Of a DNA stretch of 64,000 nt, positions 1-64,000 are shown one piece after another. The notes beneath the pieces were generated by a model, which was not told the DNA's origin, ran no database searches, and worked only from the letters and a program-made list of their open reading frames with translations. The stretch's first letter is position 1. Each line of letters starts with the position of its first letter. The stretch is from Dipteris shenzhenensis. Taxonomy: Eukaryota. The translations under genes were made by a program, and so were the position numbers. Where the stretch lies: the NCBI GenBank assembly GCA_047967505.1, contig CM106538.1; one strand, 5' to 3'.

Positions 1-235
1 AAAGGGTATTCTTGCACAACTTAGAGACAGTCCATTGTCAGTTATATCAAAGATTCCACTACTTCCCACTCCTATGTTAAAATCGACTCTTGACACCCAC
101 ACTTGTAAAGAAGATAGGCAAGGAAGGTACATAGAAATACATACTTACTCTTGGGAAGCTTACCCTTGGCAAAACCTTCCATGGCTACCTAGTTAGTCAA
201 ACTATAAGTTCAAGTCATCCAATGCATTTTTTGTG

Positions 236-481
236 TTCTAGAATACACTAGAGCTCACAATATTGTCAACTTCTATCATTTTCTTCTTGACGATGCCTCT
301 AGAACACATTAGAGCTCACAATATTGCCAACTTTGGTCACTTTGTTCCTGACCATGCCTCTACAACACACTGGAGCTCACAATATTGCCAGCTTGTGTCA
401 CTTTCTTCTTGACTATGCCTCCAGAACACACTAGAGCTCACAATATTGCCATCTTGTGTCACCGTGTTCTAGACCATGCCT
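236..481. repeat. ~61-bp tandem repeat, ~4 copies
   Basis: Core 'agaacacactagagctcacaatattgcca' recurs at ~240, 301, 362, 423. Confidence 0.8.
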
Positions 482-890
482 ATTGGAAAAACAATAGCAG
501 TAGGATGGGAAAGAGTAGTTGTACCCTATATGAGAGGGAAAAACAAGAGGGAAAAAGCACCTATAGGAGGGCAAAGAGTTGCTATAGCAGAAGGAAAAGC
601 ACCTGTAGGAGGGCAAAGAGCACCTGTATTAGAAGGAAAAGTGCATGTAGAATGGAAAGAGCACCTATAGGAGACGGTTGAGCAAGAGGCCATAGAGCAA
701 GAGAGGGGAGATCAAGAGAGGAAAGAGAAGGTAGAGGTAGAGCATGAGGGGATAGAGCAAGAGGAGGCACAGAAATAATGAGAAGACCAAGAGAGAGAAG
801 ACGAGCTCAAGGTTTTGCAACCCAAATTTTGAAAAATGGAGGGAGAGAGCAATTGGACCAAAGAGCAGAGGAGAAGAGAGAGAGGGGGAA

Positions 891-1090
891 GGCCTAGAGT
901 AGGCTAGAGGACAAAAGAAATTCGTCCAAAAGGTCCCACAATGGAGGGAGAGGGTAGTTGGACCAAAGTAGAGGAGCAGAGAAAGGGGGCAGGCCTACAG
1001 TAGGCTAGAGGACAAAAGAAATTCCAAAAGGTCCCACAGGGAGAGGGATGTTGGAACAGAGTAGAGGAGTAGAGAAAGACAGGCCAGACC
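891..1090. repeat. ~101-bp direct duplication in purine-rich sequence
   Basis: 'ggcctagagtaggctagaggacaaaagaaattc...aaaggtcccaca' at 891 and a close variant at 992. Confidence 0.6.
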
Positions 1091-1394
1091 TGCAACACCC
1101 CCAAGGAGAAGAGAAATTCACCCACAAAGGCCCATAAAAACTTAAATGAGATTTGGGGCTGGTGGGTGCACATGGGAGGGTGGTCAAGAATGGGTTAAGG
1201 GAGGGGAGCATGGTTTGGGTGGTCCCCAATGTAAGAGGAATAGACAATAGGGGATCTCTGCATGCTTGCCATCCCTCCACCTCAACATACCATTGCCCCA
1301 CACAAAGGAGCACTCTCATTGGTACACCTCAAATCCCTCTCTAATCCTTAAAATTAGGAAACACTAATTGGAGGCCCTTTTGAGACCCCATTTC

Positions 1395-2150
1395 TATTGA
1401 GATATCGAGCTCCACTCGTGATATGCCAGGGTGACCATTGTGCATTTATGTCACCGACTTGTTAGCTGCAAATGCGGTTGGTACACCACCCATGAATAAT
1501 AGCTGGATGACAGCTATCCTTATCTACTCTAGTTCGTGGCTCAGTTAGTATGCGACCTTAGTTAGCTGAGTTTGGTTTGAGACCCACACATAGGGTTCTT
1601 CTATTTCTTTGTACTAGAGTTCTTTTGGCTTTCACAACTAAGAAGAGGAAAACTCTTTTCAGCCTCCACCTTTGTGTGTATTCCCCCATTGTGTATGTGA
1701 GAAAGCCACAAGTGAGACTCCTTCCCTCTCTTCCATTATCTTCACATGGTATCAGAGCCTGGTTCGTGGTAAGGAGCTCAAGAAAGCAAACCAAGTTTGC
1801 GGTGTCCTGGTAAGAGGACCAGTGTTGCTTTCCTTTTTCGAGTTTTGGAGAAAATCTCTACAGGTAGCACAGCCGGAAGTGCAAGAGTGCACTGTCTCAG
1901 ATTAAGACGCCCTTCGCGGTGTGGCAAAAGGGTAGTATATGCTACGAGTAGTATATTTTCTAATTCGAGGCCATTTCGGGGCCCGTTTTGAAGGCAGAAG
2001 TTCTTCGTAGGCACTCAAAAAAAAGGCCCTATTTTTGTTGTGCGACCACTGCTCTACAGGTCGGTGAAAAGTTGCCATAGAAATTACATCGTATGCCTGT
2101 GCACAGAGATATTGGGAGTTGCAGAATCATCCTTGTTGCCTATTGATGCA
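1395..2150 (+). mobile_element. Truncated Ty1/Copia copy (5' LTR 1395-1746, PBS 1747-1758, partial leader); same family as 5068-10835
   Basis: LTR matches 5068-5418 (TG start mutated to TA) and ends ttcaca, followed by tggtatcagagc; leader homology stops at ~2150. Confidence 0.9.
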
Positions 2151-2309
2151 TGAACTTGGACCCTACCAGTCAAACTTGCTTTCCTTCAAATTGTATCTCT
2201 CTTTTACATTACCTTTTTTTCATTTTTAGTTCAATTGTGCATTCTAATGATTGTATGTGTGCATGCGTTTTGAGAGAGGGTATCTTGTGGTGATAGTAGA
2301 GGGGGAGGG

Positions 2310-2379
2310 GGCGAGGGAGAGAGAGAGAGATGGGGGTTTTGAGGGGTGTTAGGGGAGATAGTAGAGGGGAGATATTTGT

Positions 2380-2436
<57 letters not shown>

Positions 2437-2485
2437 ATGTGTGTGTGTGAGAGAGAGAAAGAGATAGGTAGAGAGTGAGAGAGAC
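2310..2485. repeat. (GA)n/(GT)n microsatellite
   Basis: Long GA run ~2388-2433. Confidence 0.9.
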
Positions 2486-5067
2486 AGATTGATTGGCCCC
2501 TTAACATCTTTCTTTGCTTTCTATGTAGATATCTTTCCCTCTAGCAAAGTTGAAACCTAGCCTTTGGATAATCTCACGGGAATATTTTAAGATTTCCATT
2601 CAAATATCGGGGAATTAATGTTCTCAGGATGGAGTGTTGCCTCCTTGACAAAGTCTAGTATTTTTTTCTATAGTTCATGTTACCAAGTTCCTCGAAGAGA
2701 AGATGCATATGGAAGCCTCCATCCTATTCCTCTCCCTTACTTTAATAGTCTAGAATGGCCTCTTCCTGTTCCATTCTCTATATATGCATTTAGAATGAAG
2801 ATGAGATCAGATATTCAATCATCAATGAAGTTTACTTTTGGTTCAAAATCTATGGGTGTTAGTTGGCTCATGCCCTCCATTACATTTATTTATTTTTCAA
2901 ATCAGTCTTCATTCACAAGACAAAGACCATGTGGGTATGCAAAGGCCTAGAAAATGAATTTCTTGATAATCTTCTATACCCAATGTGGGATGTTAGGGAG
3001 AGTTTGCAGAAGGGAGACCATTTTTGATGTATACTTACTAAAGAAAGTATAGTAATAAGATATCAAGTAGTGCAGAGTATTTGGTACATGAGCTACGCTT
3101 ACAGACATTGGAAAAATAATCATGGCACATGGATACCTATGGATTGTGATGTAGTGGACATCACAGAGGTAGAGGTACATATGCCCAATGGGGATATCCA
3201 ATATCTTGAGGTCATAGATAGTTGGAGCTTGAAGCACATTCGAGAATACATCAATGTCATCTTTAATGATAGTGATTTTTTCTTTACACTAAATGGGAAG
3301 ATAGTGAGGAGGCGGCTTGAAGGAACATCAATGCTTGAGAAATGGAAGCCTCCTTGTAACTTGTCCATTCATACTAGTATTGAATAAATGTAATAGTTTT
3401 TGAAGTGTGATGGCATTTGTACTGGCAATGAGTCTATACTTAATAAAATTAGTAGTTTTTGATGTGTGTTGTAATAGTTTTGAAAATATGATATAGTTTT
3501 TGAAGTGTGTTGTAATAGCACTTGAATAAATGTAAAAGTTTTGAAACTGTGTTGTAATAGTTTTTGTTAAGTGTGATGTCATTTGTACTAACATAAGGCC
3601 CCCTAAATTCCAAAAAAAAAACCATTATTTTGGATGGCGAGGGGAGGCGAGAGTGGAATATGATGGCAAATTATTTAGGCCAATATATTACATTGTCCAA
3701 TATTTTATTACCTAAATTGTAGTCGAACCTTTAAGGTATTTAAAGAGTCTGAAGTCAACTATATAAAGGGCCATTAGGTATGACATAGCCTTTATTGTCC
3801 TCATTTCCAAGCAGCCTGCTCTTGCCATCTTCCACAAACCTCCAACAGCCACACCCTGCGAGGCATACCATTGGATTCAACATACTTAAAGTCTTTTTAA
3901 GAACCAATCTATACTTCTCATCATTACAATCTTAAGTTGACCCCATACTTGCATCCAATTAATTGATTACATTGCATGTAAGCTTGGTGGTGCATGCAAG
4001 CCTGGCTATCATTGTCCATACATTCTTAAATTGATACCACCCTTGCACACTCCCTTACACTCAACCACCTGACTCCCTAGCACACTCTCTTGCAGTTCTC
4101 AACCTTATTCCCTTTGACAAATTTTTGCACTCATCCATCTTAAACTTCTTGCAAGTGCTACTTTTACAAAATTATATGCCCTCTTTCAACCTCTATCCCC
4201 TCTCACAATGGATGCCTCTAGACAAAATGAGTTCCAAAACTTGCCATCCATTCCCTCTCCAAAGGATTCCTAGGCTGTGCCATCCAACCCCTCTACAATG
4301 GATCCCTCTAGCTCGCCATCTAGCCCCACCCCAATGGATTCATCTTGCTTAATATCCATCCCCCAATGGATCCTTTAGCTTGGCATGCAACCCCTCTCAT
4401 CTTAAAATTGTGAGACATAGTCCCATTAAACTTTCTTCACCTTGAAATCGTGAGACATAGTCCCATCTTGCTTTACATGTCTAATATGTGTTCTCTTTCC
4501 AACTTCACCAAGATGACAAAAGAAGTGAACATGAAGGCTGAATATATTTCCTATCATAATTAGATCAAATGTTGCTAGCATGATTGAAAAAGCAATCAAC
4601 ATCACTAGAGGAAATTTGCAAGCTTGTTACATAGAGAAGGCAAGTAGGAAAAAAGAACTTTTAGATTTATTCCCTAAAGATAAGATTAGTAGTGATGGTG
4701 GAGTCAAGGCTTCAATCTTGCTGGCAAATCCTCTGGCTATTTTGAAAGAGACAAGGCATTTCTTTCTGAACATGAGAGGGCTATATGAAGTTCGGGCACA
4801 TTCAAGTAGTAGTAGAGAAACTAAATGAACGTTTTTTATTTTACTCAAGCATGATTTTAAGACCTTTCTAAATAATTTGAAGAATATAAAGGACAAAATC
4901 CTTGAAAATGACATCTAAGACCGCCAAGTTGGGTTGCACATGACCTGAATATAGTCTTTTTCCAATAGGAGAAAGCAACATGATAGTGCAATGGGAGAAT
5001 ATCCTCAGAGAGGACATAAAGGATAAGCAGAGTTGGTATAATCCATGATAGAGGAGGTAGAAGTGAA

Positions 5068-5418
5068 TGTTGAGATATCGAGCTCCACTCGTGATATGCC
5101 AGGGTGACCGTTGTGCATTTATGTCACTGACTTGTTAGCTACAGATGCGGTTGGTACACTGCCCATGAATAATAGCTGGATAACAGCTATCCTTATGTAC
5201 TCTAGTTCATGGCTCAGTTAGTATGCCACCTTAGTTAGCTGAGTTTGGTTTGAGACCCACATATAGGGTTCTTCTATTTCTTTGTACAAGAGTTCTTTTG
5301 GCTTTCACAACTAAGAAGAGGAAAACTGTTTTCAGCCTCCACCTTTGTGTGTGTTCCCCCATTGTGCATTGAGAAAGCCGCAAGTGAGACTCCTTCCATC
5401 TCTCCCACTATCTTCACA
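5068..5418 (+). repeat. Copia-1 5' LTR
   Basis: tgttgagata...tcttcaca, repeated at 10481 and 1395. Confidence 0.95.
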
Positions 5419-5600
5419 TGGTATTAGAGCTTGGTTCATGGCAAGGAGCTCAAGAAAGCAAACCAAGTTTGCGGTGCCCTGGTAAGAGAACCAGTGTTGC
5501 TTTCCTTTTTTGAGTTTGGGAGCAAATCTCTGCAGGTAGCATAGCTAGAAAGTGCAAGAGTGCATTGTCTCAGATTGAGACGCCCTTCATGGTGTGGTGA

Positions 5601-6090
5601 GAGGCCATTTTGAGGGCCTGTTTTGGAGGTAGAATTTCTCCACAAGCACTAAGAAAAAGGCCCTGTTTTTGCTGTGCGACCACTGCTCTGCAGGTCGATG
5701 AAAAGTTGCTGCAAAAATTGCATCGTATGCCTGTGCACAGAGATACTGGGAGTTACAAAATCATCCTTATTGCCTATTGATGCAAAATCGTCACTAGGAA
5801 GTGACTGTGTGGTCAAATACCACTTTCGTCAATTTTGGAGATTTGAGGCCATTTTTGATTCGAGGCCATTTCGGGGCCCAATTTGGAGGCGGAAGTTGTC
5901 CGCAAGCACTGAGAAAAAGGCACTATTTTTGCTATGTGACCACTGCTCTGCAGGTCGGTGAAAAGTTGCTATAGAAATTACATCGTATGCCTATGCGCAG
6001 AGATACTGGGAGTTACAGAATCATCCTTATTGCCTGTTGATGCAAAATCATCACTAGGAAGTGACTGTGTGGTCAAATACCACTTTCACC
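5601..6090 (+). repeat. ~260-bp tandem duplication in Copia-1 leader
   Basis: 'gaggccattt...gaccactgctctgcaggtcg...gtgactgtgtggtcaaataccactttc' occurs twice. Confidence 0.85.
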
Positions 6091-6164
6091 AGTTTTGCAC
6101 ATTTTCCTATGTGAGGAAGAAGCTGTGTTTTTTGTAGTGACAAATTATTTTGCAGTGTTCTATA

Positions 6165-9100
6165 ATGGCATCTGATTCTCTTTCACAGATTATCACTAAA
6201 AAGCTTGACAAGAATAACTTCCAAGCATGGAAGTTTAGAATGACGAATTTCCTTATGGGAAAAGGCTATTGGGAGTCCATTACAGGAAATGAAGAAGAAC
6301 CAATTCTTCCTAATGTTCCCAATCAATAGGAAATGCAGGCATTTAAAGGATGGCATGAGAGAGCCAGAAAAGTTATGTGTACTGGCTGTCTATTAGTATT
6401 TCAGATTCTATGATTGTGCATATTCAGGATGCAAGTACGCCAAAGGAGGCATGGGATACTTTGGCAAAAATATACATCACAAATACGCAAGCCAAGAAAA
6501 TGTAGCTCAAGCAGGAGTTGCACAATATGCAGAGAGAAAATATGAGCATCAATGACTACCACATGAAGGTGAAGAAAATTGCAGATGCACTTGCTTCCAT
6601 TGGGTCACTAGTGGAAGATGATGATCTAGTTTCTGTGACCTTGAATGGTCTAGGAAAGGATTATGCACAGTTCCAGACATCCATTGCTGTCCATGAAAAA
6701 TTTCCTGATTTTGAGGATTTGTTTGCTCTTCTAATTTCTAAAGAGCACAGAAATGGTCGTGCATCTTCTTCATGAGGAACTTCAAAAGAAACTATCTTCT
6801 ACTCAAATGCTGGAAGAGGTAGAGGCAGAGGTAGAGGAGGGCGATTTGGAGGCCGTGGTAGAAATCAAAATATGGAGTAAACTTAAGAAAACTAGTCCTT
6901 TGGAGGAGGACATGGTAACTCTAGAGGCAGGGGGAGCCAAAGAGGTCGTGGTGGATGGCAGAGAGGCCAAAATGCAAACAGCAATGTTGAATGCTACTAT
7001 TGTGGTAAAATGGGTCATATGGCTAAAGACTGCTATAAAAAGCAGAATGACATTATGAATGGAAAATTGCAGCAAGGCAATTATGCATCTTCTAGTAGAC
7101 AGGGTGATTACAGAATGAGCATCTATTTATGGTGCAGCACATGACCAATTCTGTGACAAGTGCAGGAAGAAAGAAATGATGTGTGGTATGTTGACTCAGG
7201 TGCATCAAACCACATGACAGGTCATGCAGAATGGATGCAGGATGTAAGGAAAATGGATAGACTAGGATTTGTGGAGACTGGTGATGATACTACACATCCT
7301 ATTGTGCAAATTGGTAAAATTCCTTTATCTATGTAGCATGGGAAAAAGAAATACCTGTCTGATGTATTTCATGTCCCAAATATCACCAAGAACCTAGTTT
7401 CTGTTGGTCAAATGGTTGAGCAGGGCTTGCACATCAGATTTAATCCTCATGGATGCTTTGTTGAGGATATGAAAAATAACGGTCGCTTGATAGCAAAAGG
7501 AAAGAAGAAGGGCAGGATGTTTACGTTGGATGCGGACATGCTTGAATTGAGTGCAGCAATGTTTGCACATGGGACAGGTGTAGTTGCAGATATTGATATC
7601 TGGCATAAAAGCATTGGTCATGTTAATGTACAGTGACTTAAATCAATGCAGGCCCAAAACATTGTTGTAGGATTGCCTAAATTCAAGGTTGCAGAAATGC
7701 ATAAGGTATGTGAAGTGTGTCAATTTGGAAAACAGGCAAGGAAACCAGTTCCTAGACATGTTCAAGAGAGTAAGAAGCCATTGGAATTAATCCACTCTGA
7801 TGTGTGGACTACTAAAGCTGCATCTATTGGAGGCTGTCATTATTTTTTCACTTTTATTGATGACTACAGCAGAAAAGTTTGGGTGTATTTTATGAAAAAG
7901 AAAAGTGAAGTGTTTGGGCATTTCAAAGCTTTTAAAGCTATGCTTGAAAAAGAAACAGGCCTGCAAATAAAATGCGTAAGGTCAGATGGAGGGGGAGAGT
8001 ACCTCTCAAATGAGTTTGCAAGGTTCCTGCAAGAGCATGGCATAAAGCAGCAATATTCATGCAGTCATACCCCATAGCAAAATGGACTTGTAGAAAGGAA
8101 AAACATGCATATTGGAGAAGTATCTCGGGCCATGCTAAATGAAAAAGACCTACCAGATTATTATTGGGCTCTGAAGCAATTGCTATAGCAGTTTACATAA
8201 TGAACAAGACTCCTATTGTAGCAATACATGGCATGACGCCAGAGGAGATGTATACTGATAGGAAACCAAATATTTCTCATTTGAAAATTTTTGGTTGCAT
8301 TGCCTATGTTCATGTGCCAGATGAGTTGAGGTCCAAGTTGGATCCAAAAGCTAAGAAGTGCATCTTTATCGGTTATTCTCTATAGCAGAAAGGGTATAGA
8401 TGCTATAACCCTTCTACTCGTAAGTTTACAGTGAACAAAGATGTTGTTTTTGATGAGATGAGCAGCTGGTATAAACCAGTAAATGTGATTGATGATATAG
8501 ATGCACAAAATGGTAATGCTGCATAGAATTCATAGTAGCAATCACAAAATATTAGTGGACCTGCAGTGTCCTCTAGCAGTGGTTCACATACTTCGCCATG
8601 GACAAGCAGATTGAGATCAGGAGAATCTCCTCAAAGCAATGCAAATAGTGGTATGCAGTATCACGAAAAGGAAAAGAGAAGGTAGATCAGCCCATGTTTG
8701 ATGTAAATGTAGGTCACTCTTATGTGGATGGTGAATCCAGTGGCTCAGAACAGAGCATTGATAATGAGTTGGGTATTCCTTCTGTTGTTACACCTGGAGA
8801 AAGGAAGACCAAGGATGTTTTAAGAGCACCTGGAAGTGAGCCTACTTTGCGCAAGTCTACCAGAGCTAGGTATCCTGTGGATAGGCTGAAATATGATGGA
8901 TTTATAGCCACTCACTATGCCTATATGGTCAAAGTGATACATGAACTAGAACCCACTTCTTTTGAGCAAGCCATGGGAAAAGAAAAATGGGAGAAAGCCA
9001 TGGATGCCTTGTAATCAAATGCTACATGGGAATTGGTGCCTTTGCATAAAGACAAGAATGCAATTGGCTATAAATGGGTTTATAAGGTGAAGTACAATGC

Positions 9101-10468
9101 AGATGGTTTTGTGAATAGATACAAGGCAAGATTAGTTGTCAAGGGGAATGCATAGACATATGGCATTGATTATGAAGAAACATTCAGTCCGGTTGCAAGG
9201 ATGGCAACCATAAGAGCAGTCATTGCTATGGCTGCATCAAAGGGATGGTCTTTACATCAGATGGATGTAAAGAATGCCTTCTTGCATGGTGATTTGCAAG
9301 AAGAGGTCTTTATGGAGTAGCCACCAGGTTAAGTTCATGTTATTCATCCTGAGTTTGTTTGCAAGTTGAAGAAAGCCTTGTATGGCTTGAAGCAAGCACC
9401 TAGAGCATGGTCTGACAAGATAGGACAATATCTTGTCACTATTGGCTTTCAGATTTCCAAGGTAGATTTCTCACTTTATGTGAGAAAAACAGAGAAAGGT
9501 ATTATGCTGCTTGTCATTTATGTTGATGATTTGATCATCACAGGTGATAGTGATGAAGATATCCTTCATGTGAAAATGCTATTGAAGCAGAAGTTTGAGA
9601 TGAAGGATTTGGGAGAGCTCCGTTATTTCTTGGGCATTGAGGTGATTAGATCACCAAGTGGGATACGGCTCTTGCAGAGGCAGTATGGATTGGACATGCT
9701 ATCCAAATATGGGATGATAGGCTATAAGCCTATTTCAGTTCCTTTGGGGCAGAATGTGAAGTTGAGCGCAGATGCAGGTGAGCTTCTGGAAGACCCTACT
9801 ATGTACAAGTGCATAGTAGGAAGTTTGATTTATATGACTATTACCAGGCCAGATTTGAGCTATGCTGTTGGATTGGTAAGTTAGTTTATGCAGGCTCCAA
9901 GGAAACTGCATTTGGATGCGGCTAGATGCATACTCAGGTATGTGAAGTCCACATTGCAGTATGGACTATTTTATGAGGCTGGGGTTTAGATACAGTTGCA
10001 TGGATACACTGATGCTGATTGGGCTGGTAGTATTTTTGATAGACGATCTACCAGTGGATATGTATTCTCTTTTGGGAGTGCTGTAGTCACTTGGAGCAGC
10101 AAGAAACAGCCTACAGTTGCCTTGTTGAGCACAGAGGCTGAGTATAGTGGTGCAACAATGGCTTCATGTGAGGTAGCTTGGTTGCATAAGCTACTTTATG
10201 ATATGCATCAGTCTACAGATGGGCCAGTTGTCATTTATTGTGACAACATGATCAGTATACACTTGGCAAATAACCCAGTCTATCATGCTAGAACAAAGCA
10301 CATTGAGGTACATTATCACTATGTGCGAGAGAAGGTTTTACTAGGTCTTATTGATCTAGTTTATGTCAGCACAGAGGATTAGGTAGCTGACATATTCATG
10401 AAGGCATTGGGCGTAGAGAAGCTGCGCAAGTTCAGAGACCTGCTTGGTGTGCAGGAATTGTCATTGAG
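6165..10468 (+). pseudogene. Copia-1 gag-pol pseudogene
   Basis: Starts MASDS. Motifs: zinc knuckle CYYCGKMGHMAKDC, protease WYVDSGAS, integrase HSDVW/FIDDYSR/RSDGGGEY, RT LYGLKQAPRAW/YVDDL, RH TDADWAG/CDN/RTKHIEVHYH. Many in-frame stops and frameshifts. Confidence 0.95.
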
Positions 10469-10480
10469 CTCAAGGGGGAG

Positions 10481-10835
10481 TGTTGAGATATCAAGCTCCA
10501 CTCGTGATAAGCCAGAGTGACTCTTGTGCATTTATGTTACTGACTTGTTAGCTGTAGATGCGGTTGGTACACTGCCCATGAATAATAGCTGGATGACAAC
10601 TATCCTTATGTACTCTAGTTCGTGGCTCAGTTAGTATGCCACCTTATTTAGCTGAGTTTGGATTGAGACCCACATATACGGTTCTTCTATTTCTTTGTAC
10701 AACAAGAGTTCTTTTGGTTTTCACAACTAAGAAGAGGAAAACTGCTTTCAGCCTCCACCTTTGTGCGTATTCCCCCATTGTGTATGTGAGAAAGCCACAA
10801 GTGAGACTCCTTCCTTCTCTCCCACTATCTTCACA
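10481..10835 (+). repeat. Copia-1 3' LTR
   Basis: Follows the PPT; more than 15 substitutions and a 3-bp indel relative to the 5' LTR. Confidence 0.95.
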
Positions 10836-11229
10836 ATGAAGACTATGCACAAGCACAAGGGCATGCTAAGGCCACTAACCAAAGCAAGAGAAGCTTTAAA
10901 AATGACCAAGAAGGAAAGGAAGATAATAGAAGAGAAGATCTAGAGACAAGTCAAGTACCTACCTCAATAGCTTGAAGACACCAGAATGAATTAGAAATAA
11001 GAAGAGCCGATCTAGAAAAAATGAAAGAACAATTTGATGCTGAGTATGCAACAAATAAATTTCTTTTCAATTCTCTACAGGTTGCAGAACACATGGAACA
11101 TTGAGAGATGATATTATAGCTTAACTGAGAAGGGAGAATGCACACACTGTGGTAGTGATGCAAGAGCTATAAGAGAGCATTAAAGCCAAGAAGGATGTAG
11201 CTCAAGAAGATAGCAAGAATGGCTTCTTC

Positions 11230-11740
11230 CACATGCTGGTCAAGTGGCTTCTGTTGTACATCCTCCTGATGCCTTGACTCCTCTGTGGGATTGAGATTGA
11301 CCTACTTCAATCGCACTGCCTCCTCGTGCCTCAGCTCGGGCTCTTGCTACTTTGATGTCTCTGCCTCCTCATGCATGGGATTGGGCTCATGCTACTTTGA
11401 TGTCTCTACCTCCTCATGCATGAGCTTAGTCTTTTTTGCTAGCTCTACCTGGAAAGGATCAACTTTTGCTTCTCCTTCCACATCCTTTAAGAATTGTTCC
11501 AGTAAGTCATCAACACCAACACCTTCTAGAATATCTTCTAGATTGCTAGCAACAAGGACATTTTTGTTGGTCTCCTCAACCTCTTGTTCAACTCAGAGAT
11601 CTTCAAGGCCTTTTGAGCCCTCTCCTATGTGGAATGTTTGCTCTGGTACTGGAGAAGGGGAAGAGACCTCCAGCAGTTTCAAAACTGTCTTCACTCTGAA
11701 GCTATTTATATATTCAGAGCCAAAACTATCCTCTTTCATC
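11230..11740 (-). pseudogene. Decayed acidic, repeat-containing exon of unknown origin
   Basis: Acceptor-like tttattgcag precedes MKEDSFGSEY...; ~45-bp repeats encode (M/R)HEEAETSK*xEP; several stops. Confidence 0.35.
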
Positions 11741-13005
11741 TGCAATAAAAAACAAAGTATTTTTTCAATATTCTTTATACCAATGCATTGAATTTGGAAC
11801 TTCTTAAACACAACAAAGGTGCTTACAAATCTTATTAGAGTTCTCCATCCACAAGAGAAAGGATCCTGTTGTTGTAGCGTCTGTTTTATCAAAGTAGAAT
11901 ACTAATATGTATCTTGGACTAAGAAGAGTGTCAAAATAAGAGAGAGATATAGATTAAGTGACAATGATTACTATACCTGCAATGACATTGGTTGAATTGA
12001 ATATAACATCTTTAAATTTAGATCACGGAGGTCTAGTACATCCATTAGTCTTTTCAAGTAGCTACAATGGGAATGAAGGTTGTGCGAATGCATACTATTA
12101 AACTAAATTGGGCAACAAAATGTAAAATTAATACTTCTGCATGTAAAGGCGACATGGCTGATTTTTCAAGAGAAAAGATAGAAAACACGTTTTGTAGCAA
12201 AAACATGTGGAAGACTGACTTACAATTCTAAATCCTGGTGGGTTCCTTTTAAGGATTTGAAGGTATAACATAACTTTTGTCATATGTCTATATGCACCAA
12301 GCTCTTGTTATTGCTACAAGAAAAACAACAAGCATGAGGGGATTAGACCAAGAGGGTGACAATAGAGTTTGAACATACCAAGAGTTTGTCAATAGAGGGT
12401 ATTAAACACCTATTTCATTAATTTTGGACTTTTTCTATTGTTTTTGGACGAAGCCCAAAAATCCTTCCCAAATGAAAAGTTTACTTTGTGAAAATATCCT
12501 TCCCAAATCAAAATTTTACTTTCTAAAAATATTCTTCCCAAATCAAAAGTTCACTTTGTGGCACTATCATATTCACATAAAAATCCTGTTTTTTCAATCT
12601 ATACTTTTGCATCAACATGCAAGAATTTGAAATAATCCTATTTTAGAAATTCTAGCTATACCTAAGTTATTTGTTAATTTAATTATTTTTAATATTTTTC
12701 CTTGATGTGATAAATTTATAAATCCATGAAAGGAGACTTAAATATTTCATGTAAATAACATTGTCACTCGCATGTATGCACAAAATTTTTAAAACTTTTA
12801 ATAAATAGAAAAAAGACATGATGCCATAAGACCCAAGTTTTGTATTGAACCAAAGAATTATAATAGCAATTATAGCTATCATTATATGTTTACATTGAGA
12901 GACGTTGCTCTCTACTGGAGTCTTTGTATCCAAAATGATATAGATTAAACATATGTTTACAATTTAAATTGTTGCTCTTAAAGAGCCTCAATTCGTGCCA
13001 TCCGC

Positions 13006-13212
13006 ATAATTTGACTCCCCATTATCTTATTGCTCAATGTCACGACAGTCCCTTGCCAGGTTCCATCTGCATTAACTCCCACTTGTCTTGCCAAGCCTTG
13101 CCCCTTGGGTGCATTGACTCCCCATTGTCTTATTGCTCAATGTGACAGTCCCTTGCCAAGTGCCATCTGCATTAACTCCCTATTGTCTTGCCAAGCCTTG
13201 ACCCTTGGGTGA
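13006..13212. repeat. ~103-bp tandem duplication just 3' of the transposase
   Basis: 'ttgactccccatt(a/g)tcttattgctcaatgt...gccaagccttg.cccttgggtg' occurs twice. Confidence 0.8.
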
Positions 13213-13336
13213 CATCCAGTGCATATTTTGACTCTCATTTGACATAGGAGGTGATGACTCTGATTATAATTGTCAATTGGCTTCTTGCCTAGTGCCCAAA
13301 TAAAATCCTTCAATGGACTTCAATACAAAGCTTTAA

Positions 13337-15640
13337 TCATGGACATTCTTCATTTGCGCTGTCTCCTTCTACTTCCTCCATGGCGAGCATCCTTAAAAAT
13401 TCGTGTATATGCAAAATACTTTGCTGTGGTATTTTTATTTTTCCTTCTACCTCATATCACATGCGCTTCTTTGATTTCTTTGCCCTTGAATGCCAAGACA
13501 CTATGATTGTCTCCGTCGAAACTTGTGAGACCGCTTCATCATTTGGGACCCACTCCTTCATTATACAATTAGTATACAATGTGTTGTTATCCATATTCTC
13601 CTTCCTGCCCTTTGGCTCATACCATACCACTGTAAATGTTGTAGCTCTCCCTTGGTCATCTCTTTGCACATCAACTACTTTTGCAACCCAAAACTTCACA
13701 TTCTCATATTCATCATCCGATGGCTGAACCACAACAAAACAATCGACCTCTATATCTACTTGTGGCATAAACTCTCTCTTCTTCGGTCCACAATATGGAT
13801 GTGGGAGTAATGATACAAATTCATTTTCAAAGACTGGAGCTGGGCGCAAATCGTTATGAACATTTGGCCAAAACATATTGCATTCTTCCTTGACATCCTT
13901 TGAGCCTCGCATTCTCTCAAGGTCCTTTATTAAATTTCGTGTCTTGTTAATTATAGTGTTATTGTGTTCTCTCCAAGTAGGCTTCGAATCAGGATATCTC
14001 CGGAGCATTTCCTCTTTGTATGTAATAAATGCTTTTAATCCTTCTATTTCACAGTTAGACCTCTCATTGAATTCTTGTATAGGAGCCCATGTTGGATACC
14101 TTTCCTTGCTGGGAGTTGAAGTTAAGAGACTGTAAGGTTCTTCAGGTTCCCATTTTGTATCATGAGAATACTGTTGCCATTGCATTACGGGTTTTTCATC
14201 TTTAAAAAAAAAACGAAAGTAGTGTGGATTGGTATGACCTGTCAATGCATCACCACCCGTTTGTATGAAAGGTAGAATGAAGCTCTTCTAATCATACATT
14301 CTTTCGAGCCTCTCACATACTGTACTTTCCTTATGACCACCAACTTGTCTGCCACATCTTCTTAACAAGTCATCTATTGTCTCCACATCCTTGCATTTAA
14401 GCTCTCTTGATACTGTGCTAAAAACTTGATCGATATCCTCATGTGTATGCCCAACATACAAAAATCCACATTCGACCTCATTGAAGATTCGATGAGCAAC
14501 TAGCATGGAGCAGAATGCAAACATGAGTATATTCTTATTTTCTCGCCAGCAATTATCAGCTTGTATTCTCAAAGTCGGTGGTAGGCGACCTTTTTCTGCA
14601 TGTACATTGCGAATTGCCTTCATAATAGATGTTATAACTTGATTGCTATCATGTAGATGCAAGGAATCAATCCATATATCTACAAAGAACTTAATTCCAT
14701 GCACTAACACTCCACATAGATGTGTCTTTAGAAAGTGCTTTCCTTGTATTTTAGGTGGAGTGGCAACAAACAAGGCAATGTTGTTGTATTTTGATCCATG
14801 CCATCTACAATAAGGCACATGTAGTCATCGGGATGCAAAATAGCTTGCTCCTTCCAAAATGCATATTTTTGTCTGGAATGTCAAATAAGGTCATGATGAG
14901 ATTTTTGATTTTTTTTGTATAATTCCCTTTGATTTGGACATGTTGCACTCTCAATCGCTCGCTTTAAATCATCACAGACATTGCACTTTGACATATTTTG
15001 CCTCCTTGGGATTTTAACATATCCAAAGTTCTTCTTCCAAAGAGTATACAAAGTATGAGAAGAAACTATGGCATCCCCTCTTTGCCTTTGCTTTTCTACA
15101 ATAGAGTCAAATACTTTGAGCTTTGTCAAGCCCATTGGAAGGTGCATTTCAATGATCGCATCACCGTTAGGGAGTTTGGTAGATATATGGGGTTGAGGTA
15201 AAGCATTCATGAATGAAGTCTTGCAAAATTGCTGCTGCCCTGACAGTTGAGATTCTTGATTTGGACCTTCCTCTATTACCGTGAATGCTAAATTTATTGC
15301 CGCCCTTTGCCTTGGTGACTAAATCCCAATATGTACCATGGGATAATCCAGTAATATTGTGATATGCCTTATTGCAAATCTTTTTTCCATTTATGAGAGG
15401 TTTTACCTTTTGTCTTGAACTTAACCTTTTATTGCCATTCTGAAGAAAGAGAGAGAGTTGTGAGAAGGTATTCATTTCTTTCGCTTCCTCTTCTTTGCAA
15501 CACGTGTCCTCTACATTCCCTGATGTCTGCAAGATCAATGAAGGGCATACATCTTCGCTTGTAACATAGATATCCCAATGCATTTAACATGTTCTCCTCC
15601 TTCATTACTCTCTTCCTCTTTGGTTGCTTTTGTGGATCTA
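13337..15640 (-). pseudogene. Sola-like (Sola1/DUF7869-type) DDD transposase, frameshifted
   Basis: Motifs KICNKAY..HGN, WKKNFGYVKIPR..SKCNVC..H, CLIVDGMDQ (D1), IQADNCWRENKN (D2), GFLYVGHTHEDIDQVFS (D3). C-terminal Tudor/SH3-like segment DCFVVV..FWVAKV..VVWYEP. A CGA>TGA at 13457 precedes a final frame ending at 13337. Confidence 0.75.
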
Positions 15641-15641
15641 C

Positions 15642-16831
15642 CTAGATTCGCTTTCTCTTCATGCATATGTATGACCATTTTCGTTCCTCGTGCACGTTGT
15701 TATCTGTATTTATGCACTTCTTCTCCTCACATTTGTTTGTAACCAAGCATCCATGATTGGTCATTGCATCCTTGGCCATATCACAATCAAAGTTAAATAT
15801 TGAATAATCCTCTGTTGATCTCATCCTCATTTTTAACATACTCTTAGGACCATTCAATGAATTCAATATTCTACGAGAGTATTGAGAACCTTGAAGCTCT
15901 TCCACTCCTGAGAGAACATCGCTCATTGGGACATCTTGCATGGCTTTCACAAATCCACAAGCTTGATTGACACCAGGTTTGTTTATATGCATGAACTCAT
16001 CCACACTTGACAAGACACTGCTATTGAAACCTTTGCCCTTCTCACTGTGCAAGAATTCATCCACCCCAGATAAAGCTTCACCTCTAAAATCATTTTGTTT
16101 CTCGGAACCATTGAACTCATCCACTCTAGATAAGATGTCACTTCTATAATTGAGTACATTGAAATCATCCACATTTGAAGTGATAGAGCCTGGCACATGG
16201 GCACGCTTTTTAGGTCCTTTGATATTGTAGTATACCTTGTCTTTATCATTGAAAACCACATGCCTCTTTCTCATGTTTAAAAATTGCATGCTCCATCTCA
16301 TATTCTTGCCTACCTCATAGTAGGGATCACATAAGGATGTTATGTTATCAACCATACCATCATCAGTGACTTTTAGAATCCTCATCTGTGTAAATGACCA
16401 TTGCTCCACTTGTTCAAATCCCAATACTTTACCTTCTGCTGCAGTATTATTTGCAAATGATCTCATTTGTAAAATGTCCCCTATAGTAAAATCCAAGGTG
16501 GTGCACTTTGTATTCTTGATAATGTCTATTGCATAAGTCTCATCGTTTTCCCATGCTATAAATGATTTGTTGGATGTATTGTAGGGCATAACATCTCCAA
16601 GTGTTTCCATATCTCCACATTTATACTTTAGCTCAACATGTGCGCTAAGAATCTTTGATACACTAACTGCCACCTTATCTTCGCCAAGTCTTCGAAAGTG
16701 GCAAACTGAATTGGGATCACTATCATGGATTGTAGCAAATGCAACTACTTCTCTTTTGCTACATAAAATCACATCCATCCCTGGAACAAAATCTATAGCC
16801 ATCTCCTTTGTGAGAGTCCTTTGCAAGCAAG
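15642..16831 (-). CDS. 394-aa open exon with TNP1/En-Spm-accessory-like N-terminal domain, upstream of the transposase
   Basis: VVAFATIHDSDPNSVCHFRRLGEDKVAVSV..METLGD..SFIAW resembles the CACTA TNP1-type motif; starts at acceptor-like tactgcag (16832); internal LSxVDEF repeats. Confidence 0.55.
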
Positions 16832-16924
16832 CTGCAGTAGCAACAATTACATAAATATTAGTCTCTTTTTAATAATCTACTCATTTATTATAATTTTTAA
16901 TTAGTACTTAATTTATTGGAGAAG

Positions 16925-19900
16925 TTATCCGATCAAGTACTCATTAGATGGACATGCCACTTTGTATGCAACTCAATAACATCTATGTTGGGGTGAGTGC
17001 AAAGTATTATGCCCATCGTCTATGCTTTACATGTATATCACGCAGTAAACACCATTTGTGCCTTAGATTCAAACAAGTACTTCTCAGATGGGGGCTCCAC
17101 TTTGCATGCAAGTCCGTTTCAACTAGGTTGAGGTGCATGCAAATTATTGTGACCATCAGATATGCTTTGCATGGTCGATCACGCATTATACACCGTTTTT
17201 CCCTAGTGATATGCACATCCATAAAAAAACATGCCCTTAGGTGTGTTATCCAACCAAGTACTTATCTGATGGGTGTGCCTCTTTGAGAACATGTCAATAC
17301 CACCTAGATTGAGGCATAGGAAAAGTATTCTGTCCATCGGATATCTTTTGCATTGTCGATAAAAAAACATGATGCTAGGTATGTTATCCGATCAAGTACT
17401 TATGCGATGGGCACGTCAATTTGCATGTAAGTGAAATCCACCTAGTTGAAGGTGTGTGCAAATTATTGTGCCCATTGGATATGTTTTGCATTGCCGATCA
17501 AGCATAAAATACCGTTTTTGCCTTAGTGTCATGCACATCCGTAAAAAAACATGCTGCTAGGTATGTTATTCGATCAAGTACTTATGGAATGGGTGCTCCA
17601 CTTTGCACGCAAGTCTGTTTCAGCTAGGTTGAGGTGCGTGCAAAGTATTGTGACCATCGGATATGCTTTGCATGGTCGATCACGCATTATCCACCATTTT
17701 TCCCATAGTGATATGCACATCCGCAAAAAAACACACCCTTAGGTATGTTATCTAACCAAGTACTTATCGGATAGGTGTGCCTCTTTGATAACATTTCAAT
17801 ACCACCTAGGTTGAGGCATAGGAAAATTATTGTGCCCATCGGATATCCTTTGCATGGTCGATCGAGCATTAAATACTATTTTTGCTCTAGTGTCATGCAC
17901 ATCCGTAAAAAAACATGCTGCTAGGTATGTTATCCGATCAAGTACTTATGGGATGGGCGCCCCACTTTGCATGTAAGTTAATTCCACCTAGTTGAAGGTG
18001 TGTGCAAAGTATTGTGCCCTTCGGATGTGCTTTGCATTGTCCTAGGTGTGTTATTCAAACAAGTACTTCTCAGATGGGGGCTCCACTTTGCATGCAAGTC
18101 CATTTCAACAAGTTTGAGGTGCGTGCAAAGTATTGTGACCATCGGATATGCTTTGCATGGTCGATCACCTATGATACACCATTTTTCCCCTAGTGATATG
18201 CACATCCGTAAAAAAATAGGCCCTTAGGTGTGTTATCCAACCAAGTACTTATTTGATGGGTGTACCTCTTTGAGAACATGTCAATACCACCTAGGTTGAG
18301 GCATAGGAAAAGTATTGTGCCCATCGGATATCCTTTGCATGGTCAATCGAGCATTAAATACTATTTTTGCTCTAGTGTCATGCACATCCATAAAAAGACA
18401 CGATGCTAGGTATGTTATCTGATCAAGTACTTATGGGATGCGCACGCCGCTTTGCATGTAAGTCAATTCCACCTAGTTGAAGGTGTGTGCAAAGTATTGT
18501 GCCCATCGGATATGCTTTGCATTGTCGATCAAGCGTAAAACACTGTTTTTGCTTTAGTGTTATGCACACCATAAAAAAACATGTCCTAGGTGTGTTATTC
18601 AAACAAGTACTTCTTAGATGGGGGCTCGACTTTGCACACAAGTAGGTTTTAACTAGGTTGAGGTTAATTCAAAGTATTGTGACCATCGGATATGCTTTGC
18701 ATGGCTGATCACGCATTATACACCGTTTTTTCCCTAGTGATATGCACATCCGGAAAAAAACACGACCTTAGGTGTGTTATCTGACCAAGTACTTATCAGA
18801 TGGGTGTGCCTATTTGAAAACATGTCAATGCCACCTAGGTTGAGGTGTAGGAAAATTATTGTGTCCATCGGATATGCTTTGCATGGTTGATCGAGCATTA
18901 AATACCATTTTTGCCTTGGTGTCATGCACATCCGTAAAAAAACATGCTACTAGGTATGTTATGATTTATCCGATCAAGTACTTATGAGATGGGCATGCCA
19001 CTTTACATGTAAGTCAGTTCCACCTAGTTTAAGGTGTGTACAAAGTATTATGCCCATCAGATATGCTTTGCATTACCGATGAAGCATAAAACACCATTTT
19101 TGCTCTAGTGTAATGCACAACCATAAAAAAACACGATCCTAGGTGTGTTATTCAATCAAGTACTTATCGGATGGGGGATCCACTTTGCACGCAAGTATCT
19201 TTCAACTAGGTTGAGGTGTGTGCAAAGTATTGTAACCATTGTATATGCTTTGCATGGTTGATCACGCATTGTACACTGTTTTCCCCCTAGTGATATGCAC
19301 ATCCGCAAAAAAACACGCCCTTAGGTGTGTTATCTGACCATGTACTTATTGGATGGGTGTGCCTGTTTGAAAACATGTCAATACCACCTAGGTTGAGGGG
19401 TAGGAAAAGTATTGTGCCCATTGGATATGCTTTGCATGGTCGATCGAGCATTAAATACCATTTTTGCCTTGGTGTCATGCACATCTGAAAAAACACGCTG
19501 CTAGGTATGTTATTCGATCAAGTACTTATGGGATGGGTGCACCACTTTGCATGTAAGTCAATTCCACCTAGTTGAAGGTGTGTGCAAAGTATTTTGCCCA
19601 TCGGATATGCTTTGCATTGTTGATCAAGCATAAAACACCATTTTTGCCTTAGTGTCATGCACAACCATAAAGAAACATGGTCCTAGGTGTGTTATTCAAA
19701 CAAGTACTTCTCAGATGGGAGCTCCACTTTGCATGCAAGTGCGTTTCAACTAGTTTGAGGTGCATGCAAAGTATTGTGACCATCGGATATGCTTTGCATG
19801 GTCCATCACGCATTATACACCATTTTTCCCCTAGTGATATGCACATCCATAAAAAACACGCCCTTAGGTGTGTTATCCAACCAAGTACTTATCTGATCGG

Positions 19901-21980
19901 TGTGCCTCTTTGAAAACATGTTAATACCACCTAGGTTGAGGCATAGGAAAAGTATTGTGCCCATCGGATATCCTTTGCATTGTCGATCGAGCATTAAATA
20001 CCACTTTTGCTCTGGTGTCATGCACATTCATAAAAAAACACGCTGCTAGGTATGTTATCCGATCAAGTACTTATGGGATGGATGCGCCACTTTGCATGTA
20101 AGTTGATTCCACCTAGTTGAAGGTGTGTGCAAAGTATTGTGCCCATCGGATATGCTTTGCATTGTCGATCAAGCATAAAACACCGTTTTTGCCTTAGTGT
20201 TATGCACAATCATAAAAAAACACGGTCCTAGGTGTGTTATTCAAGTACTTCTCAGATAGGAGCTCCACTTTGCATGCAAGTCTGTTTCAGCTAGGTTGAG
20301 GTGCATGCAAAGTATTGTGACCATCGGATATGCTTTGCATGGTCAATCACGCATTATCCACCGTTTTTCCTCTAGTGATATGTACATCCACAAAAAAACA
20401 CACCCTTAGGTATGTTATTTGACCAAGTACTTATCGGATGGGTGTGCATCTTTGATAACATTTCAATACCAACTAGGTTGAGGTGTAGGATAATTTTTGT
20501 GCCCATTGGATATCCTTTGCATGGTCGATCGAGCATTAAATACTATTTTTGCTCTAGTGTCATGCACATCCGTAAAAAAACACGCTGCTAGGTATGTTAT
20601 CCGATCAAGCACTTATGGGATGGGTGTGCCACTTTGCATGTAAGTCAATTCCACCTAGTTGAAGGTGTGTGCAAAGTATTGTGCCCATTAGATATGATTG
20701 CATTGTCTGTCAATCATAAAACATCGTTTTTGCCTTAGTGTCATGCACAACCATAAAGAAACATGGTCCTAGGTGTGTTATTCAAACAAGTACTTATCAG
20801 ATGGGGGCTCTACTTTGTATGCAAGTCCTTTTTAACTAGGTTGACGTGCATGCAAAGTATTGTCACCATCAGATATGCTTTGCATGGTCGATCACGCATT
20901 ATACAACGTTTTTCCTGTAGTGATATGCACATCCGCAAAAAACATGCCCTTAGGTATGTTATCTGACCAAGTACTTATCAGATGGGTGTGCCCCTTTGAG
21001 AACATTTTAATACCACCTAGGTTAAGGCGTAGGAAAAGTATTGTGCCCATCGAATATCCTTTGCATGGTCGATCGAGCATTAAATACCATTTTTGCCTTA
21101 GTGTCATGCACATCCGTAAAAAAACATGCTGCTAGGTGTGTTATCCAATCAAGTACTTATGCGATGGGAATGCCACTTTGCATGTAAGTCAATTCCACCT
21201 AGTTGAAGGTGTGTGCAAAGTATTGTGCCCATTAGATATGCTTGCATTGTCTGTCAATCATAAAACACCGTTTTTGCCTTAGTGTCATGCACAACCATAA
21301 AGAAACATGGTCCTAGGTGTGTTATTCAAACAAGTACTTATCAGATGGGGGCTCCACTTTGTATGCAAGTCCTTTTTAACTAGGTTGACGTGCATGCAAA
21401 GTATTGTCACCATCAGATATGCTTTGCATGGTCGATCACGCATTATACAACGTTTTTCCTGTAGTGATATGCACATCTGCAAAAAACATGCCCTTAGGTA
21501 TGTTATCTGACCAAGTACTTATCAGATGGGTGTGCCCCTTTGAGAACATTTCAATACCACCTAGGTTAAGGTGTAGGAAAAGTATTGTGCCCATCGAATA
21601 TCCTTTGCATGGTCGATCGAGCATTAAATACCATTTTTGCCTTAGTGTCATGCACATCCGTAAAAAAACATGCTGCTAGGTGTGTTATCCAATCAAGTAC
21701 TTATGCGATGGGAATGCCACTTTGCATGTAAGTCAATTCCACCTAGTTGAAGGTGTGTGCAAAGTATTGTGCCCATCGGATATGCTTTGCATTGTCGATC
21801 AAGCATAAAACACAGTTTTTGCCTTAGTGTTATGCACAACCATAAAAAAACATGGTCCTAGGTGTGTTAATCAAACAAGTACTTATCGGATGGGGGCTCC
21901 ACTTTGCACGCAAGTCTGTTTCAACTAGATTGAGATGCGTGCAAAGTATTGTCACCATTCGATATGCTCTGCATGGTCGA
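16925..21980. repeat. Satellite array: ~29 monomers of ~181 bp in a three-monomer (544-bp) higher-order repeat
   Basis: Anchor caagtactt every ~181 bp; three variants alternate strictly; near-identical ORFs in the track are offset by exactly 544 bp (20763/21307, 20860/21404). Confidence 0.95.
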
Positions 21981-21984
21981 TTAA

Positions 21985-24170
21985 AGGCTGCATCAAACCT
22001 AAGGATGGTTGTAATGACTTTGACACTAATCTCTTTCTTAGGATTCAATAGGATTAAAATCTCTTCTTCACCAAATTCAAAAAAATGAGGTTGTTGTCGA
22101 ATTAACAACATAGCAGTGAATGAAATTCCAATCTGCTACAATAGAGTCATATTTTCATGACTCATCTTATTGAGAGAGTAGTCTACATCGTATTCTTCTT
22201 GACTTGCTATGTCTTCTACATCCTCCTTCTGCTATAAAAATATAAAAAAGTTATAAGATGTACACATCCCAAATAAAGGCTTAAACAAGCATAGAAATAT
22301 AAAGATAAGATTTCATACATGCTGCAATGTAGTCATATTTTTAGGTTGTTCCCCAACATTAATAATGGTTTTTTCATTAGACTGCATAGAAGTATACAGA
22401 TAAGGTTTCATACATGCTTTCATTAGAGTGAGTCTCTCCTCCTCTTGGAGGAAAAATTTAAAAAGTTATGAGATTTACACATCCCAAATAAAAATAAAGG
22501 TTTAAATAATCATAGAAGTATAAAGATAGCATGATTTCATTAGACTCAGTCTCTTCTCCTCTTGGAGGAAAATATAAAAAAGTTATGAGATTTACACATC
22601 CCAATTAAAGGCTTGAACAAGCATACAAGTATAAAGATAAGGTTTTATACATGCTGCAATGTAGTCATATTTTCAGCTTGTTTCTCAATTTTCTCAATGG
22701 TAGCAATTAGACGCTGAATACTCTCAGCCTGAAACACTAGTAGATCGGCTTCTGTATATGATTCCATTTTGACTGGTAACTCCAAATCAAAAATCTCTCT
22801 AAGAAACAACATGCAGTTGTAGGCAACTCTCCACCCACAGTTGTGCCCATCTTTTTGCTCCACTAGTAGACGTCATTTGAATTCTACTTGGTCTTGTTGC
22901 TCCGTGGTTGTTCTAACAGCAGATACTAGCCGAAATGCAGCATTGTCCATCATGACATATTAAATATATTAATATGTCATGATCATAAGATACAAAATAA
23001 GAAAGTAACAAAAATATTAAGAGAATAATTACCTTGGGGAGTTGGCATGATAGCCTTCCATTGAATTCACAAACCACAAATGGTTGACTTCAAGGTCCCA
23101 AGTGATCAGACTCCAATGTGAGCTACACAACCAGATTAAAAATGATTATTGTTTTACACAAACTTGCCAAAGAAATAGTAAAAATAAGGTTGGAGTTGAT
23201 ACTTACTCCTCATGATAAGGCATAAAGATGACTTGCACCCCATCTAAATTCAAAGGGCTTAACCAGGTACAAACATCTTCTATAGTCTTTTGAGGAGAGC
23301 TAAGAATAGAAGAAAGGAGAGCATCGAGCATGTAGACACAATTCTGCACTGCACTAGGAAGCTGAGAAATAGCTACACTACACCAAGAAATAAACAAACG
23401 TTAGCTCATAGAATTGATTTGCATTCCGCACTAGGAAACTGAGATATAACTACACTGTAAACAAATAAACAAATGTTAGCTCATTGAAGTAGCAACAAAT
23501 AAACAAACGTTACTTGAGAATGGCCAGGATAACATTGTCATTAACCTCTTTTAAAGGATTGGAGAGGATTGAAACCTCCTCTCTACCAAAGCTCAAATAC
23601 TGAGGTTCTCGTTTCAAAACGATCCTAACTTTAAATGAGCTTTCCATTTTATCCAATGCAGCTAAATTTACAGAATGGGTCTCTGTCATAGCTTGTATTC
23701 TATGTTTGCGGTCATTTTGCTTTTCCATGGTGTCTTTAAAGCTCTTGTGCTCATGGGATTCTTCAATCAAATTTAGAGGTGGTTGCATTGCTGAAGTAGA
23801 AGGGAGTGCCTCCATATTGACTTCATCCATTTCTTCTCCCTCTATTGCCTGTAAACAAATATGAGAGATTAGATTCATTATCTTTAAATTTAAATCTTAT
23901 TTAAAAAATTATATTTAGTTGAGAAATAGAGAGTTCATACCGCTAAGTATTGTCGTAGTGGTCTTTTTACATAACCTTGCGAGCCATAATTATCAAAGAA
24001 GGCATCATCATCTTTCTCTTCATCCACCAACCTCTCTCTAAATGGGTCATGTAAGTCCATCTTTTCATCATCATCAACTGGGACATTATGATCTTCAAGG
24101 TCATCATCCATCTCATCAGTCTCCTTGTGCTCTACCTCTTTTTCATAGCCTGTGGTTAGATCTGCTTGAA
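21985..24170 (-). pseudogene. Spliced Ulp1/C48-like cysteine protease gene, with a partial second protease N-terminus
   Basis: Phase-compatible GT-AG exons give LSNPLKEVNDNVILAIL-N...VYMLDALL..IFMPYHEDSHWSLITWDL..FVNSM..; next exon has VEQKDGHNCGWRV (His/Gln/Cys motifs). One in-frame TGA and an apparently lost acceptor near 22950. Confidence 0.75.
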
Positions 24171-24666
24171 GCTGAAAATAAGCCATGAAATGCTTGTTTT
24201 CAATAATATTTGTGGAGTAAAAGGTCTTATTTAATAGCATGTTATGAGTGTTAAACTGCATGTGAGCAAAGGGACTAACAACGATTAGGAACTAGTTAGA
24301 AAAATTTGAGCATGGCTTCGATTGGCAACTTGGAGAATTGTCTCTCCTCTAAGGCAATCTAATCTATGCTAAACTATGCTAAACCAACTGTCGAAGCGAA
24401 GAAAAGCAATAAATAATTTCTTTTTCTGTGTTCATTTTAATGTGTTGCGGTTTAAGAGGCTTAAATATGCAAAAGAAGGGGTTTTGATGTAGAGGCTAAA
24501 CTTGCATGTGAGAGAAATGAAGAACAAGTATCTAAAGAAAAGTTAACATTTTTCAATTTAAAAGAGGAATATATATATAAATATTATCTCACCTTCAAAA
24601 CAACCCATAAATTCACTCTTTTATAATTTTTTAAAAGTATAATATAAAACATGTAAATATATAAAA

Positions 24667-24684
24667 CTCTCTCTTTCTTCTGAA

Positions 24685-24738
<54 letters not shown>

Positions 24739-24997
24739 CTAATTCTCTCTGTAGCCATAGTCAAGACACCTCATTCTCTCTCTTTCTCTGACAACTCTTA
24801 TGTCTTTCCCTCTTTGTCCTCATCCCACTCATTCTCTCTCTTAGTTTATCTCAAGTCTCTCTTTCTCTCCCTCCCATGGCGGCTAGGATTTATCATTCTC
24901 TCTCTTCATCTCTCTCTCTCTCCCTAGGATTTGTAATTATTTCTCTCTCTCTCTCTCTCTAGAGATTTATTATTCTCTCTCTCTCTCTCTCCTCTTC

Positions 24998-25030
<33 letters not shown>

Positions 25031-25380
25031 TACCCTCTCTACCTCGCTCCCTCTATCCTCTTGGCTGCTAGGATTTGTCATTCTTTCCCTCTCTATGTCT
25101 CTCTCTCTCTCTCTCTAAATTCTCTCTCTTAATCTCTCCCTGCCTTCCTCCCTCCCTCCCTCCCTCCCTCTCTCCCTTTCTCTCTCTCCTCTGTCCCTCT
25201 TCTCACTCTTAATCTCTCTTTCTCTCCCTCCCGTCTTCTCTCTCATTTCTCATTCTCTCTCTCTCTCTCTCTCCCTCTCTCCCTCCCTCCCTTGGCAGCC
25301 ACGGCTATGACAAGTCTCATTCTCTCTCTCTCTACCTCCCTCTCTTGGTGGCCATGGCCGCTAGAAGTTTCATTCTCTCT

Positions 25381-25411
<31 letters not shown>

Positions 25412-25415
25412 CCTT
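24667..25415. repeat. (TC)n-rich low-complexity tract
   Basis: Multiple long TC runs. Confidence 0.9.
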
Positions 25416-25560
25416 CAGCTTTTATTTTGACACAATACTCAAGGTATGAAGTGCATAATTTGTGCACTAGGTGTTTACTTTGTTGTATCAAAATTGTTTG
25501 CCACACACACACACATATACACATACCGATAATTTGCTAATATTATCGCATCTACATTTC

Positions 25561-25819
25561 TCCGATGGGCACAAAACTTTGTACACGCCTCAACCTAGGT
25601 CGTACTGACTTGCATACAAAGTGATGCACCCATCCCATAAGTACTTGTTCGGATAACACACCTGCAAACATATTTTATGACGATTGTGCATAACACTAGG
25701 AACAAAATGGTGTATAATGTGCGATCGACTATGCAAAGCATATCCAATGGACACAAGACTTTGCACATTCCTTAACCTAGGCAGTATTGACTTGTGTGCA
25801 AAGTGGCATCCCCATCCGA
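25561..25819 (-). repeat. Inverted ~1.4 copies of the 181-bp satellite monomer
   Basis: Reverse complement reads ...ggtgtgttatccgaacaagtacttatgggatggg...cctaggttgaggcgtgtacaaagttttgtgcccatcgga, matching the array. Confidence 0.88.
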
Positions 25820-26881
25820 CACTTGTAGTCCTGAACTGACATATATCCGTATTTTATTACTTTCTCCACATTTTAGAGAAGAGAGAAAAGAGAAAATAGC
25901 GAATTTCTTACAAGGCCCCAAAATGAGCTCCCTTTTTTTCTAATGTGAAAAATTAATCCTCCAACTCTTGCGAGCCCCTGCTCAACTTCCTCCCCCTACT
26001 AAGATTCCTTGCCCTCCTCCCCTCTTCTCTCAATCCCCTATCATTGCCTCCCCTCTCTCCCATCCCTGCCTCCATCTCCCTCCTTGCCTATGCCATCTCT
26101 CCCTGCTCGTGATCTCTTTCTCACTCCTCCCACGGCTGCTCCGGCATCCATCTCCGCATGTCCCTTCATCTCTCCCTATGCCACCTCCCCCTACCCTCTC
26201 CTTGGGGTAAGCCATCCATTCCCCCCTACCCCTCCATCTCTCCCTCGCTCCCTCGTTGTGTGCCCTTACCCTCTTCCCTCCCTCCCTTCCGTGTCACTCG
26301 CTTCCCTTCAGCCCCACTTCTCATCCTCTTTGTCGTTCTCTCTAATCCAATGCACGTTGGTTTTTTGACATGTGATTTGTCAAGGCACAAAGCAAAAATA
26401 TTGGTGTTTGAACTTGTAAAGATGTGGTCAAAAAAAGAGTGCTGCTAGGGAATGACGAAGGAAATTTCCTAGGAAGAATCTACGGGATTTCTTCGTATTT
26501 ACCGACAACTCCCTCTGCTTGTAAATCCCTATTTATATAGGGGTCCCTTCCTACTCTTTTCATCACACCCCACATAGTAGAAAGCTGATAGCACAGCAAC
26601 CATCTTTGATAGCTCAAAGCTCCCAGAATTTAGTACCAGGAGGATCCATCTTTGCTAGCTGAAAACCGTACCCTCTCTTGAAATCTCTCAGAATTTTCAT
26701 AGGACAAGCATCATCTTATAGCTGTCCATCTTCGACAGTAGATAGTAATCTTCGCATCAGCAAGCTACCCATCTTCAAGCATAGCAATCTATCTATCATT
26801 CTCATAGGAACGCCCACTCTTGCCTTCGCCTTCCACCCTCCATTAGATCCACTAGCCTTCCATCTTTCCTCTCACAAGAGC

Positions 26882-28693
<1,812 letters not shown>

Positions 28694-29083
28694 TTCAAGG
28701 AAGGAGGGTGGGAGATTGCTGGATGGAGCTGGCTGCTCGATTGAAAACTGCGAAGAAATGGTTGACGGCGACGCGATTGTTGACGAATACCCTTCAATAA
28801 ACTTCTACGATATTATTATTATTGTAGATGTAGATGTAGAAGTAGGCGGCTTTGCCACCTTAGCATTTCGACTTTTCATATCTTATCCAAAGTGTTTTCG
28901 CACCACCTTTTTTATTAATAACAAAATCAAAATTCAAAATATCATTATGCTTGTCTTTCCCACTTCCAAACTAGAAGAATTCACCACTCCATTGCAAGAA
29001 TTTTCATCTCTCTTTGAGTTCTCTAGAGATTCTTATTGCCTTCCTATACTCTCAACCCAAGCCTTTCCAAGCCTTTACAAACG

Positions 29084-29362
29084 CCTTTTGGAACTTCAAC
29101 GTCACCTCTTAGAAGAACCAAAAGTAAATTTCCTATTCATAATCTAGTAGCTTTGACCTTCTCTAATTGACCACCTTTTGGAACTCCAAAGTCACCTCCC
29201 TTAACTAGAAGAACCAAAAGTAACTTTCCTATTCATAATGTAGTAGCTTTGACCTTCTCTAATTGACCACATTTTGGAACTCCAAAGTCACCTCCCTTGA
29301 CTAGAAGAACCAAAAGTAACTTTCCTATTCATAATGTAGTAGCTTTGACCTTCTCTAATTGA
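29084..29362. repeat. ~96-bp tandem repeat, ~2.8 copies, downstream of OPR
   Basis: 'agaagaaccaaaagtaa' at 29111, 29207, 29303. Confidence 0.85.
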
Positions 29363-31609
29363 AATCTTGCCAAATCTAAAGTTGAAATCTCACTACACAA
29401 TATTAATTTACCTTTTCAAACTACTATAGCATTGCGTGCGATAGGCTACTAGCTCCTATAAGACAATTGACTATCGCTCTGTTATTGTTTTATATTGTCA
29501 CCTCCACTAGTAGCCTTCCAAAGCAATAGACGAAAACCAAAAATACTCTCAAAAATTGCAATGTTTAAAAATGAATTTTTGATTGCCTCTCACATGATAT
29601 ATGATTTGTTTTGTAAACTTCCCTTGCCTAAATGTTACCACATGTTTTGATATGATTACACGAGTTGTTCTTAATGTATTGGTCCTATATAGTGTTAAAA
29701 AAAACCCAACAAAGTATATATAATGCCGCTTCAAATTTCAAAGCTTCAAATTTACCTAAAATTTTTAACTTTTCAATTCCTAAAACTTGCATGTTTTAGT
29801 TATATCCTTGCCTAAAACTTGGAATTGTCTAAGAAAAACTTGCAAATTCACAAGTTGAAGGTTTTCAAAATCTATAAATATAAAAGTCCTCTGTGATTAC
29901 TAGTCCCATGTTGATGGTCCATAGCATTTATGACATCTAATGTCTCACAATGCTAAAGTTGAATGATATGCCATGAATGTTTTGAAGTCTTTTAACTATA
30001 GTAAAATTTGGACATTCTCAATTTTCTACTCCCTCTGTCTCACTAAATTTATGTGAAGCTCATTAAAAATATGTGTGGAATGTTTTGGCTCGTTTGTGTG
30101 GAATGTTTTGACTCGTTTGCTATTTCTCAATCAATGACATTCAATTTACCTTCAAGTTATTTGTATTTTATATCATACACATTTTGACTACTAGATATGA
30201 TCTATTTCATCCAAATTGCAAGCATTATCCATACGCATCACCATACATCATAGAGATTCTTGACCACTCAAGCATCGCAAATATTCTTGCTTTATTTCTC
30301 AATCAATGCCATTCAATTTACTTTTCTATTTTATATTTTATGTTATACACACTTGACTAAAGCATCGCAAATATTAGCCATTTATGTCCATGTGGCCTAC
30401 TAGGTACCACAAATGCCATCACAAAAATCACGCCCAAATTCAACCATATAACAACCATCCTAGTTCTATCTCAAACATTATCTCCATATTCAAATTGCCT
30501 TGCCCAAGCATTCCACTTTCTTGAAATAATCTTCAATTTGACCAAGTATTCAACTTTCTTGACCAAGCCTACCACGTTTTTGAAATAATATTCAAGTTGA
30601 AATGAATTTTATCAAAGCCTTTGTGCAATACAAAGGTACAAGGGAAGGCATGCTAACCATGGAATCTTTTTGTCTATCACTAGATAAAATGGCTCATTTG
30701 GGTCATCCATTAAGGAAAAAGGTTTTTAAGTCTTCTAGGAAAAACAAAGGATGTTTGAAGGAATACTCAAATACGTAATGATTTTCATGAATGGTGTGAG
30801 TACAAGTATTCTAGCATGCAATGGAGCTTTTGTATTGACTTCAAATCCTACTTTAGATTTGACTAAAAAAATGAAGGATCTAGCATTTTATTAGAGGTAA
30901 TGTATGTGGTGAGGGAAAAACAAGCAAGACAAGTCACTATGAGAGATTAGAATCCTAAAAGTCCTTGAATGAAATCCTCCAACTATCAAGGAAGCACACT
31001 TTATAACCCAACCCTATAGGTAGATTACCACATCTTAAAATCATCCCATTATGTAAGGAGGAACAAACCAATTGGATGACTCTCCATCTTGAGGTCTAGC
31101 TAGCAATTGAAATGTTTTAGATGTATAGGGTGCAAAACTTAATGATAAAAATGACATTGGCCTTATCAAAGTGCCATGAGTTGAATATGATATTGGTATA
31201 AACATGAAATTTCATAATATAGATGGGCTAAGTAGAAAAATTCGAATTCGTGATTCGGAAAAATCAAGAAAATCGCTCGAATGATTCAAATGGAAGAAAA
31301 AATCGGCTTAAAAAATGGTGACACGTCACGTTTTTTATATAAATCACCACATCATCCCCACATTTTCATACTATTAACTTTTATTCGTACAAATAGGTAT
31401 TCATACGAATAAAGTATTCGTATGAATATACTTGTATTAGGATGAATACGTTCCTACGTTTTTGCATATAACCTCAATGTTTGCCTATGTCTCTTATCTC
31501 ATGCTTGGTTCCCCAGCCGAGCATAAGAGATCAAAAAAGGAAAAGAAGAAGAAAGGTCCTCAAGGTTGTGAAAGCAATATAAAAGGTCCGAAATAAGATG
31601 GATTTTTTG

Positions 31610-32375
31610 TTAGGGAGCTTTAGGAACTCATTTTGAGTTCCCGAGATCTCTTGTGAGGATTTTGGTTTTGGTCTTTGTTCTTTTGTTTGTGGGAGTTCTA
31701 AGCTCTCTTTATTGAGTTCGTTCGATCTCTTGTGATAAAAATATTTTATATATTTATGTGTTAGAAATTTGTTTATGGGAGTTCTAGGATCTCCATGTTG
31801 AGTTTCTTAGATCTCTTGTGAGATAAATTTATTTGTGAGGGTTTAGGATCTCCTTGTTGAGTTCCTTAGATATCTTGTGAGAAATATGCTTGTTTTTGTG
31901 TCTATGAAATTTGTTTGTGGGAGTTCTAAGATCTCTTTGTTGATTTTCTTAGATCTCATGTAAATATTTGTTTGTGGGAGTTCTAAGATCTCCTTGTTGA
32001 GTTTCTTAGATCTCATGTGAATAGAATTTTGTACGTGGGAGATTTAGGATCTCCTTGGTGAGTTCCTTAGATCTCTTGTGATAAATGGGCTTGTTTTTGT
32101 GTCTATGAAATTTGTTTGTGGGAGTTCTAGGATCTCCTTGTTGAGTTCCTTAGATCTCTTGTGAGGATTTTTGTATGTGGGAGCTCTAGGATCTCCTTCT
32201 TGAGTTCCTTAGATCTCTTGTGAGAAATGGGCTTGTTTTCGTGTCTATGAAATTATGAAATTTGTTTGTGGTAGTTCTGAGATCTCCTTGTTGAGTTCCT
32301 TAGATCTCTTGTGAGAATTTTTGTATGTGGGAGTTCTAGGATCTCCTTGTTGAGTTCCCTGGATCTCATGTGAGA
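31610..32375. repeat. Internal minisatellite of hAT (5' side)
   Basis: About 12 copies of 'gggagttctaggatctccttgttgagttccttagatctcttgtga' with variable spacers. Confidence 0.9.
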
Positions 32376-32732
32376 AATATGATTTTATTTTGTGTTTGTG
32401 TTCTCACACTTTCTTTGAATGAATATGTAATATTCTTTTGATAGAATGTGAAAGAATACAAAGAGTTTTAAAGTGTATGAATTGAAAGTTTTAAAAGTTA
32501 TTAGAAGAGTATTCTCATTCTTACATTTTCTTTTGAATGAATATTTAATATTCTTTCAATAGAATGTGAATTATTTTAAAAGAGCGTGATTGAGTGACAA
32601 TTAATATATTGCATGCTTGAACATGTTTTTCAAAGGATATGTGTTGTTTTTTATAAAATGTGTATTGCAATATGTTTCTATTGTATAGTCAAATAAGTTT
32701 TTTTGCATTTTGTTTTTGGCAACTTCAAAAGC

Positions 32733-34900
32733 ATGGTGTGTGGCAAGATTTGGTCATATGTGATGGAGATATGAAAAGTACATGCCTCGGTTTCTTTCTT
32801 GCGGTGTAAATATTGTGGATACAAGTTCACAGGTGGTTCTACTCGCATCAAGCAACATTTTCTTGGAATAGGTAGTGATGTTGGAGCTTGCACATGCACT
32901 CCATCTAATGTTCTTCCGTTATGCAAATCGTATTTAGAGAAAGTGAAGAAAGTGGTTAATCCGACCCTAATAAGAAATTGTGCAAATCAACAAGATATGA
33001 GCACTGAGGTTGATGAGACAGTTGAAGGAGAAGCACCAATAAATGCGAGGAGTGTATCCATACATGAAGGTGATGTAGATATGCCAGCAAGCGGGTCGCA
33101 GGTGAGTTTTGATGCGACTAATGTCTGTCAGGTAAAGAAGAGAAAAAAGGGAGAACAATCTTCTATGGAGGATGGATTTCTTTGACAACAAGTGCATGAA
33201 GAGCACTTAAGATGGACAAAAGCATTTGTTAAAAATGGTATACCATTCAATGTCATGAGAGATGACACGTTTTGTAATGCCTTGAAATCATGTGCTAGAC
33301 CATGATTTATTTTGCTAGATTATAATAAAATGCGTACAGATCATCTTGATAGAGTTAAACAAACTGTGGCAGATTGCTTGAAAAAAAATATATTGGACTT
33401 TATTCCTATATATGGGTGCACTCTTGTGTTTGATGGATGGACTAGCAAGCAGGCCAGACCCTTGATAAATGTAATGTGCATTACACCCAAGGGAACTATG
33501 TTTTTGGAGAGTATTGATACATCTCTAAAAGAAAAAACTTCGGCATATATTGTAAAAATATACGAAAGAGCAATTCGCAAAGTTGGTGGCAATGAGAATG
33601 TTACTGCATTAGTAACAGATAATGCATCGAATTACAAGACCGCAGGTGAGATGGTCAGCAACCAGTACTGCAAGATGCTAATGCTGTAGTGAGTTTTATA
33701 AAGAGTCATTAATACTTACATGCAGTATTCAGAGAGCACTATGTGAAGCAACTCGTGCAATTTTGTCAAACTAGATTTGCCACTTCTTTTCTAGTTCTTG
33801 CTAGATTGTTGAAAGTGCATCAAGCTTTAGTTGAGACAGTTGCTGATAGACGATGGGTGAATTGGCTAGAGAAAAAGACATAGTATGCAATACGAGGCTC
33901 TAAATGTGTGCATCTTGTACAATCATCTCTATTCTAGAAAAATGTGGAAAGAATAAAAGAAGATGTAGAGCCATTTGTAACAGTATTGAGGATGGTTGAT
34001 GCTGATGCCTTTGTTATGTGTAAAGTATATTGGAAGATGTCAAAAGCAATACGACAAGTTAAAGAATTTGTGTGCTTTGCCCCTAGGGAAAAGCAACAAG
34101 TGGTATATTTGGCCGATAAGAGATGGAAGCAAATGCACACCCCTTTGCATGGAGCTGCATTTGTAATACATCCACAATATCAAATGCATGCTCAATCACA
34201 AAATCCTGAAGTCATAAGTAACTTTTGAGTGCTTTGCCCCTAGGAAAAAGCAAGTGGTATATTTGGCCGATAAGAGATGGAAGCAAATGCACACCCCTTT
34301 GCATGGAGCTGTGTTTACAGTACATCCACAATATCAAATCCATGCTCAATCACAAAATCCTGAAGTCATAAGTAACTTTTGAGAGGTTTGTAAAAACTTA
34401 CTTTCGGGAGATTAAGGAAAATTGGCCTACCAGCAACGAGTGAGGTATACGAATCGCAAAGGCTCTTTTGGAGATCCTTGGAATCTTGATGCTATTAAGA
34501 CAACTATTGCACCTACTTGGTGGAAGGAATATGGTGGAGAGACATTGGAGTTGCAGCATGTTGCAACTCGTGTGCTCTCTGTTGCTGCATCATCGGGTGC
34601 ATGTGAGCGAAATTGGAGTGCATATGATTTTATTCATTCTAAGAGATGCAATCACTTAAAGCCATCAAGAGCTACATATTTCGTATTTTGCTTTGGAAAT
34701 CTACGATTGTTGAAAGGATTTAATGTTGTGGTGGTTAGGGCAACAAGCGAAGTCGATGTAATGAGAATTGCTGGACAATGATTGACTACAGAATTAGTTG
34801 CTAAGGGTGCATTCAGCGAAGAGGAAGATGAGCTTGAGCTACTCAGTGACAACAGTGAAGTCGCAGAGATAGATGATATTGTACTTGTATTGAATGCAAT
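32733..34900 (+). pseudogene. hAT transposase pseudogene (BED finger, DUF659-like core, dimerisation domain)
   Basis: KIW..RCKYC..GGSTRIKQHF..C; GCTLVFDGWT..LINVM..FLESID..VTDNASN; HTPLHGAAF; WWKEYG..LQHVATRVLS..SSGACERNWS. Stops and a ~150-bp internal duplication (34072/34230). Confidence 0.92.
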
Positions 34901-36448
34901 ATAGAGTGATAGAAGAATATGATAGGTGATAGAAGCAGTGGATGAAGCTCTAGTAATATCAGATATAATGTTGTATGCGAGGGGATGGATGGGAGAATAT
35001 GTCAAGCGATGGAAGAGCGCATATGCTCGTATCCATCTCGTCTCCTTTTGTACTTGAAAGCTAGAACCTTGTGGGCTACAAGCTACAAATGCCTAGATAC
35101 ACCTCCTCAGATGACTCCGAGAAGTGTAGCATAATGTTTTGCGCATGCAAATAATTATGCAGGACATTGTGTTGGTGCATGTAATGAATAGTGCAAACTA
35201 GTGCACTTAAAATATCAAATACATGTTGACGGACCCGTGGAGCTGTAGCAGGCATTTTCGCATCATATCTATGAAACACTAGAGATGGTTGCTTTCTATC
35301 ATGTCCGAGGTAGGTTAGCCATCTTTCCAAGCATGTGGCTTCTTCCAATGCTCTGGCCTTCAATGCATCAATGGGAAAAGAAACCCTCAGCACCTTACAT
35401 GCATAAATCTTGTGTGGATCAAAGGGAGCGATAAGAATATTACACGTGTTGACTGTTCCTTTTGTGCCTGTGCCCACAGTTGCACTAGGCATGAATCGAA
35501 CTCGTCGGCTGAAGCAGTATGGGCTGCATGGGTCTTGGCACTGCTACATGATCACACAAGCCATGTGATGTGCATGGTGCTTGTGCAGGCGAGAATGAAG
35601 GAGATGGGAATGTATCTGCTTGTGCAGATAAATTGTGCATTTGTGGTGCAGGCCAAAATGCGGGAGATGGAAACTGGTCTGCGCATGTGGTAGGAGGCAC
35701 AAATGGAGGCACAAAAGATGTGGTGAAATGTGATCGTGCATGTGGTGGGAGATATGAAAAAGGAGGAGGAACTTCTTTTGGGTATGAAAGATCTTGGAAA
35801 AAAGGGATACGGGGAAAGACATGTTGTGGGCGATGCACTGGTGCATATGCGTGGCATGGTTGTAGTGGTGCTTGCGGCTGCGTTGGGTGGAATGGGACAT
35901 ATGACTAGGGACATGGGTGCATTGGTGCTTGTGGTTGTGGTGGATGTAATGCAGCATCTGACTAGGGGCGTGGATGCATTGATGCTTGTGGTTGTGGCTG
36001 TGCTTGGGGGCATGGGTGCATTGATGGAAGGGAGGTCGAGGCAGCTCCTTTGCCTTTGTAACCTCGCCACGCATTCTTGATGTACGTGACCCTGGCATCT
36101 ACAGCAGGACCCTCCCACTTTGTGTCACATGAGTTTATGTCTCGATCTATTTGACCGAGGCATCGTCGACCCTCCTCGCTAAGTGGTACAAATATTGGTC
36201 TATAGACTCTACTATGAAAACATCTAGAAATCGATCATGCAAGGTCCTCCCTCCATAATCTGCCATTGTCCTCACCAAATTTTGTACACCGCTTTCACCA
36301 TTTTGGAAAGCTGTCTCAAGGATGTCCTGATCGACATTCATTAAGAAGTGTACATTCTCGTTTTTTAGCACCTTCCTCTAATACTTAGCGAGATCAGGTT
36401 GCTGACACTTCCTCTTCTCACTTGCATGAGCATCTCATATGCAGTAAG
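34900..36448 (-). pseudogene. Protein-kinase-like cargo gene inside hAT, convergent with the transposase
   Basis: VGTGTKGTV (Gly loop), YACK, LEE, IHYMHQHNVLHNYLHAQNIML (catalytic-loop-like), VYLGIC (DFG position degraded); upstream CCRCQGHVHQEC and Thr/Pro-rich linker; frameshifted. Confidence 0.65.
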
Positions 36449-36589
36449 CTGTAACACAGAATTTAAAAAAGAATTCAGTGCCAGGTACAATAAGAAACTC
36501 ATTAAGCCATAATAATTAACAATGCAAGCAGTCTAAGAAATTACCTAGGTATAACCTAATCATGGACTTCACCATCTAACACTAGGCTT

Positions 36590-37260
36590 CAATTGCAACA
36601 CACAACTATCAAGGGACAGTTGAGTGCCAGACTAAGTGTCTAAGAGCACATCACATGATATCTAACTTAGGCTGCAACACACAACTATCCAGGGACAATT
36701 GAGTGCCACCAGACTAAGTGTCTAAGACGTCGCATGATATCTAACTTAGACTACAACACACAACTATCAAGGGACAGTTGAGTGCCAAACTAAGTGCTTG
36801 AAAACATCTCTAAACTTAGACTATAAGACACAACTTTCAAGGGAGAGATGAGTGCCAGAATAAGCATCTATGAAAACATCACTAAGATTGGACTGCAACA
36901 CACAACTCTCTTAAGAGCGATGAGTGCCAGCCCAAAAGTTCCTACAAACAAACTTTTTTATACAAACTGAGATTGCAACACACAACTCTCTTAACAGAGA
37001 TGAGCCAGCCTCAAGTAAAAGATAATTATTTATATTATAATTAAAATTGCAACACACGACAAAAACAGACTGCAACACACAACTCTTGCAAGAGAGATGA
37101 GTGCCAGCCTGTCTACACACTTAAATATAATACAAAATACATATTAAACAATTTAAGAAGACTGCAACACAAAACTCTCCTATGAGAGATGAGTGCTAGT
37201 CTTAAACAAAGCAAAACAAAAGAAACATTAATTACTAAACGAAAGACTATAACACAAGTA
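36590..37260. repeat. Internal minisatellite of hAT (3' side)
   Basis: About 9 copies of 'gactgcaacacacaact.tc...gagtgcca', ~70-85 bp period. Confidence 0.85.
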
Positions 37261-40200
37261 AGGGTGCAGTAAGGTACCTATGACAAGAGCTGGTAGGTAT
37301 AGAAGTAAGCAGGAGGTGGCAAGTAGGCAAGTAGGTGGCTCAGGTGGCAAGGAATATAGGTGGATGTATTCGTATGAATACCAAAAATGGCAATGGTTGC
37401 AAGTTTATACTACGTTTATTTGTACGAATAACATCATCTATTCATACAAATAACCTATTCGTACAAATAAATTAGGAAAAATTGTTAAATTCGTTTTAAA
37501 TAGGAAAAATCATGATTTTTCGCGCTTTTTTGAATCGAAAAAAAAATTCGAGCAAATTAATACAACTTAGTAGATGGGTTGAATCAAAAACTCCTTAATA
37601 ACTCGCAAATCGATTATTATAATACTTTTGCCAATAATTTTAGATATTTATAAGTATCTATGTTTCTCTTTCAACCTTGATAGCAATCATGGCACTTGAG
37701 TGATGAGGTAAAAGCCTAGATATGTCACATAAGTATGTTACTCTAGCAAGGTGCAATAATTGGACTTGTAAGATTTACCACATAAGCTAGTGGCAAGATC
37801 TGGCACAAGAATTCATTTGCATTTCCTTGGAGATCTTGATAAACATATTGAAAAGTATACTATGCCATCATACAATGTGACACATCATCAGCAATCAAGT
37901 GACACATCATCGGCAATCAAATTGTTGATGATTGGTAAGCTGACATGGCATTGTTGTTTAGGACTCAATCGACACATCATTGGCAATTGGATTGCCAATG
38001 ATCGACTAGCTGATGTGGCTAGTGAAGCAAGCTATCATGTCATTGGCAATCACCTTGCCAATTATCAACAAGTGGCCGTGGTTCAAGAGGTAGATTGTAG
38101 GGGATTGCAACATGTGGTCCTAACATGGATCGGCCATGTAGTCCACTCACAAAAAGGAGTGATGGCCCATGTTCCCTCATGTTAGCTTTACTTGGCATGC
38201 ATTAGATAAACTAGATGATTAGGTAAGCCAATTTTTCTAGCCTCCTTGCCCTTAAACTTTGCTCTCTAGCTCTCCTTGCCCTCTAGCTCTGCTACCCTCA
38301 CCCTGTTGAGCTTTCCCCTTCGTGAATGAATCCTTCTCAAATCAATAAATGATCCCTTTGAGTGAGGTCCTCTTTGCCCTTTCCTCTTTGATATTGCTAT
38401 CTCTTCTTTTCCTCACCTTGACTTTTATTGTCCTCACTTGTTGACCTCACAAATTAGCTGAAATTGCTGCAAGTCAACTGAAATGTCCTTGCCTATCGAC
38501 CTCACATCCTTGCTGCTGGCCACACATCCCAACTAAAGTTTTTGCGAATGAACTAAAGTGTCCTTGCCAACAACCTCCATCCCCACTGAAGTCTCTTGAA
38601 GTGAACTGAAGTCTCAAACTGAAGTCTCCTCACCTACCCTTACCAACCTCACATCCTAATAGAAGTGAATTGAAGTGTCATAAAGAACATTGTGCCAAAA
38701 ATTTAGTTGAGGAAGGGGAGGAGAGAGCTAGAGAAGAGAAGCCGACTGATATTAGTTTAGTCTCACAGGTAGAGAAGCTAGCTAGTCCTCTTGCACCAAT
38801 GCTCGAATTCAATGAGGCTATCTCTCAAGCACTTACATATGTAGAGGGTGGCTCCTCGACCCCCCAAAGTTTAAGGAAGAAGAAAATTATGGAAGAACTA
38901 GGCTCATAAAAGTATGACTTTGCTTGCAAAATTATCATGGGAAGATTGTCACAATGTCCTTGCTTCACGATTGGCTCACAAGCCACTTTGTGGACCATGA
39001 TGAGAGGCTGCCAAAAGTTCCCCTCTATAGACTAACCCTAAACCCAACAATAAGAAATATGGAGGATCCCCTTTAAGAGATTGAGGAGATTTTTTACTTA
39101 CATAGAGACATATGTACCCACACAAGAGGAATTCATAGTGTCAAAAGTCTTCTTGCAAGTGAAGAGCCACTGCCTTTTGATTCACAAGATCCTAAGTTGG
39201 CAAAAGGCTATTGGTCGCAATAATCACACAAGTTTGCATTTATGCATTTAAAAAAAAAGATTTTCATCTTGATGGCTATCTTGAAGGAATTTGATGAAAT
39301 AGCTGCTATTGCAAATCTCCATAACCTTGCAACACACCATCAGCTTCCATTATCAAGGGAACAAATTTTTAAAAGGGAATGCATTATATTTTACGCAACA
39401 TGATAGAGGTGTCTTAATTTTTAGTTCTTTCAGTAGAGTATGTGTGCAGAGGTGTGATATGCAAATGTATATGTGTGCATATACACGGTTGTTTATTTTT
39501 TGCAAGCTTTGATTGCGAGCTTTTTCATCTTTTTGCGAGCTTAGCTTGGGGACTTGATTTTTTTGGTAAATTTTTAGAACATTGTATAACACAACTCTTG
39601 GGGGACTTCACATGATATAAGACTCACATATGTTGAGCAACACTTATAGCACAACCCTTGATCCATGATCATTTGAGAAGTAAGGTTAGTTGGCAAGGTT
39701 CTAGGACATGAATTTAGAGGAGTGTGAGAGCTCAACAAAAGAGGGTAAGGGTTTCAAATGATAGATTCTTGTGTGGTTTCATATTCAAATTATTCTAAAC
39801 ATGCATTGAAGCAATGTAGTGACTGGAAGCATGCACATCTTCAAAGCAATGCAATGATTGGAAGGCTGCATTTTTTATTTGAGGGTAATCATTTCAAAAT
39901 TGAATTCTAAAAAAAACCTTCAAATCATTGATCTTCAAACCAATGCAATGACTAATTAGAAGCATTCCTTCAAAGCATCTCTTTGGTCATGCATAAAAAG
40001 CATCGCGTATTTGAAGGAAAGTATTCCAAACTTGCATTCCATGCAAGCACTACAACCAAGGCATGCACACCAATAAATAGATCCTAATCTTGAAAACCTT
40101 TCATGTATCTTTAATCACAAGTTTTGATGACAATATACGTAATCCTCAAACCATATCACAAGAAAATCATGAAGATACTATTTGGGTCTCTTAGAGCCGA

Positions 40201-40404
40201 TGAAAGCCTTTATGCCAACAAGGTGTCCTAGCCCCGCCTAGCTCTTTGGGCTCTCTAAATCATTTCATAAGACAATTATAAATATACTCTTTGAGGTCTC
40301 TATGGATAAGAAGCTAACCTTTATTTCAATAAGGCCTCCTAGTTCTAGTTAAAAACTGCCAATTGTAAGTGTTCAATAGAAAAGTTAGACAAACTTTTTT
40401 CAAT

Positions 40405-40722
40405 TATATAGAAATTTGACACTCTAACACAAGAAATGGCTTTGTTCAAATCACACCGATTGTTTTGACTACCAACATGACCATGTTTGGAGTCATATTG
40501 ACCAAGTTATGGCCAAAATAAGATTGGTTGTCCAAGCCCCAAGCACTTGAGGGGCTACGCTAGCACAGCCCCTAGTCTTGCTTGAGGAGCTTGGAAAGCC
40601 AACCTTTTTTTGCCATAATTTGGTCAATATGACTCTAAGCATGCTCATGTTTGTAGTCAAAATGATCAGTGTGATATGAACAAAGACAATTCTTATGTTA
40701 TAGTGTCAAAATTCTACATATT
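40405..40722. mobile_element. Degenerate foldback/MITE-like inverted repeat (~150-bp arms)
   Basis: Arms tttgacact..gagtcatattgaccaa.ttatggc..ggggct and agcccc..gccataatttggtcaatatgactc..agtgtcaaa flank a central gctagc. Confidence 0.8.
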
Positions 40723-41512
40723 AATTTTTTTTTATAAAATTGTTTGTTTCATAAAAGATTGAACTTATCATGCTACACATGGACATAATGTTTTGCCAAC
40801 CATCATTGTATATCAATAGTTTGAACATATCTACTTAGTAGCTATTAATAATCAATAATTTTAGCAAGAGCATAATCAATGATACTGAAGGGGCATACTT
40901 ATTAGCTTCACATGAAGGGGAAAATTGTCCTAAACAAAGACAAAGAAGGGAGTCCTAGAGATTGGCCAAGCACTACACCAACACAATCCCTAGTTGAGCT
41001 CTAGGGGCTCCATCACACAAGTTTGTTCTTGCTCATGGTGACATGAAGGTGATCCATAATGGGTGTGCATAATGGTTATAAGGTAATCAATGATTTATTG
41101 TTTGTATTATTAAACGTTTTATTCATGTGCATTAATTATCCTTAATATCATATTAATTAGTCATTCCTTGATCATTTTGTGTACAAAATGGATCAATCAT
41201 ATGGATAGCAAAAATTTAGTGAGCTACAGAAAGTTTTTTTAGTGGGAATTTAGTAGAAGGAGCTTTCTGGTTCCCCTAATTTCATTTCTTTTTGTTCACT
41301 ACACAAAATTCTTACTTTGAGGCTCAAAGAAAGATAGCAAGAAAACCTCTAAGCTCACAAAGGTGTATGCTTTTAGTGTCCCTTTTCATGTCTTTTCCAT
41401 TCACAACTCAAAAAATGTTGTAAAAAAATGAAAAAGCCCTTTAAAAAAAATCCCCCCATATACACACATATATAGATAACCAGATAGCGAGTGCTTTCCA
41501 TTGAGGGGGGAA

Positions 41513-41555
<43 letters not shown>

Positions 41556-43589
41556 TAAATATTTCTCCCAAGTAAAGTTATATGTTGGTGTAGTTCATGG
41601 TTGTGTGTTCTATAATTTATAGGCTATAGATACACAAAGGTGGAAACACCTTCACAACAAGAACTTGATTATATGGGATGGCAGTCATAGGTTGGTTGCA
41701 TGGACACAAGCAATCTTGAAAGTGAGGAATGCCCCTCATTTTTGCATTGTTGTTTTATTGACATTATGTTTGTTCATGTGATGCTTGTTTATTGCATAGT
41801 GGGACAAATCCTAGAGAGACATCCAATGGTCCAATGCCAGGTGATTGCTTTCCACAAGGAAGACTAGACTAAGCTATTGATGTACCTAGAAAACCTGAAG
41901 AGATGAATTTTTTGCTTTTCGAGTTTGCATGGGTTTTATAGGGTAGTAATAGGTATTCTTGAGCTAGGAGTCTCAACCTTGTTATTGGTGCATTGCATAG
42001 AATCACCCATGTGCACATGCCTCAAATTTTTGGGCACAAAATCTTCTTATGCAAAAGTCCAATATGTCCAACTTGTACACATTGCTAGAGAAGCTCACAG
42101 ATGAGGGGAGCAGATGCGCTGAGAGCATAAGAACCTAAGATAGCTCCAAGGCAAGATGGTAAAATATTCCAATGAGCATGTTGAGAGTTCACGCTCAACA
42201 TCATGTGATCATGTGTGCATAGCACCATCACGTGATCATATGTGCATAGCACTAACCTTATAGAGTGCTATAAAGGAAAGGGTTAGATCCCCTAACCCTA
42301 ACCCTAAAAGGGTTTGTATATATTCTATTTTTTCAACTAATTCTAGTGTACAGTTAGTCATTTGTGGTGTGCTCTCTAGCTGTGCCCTCTCTCCTCATCT
42401 CCACTCTTCTCCTCTCCCCTCTTCATATTTTGTCATGGTATCAGAGCTCCCTTGTCTTCCGTTGAGACATTGTGATTCTTGAGAGTGTGAGAGAGATTGT
42501 GAGATTGAGAGTTCTCTTGAGTGATTGTGAGATCCTTCCCTTCACTTCCGTTGAGAGAAAATTCCGTCCATTAACTTTCTTGAGAGTTCTTTGAGAGATT
42601 GAGTATTCATTCTTCTAGAGAAAGAGAGAAAGATTTCAGTTGTTGTGAGTCTTGAGAGTTCATCTCTTTTGAGTGATTCTGAGATATTCAGCACCTTGCG
42701 AGATCTTGCGAGATCTGTTTTTTTTGGAGAGAGAGAGAGAGAGTTCTTCTTCATGCTACAACGGCCAATTCTCTATCAACGCACGCCTCCATAGAGGCAA
42801 TTGACTGCAGTGGGTGGGAGCGCCCTACGCCATCTCCAAGCCTAAAGCAAAGACAACGCCTCTGCCACCATCAACGGCCGCTCCAGTACCTCCAAATGCT
42901 AACAAGCTTACAAGAATAGCCGCTCCAACCGTATGAAGGTAGAAAATCGAGCTCCAAAGAGCTCTTATCAAGCTTTCGCAGCAATTGCTTGAAGACACTA
43001 CATAGTTTCTTCTTCGACCAGTGACTTCTCCAACCAACAGCCCTGCCACGGGCTGCTCCAACGCCAATAGCCAGCGGCCTTCTTCAACAACGAGCAGCGC
43101 CACTAAATGGATCTCCTGCCTCGTGAGCCTCTACAACAGACGACATGCTCCACGGCTCAACGAACTCCTCACTTTCATCGCAAGCTTCTCAGTGTCTCGG
43201 GAGAAACTGGGGCTTCTGGCGTCCTGAATCTCTCCACCGAACAAGGCTCAACCGCGACCGAACAAGGCTCTTAGCCTTCTTCAACAGCAACTACGGCTGG
43301 GCGACCTCTGCGTCAACACCCTCGCCGCACCAACGAGCAAGCACCTCCTACAATTAGCTCCAGCGAATAGCGACGGCCACCTCTCCAAGCAGCCATCAAA
43401 TGCACGATCTCCGCCAGAGCTCACGGGCTCCCTCGTCACATAGCGCCATCGCATCGTCGACGGAAATGAGGATGGAATCTACAAAGATTCTGTCAAAATC
43501 TTGAAAATTCGGTGGCCCTCCTTTTGACACGTGGCCTTATCACCAACCTTATCCACCCAGGGTCACCACACACACAGGTGTGGTCAAGG

Positions 43590-43910
43590 ATCAGCCACGT
43601 GGCACCCTTATCCACAGTGCCACGTCAGCACTGCCACGTCATCTGCCACGTCAGCACTGCCACATCATCTGGCCACGTCATCAGTGCCACGCCATCTGTG
43701 CCACATCATCAGTGCCACGTCATCAGGCCACGTCATCAGTGCCACCTCAGCAGTCCAGTCAGCACTGACCCCTGCAGGCACAGTCCCTTGCCAGGCACAC
43801 TGTGCACACACTGCATGTGCACACTCCTGCCACCTCAGCACAGAGCTTCACTGGCACACCTCTTGCTAAGCACAGTGACACATCATCACTGCATGTGACT
43901 CACAGTGACA
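43590..43910. repeat. GCCACGTCA(TC)AG short-repeat array in Copia-2 leader
   Basis: Repeated gccacgtcagcact / gccacgtcatcagt / gccacatcatc units. Confidence 0.8.
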
Positions 43911-44699
43911 CATCATCATTGAGCACCATTTGCACTCCTTTTGCCCCTCCACCTAGATCAAGTCATATCTCTTGATCCAGGAAGAATTTGAGGGTGCTCC
44001 AAAAAGGAAAGTCGCTCGATTTTTCGTGTTCTATGCGCTCGTTACATCACGCGCACATTTCGGTGCAAGTTACACTCACATTTGAGCCTCGCCGACAAAA
44101 CCACTTCCTTCACGCACATTTGCCTCTACATCGACGCATCTGACCCAGCACTTAAAAAGAACAAAGGAAAAGGAATTATTTGCTGCTCTTTCATCGATCG
44201 ACGGTTGGTTTAGATCTAGATCAGAGTAGACTAGATCGCCATAGAGGGGACGCTTTGAATTCCCCAAGTTGCCAATCTAAGCCATGCCCGAAATTCCCGA
44301 CTAGTACCTACTCGGAGTCAGTCCATACGCTCACATCCGATTTCACATCATTACATTACCGGAAACCTTACGTTCATCAGTTCAGTGAGCAGACTTCAGA
44401 GTTCAGAGGCATTGCAGATTGATTTAGTGGGCAGATAGCACTTGATTTCACACACACATGCCACCATTGTAAAGCCTATTTGGCTATCTCACGGCATCGT
44501 GCACATCATTTTTCAGCCTTGTAAAGCCTCTTGGCTATTCCCGGCATCATTGCCACAAGCCTTGTAACACAGATCAGATCTTATATACTGCAGTTCTATC
44601 TTCACCGACGGTACAGAGATTTCACTTGGCATCTTCAGTGTATTTGCAGTTGATTCATACAGAGTTTTTCAGGACATTTTTGAGTACATTGTTTGCACC

Positions 44700-47600
44700 A
44701 TGTCGACTAGCAACCTCAATCTGGAGGCATCTGCTAAGTTAGACAACTCCAATTACGGTACATGGAAATACCGAATGGAGACCATTCTTGTGCTTCAAGA
44801 CAAATGGGAGTATGTCGATGGATCCATACCTAGACCATTGGCCGATCCAGCCACCAGTAGCTCTACTCCATCTGTTGTCACAGCACCAGCAACGGGATCT
44901 ACATCGGGATCTACATCTACACAAACAGTTTCCGCATCAGTAGCAGATCCTACCATTGCCCGAGCTCAAGCAGAATGGGATAAGAAAGATAAGTATGCCT
45001 ATCACCTGATCAAGCAGAATGTGCAAGATGTCATGCTAGGACAGCTCAACACAGTCAAGACATCAAAAGAAGCATGGGATATGTTCGCAGCTCTCTACGA
45101 GTCCAAGAACACATCCAGGATTCTCACCTTGAGAAACCAGATCAACCAGAGTTTCCGCAATAGCAATGAAACCGGTCATGCTTATGTACTCCGCATCAAA
45201 GACTACAACAATCAACTTGCAGCAGCAGGAGAGACTATGAATCCCACAGAAATGGTTCAAGTAATCCTGAATGGACTAGGAGAAGGATATGAGAATCTAG
45301 TCCAGAGTATTGCCATCCAACGGCAAATTCCAACACTTGAAGAACTTCAGTCAGTTCTACTTGGTGAAGAACTCAGGACTCAGGCCATTCAAGCACGTAA
45401 AGGTCATTCTAATGATCAGGCATTCACAGCTTCAGACAGAAGCAGAGGCAAAGGCAGAAACAGAGGTAGATCATATCAGAAAAGTGGTCATCATCATCAA
45501 CAAAATCAAAGTCAGAATCAGCATCAGAATCAGCAGCATCCTCAGCAACATCAAAATCAGCAAAGAGGAAATCATTCCAACCGAGGAAGATTCCAAGGAC
45601 GAGGAAATGCATCCACCAATGTGTCAAACATTCAATGCAACTATTGTCACAAGTTTGGACACTATGAAAGAGATTGCCGCAAGAAGCAGTATGACCAAGG
45701 CGGTCAATCCAGCAGTAATCGAGGGAATTCCCGAGGAAGAGGAAATCATCGTGGTGGACATTCTAGTCACAGTCATTTTGCAAATGAACACGGCAATATG
45801 TTTCTTGCAAGTGAGGAATTGCATCAGACTGATACAATGCACCTAGACACTGATTTCAATCCCAAAGAGGATTTCAGCTATCAAGTCGACCAAGTGGAAC
45901 AGGATCCTTGGTACATTGACAGCGGTGCATCATCTCATATGACAAATCATCAGGAATGGTTCACAGAAATGAAGCCATTAGAAGGTCAAAAGAATGTCAT
46001 CTACACAGCAGACAATACACCGAATCCGGTTCAAGGGGACAGGTGTTATCCCTATGAACAATTTCACTAGTACAAAAGGATTAGTCAAAGATGTGCTCTA
46101 TGTTCCGAAGCTCAGCAAGAACCTTTTGTCAGTAGGTCAAATGACGGAACACAACTACAAAGTCATCTTCGATGGTGATGAATGCACTATCAGAGACAAA
46201 TCCAAACGAGGTCAGCTAGTAGCAAAAGGTGTCAAGGAAGGACGCTTATACAGGATGCTAGCTACAGTACCAGATAAGCATGCCATGTCAGCTCAAATGC
46301 AACAGATGCCACTATCCGCAAAATGGCACAAGAGATATGGTCATGTCAACTTCAAGTACTTGTTAGATCTAAGGAATCAAAATATGGCAATTGGGATTCC
46401 GAAGCTACAGTTTCTTGGAAAAGTTTGTGAAGCATGCTGCTTCGGCAAACAAAAGCGAACCAACTTTGTCAGAAGTACCTCTCGTGCACGAGGTATTCTT
46501 GATTTGATTCATACAGATGTATGGGGTTATGCCCAGACCCGCAGCATCAATGGTTCACTTTATTACTTGACCTTCATCGACGACTACAGCAGATATTGTT
46601 GGGTCTACTTTTTGAAAGAGAAATCTGAAGTATTTACCAGATTTCAAGAATTCAAAGCCATGGTAGAAAACCAGACAGGCAGAAAGATCAAGGTCATGAG
46701 ATCAGACAGAGGAGGTGAATACATGTCTTCAGCCTTCATGAACTTTTGCAAAACTCACGGCATTCGAAGACAATTCACATGTGCAGATACTCCTTAGCAA
46801 AATGCAATAGCTGAAAGGAAGAATGGGACTTTAGCAGACAGTGCTAGAGCAATGCTTAGTGAAAAGCATCTTCCGAATCAGTATTGGGCAGAAGCAATAG
46901 CTACAGCTAACTACTTGCTTAATCGGCTTCCTACCGAACCGATACAAGGTATGACTCCTTATGAAGCATTCACTGGACACAAGCCACGCATTGGGCATCT
47001 CCGCATATTTGGTTGCATAGCATATGCCCACATACATGATGATCATCGCAGGAAATTGGATGCGAAGTCACGCAAATGCATCATGGTTGGCTACAGTGAA
47101 GAAAGCAAAGCATACAAATTGTATGATCCCATCAACCGCAAAGTCATTATCTCCAGAGATGTAATCTTCGATGAGGAATCAGAATGGAAAACCTCACCTA
47201 CACAGGAGATAGAAGCCTCGACTTCACAGTCATCTACAGAACAGGTTGATGAAGAAGAGCAAGAATTGCCAGCAACACCCCAAGCAGTGCCACAGCAGCT
47301 CAGACGGTCTACTAGGGAAAGCAGACCACCAGCCAGATTGACATATGCTCAGAAAGGCAAAGCAATTCAGGTGGAAACCACCAACTATGCTCTTATGACT
47401 ACCATCATGGCTACAGAAGAGCCAGTGTACTTCGAAGACGCAGTAGACAAGCCAGAATGGCAAACTGCAATGAATGAAGAAATGGATGCTTTGTATAAAA
47501 ATAACACTTGGGAATTATGCGACCTTCCACCAGGAAAGAAGGCCATAGCCAACAAATGGGTATACAAAGTGAAGTACAATCCAGATGGCAGTATTCAGAG

Positions 47601-48986
47601 ATACAAAGCCAGATTAGTTGCAAAAGGATTTGCACAACAATATGGCCAAGATTATGATGAGACTTATGCTCCAGTAGCAAAGATGGATTCCATTCGGTTC
47701 TTGATATCACTAGCGACACTCAGTAAATGGAATGTGTATCAGCTCGATGTCAAGAATGCATTTCTCAATGGTTATCTAGACGAGGAAGTCTACATGCAAC
47801 AACCAGCCGGTTATGTTGAACCAGGAAAGGAGAACCAGGTTTGCCATCTCAAGAAAAGTCTCTACGGCTTAAAACAAGCACCCAGAAGTTGGTACAGCAG
47901 AATTGATAAGTATTTTGCTGATCTGGGATACATGAAGTCCAATGCCGATCATACTCTCTACTACAAAGTTCAAGGGGAAGATATTACTATTGCACTTTTG
48001 TACGTAGATGATCTGATTGTGACAGGAAGCAAGGATTTGCACTTTTGTACGTAGATGATCTGATTGTGACAGGAAGCAAGGATAGCTTCATCAGAAAATT
48101 AAAACAAGACTTATCTGCAGAGTTCGACATGAAAGATCTTGGACTTATGCACTATTGTCTTGGAATTGAGTTCTGGAGAGATTCAGATAGCACATTCATG
48201 AGTCAGCTCAAGTATGTTGACAGTCTCATGAAGAAGTTTCATATGGCAGATTGCAAGATTGCAGCCACTCCCATGGAACAGAGTTTGAAACTTACTAAAG
48301 ATTCAGAAAAGCCTACAGTCAATGACAGATACTACAGGCAACTCATTGGATCTCTTATATATCTGACAATCACACGGCCAGATATTTGTTATGCAGTAAG
48401 CTCACTAGCACAGTTTATGGCAAATCCAAAACAGTCTCACTGGAATGCAGCCAAAAGAGTCTTGAGATACATCAGAGGTACAAGACAATTTGGGATAGAA
48501 TACAGAGGAAGTCATCCACGGTTGCATGGATACTGTGACAGTGACTATGCTGGAGATCATGAGACCAGGAGATCGACACAGGGATATGCATTTTTCCTTG
48601 GTCAAGGTGCTATATCATGGTTGTCAAACAAACAGCCAACTGTTTCTTTGTCTTCGACTGAAGCAGAATATAGAGCACTCACTACAGGTGCATGTGAGGC
48701 TATATGGCTCAGAAGACTATTGTCAGAAACAGATTATTTTGATGAGTCAAAGCCAACAACAATATACTGTGATAATCAATCGGCTCAAGCATTGGCCAAA
48801 AATCCAGTATATCACTCCAGAACAAAGCACATTGATGTCAGAGAGCACTTCATCAGAGAAAGAGTGTTACTTGGTGACATCACACTGCAGCATTGTGATA
48901 GCAAAGAAAATGTTGCAGACATCTTTACCAAACCACTCGGTAAAGAGCTATTCGAGAAACACCGACTAGCTCTTGGTTTGATGTAG
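44700..48986 (+). pseudogene. Copia-2 gag-pol, nearly intact (three lesions)
   Basis: Gag with CNYCHKFGHYERDC; WYIDSGAS; integrase HTDVWG/RSDRGGEY; RT YVDD; RH CDSDYAG/RTKHID. Lesions: +1 in a G-run at ~46035, TAG at 46795, 47-bp duplication 47990-48083. Confidence 0.96.
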
Positions 48987-50469
48987 AGGAAGGACATTCT
49001 CATTAAAGGGGTGTGATGGAATGTAATGCTCAGTCCTTCTTCGATTCCCGAGAATCATCATCTTGAGGGAAGGCCTACTTCATGATGTTGATCTTGAGGG
49101 AAGGTGTTGAGAGTTCACGCTCAACATCATGTGATCATGTGTGCATAGCACCATCACGTGATCATATGTGCATAGCACTAACCTTATAGAGTGCTATAAA
49201 GGAAAGGGTTAGATCCCCTAACCCTAACCCTAAAAGGGTTTGTATATATTCTATTTTTTCAACTAATTCTAGTGTACAGTTAGTCATTTGTGGTGTGCTC
49301 TCTAGCTGTGCCCTCTCTCCTCATCTCCACTCTTCTCCTCTCCCCTCTTCATATTTTGTCAGAGCATACTTTGCAAGTTCATGTTCCACGTATGCCTCCA
49401 TTTTACTAGTTTGTAAATATTTCTCCCAAGTAAAGGTATATAATTGTTGAGATTCTATGTTGGTGCACTTCATGGTTGTGAATTATGTAATTTGTAGGCT
49501 ACAGATACACAAAGATGGAAACACCTTCACAACAAGAGCCTAATTGTATGGGATGGCAATCATAGGTTGGTTGCATGGACACAAGCAATCTTGAGAAGTG
49601 AGCAATACTCCCCATTTTTGCATTGCCATTTTATTAACATTATGTTTGCTAATGTGATGCTTGTTTATTGCATAATGGGACAAAATTGTAGAGGTATTCG
49701 AGTACCGAGTGATTGTTTTCCACAAGGAAGAGTAGGTTGAGATATTAATATAACTAGAAAACCTAAACAGATGACTTTTTCACTTTTTGAGCTTGCATGG
49801 GTTTTATAGGGTAGTAATAGGTATTCTTGAGCTAAGACTCACAACCTTGCTAGTGGTGCATTGCATAGAATCACCCATGTGCACATGCCTTGAATTGTCG
49901 ACACAAAATTTTCCTTATGCAAAATTCCAATACTTGTACACATTGCTAGAGAAGCTCACAAATGAGGGGAGGAGATGGGCAGAGAGCATAAGATCCCAGG
50001 ATAACTCCAAGGGGAACTCCCAATGAGCATACTTTGCCAATCCATGTTCCAGGTATGCTTTCATTTTGCTAGTTTCTCAATATGATTCTATAGGTATGCA
50101 TTCCATGTTGGAACTGTGGGGAGACATGAAGTGGATAAAGAACACAAGAGTGTAGTCCACACACAAATCTGCACTAAATAGTTCAACAATAGAAGTACAA
50201 GACTTGGGATATATATGAAACCCAAGTATAAAGTGAAAACCCTAGACTAGAATAACTTAGACCAAGTCTAGCCTACAATACCATACCATTGTATGTTCTA
50301 TCAAATCCCCCCTCAATGGTATGGCTGAAGTACTTTGGGAACTCCTTAGAAGTACCTAGGGTATCTAAAGTACCATGGTTGCACAAATTCATCCAACATG
50401 ATATAGCAACCTATGGGAGTATTACAAGAAAAACAATGTCATTTTACAAGCCCCCTTGATATTGTTGTA

Positions 50470-53400
50470 ATGTCTCTCATTCCCAAGCCTGTTCGATGAC
50501 ATACAAACACCTCTGCTGATAGGCTCTTAGTGAAGATATCTGCTACATTGTCCTCACATGGACAATAAATGAGGCTAATGATGCCATCTGCTATACAATC
50601 CTATATAAAGTGATAGTGATTTTCCACATGTTTCATGTGAGCATGAAAAATAGGATTGTTACCAATCTTTATGCAACTCTGACTGTCACACAAGATAGAG
50701 GTGATTGATCATCTTGTGAATGATGCAAGTCATAAAGTAGCTTCCTTAGCCATATGCATTCTGTAGTAGCTGCATTTGCTGCCTTATACTCCGCTTCACT
50801 AGAAGAAAGAGAGACCTTGGCCTGCTTCTTACTTAACCAACATATGCATGCGGAACCCAAAGAGAAACAATAGCTAGAAATGGATTTTTTATCATCAATG
50901 TCCCTTGACCAATCAGAATCTATGAAGCCACATAGATCAAGATCACAAGCATTGGTATAATGCATCCCAAGAGTAATAGTGCCATTCACATATCTGAGAA
51001 CACGCTTGGTGGGGGTGTGATTTTTTGGTGAGCTTTTTGTCATGAGCTTTTTTTCAATTTTCATGAATATTGCAAGCTTTTCATTCACCTGAGAGAGAGA
51101 GAGGGGGGGGGGGTTCATGGAGTGGGGTGGGTTGAAAGTTTGGGTTGTGGTTGCAGTTAAGAGGAGAGAGGGGGGGGAGGGGAGATAAAGGAAAGGGGGA
51201 GGGATGGGTGTATGGGTAAGGTGGCATGGAGAAGGGAGGGGAGGGGAGTTGGAACATATATTCAAAGAGGAGTGCAAGGAGGAGAGAGAGGATGAGGAAT
51301 GTGAAAGTTATGTTCATCTACTAAATGCAAAGGGGAAGGGAGAACATGTGGGAAATTTGTTCATTTTCAAAGTGTATAATTTGACAAGTTTGACCTCATA
51401 TTTGGATTCCTCGTCGAATTCCGGTCATTTTGAGTACCAACATGACCATATTCCGATAAAAAATTTAAAAATGGTGTTTTTGTCATGAATTCAGTTTTGG
51501 CCTTATTTGGGCCTATTTTGAATCTGCGCTAGCGCAGACTCAAAATAGGCCCAAAAAAGGCCAAAATGACAACAACACCATTTTTTCAATTTTTATCGGA
51601 ATATGGTCATGTTGGTACTCAAAATGACCGGAATTCAATGAGGAATCCAAATATGAGGTCAAAAGTTTCAAATTATACACTTTTAAAATGAACATATCTC
51701 CCATAGTTCCTCCCTTCTACTTTGAATATGGACATATCTTCCATAATTTTTTGCCTCCTACTGCCACTCACATCCGCCCCCCCTTGTGCATAGTATACAC
51801 TCTTCCACCCCTCCCACATGTTATGAAAATGAACATATCCTATATCCTCTCCTCCTCTTTCTAACCTCCCCATCTTTCTTATAACAAAAACACATATGGA
51901 TTTCTAAAAAAAGCTCGCAAAAAAAAAGGAAATGGTAAAAAAGCTCACATTAAAAAGCTCGCCAAAAGATTTTCCCCGCTTGGTGGCATTCCAATGAGTG
52001 ATAGTGGGACAATGCATAAACTAACTCAATGCTCCTATAGCATAAGCAATATCAAGCCTTGTGGAATGTAAATAGATAAGACTCCCCACCAACTGTCTAT
52101 ACAAAGTGCCATCAAACTTTTTAGCCTTATCATACTTAGATAGTTTGAGACCCTTCTCAAGAGGTGTAGCTACAGCCTTACTATTCTCCATGTGAAATCT
52201 CTATAATATACTCCTGGCATACTTAGTTTGGGACATGAAAATACCATCTTGAGTTTGCCAAAACTCAATGCCCAAACAATAGTGCAGTAAAACCAAGTCT
52301 GTCATATCAAATGACTGAGACAAAGCTGATTTTACTGATGCAATATTTCCCTCATCACTGCTAGTAAGCATGATATCATCCACATAAAGAATAAGAATGA
52401 TGATTTTTTATTTTTCTTGAAGCACATAGAGATTTGGCTCAGTATGAGTGCTAACAAAGCCCTGTGATAACAAGAACTGATGGATTTTATGGTACCAAGC
52501 CTGAGGTTCTTGTTTCAACCCATATAAAGCTTTGCAAAGCTTGCATACCTTTTGCTCCTATTCCTTAACCATAAAACCTTGGGGCTACTACACATAGACC
52601 TCTTCCTTTAGGTCTCCATTCAAGAAGACCGTCTTCACATCCATCTGATAAACAAGCCAACTTTAACTTGCAGCAAGAGAAATGACAGTCCGAATGGTTG
52701 TCATCTTGGCTACAGGAGCAAAAGTCTCCTCATAGTCAATTCCTTCCTCCTGACTATACCCCTTGGCAACTAAATGGGCTTTATGTTTCTCAACTATGCC
52801 ATCAGAATGATATTTCAACTTATAAATCCACTTGCCAACTACATTCTTCCCAATAGGGAGATCAACCAATTTCCAAGTGGCATTCTTTTCAATGGACTGA
52901 ATTTCAGATTTCATAGCATCTTCCCATAATGGGTGTCCCTGAGCATCCTCAAAACACTAAGGTCAGCTTCCATAACTGTGCTCATCAAGGCATAATTGAC
53001 CTGATTTTGTGCTTGCCTTGTACTAGACCTTGTTCTCCCCAACACAGGCTGATTTTGTGCATCCTGAATGGTAGCTCGAGCCCATCTAGGAAGGGGTTGA
53101 CTAGTTGCAGTAGGCTAAGACTGATCTGCAAATTTTACCCTCCTCCTTTCATAGACAATAGGCTGATTTTCATTGACTAATTTCTGAACTGAAATTTTAG
53201 AAGTGCTACCTTCATCAGTATGGGGAATTTTTCCAAATGTAGTGGAGGAAGAACTTGGTGTGTTAGACACATGTGATGGCATATCTTCTGACTCAAAATG
53301 AACAATATCCAAAGGTGTAGTGTCCTCAATGGGCATATGTAAATCATTAGGCATAAAGCAATCATTTTCATTGAAAGCAACATCTTTGCTTATGATAATT

Positions 53401-55702
53401 TTCCGTGTTTCAGGATTGTAAAGCCTATAGCCCTTGCTTTCAGTACTATAACCCACAAATATGCATTTGATTCCCTTATCATCAAGCTTGAATCTATGTT
53501 GATCTAGTACTAATGCATATGCCATTGATCCAAAAATTCTGAAGTGGCTAACCTTTGGCTTATATCCATAGAATGCCTCAAACGGAGTCCAATTCACCAA
53601 TGCTTTAGTTGGACACTTATTTTGGATGTATGTGGCTATAACTACAGCCTCACCCCAAAATACTTTAGGCATCTTTTTGTAGCTCAGCATGCATCTAGTG
53701 AGCTCCATGAGAGTCCTATTCTTTCTTTCCTCTTTCTTTCAGCAACATTATTTTGAGCTGGTGTGTAAGGGCATGTCTTCTGATGATGAATCCCATGATG
53801 AGCCAGATAATTCTTATAGGCATGAGACATGTACTGTCCTCCTCTATCTGTCCTGAGTGTTTTGATCTTGGCATTAGTCTGGTTCTCAACAAGTGCTTTG
53901 AACTCCTGAAACCAATGAAACACCTCAGATTTCTCTTTCATGAGAAAGATCCATGTAAATCTGGAGTAATCATCAATAAAAGACACATAATACTTGGCAC
54001 CACGATGTGATCGCACATTCACCTCACATACATCACTATGCACAAGTTGCAATATATGTGGCTTTGACTGATCCATCCTTTCTGAAAGGCAAATGGTGCA
54101 ACTTTCCCATAATACACCCTTCACAAAAAGAACTAGATGGTTGCTGCAATTTTGGCATCCCTTCAACCATTTGATTATTCTGCAAGTATGCCAATGCTCT
54201 ATGATGTGCATGACCAAATCTAGCATGCCATAAATCACATGAAGATGCATTAGATGTAGCCAAGGCATGCTACACATGGGGCTTAGCATCCAACTTATAA
54301 AGAACCTTATCATAAGTGCCAGTGGCAACCACTGCATATCCCTTTCTAGGATCTTTAATTGGGCATTGATCATCTTGAAACTCCACAAGCATGTACTGAT
54401 CATGAGCTATGGATGGAACTGAAATAAGATTCTTCTGCAAGTCTGGAACATACCAAACATCATGAATATACTTGACTTTGCCATTATCAAGCTTAATGGG
54501 AATATGTCCCACTCCTGTGATGTCTTGAGAAGCATATTGGCACAAGTAACTTCCCACCCATACACAGGTTTGATGCTATCAAACCACTCCTTATGAGGAG
54601 TCATATGCTATGAAGCACCGCTATCCAAATACCAATTCTCATTCACATTAAGTGAATAGGCATCATCATTATTGCTATGAGCAATAGCATGATCACAATC
54701 ACAATCCCCCCTGGAAGATATCTTAGAGAGTGTGGCTGCAAATACAAAATCCTGATCATCCTGAGCAACGTGTGCATGTGAGCCAAATGCATTGTTCTCA
54801 GTATGAGCCACAAAATTACTGTTTGAGTTGCCTTGCCTCTTCTTCTCATTTGCAATGCATTTCTGACATTCTACAATGTAATGGCTTGGCTTCTTGCAGT
54901 AATTGCATCTACCCTTTTTCACCTTACGATCTTTGCTTGATCTAGCATTATTGGTACTATTATTTGCCCCTTGTGGCTCGTTGTTTTTTGGCTTATATTT
55001 CTGAAATTTTCCCCTCTCCCCAGTGGCTAGAGCTTGCTCACTGCCATGAGAGCCACGAGAAAAATTATGAGCTCTTTCTTCTTCCTACAATAACAAACCA
55101 ACCAATTCTTCAAAAGAAATAGATGCAGCCCTGAGAGTGATGCTCAATGATGTAGCAAATGTACTATATGAAGGAGCAAGAGTATTAAGAGTGATAGAGA
55201 CCAATATCTTTTGTTCAATCTCCTCATCAACATTTGCAAGCTGATCTTGCAAATCTATAATTTTTGCTACATGCTCTGTGATGGTTTGACCATCAGTCAT
55301 TTTTTAGATTTTTAAGCTGATTGTTGAGTGCGATCACCCTGGCCATATTCTTAACATTATGTATACAGGACAACTTGTCCCAGGCATCCTTAGAAGAAGT
55401 ACAAGACTTAATAGTCTTCATGATGTGCCTCTTCACTGACAAGGAAATCAAAGAAAGTGCTTGAGCATTGTGATGGTCAAACTTCTTTTGCTCCTCAGAA
55501 AGAGGATGAGATGAGCTAGCAATAGAACCTTGACTACTAGGAGTACTAGGAGTAGTCACAGGCCTAATTGCATCTCCATTAACAATATCCCAAGGCCTTT
55601 TCCAACCAAAATATTCCTGAGCATAAAAGACCACAAGGCATAGTTTGATCCATCCAACTTATCCGCTTCAATCAGGGTGCCAAAATTCTTAGAAAGAGAC
55701 AC
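50470..55702 (-). pseudogene. Copia-3 gag-pol pseudogene
   Basis: CNYCKKPSHYIVEC; WYLDSGAS; HSDVC/FIDDYSR/RTDRGGQY; (Y)VDDIML; IDSDWSR..SSSEAEY. Many frameshifts; split by a foldback insertion. Confidence 0.93.
51012..51977. mobile_element. Non-autonomous foldback DNA element (Mutator-like or hAT-like) inserted in Copia-3 RT/RH region
   Basis: GGGG..CCCC termini with gagcttttt subterminal motifs; target duplication gcttggtg (8 bp; 10 bp if termini are GGG/CCC); strong central palindrome 51359-51695 around tctgcgctagcgcaga. Confidence 0.9.
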
Positions 55703-57187
55703 GATTGCACTTCATAAGTAACCTGAAAATAAAATGCAAATATAGATAGAAAATCTGCCCCAAAGGTGTTGTCACAATGCACAATTCCCTTCCGGAATCA
55801 CAAGGCAAAATGGGCAATAGTATTTGCTCTGTAAATATTCTCAACTTTCAACCCAACAAAGGCTTGATAAGCATGAACCAAAGGTATAAATTTTGAAGCA
55901 AATGTTTGCTTAAAAGGCATCCAATGATAGCATTCACTGTTAGCTGACCTTTGGCTCAATATGCATCCAATAACTTGCCCCCAATTTTGATTTTTGTCCG
56001 CTGCGTGTAAAATATCACAAGAAAAGTGATCTCCCAGTCCAAAATAGCTTCAAGATGACTCCAGAAAGAAGTCGACCAAATTTTGGGAGCTGAAACAGTT
56101 CAAAATCAGCAACAAAACTACCAGGAATGAGGTCACCTAGCCCACATGGTTTTCCTAGAGAAATGCGAGCTGAAAATAGGCTGAAAACTGATGAAAAACA
56201 TCAAGGAAATGCCAGATTTGAAGTTGTCCAGGCACAGGATGCTCCAAGAAGCAGTTTGAGCTGATGTAGGGGCTGGAAACTGACAAAATCAATAGCAAAA
56301 GTGCCCAGAATGAGGTTGCCCAGCCCAGATGTAGCTCCTGAAGATAGGAGACTAGAAAAAAGTGCTATAAATCAACAAATGGAGCTGGTTTTGAGGATGT
56401 CTGGTTGCAAAAGATCCCAAAAAACAGCAAGTTTATAGTCACCTAGGTCCAGTAGTGACCCTGGTGAAGGCGTCCAGCTACATGAGACCTCTAGAAAGCT
56501 GTTACGGGCAAAAACGAGCTAGCTGGATTGATTTATTCGCAACAGAAATGACTCTTCATGAGAGAACTCAAACCCAGGAGTGGTAGAAGCACGTGAAGCA
56601 ATGCGGGAGCCAAGCTCTGATACCAATTGTTGGAACTGTGGGGAGACACGAAGTGGATAAAGAACACGAGAGTGTAGTCCACACACAAAGCTCCACTGAA
56701 TAGTTCAACAATAGAAGTACAAGACTTGGGATATATATGAAACCAAAGTATAAAGTGAAAACCCTAGACTAGAATAACTTAGACCAAGTCTAGCCTACAA
56801 TACCATACCATTGTATGTTCTATCATTCCAAAGGTGATGGAGTTCTCATCATACGAAAAATTCAACAAGACTTAAATGCAAGGGTGTAGGAGTTGTTTGT
56901 TGAGGTTAACCACATAGAGAGAGAATACAAAGCATACCAAGTGCATTTGAGGGATGTTGGAAAAGTTTTTATAAAATGGGTTACATGCTTGTGACCATTG
57001 CAAATCTTGCAAATGGAAAATCATTTTTGATATTCTATTTCAGTATAGCCAATGATAGTGGAGAAGTTATAGCTACTGATTCATGCCAATCTACTAGAGA
57101 AGAAGGTAAGCATGAAGAAGAAAAGGTTAGCTTTGGGTACACATATCTTTTGTAGAACACGTAAAACCTATTTCATATAACAAACTT

Positions 57188-57198
57188 ATATGTATGTA

Positions 57199-57231
<33 letters not shown>

Positions 57232-57249
57232 GAATATTATTAAATATTT

Positions 57250-57324
<75 letters not shown>

Positions 57325-57340
57325 GCACATGCACACGCAC

Positions 57341-57371
<31 letters not shown>

Positions 57372-57421
57372 TGCACATGCACATGCACACGCACACGCAC
57401 ACGCACACGCACACGCACATG
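57188..57421. repeat. Compound microsatellite (TG)(TA)(TC)(CACAYG)
   Basis: Visible directly. Confidence 0.95.
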
Positions 57422-57422
57422 C

Positions 57423-58400
57423 TGTTAGCCGAAAAAGAAATCAGGACAAGTGGCTAGATACTAAGCATGGTGATGCTCAAGGGACATAGAGGAAAGGAGA
57501 ACGAGAGGGCGAAACGTTATCATGGGGGGGGAAAAAGGATTAGAAGGGGAGGGAATGAAGAGGGAGACTATGGTACAAGGGGAAAGGGAGAGGGGGAAGA
57601 GAAGCATGTACATGATGGGAGGAAGAATGTAAAGATGGAGACATCAAGGGAAGAGGGCCATGCTTTATTTGAAAGGAAGGGAAGGGGGAATCAAAGTACT
57701 AGCTAGGTGGCTTTACAAGAATGAGCGTGTCTCATCAAGGAATAGCCCCCTCCTTTTATAGCCAAGAGAGGGGGTCTCTCCCAATAAATGCATCCTCCCA
57801 CATGCATGGTGTGTGTGGAAAAGTCTCCCATGTGGGCTAGGTGGTTATGCACTCTCAATTGTATGCGACAACCCTTTGCCTCATTTCTCCACATAAATCA
57901 AGCCCCATATCTCAAGTCTATGATACTCCCTTGGTCTCTCCCCAATTTTATAATACGTTCAAACCTCTAGGAGGACATTGGCACAAGGAATCTTGCCACC
58001 TCATCCTACTTTCCCCATTATTTAACTTGCATTCTTGGACCTTCTATATCTCCCCCACATGGGCCTATCCTACATGGAGGGAATAATCCAATATAATATC
58101 CATCTCCACCTATTTTATATTACTGCTCCCATAGACTTTGGGCCATATCTCACTAAATGCAGTCTAGGTGGAGGGGTGGCACATGGAGGAGCCATGCCAC
58201 CTTACATTTTATAATATTACTACCATGGATTATGTACATCATACCTTATGGGTCCTCTTACGTGGAAGGGTGGCACATGGTCATGCCCTACCACCTCAAC
58301 CCTAGGCCCTATGCACACCATATTTTATTATACTATTGCCACACATACAAACACACACTCATATTTATGCCTTTTTCCTTAGACAAATTTATCCATAACA
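57423..58400 (-). repeat. Gypsy 3' LTR (978 bp)
   Basis: TGTTA/TAACA inverted ends abutting the polypurine tract; partner LTR not in window. Confidence 0.75.
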
Positions 58401-58429
58401 GTCCCCCCCCAGGCAGGGAATGCACAACA

Positions 58430-61400
58430 TTTCCATGCCTGGGTCCATCACTCACAAAGAAGGGCTTGAGGTAATGCTTGTTGTTGATTACCTTCTTGCC
58501 ATATGGCTCATGCAGCTCCTGAACTTGTACAGACCCATTGCTACGTTCCTTGATGACTTTGTATGGACCGGTCCACAGTGGCAAAAAGTTCTTATCCATT
58601 TGATGGTCCAATCTGTTATCAAAGCATAGCACAACATCCCCCTCAGCAAAGCATCTTTCCCATCCCTTGCGAATCTTAGCATCCAAGCGGGCCTTTTGTC
58701 GATTCTTTTGGATCTCTGTTTGATGTAGAGCAAGGTGTCGAGTTTCATCTAACTTCTCAAGTTGTACCAATCTGGCTCTACATGTTCATCTTCTATCATC
58801 CTCTGTTCTTGTGCCAATCTCAAGGCCGAAATCTCTATCTCTAGTGGTAAAATTGCCTCAGTACCATACACCAACTCAAAAGGAGTGTGACCTATAGACA
58901 TTTTATGAGTGATGTTGTAAGCCCACATGGCTTCAGTGACCTTATGATCCCACTGGCTCGTGTTCCTGCGGCCATTTTTCCCATGGTTTTACAAAGGAGG
59001 CCATTGGTCCGCTCCGTTTGACCCATGGATGCTGGATAATAGATGCTAGAAGTGTGATGATCAATACCCATGCGATCCATGAGCAATTCCACTGCTTCAT
59101 TTAAGAATGGACTCCCATGATCAGATACTATTTCCATGGGTGTCCTAAACCTTGTGCAGATACGTTCAAATATGAAATTTGAAACTACCTTACCATTTGC
59201 AACGGGGAGGGCGATAGCTTCAGCCCACTTAGTGACATACTGAGTGGCTACCAAAAGATACTTCTTTTTGCGGGCAATCATGGGCAAGGGCCCGACAAAA
59301 TCTATTCCCCACTTCTGAAACGGATGGATGGACATCACTGGGTGATGTTGCCTAGGACGAAAGTCCTTCCTACCAAAGAATTGGCATGGTTCACAAGTTT
59401 TGCAATGCATAGTGACATCCTTGAACAAGGTCAACCAATAGTACCCAGCATGTAAAATCTTATTAGCTGTATAGTCACTGGCATAGTGGCCTCCACAAAA
59501 TCCATCATGATAATGCTTCAATACCTTAGGTACTTCATCTGCATCAATGGCCCGTCTTAGTACCCCATCCATGCCTTGACGGTACAACACGCCATCAAAG
59601 AGGGTGTAGCGCCTACTATCTCTACGGATCTTCTTTCTCTCATAGCTAGTACTTTCTGGAGGAAAGGAGAAAGCAGTTAGAAACCTATAGATACCACCAT
59701 ACCATGGATCCCCAACTTCTATGGCCACTACAAGGGGTATATCAAGGCACTCCTCTAAATCAATCAAGGCATTCTTCAAGTTGGAACAATCCCCTTTTAC
59801 AATTTTGAAAGAGAAATCATATTCTTGTAAAACTGCCAACCATTTGGCCAACCGGCCCATGGGGTTTGGTGATTAAAGAACCTGCTTTGCAAGACTAGTG
59901 CTAGTGAGTATAATGGAGGACTTTCCAACCACATAATGCCTAAATTTCTCAATGCAGAACACCAAAGACAAGGCATGCTTGTCAGCCTCTGAATAGCGTC
60001 GCTCAGTGTTGAACAATTGTCGAGAAGCAAATCGAACGGGATACATGAACCGATCCTCCCCTTACTGGAGAAGAATACCTGCCAGAGTGTGCTCACTAAA
60101 CCCAGGACCCAGGATTGATATAGAAAGTCTTTGACCAATCTAGATTGTGTAGAATGGGTTCTGAAGCTAGAGCATTCTTGATTTGTGCAAACCCATGATC
60201 ACAATCCTCATCCCAAGAGAAATCAACACCATCTTTTAATAGCATAGTCATGGGTTGTGTCAAAGAAGCATATTGATCAATGAAGCGACGATAGTGTCCT
60301 GCTAGATTGATAAAATGAGCATACTTGATATTTGGTTTTTGGTGGCGAGAGCTTGAGGATGGCTTCTACCTTCTCAGGGTTAGGCTTGACGCCCTCAGAT
60401 GAGACAATGTGTCCCAGTAACCTCCTTTGAGTGGCTCTAATGGTGCATTTCTCAGGGTTGAGACTGCCATTCGCATCATTGACCCTTTGGAAGGCCAGCC
60501 TAACCTTCATGACATGCTCCTTACGTGGCGAGAATATACAAAAATCATCTAAAAACACCTCCAAGAAATCCCCCAAATAAGGATCAAATACCATTTGCAT
60601 AAATCTCTAAAAGGTACCAAGAGCATTGGTGAGGTCAAATGGCATTACTTTGAATGCAAATGTCCCCCAGGGTGTGGCAAATGTGGTTTTGAGCACATCT
60701 TCTTCGGCAATTCTGATTTGATAAAACCCGGAGTAACCATCACAGAAAGTATACATCTCATGACCACTTACCTTCTCAAGAATGAGGTCTTGAAAGGGAA
60801 GAGGATGATGGTCCCTCTTGGTGGCTGCATTGAGTTTCTTATAGTCGATGCAGACCCGCCACTTGTTTTTCTTTGGGGTGACTACCACTAGTGAAACCCA
60901 TTCAGTATTGTGAACTGGAACAATAAACCCAGCTTCTACAAGTTTTTGCAACTCTGAGCAAATCATCGGTCTGTAAGGGCCCTAATATTTGATACTTCTG
61001 AGCCACAGGCTTCGCATCAGGCTTCAGCTCTATCTTGTGTTCTATGGTAGTCACATGGCGAAGGTGGCAGTAGCTAGTTGCGAAAAGGTCAGGGAAATCT
61101 TTGAACATTTCTAGGAACTCATCTCTCACTTGGAGTGAGGTCTGGGGAAATCATAGATTCAAGCTGTTGAGGACTAGCTGTTACCTTTTCTGTAGGTGGT
61201 GGGGTTGGAGACACCCCCATCATGTAAACTTCCTCCTCTGAGAATTCCTCCCCCCCGTCTGATTCTTCCATTGATTCGGACACCGAGGATGAGAGAGTGT
61301 CACTGTCTTGCTCCTCTTCTTCTTGTGGTCCCGTGGCACCTAGTTGCATCGGGATCTTCTCCTTAGAAGCACCAAAAGACATGTGTCCTGTCTTCCAATA

Positions 61401-63074
61401 GCTAACTCCATCACTCTTTCTCAACCATGGTCTCCTGAGTATGGCTGGGTAGCTCCTACCTGTATCTTCAATGTCCACTACATAGAAATTGATAGTGGTG
61501 GTCAACCCATTGACAGTGATGGGCAAATCCTCAATGACTTCCAGGGTGGCGAGTCGTCGACCATCTGCTACCTCCATTCGAGTGGAGGAATGCCTTGTGC
61601 ATTTCAAATTCAATTTCTTCATGATTCAGGGCACCATGATATTACATGCAGGTCCCCCATCAACACACACACTTTTGACATGGCAATTATCTAAGATGAC
61701 ATCTACTGTATGTGGGTGCCGATCAATTTCTTTAGAGATAGAAGATACCTCTCGTATCTTTCCATTTTTCTTGCTCCTCCTTGTTGAGAGCCCTTGCTGC
61801 AACTCACGTCTCACCTTAGGGCTTAATGCTATTAGTTGAGGGAGCGTGATGCTCAAAGACCGATGAGCAAGGTCCTGAACGACCGAATAGTCCTCTTGCC
61901 TTGAGCCGATGGGACAATTCGAGGGTGACCACTTACTCCTGTGCTTTTAGTCTTCTCTATTGGTGGGTTTGCCATCTTAGAATCTGAGGGCTCTGAGAAG
62001 GACACCTTCTTCCTGGGGTGGCCCGATCCATGGTTTGGAGAGGGGTCCAAGGTGGTACGACTTCTTTTCCCAAGGTCAAGGATCTCTACGTCAGAATCCT
62101 CAGTGCCTGATTCACTTAGAAGATTCACCCTTGGAATATTGGGACATTCCATGCGATAATGACCCTTCTGGTGGCACTTGTAGCATACAACATTAGCACG
62201 GTCTCTTGGAGGGCGGTTGGCTTGATTTCTGATGCCCACCATCTCAAGCTGAAGATCATTCAGGGCCTTGGCTAGGTCATTGACTCCAGAATCTGTTGCA
62301 GGAGGGCCTCCTTAGCTGGAGGGGCCGAGGGAGTAGAAAGGAGGGGGGCTCGTGGGCGAGGTTGGGGAAATCTTCGAGGCAGATGGTGAGAATATACACC
62401 TTGTTGAGGGTAAGCATCTAAGGGAGGACCATACATTTGAGGTGGAGACGGTGGATACATCCCTGATGGGGGTGGGAATATGCCCCTGAGTTAGACCCCC
62501 CAGGTTGTTGTTGCAAGAATTGAGGGGGTTGCGGAGGGACAATCGTCTTCTTTGAAGCGGGGTCAGACTGAACTTTATCAAACTTTTGAGCAATCTCATG
62601 TGCTAGCACCATAGTTTCTAGATTCTCCCATTTAAGCTTGAGGCGGAATTCGTCACTTGCTCCTACTACAAGGTAGCCCAACACATGCTGAGTCATTCCA
62701 GCTCGAAATCCGGCATTGTTCTCCTGCGTGGCAATTAAACAGTCCAGGAGCACGGCCGCTCGATCCACATATCGACACGCCGTCTCACCTTCTGACTGCT
62801 TCAAGTTTGCCACATGCAGGTACACATTCTCTAGCTCCTCTTCTTTGCCAAAATACTCAATCATTGCTACTGTTAACCTTGGCTAGCTTTGGTAAACATC
62901 TTCGGCCTACTTCTCATACCACACTTGAGCCAAACCCTTTAGAAATGTGGGAAGAACCAACAGCCATCTGTCTTCAGTAAGAAAGTTGAGAGAAGCACAA
63001 TGGCGCTTGAAGGCCACAAGATACTCATTTGGATTTTCTTCAACTCATCCACAAAACACGAGAATGTCAACCAT
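58430..63074 (-). pseudogene. Gypsy gag-pol pseudogene
   Basis: Gag starts MVDI at 63074 (FLKGLAQVWY; CYKCHQKGHYRMEC). PR VDGGPACN; RT WRVCIDYKKLN/DGYSGFYQI/FLDDF; degenerate RH 59860-60125; INT HDGFCGGH..C..C, WGIDFVGP, SDHGSPF, WTGPY. Confidence 0.92.
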
Positions 63075-63659
63075 GCTTGGAAGATGGAAAAGAGAGAGGC
63101 AAGACGAGGATTATCTATGGACAAACAATAGAAAGAGGAAGCTTGAACTGAAAATCGGGTGAAGATACATGCACAAAGTCACATAGGCAGGGTGGGGTGT
63201 GACTGGTGTATTGTGAAATACTACCCAGGAAGAATCTTTAGCATAGAATAGCACATAGACAATCTCAAAAGGACCAACTCTCATGATATCACATCCATCT
63301 TTACAAGCGAGGGTTAGAGACACGGTATTGCATGAGGTTGTTCATCAAGGCAAACAAGAATGCCATGACAAATGTCAACAGTTGGAGAGCTTGCACATCA
63401 CCTTTAGCTTCTTCCAGTTCTTGTAGTCGCCATGCTATTTCTTCAAGGGGTGTGTGGTCTAGCATCCTTCCTTTGAGCAATGTCCTTGAGGACCTTTCTG
63501 ATGATCTTCCGAAGTCGATAAACTCATATCAAATATGCCCAACTCTTAGTTTCATGATGACCACAACCTTTGCATTTCTTATAAATGATCACCCTCCTTC
63601 GTGGCTTGCAGCTTTGTTGGGTTGGTGCTTCCACTCGTGTCATGCGTGATTGAAGTACA

Positions 63660-64000
63660 TGCTTCACGTTCCAAGAAATCAACAACTAGATTTCGAGCTC
63701 AAGGGATATGCTGAATTTTTACCTCTTCAAATTGGTTGCAAAGTTCCAATGCTTGTTGATGTCGTGGAACCAAGCCTTTGCTCCACACCTTCCAGCTTCC
63801 ACTAACTTGTTCACACACTAGTTGAGAATCTCCTTGCACCTCAAGTTGCTTGACGTGATGTTCTTGTGCCTTTTGTAGCCCAAAAGTGAGTGCCGAGTAC
63901 TCAGCTTGATTGCACGTACTCGCAGGTGCAGACTTGCTATAACAATACTCCTCACCACCCAGTGAAGTGAGCTTCACACCCATGCCAGTAGCCTTGGTCG
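63660..64000 (-). pseudogene. Archaeal/plant-type RNase HI (aRH) domain, N-terminus beyond window
   Basis: TCNQAEYSAL..GL..A..LEVQGDSQLVCEQVSG.WKV..FEEVKIQHIP*ARNLVVDFL; the stop at 63699 is likely CGA>TGA in HIPR. Confidence 0.88.

What the first reader, a model, noticed from the sequence alone, without database searches (positions are those of the whole stretch)
59860..64000. Gypsy element with an apparently dead pol RNase H and an archaeal-type RNase H located upstream of gag
Seen: the RH between RT and INT translates as TFYINPG-FSEHTLAGILLQ..RYSEADKHAL..LTSTS..GRLAKW. The three acidic catalytic positions (usual TDAS, EKE, TDH) are all replaced, and INT follows with no second RH. An aRH with E (NQAEY), D (GDSQ) and D (N..VD) lies on the same strand ~600 bp upstream of the gag ATG (63074), with no LTR or PBS visible in between. 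Known: Tat-lineage elements pair a degenerate RH with an aRH placed within or 3' of pol (between PR and RT, between RH and INT, or after INT). Inference: this may be an unlisted aRH-gag-PR-RT-RH-INT architecture in which RNase H comes from a separate upstream ORF.
Basis: partly seen in the sequence, partly recalled or inferred. Interest (0 to 1): 0.78.

Follow-up and report, generated by a model that had tools for sequence, protein, structure and literature searches.

The report
Dead "pre-capsid" Tat Gypsy retrotransposon copy
This is a decayed copy of a plant Gypsy-type retrotransposon whose own RNase H is inactive and whose working-type RNase H sits in a small separate gene ahead of gag, a rare layout that was already described in 2023.

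Summary
On the minus strand the order is aRH (Pfam RVT_3, 2e-16, cut by the window end), a ~500-nt spacer, gag/CCHC, PR, RT, native RH, INT, a G8 polypurine tract and a putative 3' LTR.

The native RH lacks three of its four catalytic acids. Two other family copies (P0164, P0167) show the same loss, so it is a family trait and not decay of this copy. The aRH keeps E, D and D. The first D lies off-window but is present in 2 of 2 relatives that cover it.

Between aRH and gag there is no LTR copy, no tRNA-iMet PBS and no poly-A. Contigs from four other sequencing runs cover aRH, spacer and pol at similar depth and bridge them.

The "unlisted architecture" claim is wrong. [quoted passage not shown] A 2026 paper names it "pre-capsid".

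This copy is dead, with 9 in-frame stops and at least 8 frame changes. Its 5' LTR lies off-window, so membership in one element is likely (about 0.8) but not proven. Interest is low.

The parts
63579..64000 (-). Archaeal-type RNase H (aRH) reading frame, 5'-truncated by the window end. It holds catalytic E, D and D. An in-frame TGA sits at 63701-63699 and the frame ends at 63581-63579.
   Evidence: Pfam RVT_3 2.1e-16. 4200 library hits at E<=0.001, best 78% identical. Alignment with 11 aRH sequences.
63075..63578 (-). Spacer between the aRH frame and the gag ATG. It has no Pfam match and holds 16 ATGs before the gag ATG. It contains one open 75-codon frame (63528-63301) that might be a gag N-terminal part.
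   Evidence: (proteins 11 and 12: 0 families). No LTR copy, no iMet PBS, no A-run of 6 or more. Bridged by contigs from other runs (records 8, 16, 28).
61853..63074 (-). gag, with ATG at 63074, including a CCHC zinc knuckle in 62311-61853. It is broken by three in-frame stops and at least one frame change.
   Evidence: zf-CCHC 0.0024 and zf-CCHC_3 0.00054, both below the curated cut-off.
61119..61946 (-). Protease region (motif VDGGPAC) followed by an acidic linker. One in-frame stop. There is no room for an aRH between PR and RT.
   Evidence: Three-frame reading. No Pfam match at 0.01 (protein 4). PR is assigned by position and motif, which is inference.
60277..60981 (-). Reverse transcriptase, split by an in-frame stop at 60609-60607.
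   Evidence: RVT_1 1.7e-08 and 4.4e-06 on the two pieces.
59759..60128 (-). Native Gypsy RNase H (gRH) with a degenerate catalytic core. The first Asp, the Glu and the third Asp are replaced; the last Asp is kept. One frame break near 60100 and two in-frame stops.
   Evidence: RT_RNaseH 7.9e-12. Alignments. The same replacements appear in family copies P0164 and P0167.
58333..59758 (-). Integrase (H2C2 zinc finger, rve core) and a C-terminal region. Two frame changes near 58900 and 58770. No RVT_3 after INT.
   Evidence: rve 8.3e-12 and Integrase_H2C2 1.5e-10; C-terminal piece 0 families.
58401..58410 (-). Putative polypurine tract (G8 followed by AC), directly before the putative LTR start TG.
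   Evidence: Read from the sequence. Inference.
57423..58400 (-). Putative 3' LTR (TG...CA ends, TATAAAAGG near 57760). It is unconfirmed because no second copy lies in the window.
   Evidence: No second copy in the window. Summed contig depth in run X1 is 147-297 here against 17-160 inside the element, which the tool says is only a weak measure.

Best explanation
This is a dead, window-truncated copy of a Tat-lineage Ty3/Gypsy LTR retrotransposon with the published 'structure #4' or 'pre-capsid' layout. The order is [5' LTR, off-window], a small independent aRH ORF in the 5' leader, gag, PR, RT, degenerate native RH, INT, PPT, 3' LTR.

In working family members the archaeal-type RNase H, made as a separate protein of about 150 residues, would supply the catalysis that reverse transcription needs. 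That means removing the RNA template, making the PPT primer and removing primers. The native RH next to RT has lost three of its four catalytic acids and would serve only as a tether or connection-like structural domain, as in other Tat elements and retroviruses.

Shown here: domain identities and order; loss of the gRH catalytic residues across the family; retention of the aRH catalytic residues; absence of LTR, PBS or poly-A between aRH and gag; collinearity in other copies.

Inferred: that the 5' LTR lies beyond 64000; that aRH is translated on its own; that it acts in trans inside the particle.

This copy cannot work. It has 9 in-frame stops and at least 8 frame changes between 63701 and 58333.
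For: 1. Domains and order on one strand.

2. The gRH core is degenerate in the window and in 2 of 2 other family copies that cover the columns. P0164 has His at the Glu column and SNN at the 'TDH' column. P0167 has 'FYINSG' at the first-Asp motif. The last-Asp column is D in 3 of 4 sequences that cover it (window, P0165, P0166; H in P0164), which fits the pattern reported for Tat gRH.

3. The aRH keeps E, D and D. The first D is present in 2 of 2 relatives that cover it (P0001, P0097). P0001 starts with Met seven residues before that D, as a stand-alone ORF would.

4. No aRH lies elsewhere in pol. The PR-RT linker is too short, INT follows gRH directly, and the post-INT piece has 0 Pfam families.

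5. There is no LTR copy, iMet PBS or poly-A between aRH and gag.

6. Other runs. All 30 depth bins are covered in all 4 runs. The aRH bins have depth 61-79 (X1), 9-10 (X2), 80-86 (X3) and 349-460 (X5), in or near the range of the internal bins. Contigs bridge 63158-64000 and run on past the window end (X2 record 16, 43 differences), 63387-63827 (X5 record 28, 79 differences) and 63310-63600 (X1 record 8). Contigs in X3 and X5 join 63263 to 61867, which links the spacer to the PR region in other copies. X1 is a set of only 2 million letters, so what it assembles is likely high-copy sequence (inference).

7. INT tree. The window plus P0163 sit in a 100/98 clade with the aRH-bearing polyproteins P0154, P0155, P0156 and P0062. 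They are sister (92/96) to aRH-less relatives with an intact RH, from a liverwort and a pine. This fits the text of the 2023 paper, which places its structure #4 clusters (Tat B, C) on one branch with the aRH-less Z lineages.

8. The layout is published.
Against: - The 5' LTR, PBS and TSD are off-window, so the aRH is not shown to lie inside the LTR pair.
- The 3' LTR is itself only inferred.
- The tool states that contig depth cannot rank parts of a stretch. Some bridging contigs at about 95% identity could come from the same locus in a close relative rather than from a separate copy.
- No contig listed in the output bridges 63074-63158, the last stretch of spacer into the gag start. Only the longest of 1700+ pieces were shown.
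- No curated Tat or Athila reference sequences were available, so the lineage call rests on a 16-row INT tree and on the gRH pattern.
- The strongest library hits to the aRH after the three family fragments (two of which, P0097 and P0147, rank lower in the table because they are short) are not retrotransposon proteins. They are proteins with 2-3 tandem RVT_3 domains, 11 of them with a SAP domain, at 30-42% identity (25 of the 32 proteins scanned).
- One sentence of the 2026 paper calls the moss structure 'post-integrase', which conflicts with its own definition list and with the 2023 paper.
Confidence: 0.8

Rival explanations
1. Chance neighbours. The Gypsy copy is 5'-truncated just upstream of gag, and the aRH is the 3' end of a different element. 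That element could be a plant L1 LINE, whose ORF2 ends in an archaeal-type RNase H, or a 'post-integrase' Tat element.
For: The window ends inside the aRH, so what precedes it is unseen. Plant L1 elements do end in an aRNH (one passage). The region is a nest of transposons, with a Copia element at 50106-56825.
Against: On the minus strand of 63000-64000 there is no A-run of 6 or more. There is no LTR between aRH and gag, which a post-integrase neighbour would need. In relative P0097 the 74 residues before the aRH have no RT or CCHC match; RVT_3 is its only Pfam family. Contigs from other runs keep aRH, spacer and PR region linked, at depths in or near the internal range in 4 of 4 runs.
Confidence: 0.12
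2. Amplified chimera. An aRH-bearing fragment was joined to this Gypsy family by nested insertion or recombination, and the composite was then copied. The aRH would be a passenger without a function for the element.
For: Rearranged variants exist in other runs: joints 61867 to 63263 and 63384 to 60014. The 2023 authors themselves ask how an aRH outside pol could act.
Against: The family's native RH is catalytically dead and no other RNase H is present in pol. An element without any RNase H could not replicate on its own, by established knowledge of reverse transcription. The aRH keeps its catalytic residues across copies that are 20-30% diverged.
Confidence: 0.05
3. The aRH is a fragment or pseudogene of a host gene of the SAP plus tandem-RVT_3 type that happens to lie next to the element.
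For: 25 of the 32 library hits scanned carry 2-3 RVT_3 domains, 11 of them with a SAP domain. They include the strongest hits after the family fragment P0001, at E 1e-27 to 1e-15.
Against: Those hits are only 30-42% identical, and their scores sum several domains. No second RVT_3 follows in the 600 nt downstream. The stretch is multi-copy in four runs. The 70-80% relatives are short single-domain fragments.
Confidence: 0.03

Closest known systems
Tat LTR retrotransposons with structure #4 ('pre-capsid'): clusters Tat B (four mosses) and Tat C (Selaginella tamariscina). Biryukov and Ustyantsev 2023, PMC10508981; named 'pre-capsid' in PMC13468544 (2026).
   Same: aRH sits in an independent ORF ahead of gag on the same strand. 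The native RH next to RT has a degraded catalytic core. No aRH lies inside pol. On the INT tree the window sits with aRH-bearing Tat-type polyproteins and next to aRH-less relatives with an intact RH.
   Different: Nothing in the layout differs. Two things are unknown: whether the host belongs to the taxa listed, and whether this family is among those catalogued. The paper's supplement is a PDF that could not be read. This copy is decayed and lacks its visible 5' end.
Tat structure #3 ('post-integrase'): conifers, Cycas, Ginkgo. This is TatIII of Neumann 2019.
   Same: aRH lies outside the RT-RH block, possibly as its own ORF. The native RH is degenerate.
   Different: There the aRH follows INT. 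Here the stretch between INT and the PPT/LTR has no RVT_3, and the aRH lies before gag.
Tat structures #1 and #2 (aRH between RH and INT, or between PR and RT), e.g. P0156 (Malus) and P0154/P0155.
   Same: The same kind of degenerate gRH (aligned) and an aRH of the same Pfam family with DEDD.
   Different: There the aRH is a domain of the Pol polyprotein, so it is made and packaged with RT. Here it is not part of pol.
Ogre elements with an extra ORF upstream of gag (eORF-5'F).
   Same: An extra forward ORF between the 5' LTR and gag.
   Different: The Ogre eORF is reported with PMD or Tr28-type domains, not RNase H. Ogre carries its aRH inside pol.
Retroviral tether (connection) domain plus acquired RNase H.
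   Same: The native RH is reduced to a non-catalytic domain after a cellular-type RNase H was gained. The parallel is discussed in the papers.
   Different: The retroviral RNase H is of the fungal/metazoan type with His, and it is fused directly after the tether.

Membership tests
Tat-lineage Ty3/Gypsy, structure #4 (pre-capsid) | Ty3/Gypsy order PR-RT-RH-INT on one strand, with gag upstream | tested here: met
   Pfam matches and three-frame reading. PR is assigned by motif and position only.
Tat-lineage Ty3/Gypsy, structure #4 (pre-capsid) | RT/INT phylogeny places the element in the Tat clade | tested here: inconclusive
   In a 16-row INT tree the window plus P0163 lie in a 100/98 clade with four aRH-bearing polyproteins and three aRH-less ones, apart from the chromodomain-bearing and metazoan rows. 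No curated Tat or Athila references were at hand. No RT tree was made.
Tat-lineage Ty3/Gypsy, structure #4 (pre-capsid) | Additional RNase H of the archaeal type with a DEDD core | tested here: met
   RVT_3 2.1e-16. E, D and D are present in the window. The first D is off-window but present in 2 of 2 family relatives that cover it.
Tat-lineage Ty3/Gypsy, structure #4 (pre-capsid) | Conserved active-site Arg of archaeal-type RNase H ('HIPR' column) | tested here: inconclusive
   In this copy the column holds an in-frame stop codon. None of the three close relatives reaches the column. All 8 distant sequences that cover it have R.
Tat-lineage Ty3/Gypsy, structure #4 (pre-capsid) | Native RH catalytic core degraded (last Asp may remain) | tested here: met
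   Three of four catalytic columns are replaced in the window. The same holds in P0164 and P0167 where they are covered. The last-Asp column is D in 3 of 4 sequences.
Tat-lineage Ty3/Gypsy, structure #4 (pre-capsid) | aRH is an independent ORF in the 5' leader, between the 5' LTR/PBS and gag | tested here: inconclusive
   The aRH has its own stop at 63581. It lies ~505 nt before the gag ATG on the same strand, with no LTR, PBS or poly-A between, and it is linked to the element in contigs from other runs. The 5' LTR and PBS are off-window.
Tat-lineage Ty3/Gypsy, structure #4 (pre-capsid) | Two LTRs and a target-site duplication | not testable with these tools
   Only a putative 3' LTR (57423-58400) is in the window. 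No genome is held.
Plant L1 LINE with C-terminal aRNH | Poly-A or A-rich tail after the aRNH; RT and CCHC upstream in the same ORF | tested here: not met
   No A-run of 6 or more on the minus strand of 63000-64000. The upstream part is off-window. In relative P0097 the 74 residues before the aRH give no RT or CCHC match. This is weak evidence, from one predicted protein.
Tat structure #3 (post-integrase) | aRH downstream of INT, before the 3' LTR | tested here: not met
   58785-58333 gives 0 Pfam families, and the PPT and putative LTR follow directly.
Cellular SAP plus tandem-RVT_3 proteins | SAP domain and 2-3 RVT_3 domains in one protein | tested here: not met
   No second RVT_3 in the 600 nt downstream. 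The stretch is multi-copy in 4 of 4 runs. The upstream side was not seen.

The most novel reading that the evidence does not exclude
There are two linked readings. First, the host may lie outside the four mosses and one clubmoss in which the pre-capsid layout has been reported, so this rare Tat form would be more widespread than published. Second, and bolder, the family may be a natural two-component reverse-transcription system: a free RNase H of about 150 residues, translated from the leader ORF, is recruited in trans into the particle, for instance by the dead native RH acting as a docking domain. That would make directly testable the question the 2023 authors left open, namely how an aRH outside pol can act.
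Probability: 0.25. Interest if true: 0.45.

Novelty: new member of a known kind. Interest (0 to 1): 0.2.

Why it matters
The repeated gain of a cellular-type RNase H, followed by decay of the native one, is a hallmark shared by retroviruses and Tat elements. The pre-capsid layout is the odd case because the working RNase H is not part of Pol. It raises the question of how the enzyme reaches the reverse-transcription complex.

This window adds one more decayed example, and a multi-copy family seen in several sequencing runs. It adds no new principle. Its practical value is for annotation: a domain-order classifier that expects aRH inside pol would call such elements chimeric or incomplete.

Tried and rejected
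- No genome is held for this window, so the 5' LTR could not be sought.
- The search for homologous proteins with the aRH and 'longer' lengths found nothing, so no fused aRH-gag or LINE-aRH protein of the family was found that way. The tool calls this weak evidence.
- The metagenome scan with the aRH confirmed 0 of 150 pattern matches.
- The metagenome scan with INT found 5 loci (L001-L005) at 28-39% identity, on contigs of 1.2-5.4 kb. They are too distant and too short to show a layout, and were not used.
- No other copy of the element is in the window, by blastn or by tblastn with 10 pieces. One search discarded all hits at or above 57300; searches cover that part.
- The idea that the ~500-nt spacer is itself an LTR was rejected, because it has no repeat downstream of INT.
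- The idea that the gRH replacements are private decay of this copy was rejected.
- BLASTP of the 62-aa gRH piece does not discriminate. It scores 31% to a Tat polyprotein with a dead RH (P0154) and 30% to one with an intact RH (P0153).
- No structure prediction, complex prediction or aRH tree was run. The 2023 paper reports that the aRH phylogeny is unresolved.
- The depth and coverage gaps are not used as evidence of absence.


Full report
**What is there.** The feature lies on the minus strand. Stop-to-stop frames and a three-frame translation, with Pfam, give the following order, reading 5' to 3' on that strand.
- 63998-63699: an RNase H of Pfam family RVT_3 (E 2.1e-16; RNase_H 2.9e-4). 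The window end cuts it off.
- About 500 nt with no Pfam match.
- 63074: the gag ATG, followed by a CCHC knuckle in 62311-61853 (below the curated cut-off).
- 61946-61119: a protease-like stretch. This is assigned by motif and position only.
- 60981-60277: RVT_1.
- 60365-59873: RT_RNaseH / RT_RNaseH_2 (7.9e-12 for the 62-aa piece).
- 59872-58892: Integrase_H2C2 and rve.
- Down to 58333: a C-terminal piece with no family.

A G8 tract follows at 58410-58403. After it comes a stretch that begins TG (58400) and ends CA (57423) and holds a TATA-like motif. I could not confirm them, because the window holds no second copy.

**State of the copy.** By my reading the path from aRH to the end of pol crosses 9 in-frame stops: one in aRH, three in gag, one in PR, one in RT and two in the native RH. 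It also crosses at least 8 changes of frame. CpG observed/expected is 0.38. This copy is dead. The frame break near 60100 coincides with a length difference against contigs from three other runs (table 4).

**The native RH is catalytically degenerate, and this is a family trait.** I aligned the window with three relatives whose RH is intact (P0151, P0152 and P0153, which carry TDA/VDT, the Glu motif and TDH/VDH).
- At the first-Asp column the window has P/G/S.
- At the catalytic Glu column it has His.
- At the third-Asp column it has Ser/Thr.
- The last Asp is kept (NALID).

Two other copies of the same family, found as unnamed predicted proteins, agree. P0164 (76% identical) has His at the Glu column and SNN at the third-Asp motif. 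P0167 (76%) has FYINSG at the first-Asp motif. The last-Asp column is D in 3 of 4 sequences that cover it (window, P0165, P0166; H in P0164). The aRH-bearing polyproteins P0154/P0155 and P0156 show the same kind of loss. Ustyantsev et al. [quoted passage not shown] The window fits that pattern.

**The aRH looks like a working-type enzyme in the family.** I aligned it with three close fragments (P0001 78%, P0097 80%, P0147 70%) and eight distant aRH domains.
- The window keeps the Glu (AEY), the Asp (GDS) and the last Asp.
- The first Asp lies about 16-25 residues beyond the window end. It is present in 2 of 2 close relatives that cover it (FDGA).
- P0001 begins with Met seven residues before that Asp, as a stand-alone ORF would.
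- In this copy an in-frame TGA occupies the column of the arginine that marks archaeal-type RNases H. All eight distant sequences that cover that column have R. None of the three close relatives reaches it.
- The frame closes at 63581.

**Does the aRH belong to the element?** This is the crux, and the window cannot settle it, because the 5' LTR would lie beyond 64000 and no genome is held.

Evidence that it belongs:
- No copy of 57400-58420 occurs anywhere in 58421-64000. The best blastn hit is 13 nt at E 0.2. No direct repeat other than microsatellites and a 38-nt sub-repeat lies in 56800-64000.
- None of the six window matches to the tRNA-iMet PBS motif lies between aRH and gag. Three of them sit next to other LTRs in the window.
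- There is no A-run of 6 or more on the minus strand of 63000-64000. That speaks against a LINE 3' end.
- pol has no other RNase H. The PR-RT linker is short and acidic, INT follows gRH directly, and the post-INT piece has no RVT_3.
- Contigs from four other public runs, from at least three coded organisms plus one metagenome, cover all 30 bins of 57400-64000. Summed depth over the aRH bins is 61-79, 9-10, 80-86 and 349-460 in X1, X2, X3 and X5. That lies in or near the range of the internal bins of each run.
- One X2 contig runs without gaps from 63158 to 64000 and 183 letters beyond it. An X5 contig with 79 differences in 441 letters spans 63387-63827. An X1 contig spans 63310-63600. Contigs in X3 and X5 join 63263 to 61867, which ties the spacer to the protease region in other copies.
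- X1 is a set of only 2 million letters. I infer that what it assembles is high-copy sequence.

Caveats: the tool warns that contig depth cannot rank parts of a stretch. Near-identical contigs may come from the same locus in a close relative. None of the listed pieces bridges 63074-63158, though only the longest of more than 1700 pieces were printed.

**Lineage.** I built a maximum-likelihood tree of the INT region with 16 rows. It places the window with P0163 (100/100). Both sit inside a 100/98 clade that also holds the aRH-bearing polyproteins P0154/P0155 (aRH between PR and RT), P0156 (Malus, aRH between RH and INT) and P0062. The pair is sister (92/96) to three aRH-less relatives with an intact RH, among them a liverwort and a pine protein (names). 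Rows with chromodomains and metazoan rows fall outside.

The 2023 paper states that its structure #4 clusters (Tat B, C) share a major branch with the aRH-less lineages Z1 and Z2, whose RH is not degraded. My tree is consistent with that, but it has no curated references. I therefore rate the lineage test inconclusive rather than met.

**What is known.**
- Ustyantsev et al. 2015 (section 6 and passages) and Neumann et al. 2019 (passages) list three aRH positions, all inside or at the end of pol.
- Biryukov and Ustyantsev 2023 (PMC10508981, whole main text read) surveyed 92 plant genomes and describe five structures. [quoted passage not shown]
- They also find that the native RH is degraded in all aRH-bearing structures, whatever the position of the aRH. 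[quoted passage not shown] - One sentence of that 2026 paper calls the moss structure 'post-integrase', which conflicts with its own list. In the window nothing RNase-H-like follows INT.
- The 2023 supplement, with its species and element tables, is a PDF that I could not read. I therefore cannot say whether this host or family is already catalogued.

**How it most likely works.** In intact family members, the genomic RNA would carry a short leader ORF for a free archaeal-type RNase H ahead of gag-pol.
- Shown: the ORF is separate, it is on the same strand, and it is catalytically equipped across the family.
- Inferred: the free enzyme enters the particle and carries out template degradation, PPT generation and primer removal. 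The dead native RH would keep RT geometry and substrate contact, like the retroviral tether.
- Unknown: how gag is translated behind the leader ORF. This copy has 16 ATGs between the aRH stop and the gag ATG. Gag may start earlier, for example in the open 75-codon frame at 63528-63301. A spliced RNA or reinitiation are further possibilities.

**Rivals.**
- Chance juxtaposition with a LINE or another Tat element (0.12). The absence of a poly-A or an LTR, the linkage seen in other runs, and the lack of RT or CCHC in the 74 residues before the aRH in P0097 all weigh against it.
- An amplified chimera with a passenger aRH (0.05). It fails to explain how a family with a dead RH and no other RNase H could spread.
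- A host-gene fragment (0.03). This was suggested because 25 of the 32 library hits scanned carry 2-3 tandem RVT_3 domains, 11 of them with a SAP domain, and they include the strongest hits after P0001. But those are only 30-42% identical, and the stretch is multi-copy.

**Verdict.** The architectural reading is probably right (about 0.8). The claim of an unlisted architecture is not right. This is a decayed member of the published pre-capsid (structure #4) kind of Tat element. Interest is low (0.2). It would rise only if the host lies outside mosses and clubmosses, or if the family were used to test how a free RNase H serves reverse transcription.

Noticed in passing
window 16925-22086: A satellite array with a ~182-nt period, at least 29 copies at 60-100% identity to the reference unit (families D1-D3).
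   Followed up: no
window 50106-56825 (minus strand): An LTR element with an LTR pair at 50106-50303 and 56628-56825 (97% identical). An exact tRNA-iMet PBS motif lies at 56614-56625, next to the upstream LTR. Copia-like gag ORFs lie at 54608-55658 (my reading of the translations, no Pfam run). It sits ~600 nt from the putative 3' LTR of the Gypsy copy.
   Followed up: partly
window 41578-42447 and 49105-49932: Two sets of direct repeats in different registers. 42179-42435 equals 49105-49361 at 100%. 41578-42064 matches 49453-49932 at 83-89%. An exact iMet PBS motif lies at 42436-42447. This looks like a young LTR element nested with an older LTR.
   Followed up: no
window 1397-1878, 5070-5550, 10483-10782: Repeats of 300-480 nt at 76-95% identity that include an iMet PBS motif (1747, and 5419 with one mismatch). 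They are duplicated or tandem LTR-element ends.
   Followed up: no
window 57131-57457 and 24614-25345: Compound microsatellites of the (AT)n, (GA)n and (GT/GC)n types. The first one abuts the putative 3' LTR end at 57423, so a TSD cannot be read there.
   Followed up: no
library proteins P0002-P0027: The best non-family matches to the aRH are proteins of 300-930 residues with two or three tandem RVT_3 RNase H domains. 11 of the 32 scanned also have an N-terminal SAP domain. They are an unnamed group of multi-RNase-H proteins whose hosts I could not see.
   Followed up: partly
window 61867-63263, seen in runs X3 and X5: Contigs in two runs join 63263 to 61867, so ~1.4 kb of gag is skipped or replaced by about 59 other letters (my arithmetic from table 8). 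This would be a gag-less variant of the family that keeps the leader and spacer. Another contig joins 63384 to 60014.
   Followed up: no
PMC13468544, section 2.4: The 2026 paper lists 'pre-capsid' as structure 4. One sentence, however, calls the moss (Tat B) structure 'post-integrase', at odds with the 2023 paper. Only passages were read.
   Followed up: partly
window 58333-64000: CpG observed/expected is 0.38 in the element and 0.16 in the putative LTR, against 0.36 for the window. This fits long-term methylation and decay.
   Followed up: no
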